Positions 1 through 64,000 of a stretch of 64,000 nt of DNA are shown piece after piece; the first letter of the stretch is position 1; every line of letters starts with the position of its first letter. The stretch spans positions 1-64,000 of the forward strand of contig NIVC01003940.1 in NCBI GenBank assembly GCA_002269645.1, read 5' to 3'. The notes below the pieces were generated by a model. The model made no database searches. It saw only the letters and a program-made list of their open reading frames with translations, and was not told the DNA's origin. Made by a program: the position numbers and the translations under genes. The stretch is from Macrostomum lignano. Taxonomy: Eukaryota.

Positions 1-368
1 TCGTGTTCTTCCTCCTGCGGCTTCGTCTCCTTTTCTTCATTAGACTGCTGTTCCGTCTCATCTTCTTCATCTTCTACCTTTCGTTCTACATGTTGGACCA
101 AGTCCTCCATAAACTGCTCCATCTCCCTTCTCAGCTCCTCTTCTCGCGTCGCCGTTCCTAATGCCTCGAAATCGATGTCGATTTGTAACTCTCTGTGGAC
201 TTCTCCCTTCTCCTCCTGCTGCCGGTCCAATTTCTGCCTTTCATACGTTTCTCCACATTCTGCCAACTGCACTGCCCTAATTCGCGGGGGCTCGTTCTCT
301 TCTCGACTAGTTCTGCGCTGGCCGTAGATTCTCTTCCTAGGGTACACGCGCAATGGTGCGTCGGCCAT
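1..368 (-). CDS. Polinton accessory ORF, Glu/Arg-rich predicted coiled coil; runs off the window start
   Basis: Manual translation from ATG at 368: MADAPLRVYPRKRIYGQRRTSREENEPP...EEELRREMEQFMEDLVQHVERKVEDEEDETEQQSNEEKE, no stop to position 1. Starts 2 nt after the stop of the 371-880 ORF. Confidence 0.6.
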   Translation of the reverse strand, partial: MADAPLRVYPRKRIYGQRRTSREENEPPRIRAVQLAECGETYERQKLDRQQEEKGEVHRELQIDIDFEALGTATREEELRREMEQFMEDLVQHVERKVEDEEDETEQQSNEEKETKPQEEEH

Positions 369-370
369 AG

Positions 371-880
371 TTATTCAGATTTGAGCTGCAAGAGGTTGAA
401 TGGGTTAAACAACGCCGCTATCCTCTGTACATAACTCTTCTGGTTCGGCCTGACAGTTAATCTATCCGGAGCATGACGCTCTCTGGCCTCAGGTGCCGGC
501 TTGAAGAGCTTGTCCAAACGGGAGGCAAACATCCGGCGCCACAGTTCAGGCGTGAATTCGATCGTGTAGCGCCAATTAAACTTTGGGTCCACGTTGAGCC
601 AATCGCGCAGCAAACGAATCCTTCCTTGCGAAGCCTCGACAGCCTTGAAATTGCCCAACACGACCCGCTTGTACACGTGAAGGCGGGCAGCAGCCTCCAG
701 GTCAGGGCGTGCAGACTCGAGCTTCTTCCACTCTGGTTCGGTCAAGTAGATTGCAGGGAAGCCGTCCTTCCACACTCCAGCCTCGTTGGTGCAGAGACGC
801 CGAATTTCAATCAAGTTGTGCTCAGTTTTAAATGTGGGCTTCCGCGCCACAAAGTTTTCGTATAGAGAGTTAGAAGACAT
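371..880 (-). CDS. Polinton ORF with a PC4/Sub1-like ssDNA-binding fold (169 aa)
   Basis: IEIRRLCTNEAGVWKDGFPAIYLTEPEWKKLESARPDLEAA resembles the PC4 pattern (DIR..Y...GEW.PG..GISL..EQW..L). ATG start, upstream TATA. Fold assignment is by eye. Confidence 0.6.
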   Translation of the reverse strand: MSSNSLYENFVARKPTFKTEHNLIEIRRLCTNEAGVWKDGFPAIYLTEPEWKKLESARPDLEAAARLHVYKRVVLGNFKAVEASQGRIRLLRDWLNVDPKFNWRYTIEFTPELWRRMFASRLDKLFKPAPEARERHAPDRLTVRPNQKSYVQRIAALFNPFNLLQLKSE

Positions 881-1118
881 GATTTAGCAGCAGCAGCAGA
901 GAGCTCTCTGGCAGCCGTGCAGCGCCTTATATACCCCCGGATGGAGGGTGGGGTGGGTGGTGATTTTGGGGTGATTTTTGATGATTTTGGTTGGTTTTTG
1001 GCGATTTGACCAATAACCAGCAAGCTGGGCAGATTTTTTAGTATATATACAGACCCCCAGAACAGGGATAGAGAGATAATGCTTCTCTCTCCGCTCTCTC
1101 ACACTCTCTGTTTGCAAA
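881..1118. promoter_or_regulatory. Divergent promoter between the PC4-like ORF and pPolB
   Basis: TATATAA on the minus strand at 933-927 and TATATATA on the plus strand at 1042-1049, each 45-70 nt upstream of an ATG (880 and 1119). Confidence 0.55.
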
Positions 1119-4100
1119 ATGTCAAAGCGCAGCGCAGCACCAACTGCTTTCCTGGCTGATAAGAGGCAGCGTCTTTATGGTAAGTTTTTAATTAATTTCT
1201 GGCCAGTTGTTTATCAGTCTAGACTAGAGTTGCTAGGGTGGGGTGCTGCGGCAGGAGGTGAGCTGCTGCGACAGCTGCAGGGGTTTAGCGCTGTCTAGAC
1301 AAGTTTCAGCACGGTGAGCTGCGCGTGTAAACAAAGACTGGGGCTGCAGATAGGGTGCGTGTACGTAGCTGCCCAGACAAGCTGCAGCTGAGGTGCTGAT
1401 AAGAAATTGCTGCAAAAACAGATAATCGTTGGGTGCGGTGACAGAGAGTTTCTGGGGAGACTAGACATGATTTAGCAGCAACAGCTGCAGGATCCATGGG
1501 AATTGGAGGGGTGCAGCAGAGTAAACAACAAAGACTGGCGCTGCTGCGCTGGCTACACGGGTCTAGACTAGAGTCACTAGGCAGGGGGGTACGTTGCTGA
1601 TAAGAAATTGGCAGAGGCTGTAACAGATAATCGTTGGGGTAAAATTGCAGACAAGTTTCAGCAGCGCGGTGGCAGAGAGTTGCTGGGTCTGATAATCGGT
1701 GTGCGGGGACAGCGTGATCTCTGATAAGAAATTGGTGCAGATAGGGCGCTGCCCAGACAGGCTGCAGCTGGGGTACAGATAAGAAATTGGCAGGGGCTGT
1801 AACAGAGAGTTGCTGGGGCGGGCTAGACACGTTTCAGCAGCAACAGCTGCAGGGTCTGTGGGCAGCAGAGTAAACAAAGACTCTTGCAGAATAGAGTTGG
1901 TGAATTGCTGCTTGCTGCGACATAGGGCTGATAGGAACTTGCTAGGGCGGGGGAACACGCTGGGGCCGGGAAAATGACAGATTCTTCTGGTTTGTTATCT
2001 CCTTGTGTTTTTTCAGACGCGTTTGTCCCGCCTGTACAGCCAGAATCTGTTACCGGACCGGGTGAGTTATCTAGCCCCCATTCCCAGACAGACCCGGGCT
2101 GACTCACACTCCCCTTCATTCCCTGCAGGTTTTACGGCCCGGCTAGATAATCAGCGCGAGCTGCCCAAGTTTAGGGCAAAGGGTGTTGAGTATGTGGTGC
2201 GTATTAGTAACACCGAAGATTTACGCTAGACATTCGCTAGTATGCTCGAAGTTTTCAAGCAGGATTTGGCGGGGAAGACTTTATGGCCGCGAAATTCGAG
2301 AGCGACAACATGCTCAAAGCCGCCCATACTCCCCCAGTGCGTGCAGCCCGCATGACAGCCGAATTATTATTCAAGCACATTGACAAGATTGTGCAGTCGG
2401 AGGCAACTGTCTTGACGGGCAACTTTTCTATCCGACTGCTAAAGGCCTGGGTGCCTCGAGGTGGCTGCTCCCTCGAGAACAAGCATCTGGAGGACCGCCT
2501 GCGAGCGCTTGTTGTCGCCTGCGCCTACCTGCAATTTGTGGCCAAGACAATCACCGAGCAACTGTGGCGCACGATCAAGGCTAATTCACCCAAGCAGACT
2601 AAGCTGGTGGCTCAGCTGCAAATCAAAGCCGGTCTCTACACGGTAAGTTGGGCACTGATTTTCCTGATAAGAATTACTAAAAGAACCATTTTTCTGCTAT
2701 TTTCATGGATTACTAAAATAATTTTTACATAGTATCATGGAATACTAAAAGAAACCATTTTCTGATAGGAATTTTTACATAGTATCAGGGAATACTAAAA
2801 TAAATATTTTACCCCCCACACAGACCGTCTCGCAGGCCGGTCCTTTCGGGTGGATGTACTACCCGAGGCGATCCGTGCCCTGAACCGGCTGCATCCTGGC
2901 CACAACTTTGGTGTACGAGTGTACCGGGCAGAGGAGGCCAACAGGTGCATCTTCAACCTGCCTGGCACCGAGATTCTGCACCTCCACCTGATTGAGCAGC
3001 ACTTCAATGTGGTTACCAAGCTGCCAGCGTTTTTCGGCAGCCACCACTACTGCTCCAAGTGCGAGATAGCCTATGACTGCACCAACGCTGAGCACAAGTG
3101 TGCTGACGCCTGGAGTACATGCAAGACGCCGGGCTCCAACTGCAAGGTCAACCGCGCATATGTGAGATGCCATGATTGCGGGCTAAATTGTTATAATGCT
3201 CAGTGTCTAGAGAATCACAAGCGCAAGAATAAGGCGGGTAGATCTCGCTGTGATTCAGTCCACGTTTGCGGCACGTGTGGCTATCTAGAAGAACTGAAAG
3301 TAGGCCAGGCCCGAGCATCAGTGCGGTCACTCCAAGTATCCAGTCTGCAAGCAGTACGACGAAACAGCCACCTACGAGTGCTTTGTCACCCCGCCCAAAG
3401 CCAAAGAGTCTAGCGCCCCGTACGTTTACTACGATTTCGAGACGTACGTTGACTCTGGCAAGCAGCACCGGGTACACTTGGTTACGGCAGCTACCTCCTG
3501 CGAGGCGTGTCCCAAACTCTTCCCCAGGCCCCGCTGCAGCGCGTGCGGGGGTTGCACCGCTCAGCCAATTGCATTGCGGGACGCGATTTGGCGCGCGATT
3601 TTACGAGCTGTGTCTCCCACAGTGACTGTGCTTGCGGGATGCGAGAGTTTTTATCAGTCGGGCCTCACTCTATCGATGCATTTTACTGCTGGCTGACTAG
3701 CGTGTTCAAGCAGGGGGCAATTGCTATTGCGCACAATGGCTCTGCGTATGACGCATTCCTCCTGCTCGGAGCCCTACTCAATGGACTGGCCAAGAAAAAG
3801 CCCCAGGTAATCTTCTAGAACAGTCGCCTGATGTACATGAAGAGTGACAAGGTCACGTTCAAGGACAGCCTCAACTTTATCCCTATTGGTCTGGCGCAAT
3901 TCCCAAAGGCACTTGGTTTGGGCACCCAACTGACCAAAGGAGATTTCCCGCACGTGTTTAATCAGCCGCAAAACTGGGGCTACGTAGGACCCTACTGCTC
4001 GATTGATATGTACGGAGGGAAAAAGAATAAGCAACACGACTCCATCGCTGACTGGCTGGCCCAGCAGGAAGGCCGAGTGTTTAATTTCAACAAGGAGTAC

Positions 4101-6188
4101 CTGGACTATTGCCTGCAGGACACGCTAATATTGCGGGAAGGCTGTCTAAAGTACGGCCGCCTGATTAAGGACATTTGCGGACTGGACGCATTTGTCCAAT
4201 CCGACACCATTGCGGGCTTGGCCATGGCAGTATTCACCATTAAGTTTATGGTGCCCAACACTCTTGGGGTGATTTCTCGCCGGTCAGATGTGCAGTCGCA
4301 CAAGGCGCGGTGCTGGCTTGCACATTTGAATGCAACCGAGTTTGGCGGCCGGTTGCGGACAGCCGACTCTGGCGGCGAGGCTTTCGCCATAGGCCGAAAG
4401 GTGTATGGCTTCGACCCAGAGACTAGGACGGTGCTCCAGTTTCATGGCTGCTTCCACCATGGCTGTCCCAAGTGCTTCCCCAACGGCGACGTGCTGCACC
4501 CGCTCAAGAACCAGCCAATGCGGGCAATTTATGAGGAGACTGAGCGCTTCACCCGGCTGCTCTCTACAGCCTACAATGTACGTGTTCTGTGGGAGCACGA
4601 CTATCAGGGCGGGGGAGCGCCAGTCCAGCAGCCTATTCGTCTGGAGGAAGCCCTGTTTGGCGGCCGCACCGAGGCCTTTGTTCCGCACGCCGAGGCCACT
4701 GACACTGTGGAGCTGCGCTATAGGGATGTGGTAAGTTTTTTCAAAATTTCTCACACACACGCACACACACAGTTGACTTGCGTTTGAGTTTAGCCTACTC
4801 GACTAAGGTGTCGCTCTACCCGACTGTCAACAAGTTTGACAAGTACCCTGTCGGGCACCCGGTTCACCACCCCGAGCCTCATCTACTGGATGAGCAGCAG
4901 CTGGCTCGGTATTTTGGCATCGCCGAGGTGTCGATTCTGCCGCCAACCAATCTTCACATCCCGCTACTGCCCGCCAAGATTAGTAAGAAGCTTGTTTTTG
5001 GCCTCTGCCGCGTCTGCATGGAGACACAGTGCAGCAGCGAGTGTACACACACTGACGCTGAGAGAATGCTACGCGGCACGTGGTCGACCCCAGAGCTCCA
5101 CAAAGCCCTGCAGTTGGGTTACAAGCTGCAGTTAGTTCATGCCCTGGCGTATTGGACCGAGACTCGGTCCGGGCTGTTTGCAGATTATGTAAACACCTTT
5201 TTGAAGCTCAACGCCGAGTCTAGCGGTTCGCCGGGGATGACTGAGGGCGCCAAGGCTGCCTACATGGCCAGCTTTTTCGAGCGCGAAGGTGTCCGGCTTG
5301 ACAAGGTGGAAGAGAACCCTGGTCTGCGCTTTGTGGCCAAGATTTTTTTAAACTCGTAAGTTGGGGAGACCGTGTTTTTCTACTTACAGTAGCCAGATAT
5401 ACTAACTGCTAAAATTTATTTTTCCCTGCAGGCTCTGGGCAAATTCTGCCAGCGCGACGACTTGACCTCCACAGAGATTGTGGACAGCTACGAGGCGTGG
5501 CTCCAGCGTCTGACAGACCCCTCCATCAAGTTCAAGTCGTGCGAGCCTGTTGGGGAGAGCTTCATGATGCTCGAGTATAAGCCCCGATTTGGCGGTGCCA
5601 GCGAGCGAGCATTTAAGTACGCCAATGTACCAATTGGCGTTTTCACCACCTCCCATGCCCCGCTGCGACTCTACGAGGCTCTGGAGGGGCTAGGACCAGA
5701 GTCATTTACGCCGATACCGATTCGTAAGTAATTTTTTCACTGTCTCTGTCTCTCTTTCTCCCCCAACACTTTTTTATCCTCCTCCTCCTCCCAGGGTCGT
5801 ATACCGGTGCTCTCCGGGCGAGTACGAGCCTCCGGGCGGTTCGAGTTTGGGGCAGTGGACTGACGAGGTACCTGCCGGCTGCCGTATGGTACAGTTCACC
5901 ACTGGGGGCCCCAAGCTCTACCGCTATGTGGTGGAGAAGCCCGACGGGTCGGTGTACTCGGTACTCAAGTGCAAGGGCATCCGAGTCACACCCGAGATTT
6001 CCGAGCGCGAGGACGAGCTGCAGGAAATTCTGCGCCACGGCTGCTCTGTACGCCTGCCCCAGGTCCAGTTCAGGCGCGATATGGCTAGCTGTACAATCAG
6101 GACCCTGGAGATGGACAAGACTTTCCAGCGAGTAATGACTAAGAGAGTGTATGGGGCCGCCAGCCGTCCGTATGGCTTTCGGGAGTGA
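1119..6188 (+). pseudogene. Protein-primed family B DNA polymerase (Maverick pPolB with Vsr-like insertion), 7 exons: 1119-1179, 2017-2061, 2129-2642, 2824(or 2836)-4730, 4808-5355, 5432-5723, 5795-6188; disrupted
   Basis: Motifs: Cys-rich YCSKC..HKC, ExoI YYDFET, ExoII AIAHNGSAYD, KGDFPH, FHGCFHHGCPKC, GGRTE, motif A YRDV|VSLYP, motif B KIFLNS|LWGKF, motif C YADTDS|VVY, LGQWTDE, GGPKLY, KCKG. GT(A/G)AGT donors and pyrimidine-rich AG acceptors restore the motifs. In-frame TAG at 2227-2229 and 3816-3818 plus several 1-nt frameshifts. Confidence 0.9.
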
Positions 6189-7430
6189 GTGATAACGATC
6201 TGTCTTAGGGGAGCGGTTTTCGTGAGTGATAAGGATCGGTCTTTGTACGTCTCCCAGCCTGGGATTCCCCTATGTGCACACTTGGGATCCCTTCAAGTGT
6301 TAAAACTCCCATTTGACACCTCCAACCCCCTGTACATTGAGCGGGATTCCTTCAAGTGTTAAAACTCCCATTTGACACCTATTCCCCCGGGGCGGTTTGT
6401 AGCCCGTTGGTCCACCTCTTGGAGTAGAACTCCTGCAAAACGGACATAAACTGCTGCGCCGATTAGCGTCCCGATAGCGCAATCGAAATACGTTTCCGCT
6501 CCCGAGCCCTCTCACGGGTTCAATCGGGCTGAAAGATTTTGACGCGTTCAAAAGCGTCGTGATAATAATATATTGTGGGTTAGGGCGGCTAAAACCTCCC
6601 TTTTGTTTTTTGTTTAATGCACCTGTGGGCTAGACAATTGCAGCAATATTTACACCTGCAGCACCTACGTTTGTATAGCTTTATTAATCTGATATGTTTC
6701 AAAAGTGAATATTCTTTATACATATGAGTCTGTATTATACAACTATATATTTACGCCTGCTGATATTTGCACTCGCGCATGCATACCATTATTAATCCGA
6801 TATGTATCGAAAGTACACTTTGTAAACCTGCTTTATACATTAAACTGCTATGTATCGAAAGTAGACTTTGTAAACCTGCTTTATACATTAATCTGATATG
6901 TTCTTTACGCTTTATACACACATGTATTGAAAGTAAGTCTGCATTATACTTGTATCTACCTGTGTTTTATTAGCGCCTACTACACTAATATTGATTTTGT
7001 CTGCTTTACCGTCTGTCAATATATCGATAATATGCACCTACATTGTGTGTTTTTTTGCTGCTCATATACCTATTATGCGCCATTATTCACGCCTACCAAT
7101 ATGTTTTATCTACTTTTTTATGTAAATATACTCAATTTCGCCTACTATAAGTAGTTTTCACTAGCCTAATATCATTGACTACATATCGGTGTACACATAC
7201 ATATCGGGAGAGTGTACTGGGGAGAGTGTACTGGGAAGAGTGTACTGGGGAGAGTGTACACTCGGGGTGCCTGCGGCATACATATCGGGGTACATATCGG
7301 GAGAGTGCGCATACATGTCGGGAGGGTCGCCTGCGGCTGGACGGCGCTTGGCGCCACGCGCCTGCGGCGCGCGCGCGCCGAGCGCCGATATCGATACGCG
7401 TATCGATCACCTAGTGATCGGGGCGCCAGC
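6184..7430. repeat. Subterminal direct repeats and palindromes downstream of pPolB (probable Polinton TIR region)
   Basis: Duplicated GTGAGTGATAA.GATC.GTCTT (6184, 6222), TTCAAGTGTTAAAACTCCCATTTGACACCT x2 (6291, 6351), GTATCGAAAGTA.ACTTTGTAAACCTGCTTTATACATTAA x2, GAGAGTGTACTGGG x4 (7209-7262), and the palindrome ATCGATACGCGTATCGAT (7389-7406). Confidence 0.6.
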
Positions 7431-8127
7431 CAATGAGAGGCGAGGAGGGTTGACACCCACCTCACCTCCAAAATCAACGGAAACGGGGTTGTATAGTAGT
7501 GAGGTAGACCCAAAGTAGTGAGAGACCATATTTAAAATATTTCACTATGTACCCAAGGCCGGGCAATTTGAGGCCGCGGAGGCAATAGAGCTTGTGCATG
7601 TGGGAGAAATAATTTCTCTACACGGAGCCAGCGTGCCTGAGGCCGCCTGCTGGGGGAGAGATTTTCTCTCTCGAAGTCAGCGTGCTCGGGGGTCGCGTGC
7701 ATGGGAGAGAGAAGTAGCTATTATTATTATTCCATAATTATGAAATCAGTGAGGTTTGAATACCAGATTTCATGTTTTCTAGTAGAAGTTAATCTCAGTT
7801 TTTCAGGGCATTTTTTTCTCGAATACTGTGTTGGGATAGCTATTTCAGCCATAAGAGCTTTGTACGTCAATCGATTTTAGTATATGTTGATCTAAGGGGG
7901 ATTTGGTTGTCCCAGAAGCCCCATCATGACAACTACTATCCCGTTTAGATCAGTAGTTAAAATTATGACGATGAGGTAGTTGGTTTTTGGTATTAGGGCA
8001 TGATGTTTAAATAGATTTTAGTACTCGTAGATAATGATTTTTTGTTGCACCAGAAAAGGGGTAGTGGTTTTTTTCCCGAAACTTTGCGGAGGGAATTTGC
8101 ACCAGAACTCCCCTCATGACAACTTAG

Positions 8128-8324
8128 TGTCATAGTGGGTGTGTGTGTCTGAGTGAGTGAGTGAGTGAGTGTGTGTGTGTGTGTGTGTGTCAATCTTGTG
8201 TGTTTGCAAAGTGTCTGCCTGTCTATCTGTCTTTCTCTGTCTGTCTGTCTGTCTTTCTGTCTGTCTGTCTGTCTGTCTATCTGTCTTTCTGTCTGTCTGT
8301 CTGCCTGTCTATCTGTCTTTCTCT

Positions 8325-8358
<34 letters not shown>

Positions 8359-8423
8359 CTGTCTGTCTGTCCGTCTGTCTGTCCGTCTGTCTGTCTGTCT
8401 GTCTGGGTGTCTGTCTGTCTGGG

Positions 8424-8454
<31 letters not shown>

Positions 8455-8497
8455 GTGTCTGTCTGTCTGTGTGTCTGTCCGTCTGTCTGTCTGTCTG

Positions 8498-8546
<49 letters not shown>

Positions 8547-8547
8547 A

Positions 8548-8589
<42 letters not shown>

Positions 8590-8626
8590 GTCTGTCTGTC
8601 TGTCTGTCTGTCTGTCTGCCTGTCTT

Positions 8627-8658
<32 letters not shown>

Positions 8659-8676
8659 ACTGACTGTCTGTCTGAC

Positions 8677-8736
<60 letters not shown>

Positions 8737-8757
8737 CATCTATCTGTCTGTGTGTTT
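8128..8757. repeat. (GT)n/(GAGT)n followed by a long (CTGT)n microsatellite
   Basis: Seen directly in the sequence. Confidence 0.97.
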
Positions 8758-9514
8758 AGTTAGCAAACGCACGCACTCGTTTCTCTTTTTTCCGGACGCG
8801 CGCCCAACGGCGGCCCGCCCGCTTTTTATCTCAATCGCCTTAATTGTGGCCTCAGTCGTCTCAAACGGACAGACATGGGTCGCCGTTGGTGGCGCCTCCG
8901 GCCTTGGGGCCGCCGTTGCTCCCGCTGCTTTTTTTCGCTCTGCTGTCATTTAGCTGCAAATGGTTACAGAAATTCTAGTGAGTGTTTTTATATAATACCC
9001 GTGATTTTTGGCCAACCGTGCTTTTGTAAACAGGGTTGTCTGTCTTCTGCACCACGTAGAGGTCATCACAACGCAGGAGTGGTGATCTGGATGTTTGCAA
9101 AGTGACCATAAATACCCCAGAAAATTATGCAAAAATGAACTGTTAAGTAGACAGAGTCACAGCAATGAACCAGATCTTCTGCCACAGCATTTTCTGCAAA
9201 GCGGCCAGTCTTGCAAGAGACTGTAGGATTTCTTTACTTAGCATAAAATCGGTGATTTTAAGTTTAAAAAAGACTCCAAAAAGTTTTTTGTCGGCTCCAA
9301 GGACTAATTAACAACTACTTAACTACTTAACTTACTTAACGTGTTAAGTAGTCCTTGATTGGCTCTTAATTCGAATCAATACACGCTTAAGTAGCAGTTG
9401 AGCGGCCGAATAAAGTGATACTCTGAGCATTCGGATTGGCTGTTGTCTCTAAAGCTGAATGAGACGTGCCTGTCAGATTACTGTTAGCACTTGCGCTGCT
9501 GGATGTTGCGTTAG

Positions 9515-10015
9515 TCAGTACAGCAGGAGCTCCCTGCGGCTGCGCTTCCACTGTTGCACTGCTTCCATCCAGTGACGGAGGAAAAAAAACGTGTCGATAA
9601 GCGCTGATTCCAGGTCCAAGCTCGATGTCGTCAGAAATGCTACTGTAGTTATCAATCTCATCAGATTTGTCTGCCGATATTTTCGTTTCAGCTCTCGTGG
9701 CAGGTGTAGCAGCGCTCGGTAATTGACAAATACCAACTCAGTATTTTCCAACTGTTCGGCCACCTGAACGCATTCTGCCCTGTTTAAATGATGGGGTGAT
9801 TTAAAGTCGAGAGAATCTGCCGCATGCAAACCTGGTATTGTTTCGCTTGTCACTCTCCATTTGCTTCCAGGGAATGGGGCCTCTATTTCAAGCTCTCTTG
9901 AAAGCACTTCTGCCGCAGCTTCCATTCAGGTTTGAGCAGCGATTTTATCTTCTTGATAATATTCCTCTCCTTTCTTGATTACTTTAGAAAGCTGTTTCAC
10001 CGTTGCAGGTAATTC
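9515..10015 (-). pseudogene. Unidentified decayed ORF (136 aa, extended upstream through one TGA)
   Basis: ORF 9515-9925 continues in frame upstream (ELPATVKQLSKVIKKGEEYYQEDKIAAQT*) up to the Penelope fragment. No family recognised. Confidence 0.3.
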
Positions 10016-10039
10016 TCATCTCATCTGTTGGTATGGCTG

Positions 10040-10500
10040 GAGTGCTGGTGTCGTCTATTAATTTGTTTGCCCTGCTGAGCAGAGCCAGTCGTACATCGGT
10101 AAGACTGATCGACACAGGTGTGATCGACACCTGTACACTAGGATCGAGGAGCACCGCAAAAAGGCGAGAGCGATTCATGACCAGCTGCTAATGCGCTACG
10201 CGTGTGCCGACATCAAACATGATCAAAAGTTTAAAATTATTGATCGGATTTGACACCACCACAAACTAAATGTGTTGGAAGCCCTGTACATCAAACAGTT
10301 AAAGCCTACCCTGAATGTACAACTGACAGGAAGGGGGGCTAGCACTATCCTTAGAATTTTTTGACTATCCTACGGCTACTTAAACCTGGTTTTTAAACTC
10401 TTGGCCCGTACTTTCAAATTATTACAAAATATTGTCACCTGACCATGCTGACAGTTACAGCGAAACATGTTGTGAATAAAATAAAATAAAATATTTTCGT
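10040..10500 (+). mobile_element. 5'-truncated Penelope-like retroelement: GIY-YIG endonuclease and 3' pLTR end
   Basis: GVVY*FVCP...SYIGKTDRH..LYTRIEEHR...FKIID...KLNVLEALYIKQLKPTLNVQ, followed by CTGA..GAAAC and an AATAAA-rich tail (10475-10490). Confidence 0.85.
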
Positions 10501-10871
10501 CTTAATATTTGTCAACAATATCTATTGTTGTAAAGAATGCAAATGTTTACAATTATATTCTTGTTTTTGTGTATTTCTTAAGCGAAGCAGCATTCCTAAA
10601 ATTTACTTTTAATAAAAGTTTACTCACTTGCAACGCTGTGCTCGCTCTTAAACTGTTGGACTGTCCTATCAACCGTATCTGAGGGGAAACAACAGGGAAT
10701 TTTGCTGTTGTCAGTAAAAGAGTGAACGGTGTAATAAACAAAACTCAAATCAAATGACGCTCACTCAGATCAAATGTCACCTGACAGTGTTGCCCCGACT
10801 CTTGGCTCGCAACAATCGCATGGGCAATAAAAAATCGCAGCTACTTCGAAATAAAAAACATTGCTTTGAGC

Positions 10872-11482
10872 ATGATTCTTACCCCGAGAATCTCACAATT
10901 CTAACCCCCAGAACCTCGCCATTCATACCCCCCAGAATCTCACGATTTTACACCCATAATCTCAAGATTCTTAACCCCAGAATCTCACGATTCTTACCCC
11001 CAGAATCTCACGATTCTTACCCCCAGAATCTCACGATTCTTACCCTAGAATCTTATGATTCTTACCCCCAGAATCTCACGATTCTTACCCTAGAATCTTA
11101 TGATTCTTACCCCCAGAATCTCACGATTCTTACCCCCAGAATCTCACGATTCTTACCCCCAGAATCTCATGATTCTTACCCCCAGAATCTCACGATTCTT
11201 ACCCCCAGAATCTCACGATACTTACCCCGAAAATCTCACGATTCTTACCCCCAGAATCTCACGATTCATACCCCCCAGAATCTCACGATTTTACACCCAT
11301 AATCTCACGATTCTTAACCCCAGAATCTCGGGATTCTTACCTTCAGAATCTCGGCATTCTTACCCCCATAATCTCACGATTCTTACCCCAAGAATCTCAC
11401 GATTCTTACCCCCAGAATCTCACGATTCTTACCCCAATAATCTCACGATTCCTAGCTCCAGAACCTCATGATTCTTACCCCC
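10872..11482. repeat. ~21-22 bp satellite CCCCCAGAATCTCACGATTCTTA, left part
   Basis: Direct tandem repeats; each unit contains the hairpin AGAATC-TCAC-GATTCT. Confidence 0.95.
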
Positions 11483-12536
11483 TTGACTTACTTGACTTAG
11501 CTGCAGGGGGCGTCCGGCGGATGCAGCGAGGAGGTGGAGGAGACCGCCCATTCCGCTAGCCCCTGGCGACCAATGACTTCCATCGAAGCGATGTCGCTCA
11601 GGGGGACCCGTCGGTCTCGCCTGCAGCGCGGTCCTCCTCACCGGCGGTGGGGAAGAACTCAGCTCGTCCCGTGTCCTTGAGGTACCGGGCGAGCAGCGGG
11701 ATGCTCTCAAGCCTGCAAACGTCGGAGAGAACCGGATTTGGCCCGAGGTGAGTGAGCCTGGCCCTGGTGAAAACCGGGCACTGGCAGATAAAGTGCTCGG
11801 CGTTTTCACTGCCTGAGCGGCAGTAGGTGCACCGCTCCTCGGGTACTTGGCCCTGAAGGAAACAGTGGCGAGAGAAAGAGCCATGCCCGGAGAGGGCCGC
11901 GGGAGTTGATCACCGAGGCGGGGATGGGGGCTCCCGGGCCCGGCCCCAGCAGCGCGCCGGCGGAGCCAGCCTTGGCCAGCAGGTCAGCGCGCTCGTTGCC
12001 GAGGAAGCCGGCGTGGCCCGGGATCCATCTCAGCTCCACCTGGTTGCCTAGCGCAAGCCCGTTGAGCTTGGTGTTGCAGTCCAGGACGGACCTGGAGCTG
12101 GCGGTGCTGCGGCGGAGGGCCCGAAGGGCTGCTTGGCTGTCAGAGTGAAAAATAAATTTCCGACCGCTAAGCTGCCTTCGGCGCAGCTCTGCCGCGCAGG
12201 AGCTGATGGCAAGCACCTCGCTCTGAAAAACACTGCAGTTAAGCCCAGTGTGCTGGGAGTAGCTCCACACCACTTCTCCCTTGAAGAAGACGCAAGCTCT
12301 GAAGCCTGAAAGACCATGCCTCATAGAGCCGTCAGTGTAACTGTGGACTTCAGAATCGCTCCAGCTGTCACTCACCTTTGGCTCAGGAGCAGGGTGGCTG
12401 GGATCGAGTCCGTGAGGATGTTGAGCCCGCCACACTCCTCGAGAGCCTTGAGGCAGAGGTCAGAGTGCGGGATAAGCAACCGCTTCTTAAAGGCCCGCAC
12501 TTTCTTGAAGGCCACCCCAGCATCCAAAAGACGCCA
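11483..12536 (-). mobile_element. 5'-truncated RNase H-bearing LINE (I/R1 group) inserted in the satellite
   Basis: YTDGS...SVFQSEVLAI...FHSDSQAAL...LRWIPGHAGFLGNERADLLAK (RNase H, 11806-12435). The 3' tail has TAAGTCAAG repeats at ~11485-11500. Flanked by satellite-derived ATTCTTACCCC. Confidence 0.85.
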
Positions 12537-13745
12537 ATTCTTACCCCAAGAATCTCACGATTCTTACCCCCAGAATCTCACGATTCTTACCCCAGAATCT
12601 CACGATTTTACACCCATAATCTCAAGATTCTTAACCCCAGAATCTCACGATTCTTACCCCATAATCTCACGATTATTTTTTCCAGAATCTCGAGATTCTT
12701 ACCTTCAGAATCTCACAATTCTTACCCCCAGAATCTCACGATACTTACCCCCAGAATCTCACGATTTTACCTTCATAATCTCACAATTCTTACCCCCAGA
12801 ATCTCGGGATTCTTACCCCCATAATCTTACGATTCTTACCCCCAGAACCTCACGATTCTTACCCCAGAATCTCACGATTCTTACCCCCAGAACCTCACCA
12901 TTCTTACCCCCAGAATCTCACGATTCTTACCCCCAGAATCTCACGATTCTTACCCCATAATCTCACGATTATTTTTTCCAGAATCTCGAGATTCTTACCT
13001 TCAGAATCTCACAATTCTTACCCCCAGAATCTCAAGATTCTTACCCCCAGAATCTCACGATTCTTACCCCCAGAATCCCACGATTTTACCTTCATAATCT
13101 CACAATTCTTACCCCCAGAATCTCACGATTCTTACCCCAGAATCTCACGATTATTTTTCCCAGAATCCCGGGATTCTTACCTTCAGAATCTCACAATTCT
13201 TACCCCCAGAATCTCACGATACTTACCCCCAGAATCTCACGATTTTACCTTCATAATCTCACAATTCTTACCCCCAGAATCTCGGGATTCTTACCCCCAT
13301 AATCTTACGATTCTTACCCCCAGAACCTCACGATTCTTACCCCAGAATCTCACGATTCTTACCCCCAGAACCTCACCATTCTTACCCCCAGAATCTCACG
13401 ATTCTTACCCCCAGAATCTCACGATTCTTACCCCATAATCTCACGATTATTTTTTCCAGAATCTCGAGATTCTTACCTTCAGAATCTCACAATTCTTACC
13501 CCCAGAATCTCAAGATTCTTACCCCCAGAATCTCACCATTCTTACCCCCAGAATCCCACGATTTTACCTTCATAATCTCACAATTCTTACCCCCAGAATC
13601 TCACGATTCTTACCCCAGAATCTCACGATTATTTTTCCCAGAATCCCGGGATTCTTACCTTCAGAATCTCACAATTCTTACCTTCAGAATCTCGGGATTC
13701 TTACCTTCAGAATCTCACCATTCTTACCCCCAGAATCTCAGGATT
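12537..13745. repeat. Same ~22-bp satellite, right part, with a ~478-bp higher-order repeat
   Basis: Variant units recur at 12963/13441 and 13145/13623 (offset 478). Confidence 0.95.
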
Positions 13746-13974
13746 CTAAGGCCCAGAATAAAGAATCACTGCAAGATGCTGAATATGACAAACATAATCG
13801 CTCTGCTATTAAAAATCGATCAGCGATTAAAATTTGCAGGGGTGGCAACAGTGCACCTGATGAGGCTTGATGAACTTTGGCGGTTTAAAATGAGTCGGTT
13901 TTGAAGAATCGCCGCATAATCACAATAGACGATCATCTGGACGACACTGCTAAATGGTTTGTAAAGCTGGACCC

Positions 13975-14170
13975 TGGGGAAGAAAGTATGTTGAAACTCA
14001 AAGTAGTTGAAATGAAATATTACAAAATAATGCTAAGGATTTCATGGAAAGAGAACGATCTAAATGCCTGGGTTAGGAGAAAAGTGAATTCGGGTTTGGA
14101 AATAATATAATAAATAAGAATCCTTCCAATATTGCAAATAAAGTTAAGTTAAAAGTAAAACAGCTAGGGT
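13975..14170 (+). mobile_element. Degenerate RTE/L2-type LINE fragment (post-RT region)
   Basis: LKVVEMKYYKIMLRISWKEN..NAWVRRKV resembles the RTE motif FEMWCYRRMLRISW...NEEVRRR. Confidence 0.5.
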
Positions 14171-15359
14171 ATGGAAGTCAGTGTGTAATTCAGCTTCAAG
14201 GGGGGGGGAAACTGTCTGACAGGCACAGTCTGAAACTTGGAAATTAATGAGAGAATTGGGGGGGTTACGCTCGAATGTCAAGTGTTCAGTTAAATCAATT
14301 GAATACGCTCGCTTCGGATCAGGTTAGCGGTGTTCATATGTGCATTGAAAATGTTGAAAAAGTTTGTTTCTTGCTATGACTGCTTCTATGTGGAGATATG
14401 GATGACGTAATCGTTCTAACTGCTTGGTGAAGAGGGTTCTTTCTGAGGGAGGCTGTGCGACCCGTCAGAATGTACACTGGAAATGAGGTGAGAGAACGAT
14501 TGTCAGAGAACGTGAACAGGGACGAGTGTTTGTCTCTATACATGTACATGTACAGGTATTTGATTTGCTCGTATATGGGGTTGCTTTGTGAAATCCTATA
14601 ATTCTATAATTCTAGAGATACTCGAATGGCCATGCAGTTTAATATGGCAGTTACATCAGATATTGGGGCATTTAATGTTTAGTATACTACACTGACATTT
14701 GCGAGTAGTATTATTAACATTTTTCTTGACAAAGTTTCCCAAAATTAGCTGATAAATGCATCCTACAAGTTAGTGATGAGAATAATGCTGCTGGCTGCGA
14801 TGATGCACAGCAAGAATTTCTTGTGTTAGTGGGGCCGAGAGGAAGTTTGGGCAGTTTAGGCGTACAGAGCGTGAATAATGGTTTGAGCTAAATATATAGA
14901 AGCAACTCTCTCTGAGGCCTCTCGATCTCGATCAGTACTACTGAATAGACACTTTCTGCAAAAACTGCATGGCACCACTGAGAATTCCCGCTGGGAGATG
15001 CTTGGGCCTCTTCATTGGTAACGAAACTCAAGTCATGCCTATTGAATCCTAGTTGGGCATGTGCCGACTGAAGACTGCAGCAGCCGATGCCAGCCATTGT
15101 CTCATCGCTGCATACGTAATTAACTGCCATGCACTGCTCTTGCGGAGTTTTAAGTCTGACTTGTGACTGCGGAGAGTGGTAAATGCCTAAGTTTAGCGAT
15201 CGGCTGCTAAACATGTATCTAACAAGTGTTGATGAATAAATTTTCTTCATTTCCGAAGCTGTTTATAGCATTATACCATTGATTTCGTACCCAGTCACAA
15301 ATTACATGTTCTTATCCACTTAGCTAGCACAGCAGGCCATCAGAAAGCGATCTCAATCA

Positions 15360-15589
15360 CCGTCAGAAATTCGCCACACACATGTACTTCAGTGATAGGG
15401 ATTCTTAACTCTCACCGTCAGATACTCGCCACACACATGTGCTTCAGTGATAGGGATTCTTAACTCTCACCGTCAGATACTCGCCACACACATGTGCTTC
15501 AGTGATAGGGATTCTTAACTCTCACCGTCAGATACTCGCCACACACATGTGCTTCAGTGATAGGGATTCTTAACTCTCACCGTCAGATA
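15360..15589. repeat. 55-bp minisatellite, ~4 copies
   Basis: CCGTCAGATACTCGCCACACACATGTGCTTCAGTGATAGGGATTCTTAACTCTCA at 15415, 15470 and 15525, plus a variant first copy. Confidence 0.95.
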
Positions 15590-16282
15590 TTGAGCCTCTG
15601 GTGGTCAGCTCCTTCCTAAATACTTTCCAGCGATGTTGAAGTGCTCTGTCACAAACGCAATCCTCTCATTCTTGGGGTAAATGAGCATCAAAGGATGAGC
15701 TAATAGGCGCTTCTGTGGCTGATAATTGGTTTTGGTTTTAACTCGAACTCCAAGCAGTATTTGTTTTGACAAATCGAGGTCCATTGGAATGAATTTCTGG
15801 TTTTGTCTCTTGCACTCATACACCTCGTAAGAGGACACGCTGCAAAGTACACAAGGCTAGAAGTTAAGGTTTTATCAGAACGTTCAGGTATTAGCCAGAA
15901 ACTAAAAATTGTAAAGCTTTCAGCTGTACTTTTTGTAACAGGTAGGATTTTGTGTCCATCCTGCCTGCACCTTCTGCTCACGTCGGATAACAAAGAATTG
16001 AACTCGAAGCACGGTTTTTCTGGGCCCAGGCTGCTGCGGCCTACAGCCCAGCCGAGGCAATGGCCATGCCTTTAGGCCCGCAGATGCGGGCGAGAGCAAA
16101 GTGAAGCGAGCGCCTCCACTTTCTCTCCTTTTATTTAAAACACTGCAGAACAGGCGCGTGGGAACGTAAACTCTTATAGGCTACACAGAACAAAATGCAA
16201 ATTACGCAGCAAGTTTTAGGTGCAGCCGTCCTTTGCAAATATGACTGCATTTTATGCAGCTCATAGATGGAAGGATGAACGG

Positions 16283-16385
16283 TATGCCTCGTGGAGGCCG
16301 AAAAGAAGCAAGGTGCAAGGTGGATGAGGAGATTCGTGAATTTCTGGAAGCAGAGGTGAACCGCAACCCGTTCCTCACCCTGAGC
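16283..16385 (+). mobile_element. Tc1/IS630-like transposase HTH fragment
   Basis: MPRGGRKEARCKVDEEIREFLEAEVNRNPFLTL* resembles the second HTH of Tc1/IS630 transposases. Confidence 0.45.
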
Positions 16386-17387
16386 TGGACTGCTGTGTTT
16401 CCATCATTTTTCTGACTGTGTTGCCATTTCTGTTGTCAATTTCTCGTTTCTATTGTTAAAATTTCATTCAAATAAACGCACACATTGCTCCCGTTGCCAT
16501 TTTGATTGTCCAATTCTCATTTCGATCGTCAAAAAGTCTATGGCCTAAGCCGCAGCTGCTGCGAAGCTGAGCTGAGCTGCTGCATGCAGATCTACGGCTG
16601 TTTTCATTTTGATTGTCCATTTTCTCATATTGATTGTCAAAACCAATACCAGCTAGCTGGTTTCAGAACTAAGCTTATCAAATTGATCAAGTATGCATTA
16701 AAACGATAATAATTTTGATTTTTAAGGCTCCACCGCCGACCATGGGAAACATGGCGCAAAAATCCCTTCTGAAAGGCCCAGAGAGCAGCTCCAATCAAGG
16801 CCAAGAGCACTTGTAGAAAGAAAAGGGATTTAAAAGAAGTTTAGTGCTGAACTTGATAGAGTCCATCTCCCCCAATGCACTGTTGCGTGCCTGCTCAACA
16901 CAGCAAACCTTTGATCGATTATTCACACAGGAAAATCAGTTATTGCGCTGCTGTTTATTCAATAAACTAAAATCACTCTCACATAACGATCATTTATTAA
17001 CATTAAGTCAATTTTCTCGGTCGATATCCGCTCAAGTAAAGTCAGCGATGCAAATTAATAACATTCCTGCATGATATGTCAAACTTGTGGACACGATTTC
17101 TTTTAGAAATTGAGGCCGGAAACAGGGCTTATAGGAGTTTGGGAGTGGCCAACAGACAGTATGAATTAACAGTTGTCGGAACTGAATGCACATTGCGCCA
17201 AGCGCTACCAAAAACCATCTGAATTGAATGAAAATATTTCAACTTTGACTGCACATTTAACAAATTAGGATGGGAAAATGTGTAACTGTACGACAAATTC
17301 ATGTTCCATTTCGAATAAAATCAAAGTAGCGTCCCTCCATCGTGATACTTCCAGCTGTCTAAGAGTCAGTCAATCCTTGGATGAAAA

Positions 17388-20300
17388 TCATTTTGTACAG
17401 AAAGAACTGTCCACAAGAGATATTTCCACCTTCCCATCAGGTTCAGTGTTGCCTCCATCCGTTCCTGAGACTTGCTCAGCTGAAGCATCCGCGTAACTGG
17501 AGCCGCCGCCGCCTGGACTGCCTTTCGCCCCTCCGGAGCCGCCGCAGTAGCCGCCACCGCCACCACCTCCGGCTTCATTTGCTCCAGATCCAGCAGTTCG
17601 GCCTCCTCCGCCTCCACCGCCGTAGCCACCGGAACCGCCACCGGCACCGTCGCCTCCAGCCCAGGTGGTGCCTCCAAAGCCACTACTATCTCCAGCAGGT
17701 GAAGCCGCAGGCGACTGCCATCCAGCACCAGCAGCGCCACAGTTAGTACCCGACGGGTTGCTACCGGCGTTCTGATTGGCCGATCCGGGGCAAGAGCCAT
17801 GCGAATGAATTCCAGCTTTGCCTGCAGTTGTCTCAGTGCCTCCGCCTCCTCCCCCGGCCGCCAACAGCAGGGTGCTGCTGCTCGTGTAGATGAAAGTTCC
17901 GCCTCCTCCACCGCCGCCATCGCCACTGCTTCCGCGTTTTCCAACAACAATGGTCAGCGTCTGAGAACTAGTCAAGGTAAAGTGAGCAATTTTTTCTGCT
18001 CCGTTGCCACCAGCGGCTGCTGTGCTTCCATCAAAAGCTGTACCGCCTTTGGCACCACGCGCTACAAATCGATAGCAGCCACCGTCCACAGGTGGCGTGT
18101 AGGTCACCGACGTTCCTAATTGGTATGACGCTGATGCTGGCGCTGAAAACGTTAGAGAAAATCAGATTTTAACTTATAATGTTATCATTTAATAAATACC
18201 AACTTGAATTGTTAAACAGGCAGGTGCTTGTTTAAATTAGGTCAGTTTCGTTTCTGTGTAAAAATATCAATTCCTAGAGCACAGAGAATAAGAATGGTTA
18301 CAGAGAATACCGAAGTATTCTCACTAACTAGAATTACTACGCTTGGTTACTTTTCCGGATTTTTTGCTTACACCAATCTCAGAATGCGAATACATCTGGT
18401 GGGTTGGCCCCCTAATAAAACAACAAGAGAAACTGCAGCTGCAGCAGCAATAACATCAGCAGCCACTGCCACAGAACTGCACTCCGCCAAAGCCAATAAA
18501 GACAGTCCAGCTGATAAAAAGTCAATTAAGGACATAACTCCATTAAAAATCAGCGAAATTTTAGAAACCAATTTTCTGTGGCCAAAATACTTGCTTTAAG
18601 ATTATCCACTTTATTGTCTTTTAGCCAGAGAGAATTATGCCTTTAACAGCCTGGCTTGGACTGTAGTCTGCGGGAGAGTGGCAGCTTAGAATTCCGAGCT
18701 GTCCGCTTGATTGGCTTTATTGTCTATGGCCGACTGCAGCTCTGTGACAGTGGTTTGATTGGCTTTATTGTCTATGGCCGACTGCAGCTGTGTGACAGTG
18801 GTTTTGATTGGCTTTATTGTCTATGGCCGACTGCAGCTCTGTGACAGTGGTTTTGATTGGCTTTATTGTCTATGGCCGACTGCAGCTCTGTGACAGTGGT
18901 TTTGATTGGCTTTATTGTCTATTGCCGAGTGCAGGTCTGTGACAGTGGCTTTGATTGGCTTTATTGTCTATGGCCCAGTGAAGTTCTGTGGCGATCTCCT
19001 TCTGCTGTTGCGAATGGGGATTCCTATCTTGATTTGCTTAATTATGAACTTTACTGACAGAAGCAATTTACAGTTCAGTATGGCTTTTACCACTGAGCAA
19101 TACGAGTATTAAGAAGCTTTTGTATCTAAATCCGAATGAAACTGACTACCTAAACACGAGAGAGCATAGGAACTCGTGAAATTTAGTCTTGAAAATTTGA
19201 TTAGAATCTGATGATAGCAAAAACTGCTTTTAAAAAGAGGCTTCGGGGCGAATGCATTCACAACTGAAGAAGTCGCAACAACTCGAGCTTCTTAGAATTG
19301 AGCTGATAAGAAAAATACATATTTGTCGGATTGCTAGTGCATTCAGTATGCTCTAAAAAAACGGCATTGTTAGTGCCGGATTTGTCTGTGTCGAAGCAAT
19401 ATTGAGCGCCATGCGTTCTCTCGAGCATGCTCAACGCGATACTACAAATATACATTACTTACGGGCCTCAAGCTTATTTCTAAGAAATTCGAGTTTAGGT
19501 TCCTACTACGAACGTACAGCAATCCAATTTGCAAATGGTGCAAAAGGAAGATTCTATTTTTCTTAGTATTTCACTTAAATGAAAAAAATGTATACATGTA
19601 TACCTACCAGTCAGTGCCAGTGGACCCGGAGTCGTATACGTTGTCGTTAGAGTCGTAGTAGTAGCAGTGGTAGTCGGAGTCGTAGTGGTCGTAGTCGTAG
19701 TGGTCGTTGGAGCCTCTGTGCTCGCAGTCGTAGTGGTAGTTGGAACCTCTGTGGTCGTAGTCGTAGTGGTCGTTGGAGCCTCTGTGGTCACAATTGTAGT
19801 GGTCGTTGGAGCCTCTGTGGTCACAGTCGTAGTTGCCGTTGGAGCCTCTGTGGTCGTAGTCATAGTGGTCGTTGGAGCCTCTGTGGTCGTAGTTGTAGTG
19901 GTCGTTGGAGCCTCTGTGGTCGTAGTCGTAGTGGTCGTTGGAGCCTCTGTGGTCGCAGTCGTAGTGGTCGTTAGAGCCTCTGTGGTCGCAGTCGTAGTGG
20001 TCGTTGGAGCCTCTGTGGTCGCAGTCGTAGTGGTCGTTGGAGCCTCTGTGATCGTAGTCGTGGCTGTCGTTGGAGTCTCGGTGGTCGTTATCGGAGCCGA
20101 AGTAATCAGAGTCGAAGTGGTCGGAGCCGTAGTTCTCATCGAAGTAGTCTCACAATCTGCTCTGGTTCGCAGCACCTGCGTGTTGCAGGCCGGTCCGCTA
20201 CTTTGCTGCCAGTAAAGCAGCAGGTCGCAGCTGTCTCCGAGAATGCATGACCGGTTGCTAGGCAAGTACTCATAGACTGAGCACAGGGTCGTGTTGCTCG

Positions 20301-20478
20301 CGCATTCGACAGCGCACACTCGAGCATCGACAACCCCAAGCACTGTGCACTGACCGCTCGCTGCAGTCGCAGAATTGTAGCACAGGTCCGGCCTCTTGTC
20401 GAAGACAAAAGATAGGCCATCGGCGAATGAAATCAGGGCTGTCAAAGTTATGACAGCTTCGCCTACATGCAGTGACAT
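17388..20478 (-). CDS. Paralog A: secreted PAN/Apple + Thr-rich mucin + ALK/LTK-type glycine-rich domain protein; exons 20478-19608 and 18142-17388
   Basis: Signal-like N-terminus, PAN Cys pattern CAVECASNTTLCSVYEY..SNRSCIL, TTEAPTTTTT 30-bp repeats. Phase-1 donor ACT G|gtaggt and acceptor ttttcag|CG CCA join in frame to GAKGG..GGNGA...LTIVVGKRG..GGGGGTFIY..LLLAAGGGGG, the ALK glycine-rich-domain signature. Confidence 0.8.
18706..18975. repeat. ~51-52 bp minisatellite (5 copies) in the intron of paralog A
   Basis: TTGATTGGCTTTATTGTCTATGGCCGACTGCAGCTCTGTGACAGTGGT(T) tandem units. Confidence 0.95.
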
Positions 20479-23400
20479 TCTAAGACGCTTACTCGTAGAC
20501 TAGTAAAGGCTTCTTTTAGAAGGGTTCTAAAGCCAAGAATGTTGCTTGACAGAAAGTCAGAAACCGCAGCTCCTAAATACAATGCCTCAAGCAGTCTCGA
20601 GCAGTTTCCTTCTTCAATTCTTGTTGGCTGGCTCTCTAGAGTCCAGCGGGTAGAGTTTGTAGTCATCATCACCATGAAAACCAGCCCAAGACAGTAACTA
20701 TCTCTGGGACAGAGAAAAACTCTTCCCACTGCCTGTTGTGTGGCAGTTCAGTATAAGTGGTGGCTTGAAGATGCTTCAAGTTGGTTTTGAGCAATAAGAA
20801 GGGTCTTTTTACTTTGTAAAGGAGAGCTTTTCTAACAAGTTTTGTTGTTGTTCAGTAGCTTTGGCATTTGTGGCAAGCTTAAATTAGCTCAGAGCTGTCG
20901 TCAAGAAGTGAATTCTACGTCCCATCTATATGCCTTTATGCTTTTCTCTGACTAGCTATAGGTCTCTCGACCCTATCTACAAGTGGCTACCGCAACTCCG
21001 TGCACCGCGGCACGGACCACTCGCCAAACGACATCTTATCCAACAGAGCCGTGAGCGACGAGGCTACCAAGGCACGTTTTGCCTTGCTTTAACTTGCGAG
21101 TAATTATTGTTTTGGCATAAGCACAACCGTTTATCAGACACAAATTTTCTCAATTTAACGTAGGATGCAAGTTGTTAGCTGCGTTTAGAATACCAAGTCA
21201 CAAGGAGATTAGGAGCTACAATCAGTCTGGTTAGAAAGTCATTGTCATTGTCACTACTTATTTTTCTACCTCTTCACAATTCCAATTGCAGAAGTAGTTT
21301 CTCTAGCAGAGAGCAGACTCCATCCTTGGTTCATTTGAGGCTTAAATTATTTATGCCATCGCAGAGAGCCAGCGTCTCCCTTCCACAGCTAGAGGCTTTC
21401 AGCTTTCACTGTCGTCCTTAAGTGCCAGAAAAGCGACAGAGATTTCCACGTACATGTATTTTCTTTAGAAAACGTTTTTTTTACCGGAGTGGGCTAAAAC
21501 GGCGCATATTCAACTCACATGACGTTTAAAAGATGAAAAAATTAAGTCTTCTTGTATCTTTAGTGAGGTGAAAAAATTACTCATGTTCATCTTTGGTTAT
21601 CCTATTAAGCTTGTCTAAATTACCTATAAGGTACTGCATGGATAAGTAAGTTTGAAAAAATGCTGCATGATTTTGAACTTTACTAGTGGTCGATTTTTAT
21701 TGCTACATTCGTGTATAGTAACGATATTGGTAAATGCAAGTTTTTGTAATAAGGAAACGATTTTGAAACCTGACTTAAGATCATTTATTTCGGTCCCTGA
21801 GTGGTTTAACAAGATTTATCTATTTTAATTTATACAGAAAGCTGGGAAAAATGTAAAATTACAACTCTACCCTACTCTTCCGTGAATTTTTGTCATCCAT
21901 TGAGCTTGTCTATGGTAAAACCTCATCTGGTCCAAAATGGTCTACAAAAACGAAAAAATCTGTTGAGAAACCAGTTGAAGGAAAATGCATAATTTCATTC
22001 AATATTTGTAAGAGAGATGTGTCCCACAACCAGCGCTGAAGCGATTATGCCTATTCAGCTGACTCCAAAGAACATAGCAAATGCACCAGTACTGTACGCA
22101 AGCACGCACTCATACACACGCTCACACAGGATGTACAGCAGCCCTGACTTTCTAATCGTCAGACATGTACACTCTCTGTGCTCTCTTTTGGCCCTCGTGG
22201 CTGCGAATCACACGGCAACCCACGCCAAATTTTCGTGCACACAATCCTCAATTCAAGTATTCGAAAACTGGTGTAGAGATCTCCAAACCTAGTAGACTAC
22301 TAGAAGTAGTAAGATAAAATTACATGTACGAATGCAAATTTAAAAAAGCATGCGTCATACTCTATTTTCAGTAATACCAGTAATATCACGAAAACAGTGA
22401 GTGATCATTCCACAGTTCGAAAAATCGGTTTTCAACCTATATTTCCAAATATGGTAAATGTTAACTCAAATGCGACCCAAGTTTCACCCTTTTTTATTAG
22501 AAACCGCACCGATCAAAGGAGAAAGTTCATTTCTTGATTCTTATCAATAAAACCGGTTTAGGGCTCAAGGTCAAATAAAATTGTGTATAAATGAATACAA
22601 GCGAAAAATCCGAGCTGAAACCTCAGACTCGGAGCAGTCAGTCTTTAATTGTTAGTTGATTATTGAGAGCTGTGTTATTGCCGGCAGTTACTGATCAGTT
22701 GATTTAACTGAGTTTATTGAATTTGAGGCCTCCCCTTTTCCTAAGGAATTGGATAGGATCTGCGGACCGATTCTGATACTCTTAGTCCATTGATTGATTT
22801 TGGTACCCTAGAGTAACCGAAGGAGCATACGACTCCGATTCCTTTATTTCTAGTAGAAGACGCCCTTTCTGGAGGACCTCGTTATCGTCATAGAGTTGAC
22901 TTTGTTATTAGGGCGCATCTCTGCACTTGAGGAATGTATTGACGTCGACGGATTAAATTGAAGTGCTCTCATATTCGGCCGATTTTAAAACTCAAGAAGA
23001 CTACTCCGGAGGAGGAAGATTTGAAGAAACGAGCTCGGAGAACCTGCCCAACAAAGAAGCGGAGCCCGCACCACTGATCACTAAATTTCGTTCCCAGGCT
23101 TGATGTCTGGAAGTGGAAGTTCGTGCGTTTGGATACTAGACTTAATTCTCCCTCTCTCTTCTCTTTCTCTCTCTCTTTCCATCTCTCTCTCTAGTGTGCT
23201 AAAACGAACTCTTCACAAGGTTACAGTCAGCATCTGATCAAACGCATACCAACTTAATGCGCATATAGGACTGATATAAACTGGTCTAGCATCTAAATTT
23301 TTCAGGACTAAAATGTCAATAGAATTCCTTCATCCAGTACAGAATAAAAGTACTTTTTAAATTCTGTATTTGATTATATGCGGTCTGGAAAACAGTTTAG

Positions 23401-23769
23401 GCACTGTATAATTAAAGTAAGTTGCATGTATATCCCACGGGTTCATTTAAGATTAGGGTTTAGGGTATAGGGTTATGGTTAGGGTTGGGGTATTGCTGAG
23501 ATTTCTAGACTGATGGGGTATTTGCTAAGATGTCATGTCTCACGGGGGGAATAGCTGAGATGTCAAGGCTTACTAAGGGAATTGTTGGGGTCATATGAGA
23601 GAAGAAAGAATGCTACATGTAGTTTATTCAAAAAATTGTATTCAATTTTTGTTTGCCCAACGGGGGGCGCTGATTGCTAGTATACATCTAATAATAACTG
23701 ACTACAATGGTTTTCATTAATGAATGAGTATCATGTCTTCTTCCGCTATCACTTCTTTGAGACGGACTC

Positions 23770-25090
23770 TTTGAGACATCCTCCGGGGTGCTTGATTGAG
23801 ATACGCTAGCGCCGTTCCTGTTCGTTCTGGTGCTTGACTGGGTGCTGCGGACCGCTCCTCCTACCAACGACGATGGTTTTCTGTTGCGGCGACGCGTGTC
23901 GACGCCAACCGGAGAGACGGCTCAGTGTGCTTGGCTACGCCGACGATCTTGCCCTGCTGTCCTCGATCGTCGAGGGCGCCCAGCGCCAGCTGGACCGGCT
24001 GGTGAGCGTTGCGGCGAGTGTCGGCCTGGTGGTCGACACGCAGAAGACCGTTTTGCTCTGCGTGCCGGACGACATTCGAGACTTCTATTTTCTGCCGAGG
24101 TGCTGACGGGCAGGTGACGAGGCTTCCGCGCTATCAGCAGTTTGTCTACCCCGGCAGTCCGGTGCCTCACGTTCGCGAGAACCGGCGACGTCTCCGTGGA
24201 CTTGCCTGGGCTGCTTTCGTTCCGTGAGGATTGTCCTGCAGCCCGTGGCCCTGCCTCACAGCCAGAGGACGGCGTTGTTCCAGGCGGTGTTCGAGACCGT
24301 CCTGTGGTACAATGCCGAGACCTGGACGCTGACGAGTTTGCTCGAACAGCAGGTCGATGCAGCGCACGCTGGCCTGCTGCGCGCCGCTTTCAAAGATCGG
24401 CTACGAGCATCAATGCGTCAATGCGGCACTCTATCGCCGCACCTCAAATTTGTTGCGCCGTCGGCGACTTCAGCAGGCCAGCTAGGTCATATTATCCGAG
24501 CCGAATCGTACTGCCCGCAACCGGTGCAGGAGCTGGAGGTGCTCTCTCTCTCTCTCTCTGCACCGCACACCCCGAAATCAGCGCTGCTGCGAGGGGCGGG
24601 GGCGTCAAAATTGGCGCCCCAGTCTGCGAAGGAGCCTGAGAACTGCCTGCGCGTCACAGAGGAGAAGCTCACGATCGGCCGGGCGGGCCGCGTGTACTCT
24701 GGGGCAGTCGAAAAGAAGATGCTGCTCGGTGTCCGGGTCCCCGCAGTCCAGGCACAGCGCGCGGGTTGACAGACAGGCCGAGCCGATGGCGAGTGGCGGC
24801 CGCTTGGAGGCTGCAGCCGGCGCAAAGCGAATTAATGGCCACCTCGGCCCTTCTGAGTAAAGCTGGCAGTTGTGGCCAGGAGGTTTCCCGGCCCCAGAAC
24901 TCGAGGTCGAGGTTGGATCTCAGATGGTGGAGGATGGAGGTGCTGCTGCTGACGCTGCAGGCACCCTACCAGCGGGCCGGGCAGGCGCGTACTCGGCGTT
25001 TCGTCGACTGCCTGCTGGCTGATGCCGGCGCCCCGGACACTGCCGGCAGTGCGGCCTAAGTTCGCGCCCAGGCCCTGAAACCCGCATAGC
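23770..25090 (+). mobile_element. 5'-truncated RTE-clade non-LTR retrotransposon (RT C-terminal half), frameshifted, with a 391-bp internal insertion
   Basis: SGVL..DTLAPFLFVLVLDWVLRTA, LGYADDLALLS, GLVVDTQKT, LFQAVFETVLWYNAETWTLT; ORF ends TAA at 25057-25059. Confidence 0.85.
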
Positions 25091-26259
25091 AAAATTACGT
25101 ATCCAATAGAAAGTGAGACGTCTCCGATACTAAACTTTTTTGGTTGCAGGAACGTCCTTGATACGTATCCAATTTTTATGATCCTCTAAAGATCAGCTCG
25201 CTTCTACGTAATGGTGGAAAAAATAATAAATAAAATTACAAGCATTATCTGTTTATCTGTTCACTGAAAATATTTTTAAACTTTATGACAGAATTTACAA
25301 AAAAAGAAAAGATAAAAACTAGCAATTAATCTGCTATATTTAAACATTTTAATTTCGAAAAAAGTTAGAAAAAATTAGTGAAGTTACATTCATTTTTTCC
25401 GTAACCTTAAAAAAATATGATTTCGGTGTAAAGTGCATGTAGCTACTGTAGAACAGAAAACTTGCATGCGTTTTATCTAACTTGACTGCAAAATGCTATA
25501 CTAGCAAGTAGTGTTTAGATTGTAAGCAAAGTATTTGATTAAAAGTTCTTAATTGATATTAGACAGTTGATAAAGTACATAAAAATTAAAAGATTAAAAT
25601 TGTAAGACAGAAAGGTTAAAAAAACGTAATTTAAAATTTTTTTGAACAAAAAGGAAATGTTTCAAAAGATTCAATTTAATTCTCATAAATTTTAATAATT
25701 TATTATATAATTTTAACTAATTATATATAATAATTTATTAATTTCAATAAGAATTAAAATTATTTTGAAATAATAATAAATTATATATTAATTTTTGTAA
25801 AATTTAAAATTTTCAATTTTCAATTTTCAATTTTACATTTCTATAATTGTAATAATTTAAAAAATTTAATTTTAATTTTAAATGTTACTTTTCGAACAAA
25901 AAGGTACTGTTTCAAAAGATTCTTTAAATTCTCATAAAGTGGAGTCAAAAAGAAGAATGGATAAATATTTTCAAAAGCCACAAGAAAAGTATATCAAAAG
26001 GAACTCAATTCAAAGCAAAGATAAAAGGGCGGCTGCAAAAAAATCAAATTTACCCCGGCGAACACTGCAGTGGCAGGATACTGGCTGCACTCGATTATCT
26101 TTAGAAATGAACTGGATGCCGGCTAAGCTAAAAACGTACATTTTTCGTAGCTACAGCAACAAAAAGTGCATTAATTAGTACTCGTAACGGTGTGCTTTCA
26201 ACAAATCGGAGTTATCTCGACCCAATTTAAAGCTGAATAGCAATGAACAGATAGCTCGT

Positions 26260-26360
26260 CAGTGTCTTGCTCAAAGGGACATAAATTGTTCCGAGTAGGT
26301 CGAGAATCGAACCCTCTACCCTCTACCAAAAAGGGTTTACCACTGATAACTACTATGCCT
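26260..26360 (-). mobile_element. Degenerate tRNA-derived SINE head, orthologous to the SINE at 46685-46971
   Basis: GTGTCTTGCTCAAAGGGAC...GTCGAGAATCGAACCC on the plus strand, at the same position in the duplicated 3' flank. Confidence 0.5.
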
Positions 26361-26527
26361 TAGGCCGTCAATTTAGTGCTATAAACGAGATATTTATTAT
26401 ATTCTTCTAATGCAACATACCTCGAAAACTAGGTTTCAAGTGGTATCTTGTTCTATGTTGGCTGTTCGATTTCACAATAAAGATCTTGAAGCAATTTCCT
26501 CCTTGATGTCCAGCGATTCACTCTAAC

Positions 26528-29500
26528 TCATTTGCAGTAAGAGTTGGCGACGGCTGCAATGACGACCTTTCCAGCAGGACCGCTATTGTGCCCGTTCGAT
26601 CCCTCGGGGTTCCTGCCCGATGCGTCCACGAAGCTGCCGCCTCCGCCTCCTCCATCTCCGCTGCTGCTTCCAGTTCCGCCGCAACCACCGGAGTAGCCGC
26701 CGCCTCCGCCGCCGCCGCCTTCACTGTCACTACCGTCTGTGCCGCCGCCTCCGCCGCCTCCGCCGTAGCCACCATCGCCGTTGCTGTTTGCGCCGCCTCC
26801 CGCCCAGCTTCCGGTGGCGCTCTTTCCTCCATAGCCTCCATCGTCGCCTGTGGGTCCGGAACCTCCAGCAGAGCCCCAACCAGCGCCACTGCCGCCAGAC
26901 CTGTCAGTGCCCTTGCTGGGACCTCCCTGTCCGACAGTCGAGCCAGAGCAAGTGCTGCTAGTGCCATCGTTGCCGTCTTTTCCCGTGTCCGAGTTGGAGC
27001 CATCACCGCCTCCGCCGCCTCCTCCGGCAGCCATAAGCAGCTGATGCGAGTTACTGCTTCTGGTTATATAGACAAAGGTTCCGCCTCCACCGCCGCCGCC
27101 GCCATTAGAGTCGCTATCGCTTCCGGCATCGGTCCCAGACTTTCCCACGACAATCGTGAGCGTCTCGGTCAGATTGAAATAGGCCATTTTGTAAGCTCCT
27201 TTACCTCCAGTTGCACCTTTTGTTGACTGGCCACCGTTGGCGCCCCATGTTTCGATTTTGTAGCAGGTGTTCACTTCCGGTGGTGTGAAGAATTGCACTA
27301 ATCCCGTTTTGCCAGTTGTGCCACTCGCTGAAATGCGGTTGATAGAGTGTGCGTTCAGTGGTAATTCGATTGTAAAGACACAGAACTGCATGATGTTTTG
27401 AATGCAGCTATCAGTATTATCAGACATATATCGCAGCCAAGTTATGGCCAAGAAGTCAGAAGTAAGAGACCTGCCGTCGCCCAGATTCAAAGGGTGTAGT
27501 GCTTGTGTTGACATGCTGTGGCGTTTACGGGGATAGTCATACTATTGTTAATTCTGGCAAAATATTGTTCTACCGGATGAAATAGATTAACTTAATAAAA
27601 TATCTGTGTATGTAAATTTAAATGTGGCTTTTGTTAGAGTTTTATAAGTTTCTTGAGTGCTTGCAACCAAGAGTTTGTGGCGTCTGTGATTCCTGAAGTT
27701 TGATTGCAGATCGAATCCTACCTCGCAAAAGTGGAAGGCTTATACCGTATAGCTTCGCTTTTCAATATCTGAGGCAATTAATTTTTTTAAGAATAAAAAT
27801 ACGAATTTTTGACTCGCAGTCGCTGCTCTGCTGTTAACGCCGAGGTACTGTACACTCAGTCTACTTGTATAAAGCACTTGGATTCACTTTGGTATGAGTA
27901 TGCCAAGCCAGAAAACTTTGACACACGACAGAGTTCTCAAATTTTGTATACATTCAACCAGTTTATGCCTCTTCATTTAAGCATGAGTATGTCATTATGC
28001 TGTCTGTCGCCAAGAGTAGAATTTTAGGTGTAAAATTTGTACCCCTCTACAAAGTAATAACGGCATGCTATGAACTTGTGACGCTTAATGAAATGCGCGT
28101 AGTAGGCTGTTTCCACAAAGTATCAACTACGTAAATGGCAAAGTGTCTAACGATTGTAGAGGAATCTAAATAGATTCAGTAAGTAAATGACATGAAGTAA
28201 GGCTTTGAAAAGCTATTGATATATACCTCAGCAAGTGCAGACTAGCATGCAGTCAGGCTTTGACAAGCTATTTTGATATATACCTCAGCAAGCGCAGAAT
28301 AGCATGCAGCCAGGCTTTGACAAGCTATTGATGTTTACCTCAGCAATCGCCGTTCTTCACCTAAGTCGTAACCTAGATCTTCGAGGGAACAATCGAGGCA
28401 CTGTACGAGTTGAGCGACGAGTTGCAACGAAACAACAGCGACGCAGCACAGCACTCTCGGCTGCTCGATGAAATAGAAACCGTCGAGGAGGACTACCGCG
28501 TCAGCATGCGAGAGGTCCAGCGTTTCCGGCTCGCACCCGAGACCTCAGAAGGTCCGAGGCAGGTCCAGTCACAACAACAGCAGCAACAGCCACACTTGGA
28601 AATCGGTGGCTATGGTGAGTTTGGCGACGAGTTTTCTCCGAACGATGCCAGTAGACCCGAGGCAGAACAAGCTAGCTTAGCGGAGGAACTGCTGGCAGTC
28701 AAGGTGCGAGTTCTACGGAACACGAACTGTCAAAAGAACTTTGGAAGATGTTGCGTCGAGTTGAAATTCCTACCTTCTACGGAGAAAAACAACAGTACGA
28801 GGCGTGGAAGGCAGCGTTTATGGCTTGCATCGATAGGGCCCGAGCCACACCAGAGTTCAAACTGCGCAGTTGCGTCAGTATTTGCGTGGATCGGCGCTGA
28901 AGGTGATAGAGCACTTGGATCATTCGGCTGCTGCCGACCAGGCGGCTAAGGAGAGATTGAAGCGTGAGTACGGCGGCAAGCGACGAAAGTTGGCGCACTA
29001 CTTGGAGGAGCTAGATAGTTTTCCACCCGTGAAGCAGAATAGTGCCGAGGAGCTGAAGAAATTCGCAAACATCCTCGATGTGGCTGTAATTAATTTGGAA
29101 GAAGCTGGTAAGAACTCCGAACTTAGTGATGGACTGCTTCATGCTAGATTGCAAAAAAAGTTACCAGAGCCGATGGTCGCAGCATTTCGTCGATGGATCT
29201 TCGAGAAGGCAAAAGCAGAAGGCGTTAGGACCCTTCGAGAGTGGGTTTTGCGTGAGGCAGAGTTCCGAACTGAGGCAGCAGAAATTGTGTACGGGGTGGC
29301 CGCATCAAGTCAGGAGCAACCAAGTAAGGACAGCAAGCAGAAAGCTTTCCATGTAGCGCAGCTAAGCAAGAGCACAAGCAAGGGGAGCTACTCCTGTGTC
29401 GTCTGCAAGGAGGCACACGATCTATGGAAGTGTCCCGCGTTCGGGAAGCTGTCGGCTGAGAACAGATGGAAGGCTGCTCAGGAAGTCAAAGCCTGTTTCC

Positions 29501-32500
29501 GCTGTCTTGGCCATGGTCACATCGGTATAAACTGCCGGCGAGGTGGAAAGTGCGGCGTTGATGGTTGCAGAAAATCCCACCATCGTCTGCTGCATTCGAC
29601 AACAAGGTCGGAATCGAAAGAGAAGCCAGAAGGCAAAGCCGGCGCTGAGCAAGAAATGCAGTCGAAGCCGAAAGCTGCAACCGTGACAATGGTAGCTAGA
29701 GAAGCCAGTGCGGTTTCACTTCGAACGCTTCCGGTCATTCTTAAGGCGAGTAGGCGAGCTGTGAAGATCAATGCCTTACTTGATGACGCCAGCACAAAGA
29801 CCTATTTGAATACGGCGATAGCATCCAAGCTGCTGGAGGCCTGCACGGCAAACAGGAATCAATGCAGGTAAACGTGTTGAACGGACAGGTGGAAACCTTC
29901 ATAACAGCACCAGTGTCATGCACCTTGGAGAGTACTGACGGCCAAATAAGCAAGGAGATTACTGTGCTGACGGTAGATAGAGTGACCGGGAGCATGGAAG
30001 TAGTAGATTTGCAAAAATTGGCGTCGAAATGGTCGCACTTAGGAAACATTCCGTTTCCAAGAAGGCAAACATCAGCGGAGGTTGACTTGCTGATCGGAGC
30101 TGATCACACCGACTTGCATGCGTCGCATCTGGAAGTGTGTGGCAAGCCTGGAGATCCGCAAGCCCGTCTAACACCTTTAGGTTGGACCTGCATTGGCAAG
30201 GTTGATGGAGCTTCGGAACGCTCTTTATTTGCGAGCACATTCTTCAGCGGAGGCGAATTCGAGAACTTGGCCCCATTGTTGCGCCAATGCTGAGAAGTTG
30301 AAGAGCTTCAGCGGGTGGAGTCACCTTCATTCACGAATTCAGAGCAGCTTGCCCTGGAACGCACTCGATCATCGCTGAAGTTCATTGACGGGCAATACCA
30401 GGTTGGGTTTCCATGGGAACCGGATGCCAAGCTACAAGCCAACAACTTCGAGATGGCCATTAAGCGGCTTGGAAACACTGAGAAGCGGCTCCTCAAGGAT
30501 CTGGAAATAGCCAAAAAGTACCAGGACGTCATCAATCGCTGCGAGAAAATAGGCCACGTCAGAAGGGTGCTGCAGAATGAGCATCAGGCTATGAAAAGGT
30601 ACTACCTTCCGCATTTCCCAGTGGTTCGAATGGGCATGGCAACGCGTGCAGTTCATTTAAAAATGGCGTATGGCCTTGATACAAGCAGCTTCCTAAACTC
30701 GTTGTTTCGCATGATCAGTCGCCGAGGTCAAGTTCTGGAAATCTTCTCAGACAATGGAACTGATTTTGTTGGTGCAGATAGAGAACTAAAGGAGCTGTGC
30801 AAGTCGATGGACAAGAACGCATTGCAGTCACGCACATCTTACGTACCGATCAAGTGGCACTTTAATCCGCCTGCGGCTCCGCACTTCGGCGGTGTGCATG
30901 AGTCAATGATAAAGTCAACAAAGAGAGCGATAAATGCGATCTTGAGAACGGCAGAAGTCAGCGATGAACAGCTTGTAACAGCATTTGCCGGAGCAGAGCC
31001 GCTGCTGAACTCGCGACCTTTGACATACCAGTCGTCCCATCCTGGCGACGATCCGGTCCTGACGCCAGCGCACTTCCTGTACGGGCATGTCGGCGGACAG
31101 CTGGCACCAGAGACCGCGGCTGACGAGGTGTTCAACCCAACCAAGAGGTGGCGCTACGTGCAGCAGCTGGTGCAGTCCTTTTGGCGGCGATGGCTCCGAG
31201 AGTGGCTGCCAGCTAGTGAATAGCATGCAGTCAGGCTCTGACCTCAGCAAGCAAACATCTCGATCAAAATACCAAGTGCACTTCCGCTCTTTCATGTCAG
31301 ACCTGACAAAGTGATTTGCCTTTTGAGGGAACGAAAATTTAAAATAGCTATATATTACTTACAGGTAAATGTCACCGGAATAGAGGCGTTGATTTCACAA
31401 TAGGAACTGGCGACGGCTGCAATGACGACCTTTCCAGCAGGACCGCTGTTGTGCCCATTCGATCCCTCGGGGTTCCTGCCCGATGCGTCCACAAAGCTGC
31501 CGCCTCCGCCTCCTTCATCTCCGCTGCTGCTTCCAGTTCCGCCGCAACCACCGGAGTAGCCGCCGCCTCCGCCGCCGCCGCCTTCACTGTCACTACCGTC
31601 TGTGCCGCCGCCTCCGCCGCCTCCGCCGTAGCCACCATCGCCTTTGCTGTTTGCGCCGCCTCCCGCCCAGCTTCCGGTGGCGCTCTTTCCTCCATAGCCT
31701 CCATCGTCGCCTGTGGGTCCGGAACCTCCAGCAGAGCCCCAACCAGCGCCACTGCCGCCAGACCTGTCAGTGCCCTTGCTGGGACCTCCCTGTCCGACAA
31801 TCGAGCCAGAGCAAGTGCTGCTAGTGCCATCGCTGCCGTCTTTTCCCGTGTCCGAGCTGGAGCCATCACCGCCTCCGCCGCCTCCTCCGGCAGCCATAAG
31901 CAGCTGATGCGAGTTACTGCTTCTGGTTATATAGACAAAGGTTCCGCCTCCACCGCCGCCGCCGCCATTAGAGTCGCTATCGCTTCCGGCATCGGTCCCA
32001 GACTTTCCCACGACAATCGTGAGCGTCTCAATCAGATTGAAATAGGCCATTTTGTAAGCTCCTTTGCCTCCAGTTGCACCTTTTGTTGACTGGCCACCGT
32101 TGGCGCCCCATGTTTCGATTTTGTAGCAGGTGTTCACTTCCGGTGGTGTGAAGAATTGCACTAATCCCGTTTTGCCAGTTGTGCCACTCGCTGAAATGCG
32201 GTTGATAGAATGTGCGTTCAGTGGTAATTCGATTGTAAAGACACAGAACTGCATGATGTTTTGAATGCAGCTATCAGTATTATCAGACATATATCGCAGC
32301 CAAGTTATGGCCAAGAAGTCAAAACTAAGAGACCTGCCGTCGCCCAGATTCAAAGGGTGCTTGTGTTGACGCTACTTTGTAGCTATCGACCCGCGCGATA
32401 CCATCAATGACCACTGGAACCCTGGTGAGCTCCATTGCCACACCGACGGTTCTAAGCAGTCAGTCAACACCGGCTTTGATGTTGGAATCTTCCTGAACGG

Positions 32501-35171
32501 TAGGGTCATCGCACCCACGCCCAGTATACTTGGATCAACTCCAGTGTCTTCCAAAATGAAGTTCTTGCTATCAGTTCCTGCAGTGTAGTGCTTCTCGTCA
32601 CTTGTGTTGCTGGTAAGAACATCATTTTCTGCAACACCGCGGCATTGGTCTCGTTTTCTACTCTAAGTTCACTCATAGACCGTGTCGGACAACTTAGAAT
32701 GCTGTCGATATATATTTATAATTATTACCTTGATTCAGCACGAATAAGCAAACAAAAAAGTGCAAGTCCCTATTGAGCTGCGGAGAGGTGGGTCAGATAA
32801 GTAGTGTGCCCGATCAATCAAGCTGTGGAAGCTTTTGATTCAACCAGTCGGATACTCAACCTGCTGGTGAGTAAACTGTGGGAGTCTACAGCGACCGAGG
32901 CTGCCGTCGAGGCTGCGACAGAGTGCTGCTGTCGATCTAGTCGAAGTCATTTCTCACTATTCACCTGTGCTGTAGGTCCAAAAAGACTTTGTTGATTGGA
33001 TGCTAAAGGGGTAAAGGCCGAAATCCTTAGGAGAAGGGGGGGAGAAGCAGCGTCAGACAGGGGCGCCGCGAGAATTGAACGGAGTTTTAGTGGTTGGAGC
33101 AACGGGTGTCAACTGTCGACGCGAGCAACGCCTCTGATTGGCTGAGCTTAAGGTCCCAAAAGCCACCCGATCACCTGCTTTCTTTCTACCTCTTAGAGGG
33201 CAAGAATTTAAGGTTTTTTGGCTCCAATCGCTGTCACGAAATGATTTACAACCGTAAAATTATGTAAAAATTGCATTTCTAAAAAGAGTTCAAAGTGACA
33301 GTGAATTACATGTGGAACAATACTTCTATTAAATACAGTAAGAATTCCATAATCCCAGAGAAAAATTGGCAAAAATATGATTACGGCCTACTGCCAGTAG
33401 CGTATACTGTACCAGACCAATTTGCGAATGCAGAATTTAAAAATATGCTGCCTCATCGTGTTCTGTCGTGCACTTTGATGGGTGGATTCTTTTGGCTGCT
33501 ATGTATCCTGCTATTATATATAAAATATAAAATTTTTAAACCCTGCTTCTGCCTACCATTAAAGATGACCGACGACAGAGCCGTCGTTTTTGTAGTCGTA
33601 GTGGTCATATTTTGAGTCGTGGTGGGGGTAGTCCAATTTGAAGCTGTAGTAGTCGAAGCCCCTGTGGTCGTAGGCGGAGCCTCTGTTGTCGTAGTCGAAG
33701 CCCCTGTGGTCGTAGTCGGAGCCTCTGTTGTCGTAGTCGAAGCCCCTGTGGTCGTAGTCGGAGCCCCTGTGGTCGTAGTCGGAGCCCCTGTGGTCGTAGT
33801 CGGAGCCCCTGTGGTCGTAGTCGGAGCCTCTGTGGTCGTAGTCGGAGCCTCTGTGGTCGTAGTCGGAGCCCCTGTGGTCGTAGTCGGAGCCTCTGTGGTC
33901 GTAGTCGGAGCCCCTGTGGTCGCAGTCGGAGCCCCTGTGGTCGTAGTCGGAGCCCCTGTGGTCGTAGTCGGAGCCTCTGTGGTCGTAGTCGGAGCCCCTG
34001 TGGTCGTAGTCGGAGCCCCTGTGGTCGTAGTCGGAGCCCCTGTGGTCGTAGTCGGAGCCTCTGTTGTCGTAGTCGAAGCCTCTGTGGTCGTAGTCGGAGC
34101 CCCTGTGGTCGTAGTCGGAGCCTCTGTGGTCGTAGTCGGAGCCCCTGTGGTCGTAGTCGGAGCCCCTGTGGTCGTAGTCGGAGCCTCTGTTGTCGTAGTC
34201 GAAGCCTCTGTGGTCGTAGTCGGAGCCCCTGTGGTCGTAGTCGGAGCCCCTGTGGTCGTAGTCGGAGCCTCTGTGGTCGTAGTCGGAGCCCCTGTGGTCG
34301 TAGTCGGAGCCTCTGTGGTCGTAGTCGGAGCCTCTGTTGTCGTAGTCGAAGCCTCTGTGGTCGTAGTCGGAGCCCCTGTGGTCGTAGTCGGAGCCCCTGT
34401 GGTTGTAGTCGGAGCCTTTGTGGTCGTAGTCGGAGCCTCTGTTGTCGTAGTCGAAGCCCCTGTGGTCGTAGTCGGAGCCTCTGTTGTCGTAGTCGAAGCC
34501 TCTGTGGTCGTAGTCGGAGCCCCTGTGGTCGTAGTCGGAGCCTCTGTTGTCGTAGTCGAAGCCTCTGTGGTCGTAGTCGGAGCCCCTGTGGTCGTAGTCG
34601 GAGCCCCTGTGGTTGTAGTCGGAGCCTTTGTGGTCGTAGTCGGAGCCTCTGTTGTCGTAGTCGAAGCCCCTGTGGTCGTAGTCGGAGCCCCTGTGGTCGT
34701 AGTCGGAGCCTCTGTGGTCGTAGTCGGAGCCCCTGTGGTCGTAGTCGGAGCCCCTGTGGTCGTAGTCGGAGCCTCGGTGGTCGTATTCGAAGTCGCAATC
34801 GGAGTCATGGTGTTCGGAGCCGGAGTTGTCATCGAAGTAGACTCACAATCTGCTCTGGTTCGCAGCAGCTGCGTGTTGCAGACCGGCCCGCTACTGAGCT
34901 GCCAGTAAAGCAGCAGGTCGCAGCTTTCTCCGAAAATGCATGACCGGCTGCTGGGCAAGTACTCATAGACTGAGCACAGGGTCGTGTTGCTCGCGCATTC
35001 GACAGCGCACACTCGAGCATCGGCAACACCGAGCACTGTGCGCTGACCGCTCGCAGCAGTCACAGCATTGTAGCACAGGTCCGGCCTCTTGTCGAAGACA
35101 AAGGTAACCGTTGCTGTAAGTGAAATTAGAACTGCCAATATAATGGCAGTTCTGAAAAGACATGTAGACAT
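26528..35171 (-). CDS. Paralog B: signal + PAN + long mucin stalk + two tandem ALK-type glycine-rich domains; exons 35171-33557, 32190-31363, 27327-26528
   Basis: ATG at 35171; donor AAT G|gtaggc; identical acceptors catttcag|CG AGT GGC at 32190 and 27327. The middle exon is 828 bp (phase 1-1) and ends ACC T|gtaagt, so all three exons join in frame. The link to the third exon is inferred. Confidence 0.75.
28200..28345. repeat. ~57-bp minisatellite (about 2.5 copies), with a further partial copy at 31219-31255 on the far side of the BEL remnant
   Basis: CCTCAGCAAG.GCAGA.TAGCATGCAG.CAGGCTTTGACAAGCTATT units. Confidence 0.8.
28380..31223 (+). mobile_element. BEL/Pao LTR retrotransposon remnant (Gag, protease, RT start fused to integrase core), no LTRs, within intron 2 of paralog B
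   Basis: WKAAFMACID..TPEFKLAQLRQYLRG, zinc knuckles CVVCKEAH/CFRCLGHGH..C/CGVDGCRKSHHRLLH, protease LLDDASTKTYL, YYLPHFPVVR joined to ATRAVHL..FSDNGTDFVGA..PHFGGVHE..WLREWLP. Confidence 0.9.
32372..32590 (+). mobile_element. RNase H LINE fragment, same family as 11483-12536
   Basis: ELHCHTDGSKQSVNTGF.VGIFLNG and, after a frameshift, SQYTWINSSVFQNEVLAISSC, paralleling SQHTGLNCSVFQSEVLAISSC. Confidence 0.7.
33625..34790 (-). repeat. Coding 21-bp tandem repeat ((G/E)APTTTT, over 50 copies), the mucin stalk of paralog B
   Basis: GGAGC(C/T)(C/T)CTGTGGTCGTAGTC units on the plus strand. Confidence 0.95.
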
Positions 35172-35874
35172 TAATTAATTCTGGCTGATAAAACAAGCTG
35201 CAGATAAACACCGACTGTGTAAGCGGAGGTATTAGTGAGTGAGGCTAAGTTGATACAGCAACTTTAGCTATTTCTAGTCGTCATTCGTACGTGCACTTAA
35301 CCCACCTCATCGGCCTGGGCAAGGTCTTCAGCACGGAGAAACTACGGAGTAAATAAGTTTTGTTACCGAGGTAACTCAGTTTAAATGATGTACGTACAGA
35401 ATTTTTATAGCCTCAACTTGAGTTGCAATGCAGTCAATGCAGCCCATCTGTAGGTTAGAGCAGAAGTCAAAGAGGCATATCTCTATGCGCATTCTTGAGA
35501 ATCTGCTTCCCATGCCTAGTTAATTCCTTACGCTGCAGTTAAAAAAAGCATAGCTTAACTGCAGGGATGTAGGGAACAACTCCCGTACTAAGAAAAGTTT
35601 TCTAGCTGTTCTAGTGCCTGCTTCTCGGTGAGTGAAAGCTAACTAAGCTGCAACATGTTTTAAAGAGCTATTGTTCTTTACACCTCACTCCCTTAACTAT
35701 CGACAGTCATGTTAAGGCTTGGTTTGACTTTCTACTGATACCTCGGCCAGTCAGTCCCCACAAAAATACCACCTCCATTAGAATTATCCATTACAAAAAT
35801 TACAACTTTATTGCTTGCTCTATCGGTTTCAATCCTCATTTTTTAACCTCTTGGTTCACCAACCATCTCCTGAA

Positions 35875-36102
35875 TGTCCAGAGCAACCAGAGCCGCCTGC
35901 TGAGCACCGAAAGCCTTCTGAACACCGAAAGCCTCCAGAGCAGTCTGCTGAGCACCGAAAGCCTCCAGAACAGTCTGCTGAGCACCGAAAGCCTCCAGAG
36001 CAGTCTGCTGAGCGCCGAAAGCCTCCAGAACAGTCTGCTGAGCACCGAAAGCCTCCAGAGCAGTCTGCTGAGCGCCGAAAACTTCCAGAGCAGTCTGCTG
36101 AG
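35875..36102. repeat. 30-bp minisatellite (~6-7 copies)
   Basis: GAGCAGTCTGCTGAGCACCGAAAGCCTCCA units. Confidence 0.9.
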
Positions 36103-36562
36103 AAGTTTAAATCGCCTGTTGTCATTTCTTCATAGTCCTTGAGCACCATTAAGCCGAAAACTTCACTACAAACCCAGGCAGCTTTCTTCACTTCGTGTCA
36201 CGCCGTTAAACAGTCATGCCCCAATTGGCCTTTTTTCTCGTCGTCACAAGAGCACTCTCCAGCATTACTCGGTCAATCGCTTCATTTGACATAATCTTCA
36301 ATCGGGCTTCTTTGGGCTTCTCCAGTCCAATCTGCTCGGCCACATGAGAAAATTGTGCTGAGACGCCGGCTTGTTGTTCTAAAAGAGAAGTTGAAGAACT
36401 CGTCCAGCGAACTTTCCTCCATGTTTACTTTGATGGTCACAAATGCTTGTGTGTCTTCGAATTCTAACGTGAAATCTTTATGTTTGTCAGTCGACAGATA
36501 TTTGTGGGGTGGTAGTAATGCGATGCACTGAAAGTGAAGAAGAGGGAAGCTGATTGGCTGCA

Positions 36563-36720
36563 GGGGAGAGAGGGGTACAATGTACGCGGAGGAGAGAGGG
36601 GTACAATGTACGCGGAGGAGAGAAGGGTACAATGTACGCGGAGAGAGGGGTACAATGTACGCGGAGGAGAGAGGGGTACAATGTACGCGGAGGAGAGAGG
36701 GGTACAATGTACGCAGAGAG
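36563..36720. repeat. ~26-28 bp minisatellite (~6 copies)
   Basis: GAGAGGGGTACAATGTACGCGGAGGA units. Confidence 0.9.
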
Positions 36721-37841
36721 TACATGTCAGACTGGGCCAGGCTTTAAATTGCCACCAAAAACGTTTGATGCTACGCCTCGGCCAGAGAAACTGCGCAGCC
36801 GTAGAAACGTTTTTGGGGTGGGGCATCATCTTATCCTTAAGCGCCCGGGTGTATCTTCGCCAGTCAATTCAGTTTACTGATTGATTTTATATTCAATAAT
36901 ATTAAGCAAAGTTGATCCTTAACCGCCAGCAGTCTGATGGTAAGCAGTTGTCACGTTATTTGATGTTGGCTGTGACCCTTAAAAGGGCCGTTTTAGTCCC
37001 AAAATAAGTTGAAGTCAACTTAGGCGAAGTGGATGGTGTAGCGGAGCACTTGGCAATAAGGGCAGGAAACTGCCGTAGTCGTTTTTATTATCAATATAAA
37101 TAGTAAGTTTGGTTGTTACTGGCAAATAACAAACTATGGCTTTCTGGGCACTGGCGGCTGCAACAATGGTTTCTTTTTGAAGATAAATTGGATATGAGTT
37201 CAAGCGACAGACGAGTGATGTAATGGCGACGTAACGTGATGAGCAATGGCAATGAGCACAGTGAAGGCAGTGAGACGTAGTAGGCAGGCAGATGAGCAGT
37301 GGCGAGGTTGGCGTCAACCGTGGCGTGAGGTAAGGAGGCTCGAGGCAGCCAGACAGAGAGAAGGAAAACAAGGCTAGACAAGGCTAGGCAAGCCAGACGG
37401 GACGGAGGACAAGCCTAGGGAGAGAGAACACAGAGCACCAGTGAAGCCCCCAGCCCGCCAGGCGAGGGTTAATAAAGAGCGCAAAAGGGGGTAGCGTAAA
37501 CACGGAGAGTTTTCATTGGCTGGCGAGAGAACTTGAAATTATCGATCGTGCCAAAATTATACGGTCGCGAGAGAGGATAGCAAAATATACAGTGAATTAG
37601 AAATTGCCACAAAATCGTTGGGCACTACTACAAGTAAACGTCGCAATAAACAAATGGAAAAGTTTAGTTGAAACGGTGAAACTGAAGGGTTGAAACTATA
37701 GAGAAACAGCAGTCCAACGGCCCTTTTGCGGGACCACTTAAACTAGCAACGTCACACAGTGCTTACCACGCTGACACTCCAATCCAAGCCTAAACTTTCG
37801 CGAGTGAGGAAAGTCTCTATAAGTCTATGGCTGGCCACAGG

Positions 37842-37920
37842 CCGTTCCGGTCGGCTATGGTAAGCAGAGCTTGCCATAGAATTGAAGTTAGGAAAATCAG
37901 ATTGAGCAGCTCTTCAAAAC

Positions 37921-37979
<59 letters not shown>

Positions 37980-40266
37980 TCAGCCATTAGGGGTCATGGA
38001 CAAATATTTATTCAAAAAGGAACTAGCTTTACTTTTATCCTTCCAAATAAAAAATTTGTCATTTGCCTTTTATACCGCAGTTGGTTGAAATCTGCTACAG
38101 ATTATTCACGGTCTGGAAACAACTCGACTGAAGAAAAAAACATACGAAAAATATTTTAACAAAGTAAAACAAAAGTAAGCAGATCATACAGATCGTACAT
38201 TTAGATGCAAAAGTACTCCAAAACGCAAAAAAGAACATTGTGATATGTGTTAGACAACTTTAAACTTTAAATAAACATAATAACTCAGTAAACTTACAAA
38301 CTACATTAAAATATACTGACTTGCATTATATTTTGACTAAGTTCGAGTGAACAGTTGCCTTCAAATAGATTCATTAAGGCAGACTTAGTCCAAATCGCAG
38401 TCGAAGATCAGGCATGCCACTGCTGAAAGCAGGCTTCCAAGCAGAGCCCCGGTTCCCCTGGACACTCAGGGCAGCAGTAGATCGTGCGCTTGCTGCTGTC
38501 AGCTCTGTAGCAGACACGACAGCGCTTTGTTGGTCTTGGCTGACTGTCCCGCGCCACAATCTTCGTTGGAAAGTGCGGACTGACTGGGCCACCTGGAGCG
38601 GCCTGGATGCCAGCGGCCGGGCGCTTCCTGCTCGTTCCGGTACGCTCCACCAGCTCCCGAATGCTGGCCTCAAGAAACTTGGCGAACGTCTTCTCTCCAC
38701 CGCACCGGCTGTACACAATCCAAGCGTTGCGAATCATTTGAAGAAAAAGATGCAAGCCGAGCTTCAAAAACCACTTTGTAGTTTTCCTCCCTGGCAGATG
38801 AGGCTGTAGATGACAGTCCATTCTGTCAACACCACCCATGCACCGATTGTAGGTGAGAACTGACCTGCTCTTCTGCACCACTGTTTCTGCTCCTCCACGA
38901 ACCACGCGTCTGGTTTGAACCCTCTCAGCCGCCTCTTTCGTGTCCAGCAAATATAGAGTCTTCAGGCCACTCTCCTTACGTTCAACGATCTTGACAGCCA
39001 GCACCCCGTCTTTGCGCATGAAGGCGACGTCGTTAGGTGGAACGTGCAGCTGTCTGAGCTCAATCGGCACACCTCGGTCGGCCCGGACGGTACAAGTCAG
39101 GTGCGTTCCTTGAGTCAGCAGGTACTCTGACAGCCGATAGGAACCGAACCATTAATCGACAAAGATGCGGTAGCCTTGGTGCAACAAGTTGTAGCAGAGC
39201 TCAACAACAATCTTCTCGCTGAAGGACAGATTGTCTCCCTGCAACTGTTCATCGAACCGGCGGTTCTCCTCTGGGGTCGAGTGAACGCGGAAGTTGTACA
39301 GGTAGCCTGATTTGGCCTCACATGCACAATATAGCTTTATTCCGTACTTAGCCCGCTTCGTTGGAATATATTGCTTAAAGCGCAGGCGACCTTTGTACAG
39401 CACCAAAGACTCATCCACGCTCACATCCTCCTCGGGCCTGTACACATTAATACAAGCCTCTTTCAAAGCCTGCAGCAACGGACGGATCTTAAAGAGAGGA
39501 TCGTTGACAATCGGATACTCAGCGCAATCGTAGAAACGGAGCAGACCAAGTAGCTGCTTGAAGCGGTCCCTAGAGAGAGCTTGAGGTGCTTGAAAGTACG
39601 GCGTACTGTAGTAACTGCCTGTGCTCCAGTACTCGTTCATTTTGGCCTTTTTATTGGAACCCATGTAAAGGCACATTCCTAACACTTTCTTTACTTCATT
39701 CGCACTGCAATCTCTCCATTGCGCAAAACTCCGAGGCAGGTCGTCGACATTGACAGAGTGGATCGCCGCCCAGGCTCTTCGATTAGTCCATTTTGCCAGT
39801 TCTTCGAAAAAGCTATTGGACAAAAAAAAACCGAGAAAAAAGGACGTTGCCTGCTCAACATCACCAGGTACGCAAATTCCTGGATTCAGTCCAGGTGTCC
39901 CTAGAAACTCGTGCACATTCGCTTGCACGTCATGCCCAGCAACTACAGAATGCCAAGACAGCTCTTCCGTCTCTTCGGCAGTGCTCTGGCCGTCCGACTC
40001 ACCATAATCGTCCTCTGACATGATGTCTTCTTCTTCATCGGACGTCATTAAGTCCGAATCGGAAAAACTTTAAAATTTTTCCATGAGTGCAGCCATAATC
40101 TTCAGCTGTAAAATTTTCTATGTTAGTTTGTGGAGACTTAGTTTTGGGCCTTATTCATAACTAGTCAATGTCTTTTTATCAGACTGGAATGACCACAGAC
40201 TTAGCAAACCATTCTGCTGAAAGGAATAGTCTATGGTAAGCGCTGCTTACCATCCGACCGGAACGG
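37842..40266 (-). mobile_element. piggyBac-superfamily element bounded by ~38-bp imperfect inverted repeats
   Basis: CCGTTCCGGTCGGCTATGGTAAGCAGAGCTTGCCATAGA (37842-37880) is the inverse of TCTATGGTAAGCGCTGCTTACCATCCGACCGGAACGG (40230-40266). The pair encloses the transposase; no TTAA next to either repeat. Confidence 0.65.
38408..40048 (-). pseudogene. piggyBac (PGBD4-like) DDD transposase with one in-frame stop
   Basis: SVDESLVLYKGR..YIPTKRAKYGIK, IFVD*WF (TAA at 39154-39152 where DNWF is expected), YNRCMGGVDRMD, C-terminal CRVC..CPEC..CLEACF. The two track ORFs are in the same frame. Confidence 0.9.
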
Positions 40267-40640
40267 AGATGAATAAAATCCTCTTCAGTTCGCGAATTTT
40301 TAGGCTTAAATTTATTCAATTATACAGGCGAAGATTTTACTTCTGCAGCTTCCACAGCCAAAATTTGCCAGTTCACCTGCCCTGTAATTCAGTTTCCGTC
40401 GACTTTCAATGGCTGCGATTTGTGCCACCGAAACTGCAACTGAAATAATGCTAAGAAATCAAACCTTACTATTTAGCACTTAAAGTTTTATGCAGAGCAC
40501 AATGGAGAGCAACCTATCGAAGTTAAAAAGCATTAGAGAGCCATGGAGTACACTGCAATAAAAATGACATCGAAAATGATCAAAAAAGAGCGCTGCGTCA
40601 CTGAACAAAGCAAAGATCAAGTCCTCGGTCGAATAAAATC

Positions 40641-40990
40641 TCACCAGAGCAAAAGCAGCAACTGGGGACACAAAAATGGAGTCTTCAAGTCTTCTTTAGG
40701 CCTCCGATCCCACAGCCAGATTCTACTCGCGACGCTCCTCCTCCTTGCCTGCTTCTTCTTTCTTCGATCTCTTCTTCCTTCTGGCTGCGAGGTTGTTTGG
40801 CAGGTTGCTCCAAGTCGGTCTCGACACTGATTAACAACATTTTCTCCTGCTCCTGCACCAGGACGTCCTGTCAGTCGCATTCCCTCTTTTTGTGCTCTCA
40901 TATTGATGTCGGCCAGTCGCTTCTTGTAGTCGTCCAGCTGCTGCTGCTGCTGTGCTACGACTTCAGCGAGCGATGCCCTCAACCTGAACA
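40641..40990 (-). other. Possible orphan coding exon (coiled coil QQQQQLDDYKKRLADINMRAQ)
   Basis: Acceptor-like atgttcag| followed by an open coiled-coil-like frame; no family recognised and no partner exons found. Confidence 0.25.
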
Positions 40991-41497
40991 TTATCGACAA
41001 ATAAGGGACAAATAATGCACAAATAATTCATTACCCACAAAAAATGCGCGATTTCGTCTCACTGTAAAAATGCAATATTCCTGCTACTTGCAAATTTTGC
41101 TCGCTCAAACTGAGAGTCCATCTGTGGCAATCTGAATTAGAAATTTTTCTCTTTCATCAATTTTCGGAAAAAAAGTTTTGTCAAACAAAAAATGCAATTT
41201 GGAAAACCATTTACAACCTGAAATCAAAGTTGACATAGTTGACAAAGTTAGCGGTTATAAGTAATTAATGATCGGTCATTAGAAGTCTTGGTAGGTAAAA
41301 AGGCAAAGAAAAGTTCTAATCTTTAGAATGCCAGTTATATTTAATAGCAAAGAGCTCTATGTATGTTTAAAAATGGGACCGACTAAACTTTTTCTATCAG
41401 AAAGTACAGCTCCTGCCTCGTAACCAAGAACTCTGAAGTTATTGAAGACTTGTAGGAACTTCTTAAAATCATTTGCAGAAGTTATTCCTCCAACCAG

Positions 41498-44400
41498 TTA
41501 ATTAGTCAGCTTGTCAATGAGCTGCCGCAGCACGATGTTGCGCGTCCTGCCGCTCGAAGCTCGCACCTTGACGCCCTCTGCAATCTGCGCATGACTCAGA
41601 GCCACGTAGAGCTGGCCATGTTGATAGCAGGCCATCGCCAGGCCAACGGCGTAGGTGCTCAGCGTCTGGCCTTTGCTATGGTGGATGGTCATGGCGAAAC
41701 ACAATCGGATCGGTAACTGCAGGCGGCGGAAGGTGAAGGGCAGCTCGGTTGGACCCGGTTCCTGTTGGATCCGCGGGATGAGAACCTGCCGCCCGTGGTA
41801 GCTGACGCCCGTGGCGACCTCCGAAAGCAGTACGTTGTCCCGCAGTTCGCGAAGCAGCAGCCGGGTCTCGTGGCACATCAGCGGAGGGTCCAGATTCATC
41901 GTCATCATGACCGGCATGCCGACCTTCAGCTCTAGCCGGTGATGTGGCAGGCCGTTGGGGTCCAGCCGGTTCAGCAGCTCCGGTAGGGAAGTTGCTCGCT
42001 GCCCCATCGTCGTGCGGAAATCGAGTCGACCGACAGGTAGACCCGACTCTCACCGGGAAGCAGCGCCAAGCAGGTGACGTTGGCTTCGTCCAGGGTCTTG
42101 TTGAGCGGTCTTGTCTTGCTCCGCGAACATCTGGTTGGTTCAAACGATGGTTAGACGTGCCGGATGAGCTACTAGTTTTGTCCTCAGGCTTGAAAATAGC
42201 TAAATTCAACATTCAGCGTTCAAGCTCAAGTTTTTCGATAGATCTTGGTTAATTCTAAAATAAGGTTGTAGTGTGCGTACGCACGGTATCTTAGCCCAAA
42301 GTGTACGCCCGGGCGGTCTGATTGGCTGCAGAGCGGGGTGGGTGCCGCCACCCCAAAAATTCTAGCTCTAAATATATAGATGTGTGCCCAGTGCGGCGAG
42401 AGTGTAAGAGTTTCGGCTACACCGCAAACACGGCCTCTGTCTCAGTTACTACAAAGGTTAAAGGAAATTCACCTGATCTGGCTCAACACGTGGCTCAGGC
42501 AGTCCGTAGGCAAGCAGCTCAGTTCCTCCCATGGTGTCCAGCAGTGTCTGCAGCTCTCGCTAAACCTCCAACTCGGCAGCCTCTGGGCTATAGCCTTAGT
42601 CTAGCAGATCAACTCGCCGGAGAACTTCTGCCACAGCTTTGCAGGGTCGCTGGGGCCGCCTGCATGGCGACACAAAATGGCAGCGAAAAGGCGGCACAGA
42701 GCCGCTGGCAATCGCGTCTCCGTGGCTTCGCACAGGCAAAGTCACCATGGTGCCTGTCGTCTTCCAGCAGTCCACGAGTCTGGCAGGCGGCGGCAGTCCT
42801 CTGAAGGTCGGCAGCAGGACGCCATCAACGGTGCGCAACGCCTCGAATGACGTCGGGCCTCGAACATTCACCAGCAGCAGGCGCAGGCAGAAACTGTCTC
42901 CCGTCCGAGGGCTAACTGTGTAGACGCGGCCGTTGTTGCCAGTCGTCAGCACGCCAGCTGGCTGATCGGCAGTCTCTCGGCTGTGCCTCGCGCGATGCCA
43001 CTGGTGCGCCCTGTTGTCTCAGGTGAAGTTCCGGGGTACCTCCTGGTACAGCAGGTCTCGCGCAACTGCATCCTGGTCGTCCTTCAGGCTGATGAAGGGC
43101 CAGCCTGATGACAGCCGGATACCGACTGTTCATGTGCACTTAAAAGCCCAAGATGGTGCTGACCACCTCCATGGGACTAAAGTACCCGCCCAGAAGGTGC
43201 TGCCTGACTTGCGCTTCGCTGGCGCCGCCTTGGTCTGAGCTGACTGATGGGGCTGCTGATCGCCACTTTCCTGAAGAGCCGCCGCGTCGCTAGCCGTAGT
43301 AGCATGGCTGTCGGCCTTCGCATCAGCAGCAGCAGCTAGCTCCTTCCGGACTTGGAATGTCGCTGCCCTTAAATATAAGGGTACCGACGTAGTTTAATGC
43401 CTTGACTGTCGCGCAGATCTAGACGTTCAGGTGAGACCTAAACTCGTGCAGAAGCACAGGGCAGTAAGCACCACCTAGCGCGGTTGTCAAAGGTGAAATT
43501 TGCCTTCTGACCGCCGCGCAGCTTTGCGACCTTGGCCACCGAGAAGCCGCTTATCTAAGTTAATATGCGATGATAGTGCGGGTAGCCGTCCTCTTGAATC
43601 ATGGTGACCGCCTAGAACTCTCTCGGATAGCGCTTGCTACATGCGCCATTCTCCATGCACTACGCGTCTGGATTCAGCTGCATTACACAGGGACCATGTG
43701 TTGTATTTTCTGCTTCCGTCCGTGCGGACCGCAGACGGGTGATCAGGGGTTTGGGTACTGGACTGCCCAGAGCTTGCCGGCTGGGATAGGCGAGAGAGTG
43801 GCGACCCCCGAGGCGTACGGACACTTCGAGGTGGAGGTGGAGAGGCTGGGAGCGTACAGACACTCGGCCAGCCCCACGGAGAGAGGGAGACGCAGATGAG
43901 GAGGCTGTGAGCAGGTAGCCACTCAGCAGCAACAGCAGAGGTGAGCACGGGTCTGGAGGCGTACAGACACTTCGCAGACCCGAAGGAAGACGGTGGCGAG
44001 AGAGGTGAATAATGAAGGCGGGACAAATTAACGAAAGCGAACGCTGTCTTACCGGGCGGGGTCACTTGTCGCGCTCATGCAGGCGTGGCCTCTAATATCT
44101 CAGCCTCAGTTGACTGTATTTCAATTTCAAGCTTCACTTTCACTCAAACACGTGTAGAGCTAGAGTTGTAGAGAGAGAGAGCAGGGAGGGCGAGAGCCGG
44201 GCGAGGGCCGCGCGCGCACATAAATACTGGGTGAGCACTGAGCAGGGGACTGGGGAGGGCTTAGCCACGCAGGGCTGGGGGGTGGGGGCAAAACTCACAG
44301 AGTTGAAGGGCGAGAGGGAAGGCTAGCCAATCAGGTGCCTCCACGGCGAGACACATGATTGGACTAGCCCACGCGAGAGAGAGAGATGAAAATACGCCAG

Positions 44401-45291
44401 CCAATGAAAATGTGGGCTGATGAAAGTGAGAACAAAAAACGAATAGCAGCTTTAGACGGAGGGGGCAAACCAGAAAAAACCAGTGGCAGGGAGAGGAGGG
44501 GCGGAGAGCGCAGAGGTCGGGGCAAGGGCATTGCGAGGCGCAGCTCACAACACCGACCAGCTTGTGCGTCGGCAACGGGATCCGGGAGTTCTGCACTGAT
44601 GATGGCGACATACTGACCCGGCTTCAGCTTAACAGTCAACCAAAGCAGTGCGTGCACGTGGGGAAGACCTACTTGGAGTGGGATTGGAAAATGAAAGTTT
44701 CGATCTAACCAGATGATCAGCAAATACATATATAATGATTCTGTTCCTATGAATAACTTTTTAAACCATTTTATTAGTACATAATAAAGTAGGCAATCAA
44801 TAATGGCATGATAGTAGTTACTTCGCTTCTGGCACTCGAGAGCGCAGACTCGAGCCAGCGTGTCGCCAAACAGAATCTTCAGCCTGTCGAGGAAGGTCTT
44901 CTTTGGCTCGAACACCCAGTCGGTGATACCCGGCCGGCTGATCCACGGCAGTTTGGCCAGCAGCAGCTCAGAAAGGATCTCAGGCCATTTCGGGTTACAC
45001 TTCATTGTCAGGAACAGGTCTGGGCGGCCGAAGGCGTGCACATACGCCATGGCATCCTGCTGACGTTCTAGACGGTACCGAGGGTCACCGACGTTAGCTA
45101 GACGTCAGGATGACCTGGTTCCCGATGTCGATCCCCCTGGGGTCGATCTCGCTCGGGTGTCCGTCATTCGCGTGGAGGGTGTCTCGCAATTTGTGCAAGC
45201 GCTTTGACAGAAGTTCCTTCCGGTGCAGCCAGATGTAGTTAAGCCTCTCCAACTCAATCTTGGCAGTAATCCTGAGCACATCAAGCGCCAA
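41498..45291 (-). mobile_element. Decayed Helitron RepHel (HUH Rep + Pif1 helicase C-terminus), interrupted and missing the helicase core
   Basis: AKIELERLNYI..GNQVIL, GRPDLFLTMKCNPKWPEI, ECQKR|xLPHVHALLWL, RYPAVIRLALH, LRLLLVNVRGPTSFEALRTVDG, LPHHRLELKVGMPVM, FRRLQLPIRLCFAMTIHHSKGQTL, HGQLYVALS. Confidence 0.88.
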
Positions 45292-46684
45292 TACTGTACG
45301 CAGGCACGCACTCGTACAACGCTCACACAGGACGCTATCTAAAATTTTCAGGACATTTCAATAGAATTCCTTCATACTGTACAGATTTTCCTTGAATAAA
45401 AGTTACTTTTTGAACGTGATATTTGATTTTTGGCTGGCTGGAAAGCAGTTTAAGCACTGTAAGTAAAGTAGCTACGTTGCACGCATACAGTATACATGTA
45501 TAGCCAACGGGTTTATTCAAGAACGGGGCCCAGTTGACTCTCACGTGTCCGCTGCAAACCAATTCAGTGACCAGGAAAATCTCTGCTTCGTGGCTGTTTT
45601 GGCAATTGATTATTCAATGCAGAGGAAGTTTTGTATGAAGTAATATGAAGGAAATGAAGGAATCTTTCAATTTCTTAATAGCTATTTGATAACGAAAGTC
45701 AGTTTCAATATTTGCATCCAATCTTCTTCAAGCTGTACCAGCGAGTTTCCTATTAAAAGATTGAGTAGCCATACATGTATATCCCTATTTTCCTTAAATA
45801 GATACAACACTCTTGGCTTTGACGAATCTGAGCAAAAAATTCGTTTCATTTTCACTTCAGTCAGTGTCCTAGTGTTGCTACTATGCATAGTAGCTATAGT
45901 GTGCTTTGTATTGGTTTAGTTTGTTCCGTCATTTTAAAATTCCAATTAGGTGAAGAAAATGACAATATTTTTAAAACTTTATTGTAATAGAATCTAAAAA
46001 CAACTAAAAAGAAAAGACAACGAAATAGCAAAACTGTTATATTTGAACATTTTAATTTCGAAGAAGTTGGAAAATTTTGATGATGAAACTTTCATTTTTC
46101 TTAGCTTAAAAAATTATACAATTTCAAAGTGACCGTACAGTAATGTAAAACAGCAAACGTACGCTTAAGCTGCTACCTTGTAAATTTGTTTATTAAAAGT
46201 TAGAAATTGATATCAGACAGTTAATCGAGTACATAAATATTTAAAGATAAAAAGTTTCATTTAGAAAGGTTAAGAACGTAATTTTTTCAAACGGAAAGGT
46301 TAGCTGGTTTAAGATATTTAATTTTCTGATGAAGTGGAGTCAAAAATAGGAATGGGTCCATATAACTACAGCCACAAGCAAAAGTATATCATGGAATGCG
46401 GAACTCAATCCAAAAAAAATCCAAGAAAAAATAGCTGCTACAAAGAAGTAAAATTTATCCCAGGGACAACTGCAGAGGAACTGCACTCGATTTTCTTAGA
46501 AATGAGCTGAATGCCGACAAGGAATGCACATTTTTAGTACCGCCACAAAGTGACTTTAGTACATCTACTCGAACCGGTGTGCTTCTCAAGAAGAGTTAAT
46601 TATGTCGACCCAGCTTGTCTATGGTGAAGCCCTTTTGAGCACTATGCTTTCTCTAAAGTAATAAAAGAATTATTTAAAACACCT

Positions 46685-46971
46685 GCCCTAATGGTCAAAT
46701 GTGCAACTGAGAGACAGCTCAGCCGCAGCTATTGCGCGGCGCATCTGATGGCTGCGTACGTCTGTTCAGTCCAAGGACTGGGGGGTCGCCACACACACCC
46801 TCAATTACCCCAGCTAATGCTGGCACCCATTTTACAGCTGGTTGAACTGAAGCAATGCAGAGTTAAGTGTCTTGCTCAAGGACACAATTTGTCCTAAGTG
46901 GATCGAGAATCGAACCCCCGACCTTTTAATCACGAGTCCGACTCTCTGACCACAATAGGCTATACAACTCC
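46685..46971 (-). mobile_element. tRNA-derived SINE with a V/Meta-type central domain
   Basis: Minus strand: A-box TAGCCTATTGTGG, B-box GGTTCGATTCTC, then GTGTCCTTGAGCAAGACACTTAACTC. Confidence 0.75.
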
Positions 46972-47220
46972 CTGTTACCGACCTCCAGCTCATTTCTGAG
47001 ATAATCGGCGCCAAAAAGTGTTTAGCCAATGATAACCACTACAAGTAATGGCCTTGAGCCTGCCAATTTAGTGCTACAATGAGATATTTAACATTCTTCC
47101 AATGCAATATCCCTCGAAAACTATGGGTTTTGATTGGATTTTGGTTCGATGCTTTAGTAGGCTGTTCGATTTCACAATGCTTCCTTATCTTAGAGCAATT
47201 TACTCATTGATATCCAGCGT

Positions 47221-48839
47221 TTAACTCCTTAACTTCTTAGTTGCAGTTGGCACGAGCGACGGCTGCAATGACGACCTTTCCAGCAGGACCGCTGTTGTGC
47301 CCGTTCGATCCCTCGGGGTTCCTGCCCGATGCGTCCACGTAGCTGCCGCCTCCGCCTCCTCCATTGCCGCTGCTGCTTCCAGTTCCGCCGCAACCACCGG
47401 AGTAGCCGCCGCCTCCGCCGCCGCCGCCTTCACTGTCACTACCGTCTGTGCCGCCGCCTCCGCCGCCTCCGCCGTAGCCACCATCGCCGTTGCTGTTTGC
47501 GCCGCCTCCCGCCCAGCTTCCGGTGGCACTCTTTCCTCCATAGCCTCCATCGTCGCCTGTGGGTCCGGAACCTCCAGCAGAGCCCCAACCAGCGCCACTG
47601 CCGCCAGACCTGTCAGTGCCCTTGCTGGGACCTCCCTGTCCGACAGTCGAGCCAGAGCAAGTGCTGCTAGTGCCAGCGTTGCCGTCTTGGGTTTGGGCTG
47701 ATCCCAGAGAATTCCTGTGGTACAAAACAGATCTATTGAAGCTTTTAAGCGTCTAAGAAACTCATAAGCATGTACCCGGTATGCAGGCTCTGATCGATCC
47801 TATACAACTCATGATGACCCATCAATAAGCACGTGTGGACTTGAAACTTATATACATATGTTAGCAATAATATGTAAGAATCGTCTCCTAGAAAGAGTGC
47901 AAAGGTGACAGAGAAAAACATAATTAACAAGTCTTATATATTACTTTAAGAAATAGCTCCCAAATCAGAGAGAAAAATGACAAAGACCAACTGCCAGTAG
48001 TCAATACTGCACTTAGGCCAATATGCGAATGTAGAATTTGAAAAATGTTGCATCATCATGATCGGTTCTTTCTTTAACTCCCTGGTCCCTGATTCATATA
48101 TGCGCCGGCATTTCGACAGATGAAATTCCTCTAGGGAGAGACTATACGCTCGTACTATTCCATAGGTAGAAGAGGATATGATGTACAATATTATTATACA
48201 TGTACAGCCAGTAAGGCATAAATGATGTACTTCGTTTCACTTATGCTTTTATCAGCTTTGACTCCACTAAGAGAGAAAAAGTAGTGGCGTAAATAATTGT
48301 GTGCATATAAATTTTATACAGGCCGATTGCTTGAAAAATATATATTAAGATTTCTCAACGCCTATTGTATAGCATTAATTATACAAACAGAAACATTAAA
48401 AATTCCGCCTACCACTAAAGACGACCATCGGCGTTGCAGTCGTTGAGGTCGTAGTCGAAGTCGTAATCGGAGTCGTAGTGGTCGGAGCCGCAGGTCTCAT
48501 CGAAGTAGTCTCACAATCTGCTCTGGTTCGCAGCACCTGCGTGTTGCAGACCGGCCCGGTGCTGAGCTGCCAGTAAAGCAGCAGGTTGCAGCTGTCTCCG
48601 AGAATGCATGACCGGTTGCTATGCAAGTACTCATAGACTGAGCACAGGGTCGTGTTGCTCGCGCATTCGACAGCGCACACTCGAGCATCGGCGACCCCGA
48701 GCACTGTGCGCTGACCGCTCGCATCAGTCGCAGCATTGTAGCACAGGTCCGGCCTCTTGTCGAAGACAAAAGTCAGTGGAGATGTAAGTGAAACCAGAAC
48801 TGCCAATATAATGGCAATTCTGAGAATACTTGTAGACAT
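47221..48839 (-). pseudogene. Paralog C: signal + PAN + very short Thr stalk (exon 48839-48413); glycine-rich exon lacks its 5' half. Pseudogene or frame-switched variant
   Basis: Exon 1 is homologous to A and B with the same phase-1 donor (AGT G|gtaggc). Homology to the B glycine-rich exon covers only 47237-~47687; the normal acceptor is absent. Confidence 0.65.
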
Positions 48840-51585
48840 TAACTATAATTCCAGCTGAAAAAGCAATTGCTGCAGATAAAAGCTGTCTTAGTTAACGGAG
48901 CTGTGCAGAGGAGCGCGCTGATGCAGCAACTTTATAGCCATTTCAAGTTGCCAATTGTGCGCTTCACCCACCCCACAATGTCTCAAGCTCGCAGTAGCTA
49001 CGGAGTAAACATGTTTAGTTACCAAGGTAACTGAGTTTAAATGCTATACCGGACTTCTATAGTCTCAAAATCGAGTGCTAATGCATTCATGAGGTTAGGG
49101 CAGAAGTCGCTGGGAAGTCAAAGAGGCATGTCTCTACGCTCGTGTGCACATTCTTGCATTGACAATCGGCTTCTTCTTCTAGTCCCCCCCCTAGCTGCTG
49201 CCGCTGCAGCACCTCTTTTCGCTGCCGGTAAAATTGCATACTTGACTGCGCTGGGTCAAATCCCACACTAAGAAGTTTTATTCTATCTGCTTTTTGTCAG
49301 TTTTTCTGCGAGGTGGAAGCTTAGCTCCTGTTGTGTTAGAGAGCAATATTGTTCTCACTCCGATCCCTCACTTTCCCTAGCAATCGACAGTCTCTAGAGA
49401 TACTGCAGGGCTTGGTTTGACTTTTTCTCCTGATACATTCCGTGTACCATGTAAGAGCTTCCATATTAGCCTATGCATATAGCTACATGTGTATACGGAT
49501 GCATCGCATATAGTATTGCGTGCACGTAAAGAGGACCACCCCCGGCCAACAAATCGCCCCCACAAAACACCGTCACCATTTTAACTTCTGAAAAACTACA
49601 TGTCAGTGAAAAGAACATGACGTCAACCAAACTTGACGAACGACGCAGAAGCTCAAATTTTGCCGCTCTTTGCATTGAACGTTTGCCTGCATTGGGATCG
49701 TTGCCAAGGGCATGTCCCCAACTAATTCTACAATAGCCTCTGTCCACAAAGACAATTAGACGACATCAAATATCAATTGGCATTCCATTTGCTTAGGGTT
49801 GCGTCACTATAGCTTTTCAATTAATACATGTATTTCTGTGCGTCAGTGCGCGCCACTATAATTTACTAAACTCTTTTTTAATTGCTTATTTTTTGCAATA
49901 AATTTTTATTAGCGGCTCAAATCTTCCAAATAACAAAATCTGAATAATAATGCTAATTTTGAACCCAACAATACGCAACTCGTTTAGGAAAATGTTTAGA
50001 AATACAGTACATAGTAGCAAACAATAATAAACAAAGTAACATGTAGCTCGTACACATGTGAAATAATTGTTTATATCCGCTATTAATTTTTTTTCAGATT
50101 TATGATGCTGTCTAAGAGGACTTGGTATTCTCACGTACCAAATTGTTCACAGTAAGCAATTTCCCGCTAAGCTGTTATATTAAATTATTATGTACGAGAA
50201 TAAATGTAACAATAAATAACATATTTCACTCTAACAAAAATTTTAATTTGAGTTGAGCTATATTAACATCTTCTATCGTTATTATACCCAGACACAGGTT
50301 AGGTTACATTTTAACTGCTTATTATAAAAGAAAATTTTCACGAAGCGACCAGAATTAATGCAAGAAAAATAGCCGTGTAAATAACGATGTGCTCTATATG
50401 CACAGCTTTACCTTCGAGGAAAGTTTTAATTTACCTGAAATGCCTAAAGTTAAAATTTTATACTTAAAATTAAAAGTATAGTCAAGCCCCTAAATTATGA
50501 GCTAAAAAGTTATGCTTCGAAAAATCAAAATGCTTCTGGAATTCTCAAATTCTGGAATCAAAATTGATAAAATATAACAGCCACAGTTTTGGCGTCATTT
50601 TAAACAACAAAAATTGTTGAGGCGTGCACGCATGATGACAGCGTACGCACGACCCGCCGCGGCGTGCATGTCGCCGGCTAATGCACAGCGCAGCTGCAAG
50701 CGAGCTGTTCATGAACTCGACATTTAATGAAAGGACCCTCGACATGTTTGTGAGGTCTTACGAAAAGCAAAAACAAAAACAAACAGATAAATGTCTGACT
50801 CTAAGAACGGACTGTTTGTAGAATAGAATGTAGAGCTGAATCTTTATTCTTTATCTTTACTATAGTATATAGTAGGCCGATGACTATGTAGCATTAACAG
50901 CATATAAAGCGAGAATTAGGGTGGCAGTTTTGCATAGATCTTTTCAAGAGTCAAGACTTCCGAAGGTTATAGAGGTATAAACCCTACCTCTATAGGGTAC
51001 TTTAAGTTTAGTCATTTAATAATACTATAAGTAACTGGGGCTATGGCCTATAAATTTATAATATAGACTATGTCTATAGATATTGTACAACATAGGTATG
51101 ATAGGTCATAGGCATATTCCATATAATTTTTCTTATTATTGCCTATGCAGTAGGTCCCCTATTACATATTGAAAGCATTTAATTTTTTAGAATGTTGGCC
51201 TAACTGGCTAAATTGCTTGAATTTTTTAAACTTGGACATAGCCTTAGATTAGGCCTATGCAATAGGCCTAGCCCTAGGCTTGAATTTCATCCTATTTAAC
51301 TTTCAATTTAAATATTATATTAATTATATCATATATTATAGAGTATAGTAGGCCTAAAGTAAATAGGATATAATATCATATTCTTATTTATTTTTAATTT
51401 TATATAAAGTATATAGCTAGCTAACCTAAGTTAACATATAGATTTGTCTTGCATTTAAAGTAAAATTTTAATAAGTATAAATCATTATCAGACATAGTTC
51501 TAGTTTACTTCGTTATATTATTTCATAATTCTACTTTACTTTGTTATATTAATTTTTCATCATGTATTTTCTTGCATCTGTACTC

Positions 51586-52243
51586 TAGAGCTGTCAAAAT
51601 TAGAGATTTTATTCGAGACGAGATTTGAGACGAAAAAGGCTTATAAGTCAAGAATTTCGAGACAAGACAAGACAAAGTAAATCTAAAAAATATATTTCAG
51701 AATTGCATCTTGTCTTGCTCTTATCTTGCCTTATCTTGTCTTAAATGTCTTGATAAGATACAATTCTAAAATATATTTTTTTAGATTTTGCAGAATACTT
51801 TCTTAATTCTAGTTTAAATTCTTTGCTATTTATTCATAAGAATTTATGCTTGTAACATATAGGCCCTTGGCCCTACTATGTCTATTACTAATTCGTCAAA
51901 AAAGACCTGTGTAGATTGTCTTCAAGTGTGCTATGATACACCTTGCTGTAGAACTGAAATGATAACTAAAAGAACGCATATGCAATGCAAACTTGTATAT
52001 AACGATGTTCGTTAAATAATTGCTTGATATTGGCTAGATTTTACCATTTGAAAATTGCCCTATCAAGCGTGTTACAACAAACAACAACAATCTTATCACT
52101 TAAAAGCTTTTGAAAAAAGGTATCAGAAAAATTCTTGAATCTCGTCTCGAATTTCTTGACAAAATTCGAGATTTCTTGAGACGAGAAAAAATGTCGAGAT
52201 CTTGTCTCGAATCTTGTCTCTTCAAGATCTCGTGACAGCTCTA
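51586..52243. mobile_element. hAT-type MITE (658 bp)
   Basis: TIR TAGAGCTGTCA...TGACAGCTCTA; exact 8-bp TSD CTGTACTC (51578-51585, 52244-52251); subterminal GAGAC/GTCTC and GACAA repeats. Confidence 0.9.
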
Positions 52244-54036
52244 CTGTACTCCTACCACAACCCTTTGAGCAACGCACTTTTCAAGGCCCATCTCGAGAAG
52301 TATATCTGGCGCGGCATGTACTATAATAACCCCTTTGGCGCCATGCTGTACTGGGCCTTTGTTTATTATCCTGTTTAGGACTTGACTTGACCTTGAACCT
52401 GAAATTGATAGAAGAAATAATTTAACAAAAGGCAGAATAATATAATGAAGTAAACTAGAACTATGCCCATTATCAAATTAAACTTATTTATTTGCTTATT
52501 AATAGTGTAGGACCTAGGTTTTGTGCTAAATTTCCACTTTCTAGGTTGTTAGTTGCCAATATAGCACCTTTTTGGAATACAATTTCAGATCTTGCAAACA
52601 TGTAGCATAGATTTATAAACATGCTTAGACATAGTAAATGTTATACATCCCTATTGTAGTGCATGACTTAGATATGCCGGATGCCTACCTTAACTATACC
52701 ACAGTAGCATGGTAGTTGATAGATAGAGAGAAGTACTTTGCTTTTTAGCTTTTTTTGTCTCTTGCTGTTTTCTTATACTATGCTAGGCCTCCTGCTGCTT
52801 TGCCATGCTGCACTGTGCTAGGCTAATCCACACTAGATGCTATCTATCAAAATGCCGATGCATTGCAATTGGGTTATATATGAATAAGGCCTATAACTAA
52901 TTTTGCAATAGTGCTACATAGCACTAAAATTAAGCAACTTGTATATTGGAAATTTGTACATAGTATTTATACATGCAGTTATTCAAGTAAATATGATAAT
53001 TGCTATTGCCAAAATGTTTATTTGTTATTCTTGGATGCAACCTAGGGATTTACCTGGCCATTTCTATTGGTAACACACACATAAGTCACTATTGGATAGA
53101 AGAGTAGTCACGTGACTGCTCTTAGCCAATAGCAACTTACATGTATATTTTGCCAATAGAAATGGCCAAATAATTTTCAAGGTTGCGCATGTATGTTATT
53201 TGTCACAAAATTATTGCCAAAATGTCTTTAAAATGCCTTATATGCCTATCTGGAAAAAAATATATACCTAGTACTACATAGATGATAAAGCATTTAGCTT
53301 TATTAATAAAGTCATTACTCTTGCCATTTACCCAAAATTACATTAGTTTTTACTTTGGTTTCTTTTATAGGTAAGTCACAATTTTGTTAAAATGTTGTAT
53401 AGCTAGTATAAATATGGGGATAGCACATAACCATAAACATTTATTAATAATAATAATAATAACAGGGCCTAGACAAAATAGACTATCAAACTTTCTTAAC
53501 AATTATATTGTTACGTTAGTTAAGCTTATAAGTATTAATAGATAAGCCTAGCCTTTCTTTTTTTAAATAAATTTAAATTTCTACCTAGAACTAGGCCTGA
53601 GACAAGGCTACAAATGAAAAAACTATATGAAATAATTTTATATACTTTGCTATAACTCTTTGTTTGTCTTTTTTCCAAACCTAAATGTTTGATAAAGATT
53701 TTTGGGCTCTTATACAAGTTAATTTAGATATATTTTAGAGGCATTTAGGTACATATTATTGTTTGCTATATGTTGCAATTGAAATGTAACTGCTTCCAAT
53801 TTATACTCTCCTTCCTTACTTGCAACCTTCCTAGTTTACACCAGCCATGAAATATCAGTAGTGTTTGCTTGTTTTGACTTGTGGTCTCTTTGCCTAGCCA
53901 TCCATATATACTGTACCATGTTGTGATGTTTCCATTTCATGCCAACAAACTAGAGTTCTCAAGGCCGAACTGAAAGCTATTAATTATCGTGTGTCAAGCA
54001 AAGTTTAGACAATAAAATCGATAATCGGCTCACTCT

Positions 54037-57000
54037 ATGCCATTGCCAATTGGACGATTCTCTTTGACCAACGTTGCCCGACTTTATCAACTACCGAGGC
54101 TACTGCAAGTGCAGCACAATCTCAGAGCGGCAATGTCCTCCTCACCTGGATACCTAATTAATGAGCCTAAGTATGCTTGGCTGAAAGATCTTGGACTAGA
54201 GGTTAGTAATCAATATTTAAGTACACTGTGTACTGAATTGTTGTTATTATTAAGCTTGAAATTTATGTTTTTATGGTAACTTAGAGCATACATGCGCAAC
54301 CTCCGAAATTCGGTCGGCCATGCGACTTAGTTTTAACAAAAATGCGACGTAGTTTTTGGCCAAAAATGCGACTTACATGTAAAAAAACCCTAAAGCAAAA
54401 TTAACGCAACTTTAGGTAAACGGCAGGAGTAACTATGACTGTGTTATTAATCCAAAATGCCTCGTCAGCTACTTAGTACTACTATTTGGTTATTTTTTCG
54501 GGTGGGCATTTTTGCGACTTCCTTGGTTGGCCGCCAAATCGGTCGGCCGGATCGGCCGACTCGGCCGACTGTTGCGCATGTATGACTTAGAGGGCCAACC
54601 CTTAAGGCACAGAGGGTGTACATGCCTGATGATTTGGAAATTCAGTATTGTTGCAATTAGTGACGCAAAGTCATTAACAATGGTCTCAGCAAGTGTAGAA
54701 CCCTCTGCAAACAATAACTTGTGCACTCCATATTCGCAGGAAGTCAACAAAGGAGTGTACAGCGGCGGCGCCTGGAGCGGCAGCGGCAATCGGATTGACT
54801 CCATCTGTCCGGCTAATGGTAGAAAAATTGCCTCAGTAGTTGAAGGCACCCCGGAAGATTATAACAAACTGATTGAGGCGGCCCGGGCCGCTTGGCCAGC
54901 CTGGGCGGAGACCACGCCACCGGCTAGGGGAGAGATTGTTCGCCAGATTGGCGACAATCTGCGCAAAAATCTGCAACTACTTGGCAAGCTGGTGTCGCTT
55001 GAAATGGGAAAAATTCTGCCCGAAGGGGTGGGCGAAGTGCAGGAAGTTGTTGACATTTGCGATTACGGTGTTGGATTGTCCAGGACGTTGAGCGGCCAGG
55101 TGAGGACCATCTGAAGGACCTGGCGGTTCTAAGGACCTGTTGGCGTTGGCGTTTTGAGGACCTAGTGGGGATCTGAGGACCTAGTGGGGTCCTGAGGATC
55201 TAGTAGGGTCCTGTCCGGAGGACGTAGTGGGTCCTGACCTGAGGACGTAGTGGAGTCCTGACCTGAGGACGTAGTGGGGTCCTGACCTGAGGACGTAGTG
55301 GGGTCCTGAGAACCTATTGGGGTCCTGACCTGAGGACCTAGTGAAGTCCTGACCTGAGGACGTAGTGGGGTCCTGGGAACCTATTGGGGTCCTGACCTGA
55401 GGACCTATTGGGGTCCTGACCTGAGGACCTATTGGGGTCCTGACCTGAGGACCTAGTGAAGTCCTGACCTGAGGACCTAGTGGGGTCCTGTCCTGAGGAC
55501 GTAGTGGGGTCCTGACCTGAGGACGTAGTGGGGTCCTTACCTGAGGACCTATTGGGGTCCTGACCTGAGGACGTAGTGGGGTCCTGGGGACCTAGTGGGG
55601 TCCTGACCTGAGGACGTAGTGGGTTCCTGGGGACCTAGTGGGGTCCTGACCTGAGGACGTAGTGGGGTCCTGACCTGAGGACCTATTGGGGTCCTGACCT
55701 GAGGATCTAGTGGGGTCCTGAGGACCTAGTGGGGTCCTGACCTGAGGACGTAGTGGGGTCCTGACCTGAGGACCTATTGGGGTCCTGACCTGAGGATCTA
55801 GTGGGGTCCTGAGGACCTAGTGGGGTCCTGACCTGAAGACCTAGTGGGATTCTGAGGACCTGGCGGGGTTCTAAAAACCAACTGACCACCTGGGGATGTT
55901 TCGGGTTCAGTAGAGTGCTAAATGAATGATCAGATAGGAACTGTAATTAATTAGTTATTATTATACAGTAATGTCTCAGATAGAGTAGGAGTAATATGAA
56001 TCAGTTAAAACTTTAATGCATCACATCGTTCTTGCAGGCAGCTTAATACTAGATGGTCAGTTGGTTTCGTTGAATTTTAAAACATACCACAAAGCGAAAT
56101 AAAATTTCAAGGTGGTTACCTAGCAAATCTGTGGGGGTTAGATGGGTGAATATCTTAGAAGCAGACTGCTGTACAGTGGGTGTGGTCTATTACCCGAGTT
56201 TGTGTATAGCAGCAAGCGTTGGAAAGAAACTCGCTTTTCTTTCCGGTCGAAAATTTCTCTTACCCCACAGTGCTAGCGGTTGTGTCCAGGGCGGTTGAAA
56301 TACCGAGCGTACACTGCAGGCCCTGGGGTTTTCAGTGACGAATGCCCGAAAGAAGGTTGATAAGCCATCTGAAAACGAATTAAAGTACTCGTTGGTAGTC
56401 AAAACAGTTTACGCAACAAACTACTTTCTTATCATTTATCAGTAGTATGCTGTGATTAAAATTTGAGTTTTTGTGCAGAACTAATTAGGTGACGAGGCGT
56501 TAAAGCATTTACTCCCGAATTAAACGACTAGTAATCAGTGTACTAATTAGATGACGAGGCGGTGCCATAGTCATGTTTACTCCCGCCTTTTACCCAGTAA
56601 AAGAGCACAATAAATGCATTGAATTTTACCAGGTGCTACCATCCGAGCGGCCCAATCACTCTCTAATGGAAGTGTGGAATCCACTGGGCGTCATCGGAGT
56701 CATCACCGCTTTCAACTTTCCCTGTGCCGTGTTTGGCTGGAACTTCAGCCTGTCAGCCGTGTGCGGCAATTGCACAGTGTGGAAGGGCGCCCCCAGCACG
56801 CCGCTGACTACCCTGGCTGTCACCAGAGTTGTAGCTGAAGTGTTCGAACGGAATGGCGTCCCGCCCGGCGTCCTGTCAGCCATCTGCGCCGGGGCCGACG
56901 TTGGAGCCGCGATGGCGGCTGACGAGCGACTGCCACTGGTGTCCTTTACCGGCAGCTGCGCCGTAGGGCGCGAGGTCAGGCTGCGCGGGGTTAAGGATGC

Positions 57001-57925
57001 CAAACTGGGGGGGGGAGGTCAAGGGTCTCAAACTTGGGTGGGGAGGTCAAGGGTGCCAAACTTGGGTGGGGAGGTCAAGGGTGCCAAACTTGGGTAAGGA
57101 GGTCAATGGTGCCAAACTGGGGATGGGGGTCAGAGGTGCCAAATTCAGGGGGCTCAGGGTGCCAAAAGGGGGGGTTAAGGGTGTTAAGCTTGGAAGGGAG
57201 GTCAAAGGTGCCTAACTTGAGTGGAGGTCAATGGTGCCTATCTTGGGAGGAGGTCAAGGGTGCCAAACTGGGGGGGGGGGTCAGGGTGCCAAACTCGGAA
57301 GGTCAAGAGTACCAAACTTAGAGGGGGGGGTCAAAAATGCCAAACTCGATGGAGTCAACGGTGTCAAACGTAAGGGGAGGTCAAGGGTGCCAAACTTGAG
57401 GGGGAGATCAAGAGTGCCAAATTCAGGGAGGGGTCAGGCAAGCTTTAGAGGGGTGCAATGCAAAACTTTAAGGGGGTCAGGGTGCCAAACTTCAGGGGAG
57501 GTCAAGGGTGCCAAACTTCAGGGGAGGTCAAGGGTGCCAAACTGTAGCTAAACTGGTTCAGCTGTGCCAATTTTTTCTCATTAAATATGGCCAGATTGCT
57601 AATAATGCGCCCCTCAGGTTGCGGTGACTGTGGCTGGCAGATTCGGCCGCAGTCTGCTCGAACTGGGCGGCAACAATGCCATCCTGGTGAACGCCGATGC
57701 GGATCTGGACATGGTTGTGCAGTCAGCCGTCTTCGCCTGCGCCGGCACCGCCGGTCAGCGCTGCACCTCAACCAGGCGGCTGGTGTTGCACAGCTCCTTG
57801 CACGATCAGGTCGTATCCCGGCTGGGCAAGGCGCTGGAGTCGCTCATGGCCAAGGCTGGCGATCCTGTTGAACAGGGCGTGCTGTACGGCCCGCTACACT
57901 CGCCTGCCTCCGTGGAAAAGTGAGT

Positions 57926-57972
<47 letters not shown>

Positions 57973-58094
57973 TTCTGTCTGACTGTCTGTCTGTCTGTCT
58001 GTCTTTCTGTCTTTCTGCAGTCTGTCTGTCTGTCTGTCTTTCTGTCTCAGTGTCTGTCTGTCTTTCTGTCTGTCTGTCTGTCTGTCTGTCTCAG

Positions 58095-58146
<52 letters not shown>

Positions 58147-58279
58147 AGGGTGTCTGTCTGTCTGTCTTTCTGTCTTTCTGTCTGTCTGCAGTCTGTCTGT
58201 CTGTCTGTCTGTCTGTCTCAGTGTCTGTCTGTCTTTCTGTCTGTCTGTCTGTCTGTCTGTCTCAGTGTCTGTCTGTCTT

Positions 58280-58318
<39 letters not shown>

Positions 58319-58321
58319 CAG

Positions 58322-58354
<33 letters not shown>

Positions 58355-58391
58355 CAGTGTCTGTCTGTCTGTCTCAGTGTCTGTCTGTCTT

Positions 58392-58441
<50 letters not shown>

Positions 58442-59916
58442 AGGGTGTCTGTCTGTCAATTTGTCAGTCTGTCCATCAGTCCATATCTACCACCGCGCAC
58501 CAGATACGAGTCGGCACTCGGCAGTGGCCCGGGCCCAGGCGGAGGGCGGCCAGATCGTGTTCGGCGGCAAGCGAATCGCTCGGCTGTCCAGCAGCGGCGG
58601 CTACTTCGTCGAGCCGACCCTGATCACCGGGCTGAAGCCGGACTCGCCGCTGGTGCAAGAGAAGACTTTCGCTCCGATTGTGTACGCGCTCAAGTGCGAC
58701 TCGCTTGACGAGGCTATTCGGATTAATAATTCGGTAAATTTTTTGTTTACTATCTGCGCTTATTTACTATGGACTACTGATTTCACTGGTAGAATTTGAT
58801 AGACTCAAATCTCAAGTGGAAATAGTTAGAGATTAATTGGGATGCAGTGAGGTGAATGCACATTAGAAAGTGAGAATATTAGAACAGGAAGTTTAATTTG
58901 GTCGAGTGAGATTGGAAGAGAATGAGATTGGTAGGGAGTGAGATTGGTAGTGTGAGATGGGTAGAGTGAGAATATACGAGGTAGAGTGTGAGATTGGTGG
59001 AGAGTGTGATTTTGGTAGAGAGTGTGATTTTGGTAGAGAGTGTGATTTTGGTAGACTGAGATTGGTAGAGTATGAGATTATAGTAGAGTGTGAGATTAGT
59101 ATAGTGTGAGATTAGTGGAGTGTGAGATTGGTACAGTGAGATTAGTGGAGTGTGAGATTGGTAGAGAGTGAGATTGGTACAGTGAGATTGGTAGAGAGTG
59201 AGATTGGTAAGGAGGAGATTGGTTGAGTGAGATTGGTAGAGTGAGATTGGTTGAGTGAGATTGGTAGAGAGTGAGATTGGTTGTGTGAGATTGGTAGAGT
59301 GAGATTGGTTGAGTGAGATTGGTTGAGTGAGATTGGTTGAGTGAGATTGGTTGAGAGAGATTGGTTGAGTGAGATTGGTTGAGTGAGATTAGTAGAGTGA
59401 GATTGGTTGAGTGAGATTGGTAGAGAGTGAGATTGGTTGAGTGAGATTAGTAGAGTGAGATTGGTTGAGTGAGATTGGTTGAGTGAGATTGGTTGAGTGA
59501 GATTAGTAGAGTGAGATTGGTTGAGTGAGATTGGTAGAGAGTGAGATTGGTTGAGTGAGATTGGTTGAGTAAGATTGTTTGAGTGAGATTGGTAGAGTGA
59601 GATTACCAGTAGCAGATCTCCAGCCTCAGCCGCTAAACTCCCTCAGGTGAAGCAGGGCCTGTCATCCAGTTTATTCACCCGGGACCTCAGCAACCTGTTC
59701 CGCTGGATCGGGCCTCGCGGCTCCGACTGCGGCCTCGTCAACGTCAATATACCGACGTCTGGCGCCGAGATTGGCGGCGCTTTCGGCGGCGAGAAGCACA
59801 CTGGCGGAGGCCGGGAGTCTGGCAGCGACGCGTGGAAGCAGTACATGCGACGGAGCACCTGCACTATCAACTATGGCAAGGACCTGCCGCTGGCTCAGGG
59901 CATCAAGTTTGAGTAG
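54037..59916 (+). CDS. ALDH7A1: Aldehyde dehydrogenase 7A1 (antiquitin); exons 54037-54201, 54740-55099, 56633-56974, 57618-57919, 58504-58733, 59647-59916
   Basis: [155 protein letters not shown]. Canonical GT-AG junctions; apparent 7-nt frameshift at 58517-58523. Confidence 0.95.
54287..54584. mobile_element. 298-bp MITE (hAT or P superfamily) in ALDH7A1 intron 1
   Basis: 14-bp perfect TIR CATACATGCGCAAC/GTTGCGCATGTATG; exact 8-bp TSD ACTTAGAG (54279-54286, 54585-54592); subterminal ATGCGAC and TCGGCCG repeats. Confidence 0.9.
55100..55865. repeat. ~24-bp satellite CTGAGGACCTAGTGGGGTCCTGAC in ALDH7A1 intron 2
   Basis: Tandem units with an internal inverted repeat (AGGAC...GTCCT). Confidence 0.95.
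56975..57545. repeat. ~24-bp G-rich satellite GGGGAGGTCAAGGGTGCCAAACTT in ALDH7A1 intron 3
   Basis: Diverged tandem units. Confidence 0.9.
57927..58460. repeat. (CTGT)n microsatellite in ALDH7A1 intron 4
   Basis: Seen directly in the sequence. Confidence 0.97.
58900..59605. repeat. ~14-16 bp satellite GAGTGAGATTGGTT/A in ALDH7A1 intron 5
   Basis: Tandem units. Confidence 0.93.
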
Positions 59917-60164
59917 GCTGGCTTCTAGCTCGTAGTTTTGCTGCGCGTTCAATATCGTCAAGTTGTTTGATGGATTGAATTCAATTTTTGACTGGCTTCG
60001 ATTTTTTGTGTAAGGAAATCTTTGTTTACATTTTTTACAATACGATCGTATTCTGCCTATACTACTATCGAATTCAGGGTTGCTTCATCTTAATCAATGT
60101 AAGTGTTAAAACATTTCCTCATATAAATCAGCTTTTCTCCCATCCCAAACTTTTCATATCTAAT

Positions 60165-60400
60165 CGCCCCTGTTCCCGTATCTAATCTCCCCTGTTCCCG
60201 TATCTAATCTCCCCTATTCCCGTATCTAATCTCCCCTGTTCCCGTATCTAATCTCCCTGTTCCCGTATCTAATCTCCCCTGTTCCCGTATCTAATCTCCC
60301 CTGTTCCCGTATCTAATCTCCCCTGTTCCCGTATCTAATCTCCCCTGTTCCCGTATCTAATCTCCCCTGTTCCCGTATCTAATCTCCCCTGTTCCCAATA
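60165..60400. repeat. 22-bp minisatellite CCCCTGTTCCCGTATCTAATCT (~10 copies)
   Basis: Near-perfect tandem units. Confidence 0.95.
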
Positions 60401-60929
60401 ATCTAATCCAATCTGATATATCCAATATGAACAAAAATAGTTCTTCCCATTATTTCGTGTATTAATTATGAACAATTGTCCGGTCAATCATAATGCCATG
60501 TTTATCACACCATTGTCATTCGCTTCCCTGCATCGGTGATCGAAATCAATTATTTATTATTTTCTCCATAAAACTAATTTTTCAATTTCATTTTTTCTAC
60601 AAGCATCGCATGTTATGCATTATCTAACCTTTAGCTTACTACTTTGAATTTAGCTAATTAGTAGTATGTAGACTAACCCGATAGCTAATTCACAATATTT
60701 TCATAAGCACGAGCGGTTGTTATTTTCGCAAATTATTTTATATGGTTCTGTATGCCAATAAGAAACGTATATCATTTTGAGTAATATATTTCTACCAATA
60801 CTGATAATAAAGTTGAACTCATTCTTGCATGCTTTTCTGCTCAGTTAAAAAGCAAACTGCAATTCCGCGTTGTCTTCATTTCTATCGGTTCGCTTCGTTT
60901 AGTTGTCACGAAAGATTTGTGAGGCCCGC

Positions 60930-61730
60930 TTGCCCTCTTCCCTTCCCCTCTTCCCTTCCTCTCTTCCCTTCCCCTCTTCTCTTCCCCTCTTCCCTTCCCC
61001 TCTTCTCTTGCCCTCTTCTCTTCCTCTCTTCTCTTCCCCTCTTCCCTTCCCCTCTTCTCTTGCCACCTCTTCCCCTCTTCTCTTCCCCTCTTCTCTTCCC
61101 CTCTTCTCTTGCCCTCTTCTCTTCCCCTCTTCCCTTCCCCTCTTCCCTTCCCCTCTTCCCTTCCCTCTTCTCTTCCCCTCTTCCCTTCCCCTCTTCTCTT
61201 GCCCTCTTCTCTTCCTCTCTTCTCTTCCCCTCTTCCCTTCCCCTCTTCTCTTGCCACCTCTTCCCCTCTTCTCTTCCCCTCTTCTCTTGCCCTCTTCTCT
61301 TGCCCTCTTCTCTTCCCCTCTTCTCTTCCCCTCTTCTCTTGCCCTCTTCTCTTCCCCTCTTCTCTTCCCCTCTTCTCTTGCCCTCTTCTCTTCCCCTCTT
61401 CTCTTGCCCTCTTCTCTTCCTCTCTTCTCTTCCCCTCTTCCCTTCCCCTCTTCTCTTGCCCTCTTCCCTTCCCCTCTTCTCTTGCCCTCTTCTCTTCCTC
61501 TCTTCTCTTCCCCTCTTCTCTTGCCCTCTACTCTTGCCCTCTTCTCTTCCCCTCTTTCTTCTCTTCCCCTCTTTCTTCTCTTCCCCTCTTTCTTCTCTTC
61601 CCCTCTTTCTTCTCTTCCCCTCTTCTCTTCCCCCTCTCTTCCCCTCTTCTCTTGCCCCCTTCTCTTGCCATCTTCTATTCCCCTCTTCTCTTGCCCTCTA
61701 CTCTTGCCCTCTTCTCTTGCCCTCTTCTTC
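60930..61730. repeat. Polypyrimidine/polypurine tract (CTCTTCCCCTCTT-type repeats)
   Basis: About 800 bp, almost all C/T on the plus strand. Confidence 0.97.
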
Positions 61731-61904
61731 CCCAAGTATTCATCAAATGCGCAACTTAACCGAAATATCTGGGGTCCGTTTTCAATCTGTCTTCCCCTTA
61801 CCTACTGCAGACTAATTTTACTGAAAATAGGCAGTTCTTGAAGACCCAGTTTTTCTGTAGTTAAAATGCAACACTTCTTTAATTTCTCTTTCAAGACTTT
61901 GGAA

Positions 61905-63758
61905 ATGTCGTCTTCGTCAGCGCTGTCATCGGTGGAGAACCAGCTGAACAATCAGCAGCCTCTGTCGCCACAAGTCTCCGGCGTCCAAACTCGAATGTCG
62001 AAAATCTCCGACTTCGACATCGGCTGCCCGCTCGGCAAGGGCAAGTTCGGCAATGTGTATTTAGCCAAGGAGAAGAAGCACGATTTCCTGGTTGCTCTGA
62101 AGATTCTGTTTAAAAGTCAGTTGGTCAAAGGTCGGATGGAGCACCAGCTTCATCGCGAGATTGAGATTATGAGTCATCTGAGGCATCCGCATATTCTGCA
62201 GCTCTATACAATGTTTTACGATCAGAAGCGCATCTACTTGGTGCTTGAGTACGCCTTTCGAGGCCAGATGTACTCCCTGCTCACCAGGATGGGCCGCTTC
62301 AGCGAGCGGAGGTCCGCCACCTACATGTACCAGCTAGCTGATGCCCTGGCCTTCTGTCATAGCAAGCAGGTCATTCACAGGGGTGAGTGAGAATCTCATG
62401 TAGCCAGATCTATTCTCATGGGTGAGAATCTCATGTAGTCAAATCTATTCTCATGTGTGAGAATCTCGTGTAGCCAGATCTATTCTCACGGGTGAGAATC
62501 TCGTGTAGCCAGATCTATTCTCATGAGTGAGAATCCCATGTAGCCAGATCTATTCTCATGGGTGAGAATCCCATGTAGTCAAATCTATTCTCATGTGTGA
62601 GAATCTCGTGTAGCCAGATCTATTCTCACGGGTGAGAATCTCGTGTAGCCAGATCTGTTCTCATGAGTGAGAATCCCATGTAGCCAGATCTATTCTCATG
62701 GGTGAGAATCTCATGTAGTCAAATCTATTCTCATGTGTGAGAATCTCGTGTAGCCAGATCTATTCTCATGAGTGAGAATCCCATGTAGCCAGACCTATTC
62801 TCATGAGTGAGAATCGCATGTAGCCAGACCTATTCTCATGGGTGAGAATCCCATGTATCCAAATATATTATTATGGGTGAGAATCTCATGTAGTCAAATC
62901 TATTCTCATGGGTGAGAATCTCGTGTAGCCAGATCTATTCTCATGGGTGAGAATCTCGTGTAGCCAGATCTATTCTCATGGGTGAGAATCTCATGTAGTC
63001 AAATCTATTCTCATGTGTGAGAATCTCGTGTAGCCAGATCTATTCTCACGGGTGAGAATCTCGTGTAGCCAGATCTATTCTCATGAGTGAGAATCCCATG
63101 TAGCCAGATCTATTCTCATGGGTGAGAATCCCATGTAGTCAAATCTATTCTCATGTGTGAGAATCTCGTGTAGCCAGATCTATTCTCACGGGTGAGAATC
63201 TCGTGTAGCCAGATCTGTTCTCATGAGTGAGAATCCCATGTAGCCAGATCTATTCTCATGGGTGAGAATCTCATGTAGTCAAATCTATTCTCATGTGTGA
63301 GAATCTCGTGTAGCCAGATCTATTCTCACGGGTGAGAATCTCGTGTAGCCAGATCTATTCTCATGAGTGAGAATCCCATGTAGCCAGATCTATTCTCATG
63401 GGTGAGAATCCAGTGCAGTTAGAACAGAGTCGAACCCCCGCTGCCCCATCGCAGACATCAAGCCGGAGAACCTGCTGCTGGGATTCTATTACGAGCTGAA
63501 GCTCGCCGACTTCGGCTGGTCAGTGCACGCGCCATCGCAGCGGAGGCGAACCCTGTGCGGCACCCTGGACTACCTGCCGCCAGAGATGGTCACAGGGGTC
63601 ACCCACGATGAAGGCGTCGACGTCTGGACGATGGGCGTCCTCTGCTACGAGATGCTGCACGGCTCGCCACCGTTCGAGGACGAAGATGAGCATGGGACCC
63701 AAAAACGAATCGCTATGGTGGACTTCACCTTCCCCGAGCACATCTCTCCTCTGGCCAG
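61905..63758 (+). CDS. AURKA/B: Aurora kinase (A/B-like); exons 61905-62382 and 63455-63758; continues beyond the window
   Basis: [45 protein letters not shown]|[39 protein letters not shown]. Phase-1 intron 62383-63454; donor AG|gtgagg at 63759. The start codon is uncertain (an acceptor at ~61895 suggests an upstream exon). Confidence 0.93.
62383..63412. repeat. 35-bp satellite with a 140-bp higher-order repeat filling the Aurora intron
   Basis: GGTGAGAATCTCATGTAGCCAGATCTATTCTCATG units. The AGTCAAATC variant recurs at ~62436, 62576, 62716, 62891, 62996, 63136 and 63276. Confidence 0.95.
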
Positions 63759-63869
63759 GTGAGGCGGTTAGGAGGGGACAGTTTTGTCGTTTTCCGTTGC
63801 TTACCGGTTTTTTTTTATGATTATTATTCTAATGTCAAATCTCATGAACCCACTTGCCGCCTCAAATGC

Positions 63870-63970
63870 CACTCCAATCTCATAAATCCCACTCCCCATC
63901 TCATAAATCCCACTCCCCATCTCATAAATCCCACTCCCCATCTCATAAACCCCACTTCTAATCTCATGAA
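63870..63970. repeat. 21-bp minisatellite CTCATAAATCCCACTCCCCAT
   Basis: About 4 tandem copies in Aurora intron 2. Confidence 0.85.
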
Positions 63971-64000
63971 TTAGTTTAGTTGGATAAATATTGTTTAAAG

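Follow-up and report, generated by a model that had tools for sequence, protein, structure and literature searches.

The locus raises the question of whether a Polinton-type DNA polymerase gene can carry six spliceosomal introns, three of them inside catalytic motifs, and remain functional, and which element carries such a gene. The core genes of Polintons are reported to be intronless (accessible part of PMC8097293; 10.1101/2022.07.12.499685). We analysed a window of 64,000 nucleotides of Macrostomum lignano DNA, in which the gene for a protein-primed family B polymerase (pPolB, identified by PF03175 matches) is interrupted at six positions. Most probably, the locus is a decayed Polinton-derived element with a six-intron polymerase and no recognisable integrase or capsid gene, which would replicate itself as linear DNA and borrow the integrase of intron-free Polintons.

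Structure of the Locus

The features of the window are as follows.

486..7500, + strand: mini-Polinton remnant of family A; homology to complete copies spans 486–7500
486..880, − strand: PC4-like gene, predicted to bind single-stranded DNA, divergent from the polymerase; 3′ end truncated at 486 in the window copy
881..1118, no strand: spacer between the divergent genes; two TATA-like runs; 89–92% conserved in three other copies
1119..1179, + strand: pPolB exon 1; 61 nt, the modal length (31/38 copies); dN/dS 0.22
1180..2016, + strand: intron 1, phase 1; 488–1188 nt among copies; no joint among the presumed-RNA contig joints listed
2017..2061, + strand: pPolB exon 2; 45 nt in 36/38 copies; dN/dS 0.36
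2062..2128, + strand: intron 2, phase 1; GT..AG joint in 4/4 runs from three studies; identical position in family B
2129..2642, + strand: pPolB exon 3; putative terminal-protein domain plus the vOTU protease's first half; dN/dS 0.15
2643..2823, + strand: intron 3, phase 0; separates the catalytic Cys motif of the vOTU from its His motif; GT..AG joint in 1/4 runs; common to family B
2824..4730, + strand: pPolB exon 4; vOTU His, Cys-rich region, exonuclease and start of motif A; PF03175; dN/dS 0.10; broken in the window copy
4731..4807, + strand: intron 4, phase 0; inside motif A; 38/38 copies; common to family B
4808..5355, + strand: pPolB exon 5; open in the window copy; PF03175; dN/dS 0.08
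5356..5431, + strand: intron 5, phase 2; inside motif B; joint in 3/4 runs
5432..5723, + strand: pPolB exon 6; two frame breaks in the window copy; dN/dS 0.04
5724..5794, + strand: intron 6, phase 2; inside motif C; GT..AG joint in 4/4 runs; common to family B
5795..6188, + strand: pPolB exon 7 with the stop codon; dN/dS 0.07
6791..7500, no strand: right terminal inverted repeat; ends ...AGTAGT at 7500 (5′-ACTACT on the other strand); inverted match to the left arm in the copies C3314 and C1638

The window holds a decayed, non-intact copy of the Polinton-derived element. Its left arm has been replaced by foreign DNA left of 486, the position at which loose contig ends also occur in the presumed-RNA runs. 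The spacer at 881..1118 is likely to be a bidirectional promoter, judging from its position and TATA-like runs. Frame breaks occur near 2270, 2847, 3312, 3551, 5436, and 5694, in-frame deletions of 54 nt near 2497 and 9 nt near 2825, and stops at 2227 and 3816; exon 3 thus contains a stop, a frame break, and the 54-nt deletion, which runs through the vOTU Cys motif. The earlier note on this DNA had reported a 1-nt frameshift near motifs B and C; breaks do lie there, near 5436 and 5694, but the overall damage was understated. C3314, which is 99.85% identical, lacks four of the breaks (near 2270, 2847, 3312, and 5436), which may be assembly errors; three copies of the same insertion have the breaks near 3551 and 5694 and the stop at 2227 in common.

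The predicted product has 1276 amino acids with putative terminal-protein, vOTU, exonuclease, and palm domains. For a structure model of a database protein of the related family B (described below), the best fold match is the phi29 polymerase. The vOTU Cys is present in 73 of 77 aligned homologs and the His in 75 of 77. The N-terminal alpha/beta domain, the putative terminal protein, was modelled with good confidence. As for the second gene, its Atlas features match PC4 clusters with a score of 0.84, which serves as a lead only; the family-B homolog clears the PF02229 cut-off (26 vs. 25 bits) and gives weak matches to PC4 structures (E 0.009–0.06). A cluster member of one relative carries the name very-short-patch-repair endonuclease.

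Conservation of Introns and Selection on Exons

All six introns lie exactly at the coordinates first proposed, with GT(A/G)AGT donors and AG acceptors. The description of the acceptors as pyrimidine-AG does not apply to intron 4 of the window copy, which ends in AAG; other family-A copies have TAG there, except for the near-identical C3314. The + strand of the gene span contains seven GTRAGT hexamers, six of which are these donors, and the − strand contains two; the seventh on the + strand overlaps the stop codon. Introns 4, 5, and 6 interrupt motif A (YRDV|VSLYP), motif B (KIFLNS|LWGKF), and motif C (DTDS|VVY), respectively, as had been noticed, and these motifs are continuous in related polymerases.

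Introns 4–6 are present in all 38 aligned family-A copies of the genome and introns 1–3 in 34 of them, the four copies without introns 1–3 having a disrupted 5′ part. That other copies might lack these segments had been named as a check on the proposal; intron 5 is present in 49 copies and absent in none. Intron lengths in family A fall in all three mod-3 classes, and no copy has in-frame read-through of introns 1, 3, 4, 5, or 6 (for intron 2, 3/34 copies do). With the introns skipped, the full 3831 nt (1276 codons) form an open frame in 11 of the 38 copies, and the exon dN/dS values of 0.04–0.36 indicate purifying selection. The donors have the consensus GTRAGT in nearly all copies. A branch-point-like YTRAY motif occurs in introns 2 (34/34), 4 (38/38), and 6 (28/38) and is scarce in introns 1 (4/34), 3 (0/34), and 5 (3/38). 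Comparison of the six introns within one copy revealed only 11–13-nt matches, that is, no introner-type kinship.

It had been suggested that the enzyme strictly depends on splicing. In family A this is likely, unspliced RNA being unable to encode the enzyme, but in family B intron 4 is in frame and stop-free in 6 of 8 regions, and the strict need for its removal there therefore rests on the disruption of motif A. The further suggestion that surveys based on open reading frames would miss the gene goes partly too far, since exon 4 (640 codons) and exon 5 (183 codons) remain visible by their PF03175 matches. Some of these introns are already removed in automatically built UniRef gene models.

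Family B and the Origin of the Introns

A second family, B, is 55–74% identical to family A and has introns 2–6, at the same codon positions and in the same phases in all eight regions in which both flanking exons could be placed. In a midpoint-rooted tree of 139 sequences, the two families group as one clade, with a support of 1.0 and a stem of 0.63. Motifs A–C are uninterrupted in P0139, the nearest relative outside the clade, whose intron-free state is that of a metagenome gene call, and in a decayed copy of the same class on contig C234. Gain of the introns likely took place on the long branch that precedes the A/B split. A search for relatives revealed none in viral contigs and, in metagenomes, one distant locus, which is not on the contig of P0139. 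Long open reading frames starting from exon 1 of family B were considered as alternative products and rejected, as they are in-frame retrotransposon insertions (RVT_1, RNase H).

Architecture of the Element and Candidate Helpers

The complete element is 8.5–10 kb long, with long inverted repeats (0.7–1.4 kb in complete family-A copies) and ACTAC...GTAGT ends, and contains the polymerase, the PC4-like protein, and optional cargo; in the shortest elements, the repeats and the two genes account for all but about 200 bp. A 6-bp target duplication flanks all 22 family-A regions that have both ends, at 20 different sites, as well as 3/3 family-B elements and 8/8 further elements, 33/33 overall. Gene-less and palindromic derivatives with the same ends (C301, C126, C1090, C106) also have 6-bp duplications. 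The ends 165 kb apart on C200 are not those of a giant element and reflect an inverted duplication that includes the flank.

The earlier note took the carrier for a Polinton, which has to be corrected: it is not a canonical one. We queried the 26 complete elements with 75 ORFs of resident Polintons, including the integrase and the morphogenetic ORFs of five elements (E ≤ 0.05), and found no integrase, capsid, packaging ATPase, or protease; only PC4 and dUTPase matched. It should be noted that the PF04665 packaging ATPase profile gave no match genome-wide, which is uninformative because the resident Polintons do have ATPase ORFs. They also have a PC4-like gene.

The same genome offers candidate helpers: a resident Polinton integrase has at least 115 matches there, mostly with an open frame (114 of 2318 candidates scored). 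Polinton/Maverick elements typically have 5′-AG termini, and all five canonical elements examined begin with AGTAGT, while all 26 mini-Polintons begin with ACTAC. The polymerase of the latter is of another class than that of the resident Polintons (no tblastn match at E ≤ 0.01 except one of 22 aa). Since the ends differ, recognition of ACTAC ends by a helper integrase is unproven. A two-part system, in which integrase and capsid elements lack a polymerase, found no support: the integrases on C906, C130, C291, and C1321 lie in ordinary Polintons with their own polymerase, and of the other integrase loci opened, C2301 is a palindromic derivative, C10 an internally deleted one, and C1580 is interrupted by an insertion.

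The main alternative is that the mini-Polintons are internal-deletion derivatives of an autonomous ACTAC-ended Polinton family, possibly spliced, unsampled or extinct, whose cognate integrase they use or once used. The distinct ends common to families A and B, the different polymerase class, and the fact that the genome searches scored a part of their candidates (91 of 974; 114 of 2318) speak for such a parent. It nevertheless appears unlikely: none of the 26 complete elements has an integrase of its own, nor has any of the 10 longer end-bounded regions opened (100 of 229 end matches listed). The sole integrase case, C106, at first suggested an autonomous element with ACTAC ends, but the integrase belongs to a canonical Polinton that lies within those ends and is bounded by termini and a duplication of its own. 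Moreover, some copies have 100% identical repeats, which suggests recent insertion, so that the helper should still exist.

Evidence of Splicing

A search for splice junctions in RNA had been proposed. The material consists of assembled contigs, rather than reads, from four runs of three studies that are only presumed to be RNA. At many sites their sequence departs from that of the window, and they hence derive from other copies. The contigs join introns 2, 3, 5, and 6 at GT-AG ends. For intron 4 the evidence is indirect: a 1161-nt contig of run X5 spans introns 5 and 6 and has a loose end of 27 nt before 4807 that resembles the end of exon 4. Overall, conservation in 38 copies and RNA-type joins support the proposal that these are true spliceosomal introns, carried by a whole lineage whose exons are under purifying selection.

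The idea that splicing acts as a switch for mobilisation found no support: the donors match the consensus almost perfectly, and there is no sign of regulation, a property that contigs cannot measure. Tissue-restricted splicing has a precedent in the third intron of the P element, and retention of an intron, here most likely intron 1, could in the same way keep the polymerase off in most tissues. One contig with intron 2 removed and the 3′ part of intron 1 kept, together with the lack of an intron-1 joint among those listed, fits such a switch; partly spliced contigs are, however, expected from ordinary pre-mRNA, and intron 1 drifts between 488 and 1188 nt with no conserved core demonstrated. 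With consensus donors in nearly all copies as well, we regard regulated splicing as improbable, and the introns are likely spliced constitutively.

Proposed Mechanism

In the model of a self-replicating element with a borrowed integrase, host RNA polymerase would transcribe the gene and the spliceosome would remove the introns, a step for which the joins of introns 2, 3, 5, and 6 provide evidence, that of intron 4 being indirect and that of intron 1 assumed. The 1276-aa protein would then prime synthesis from the (ACT)n ends and replicate the DNA by strand displacement, as suggested by family knowledge and by the fold-back derivatives. Finally, a Polinton-type DDE integrase, presumably supplied by a resident Polinton, would insert the linear DNA, leaving the observed 6-bp duplication. 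Integration without any Polinton integrase, by host repair or a nuclease-like insert of the element's own polymerase, would suit an element that lacks an integrase and the endonuclease name in a relative's cluster, but is hardly credible given exact 6-bp duplications and intact ends in 33/33 elements, the Maverick integration signature reported in the accessible part of PMC8097293.

A more specific version of the borrowed-integrase model, to which we give an even chance, is a self-synthesizing satellite transposon: a linear replicon of two genes, the spliced pPolB and the PC4-like gene, that has shed its integrase and virion genes, has become as rich in introns as host genes, and parasitises the integrase of an unrelated class of Polintons despite different ends. 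If true, it inverts the usual satellite, which brings its own ends and borrows replication.

Comparison with Known Systems

Intact Polintons are screened for as intronless, while in this lineage the polymerase remained under selection and continued to spread although its three catalytic motifs contain introns. The introns tie the element to the nucleus and provide an example of a virus-derived gene that gained several introns and whose intron-free state is known in relatives. The element is also a Polinton-type replicon that is apparently mobile without its own integrase. With candidate helpers and dependants in one animal genome, extrachromosomal Polinton replication and the reading of ends by the integrase become testable.

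Viral family B polymerases that need the host spliceosome are known from the adenovirus polymerase mRNA and the chlorovirus polB intron. These involve a short spliced leader or a single intron, whereas the mini-Polinton gene has six introns, three of them inside catalytic motifs.

Like Polintons/Mavericks (adintoviruses), the mini-Polintons have the predicted order of terminal-protein, vOTU, exonuclease, and palm domains, long terminal inverted repeats, and a 6-bp duplication, and the PC4-like gene is common to both. They differ in the six pPolB introns, the size of 8.5–10 kb, 5′-ACTAC instead of 5′-AGTAG ends, and the lack of a detectable integrase, capsid, or ATPase. A literature search, with most subscription journals, Repbase, and supplements outside its range, gave no account of this family, nor of any pPolB with multiple conserved introns.

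The closest precedent found is that of introner insertions in Polinton-like elements, the dinoflagellate Maverick-Polinton-like proviruses, which also contain spliceosomal-type introns (10.1101/2025.03.18.643946). According to the accessible part of that work, these are mostly young introner insertions that followed integration into capsid-bearing elements, whereas the mini-Polintons have fixed, mutually unrelated introns in two families, selected exons, and RNA-type joins.

Eukaryotic linear plasmids of the pGKL type and transpovirons are likewise linear replicons without a capsid, which arose from polintons when the morphogenetic module was lost (available text of 10.1101/2024.03.18.585575). 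These plasmids are cytoplasmic or mitochondrial, while the mini-Polinton is chromosomal, spliced, and integrase-less. Capsid-less modules bearing pPolB are described, in the portion of 10.64898/2026.10.13.758929 available, as paired with DDE integrases.

Polymerase Gene of the Window

An earlier note placed six introns in the pPolB (protein-primed family B polymerase) gene; GT(A/G)AGT donors and AG acceptors are confirmed at all six coordinates in the window sequence.

486–7500, element remnant of mini-Polinton family A
1119–6188, forward strand, pPolB gene
1180–2016, intron 1
2062–2128, intron 2
2643–2823, intron 3, interrupting vOTU
4731–4807, 5356–5431, 5724–5794, introns 4–6, interrupting palm motifs A, B and C
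28837–31223, 38408–40069, 44364–45104, 54416–55114, fragments: BEL/Pao-type retrotransposon (DUF1759, DUF5641), piggyBac-like transposase, Helitron helicase-like domain, aldehyde dehydrogenase exon
17388–18161, 26528–27541, 31355–32371, 33453–35174, repeated glycine-rich ORFs (weak ALK/LTK glycine-rich matches) plus a PAN-like domain with a tandem array of 21-bp units; all may belong to a single repetitive host gene

The forward strand of the gene span contains seven GTRAGT hexamers, six of which are the intron donors, and exons 4 and 5 match PF03175. The window copy is a pseudogene, carrying two stops and two in-frame deletions and losing its frame at six places. Of these six frame breaks, four do not occur in a copy that is 99.85% identical and could be errors of the assembly. 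Positions 1–485 are foreign DNA in place of the left arm, in which an acidic ORF of 287 aa begins. On contig C1638 this ORF adjoins a Gypsy-type pol ORF, so it probably belongs to an LTR retrotransposon as an accessory ORF.

Conservation of the Introns

A DNA search of the M. lignano genome gave at least 40 matches (40 of 116 candidates scored), and the window copy was aligned with 37 of these loci. GT-AG ends occur at the homologous place in all 38 copies for introns 4–6 and in 34 for introns 1–3, the 5′ part being disrupted in four; 11 copies combine seven open exons with six intact introns. The modal exons (61, 45, 569, 1920, 548, 294 and 394 nt; total 3831 nt, or 1276 codons plus stop) are joined in phases 1, 1, 0, 0, 2 and 2. 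Pooled pairwise dN/dS for exons 1–7 was 0.22, 0.36, 0.15, 0.10, 0.08, 0.04 and 0.07, calculated only from copies with a modal-length, stop-free exon (16–36 per exon), related copies not being independent. All three mod-3 classes are represented among the intron lengths (488–1188 nt for intron 1, 119–320 nt for intron 3), and in-frame, stop-free read-through was found for intron 2 only, in 3 of 34 copies. The six introns are mutually unrelated in sequence. Copy-specific insertions are rejected because of these conserved positions (34–38 of 38 copies), the exon dN/dS of 0.04–0.36, the freely varying intron lengths and the rarity of read-through.

Splicing in RNA-Type Contigs

Contigs of four runs, drawn from three studies and presumed to be RNA, were compared with window positions 350–6600. 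GT..AG joints were present for introns 2 and 6 in all four runs, for intron 5 in three and for intron 3 in one. For intron 4, a loose end of 27 nt that resembles exon 4 meets the acceptor in run X5, on a 1161-nt contig that also skips introns 5 and 6. No intron 1 joint occurs among the contig rows listed (11 further rows exist), and one contig has intron 2 removed with the 3′ part of intron 1 retained. These contigs come from other copies, since they differ from the window at many sites. The joined form is unlikely to come from DNA because an intron-5 pattern search of the genome gave 49 copies with the intron and none without it.

Family B and the Origin of the Introns

A PF03175 profile search of the genome gave at least 119 matches (91 of 974 candidates scored) and revealed family B, with ACTACG ends and 55–74% identity to family A per exon. 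Its introns 2–6 have the positions and phases of family A, and a matching acceptor also precedes exon 2; in six of eight regions intron 4 keeps the reading frame and contains no stop.

In a midpoint-rooted tree of exon 4 with 139 sequences, 130 of them outside proteins chosen for covering >290 of 360 residues, families A and B group in a single clade with support 1.0. Motifs A, B and C are continuous in P0139, the nearest outside protein, and in a decayed polymerase without introns on contig C234 (L182–L183), which belongs to the class of the spliced polymerase; in proteins P0012, P0013 and P0015 the exons abut residue by residue. From this clade, the continuous motifs of relatives and the abutting exons, the introns were likely gained on the A+B stem. 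Overall, the interpretation given in the earlier note is supported in part.

Capsid-like ORFs and an AGTAGT end lie close to the C234 copy. Among named proteins, the nearest are UniRef gene models that carry the label Macrostomum lignano (flatworm), some already automatically spliced. With 59% identity to exon 4, the 185-aa protein P0096 (Logan contig of 991 bp) may stem from a third family or from a related host.

Structure and Mobility of the Mini-Elements

Complete family-A copies are 8.5–10.1 kb long, with terminal inverted repeats of ~0.7–1.4 kb (four pairs 100% identical) and ends 5′-ACTACT...AGTAGT-3′. A 6-bp duplication flanks 22 of 22 regions with both ends found (20 distinct sites). 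A divergent PC4-like gene accompanies pPolB in complete copies, and the shortest leave ~200 bp beyond the repeats and two genes; optional cargo comprises a low-complexity ORF and, in family B, a dUTPase. When 75 ORFs of five resident canonical Polintons, with candidates for integrase, capsid and ATPase among them, were compared with 26 complete elements, only PC4 and dUTPase matched, with no integrase, capsid or ATPase.

Reverse-transcriptase retroelements are inserted at exon 1 of family-B elements at L140, L154 and L148 (C1945, C2286, C583), in two cases sharing the reading frame of the pPolB start, which yields fusion ORFs of 875 and 1507 aa. Family-B-like PC4 ORFs (~80% identical) at L184–L187 (C1753) and on C1176, with no pPolB or element ends nearby, were possibly captured by another element or the host.

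The element-end pattern gave 229 genome matches vs 54 for the control. Ten longer end-bounded regions were opened; eight had both ends, all eight with 6-bp duplications, among them a perfect palindrome of 9.6 kb that lacks genes and another palindrome made up of two partial genes. The insertion of such derivatives shows that element ends alone are enough, and hence that the integrase acts in trans. Fold-back palindromes would be the expected product of strand-displacement copying of linear DNA. Long perfect palindromic mini derivatives with 6-bp duplications lie at L216 (C301) and L212–L213 (C1090); at L158–L160 (C2301), a canonical Polinton that is palindromic as well runs off the end of the contig.

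A canonical Polinton integrase has at least 115 genome matches, most with an open frame; many have identical scores, suggesting recent activity. Its carriers are intron-free and AGTAGT-ended, likewise with 6-bp duplications. Mini and canonical ends are distinguished by G/C at the second and fifth positions. Canonical Polintons of 16–17 kb with AGTAGT ends and a PC4-like gene beside the integrase are abundant (L118–L123 on C114 and C393; L158–L176).

Comparison with Known Systems

Adenovirus, chlorovirus and the P-element are general comparison systems. Our literature search turned up neither this mini-Polinton family nor any conserved multi-intron pPolB. In published work, intact vertebrate Mavericks are intronless with 6-bp duplications (PMC8097293), core genes are intronless with introns in cargo (10.1101/2022.07.12.499685), introners lie within dinoflagellate Polinton-like elements (10.1101/2025.03.18.643946), and the introns mentioned in PMC12220804 are group I only. 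C. elegans is described as having pPolB and repeat remnants at 10 loci without nearby integrase (10.1101/2024.01.15.575659); further related literature includes PMC10748475, 10.64898/2026.07.28.741278, PMC8502044, PMC6431247 and 10.64898/2026.10.13.758929.

The structure predicted for a publicly available family-B gene model (mean pLDDT 78) best matches phi29 polymerase, and the vOTU Cys and His residues are conserved in aligned homologs; both would fit the TP-vOTU-EXO-palm plan of pPolB (10.1101/2024.03.18.585575). Overall, the minis behave as a Polinton replicon but depart from typical Polintons in their ends and in that no integrase or virion gene was found among the 26 complete elements.
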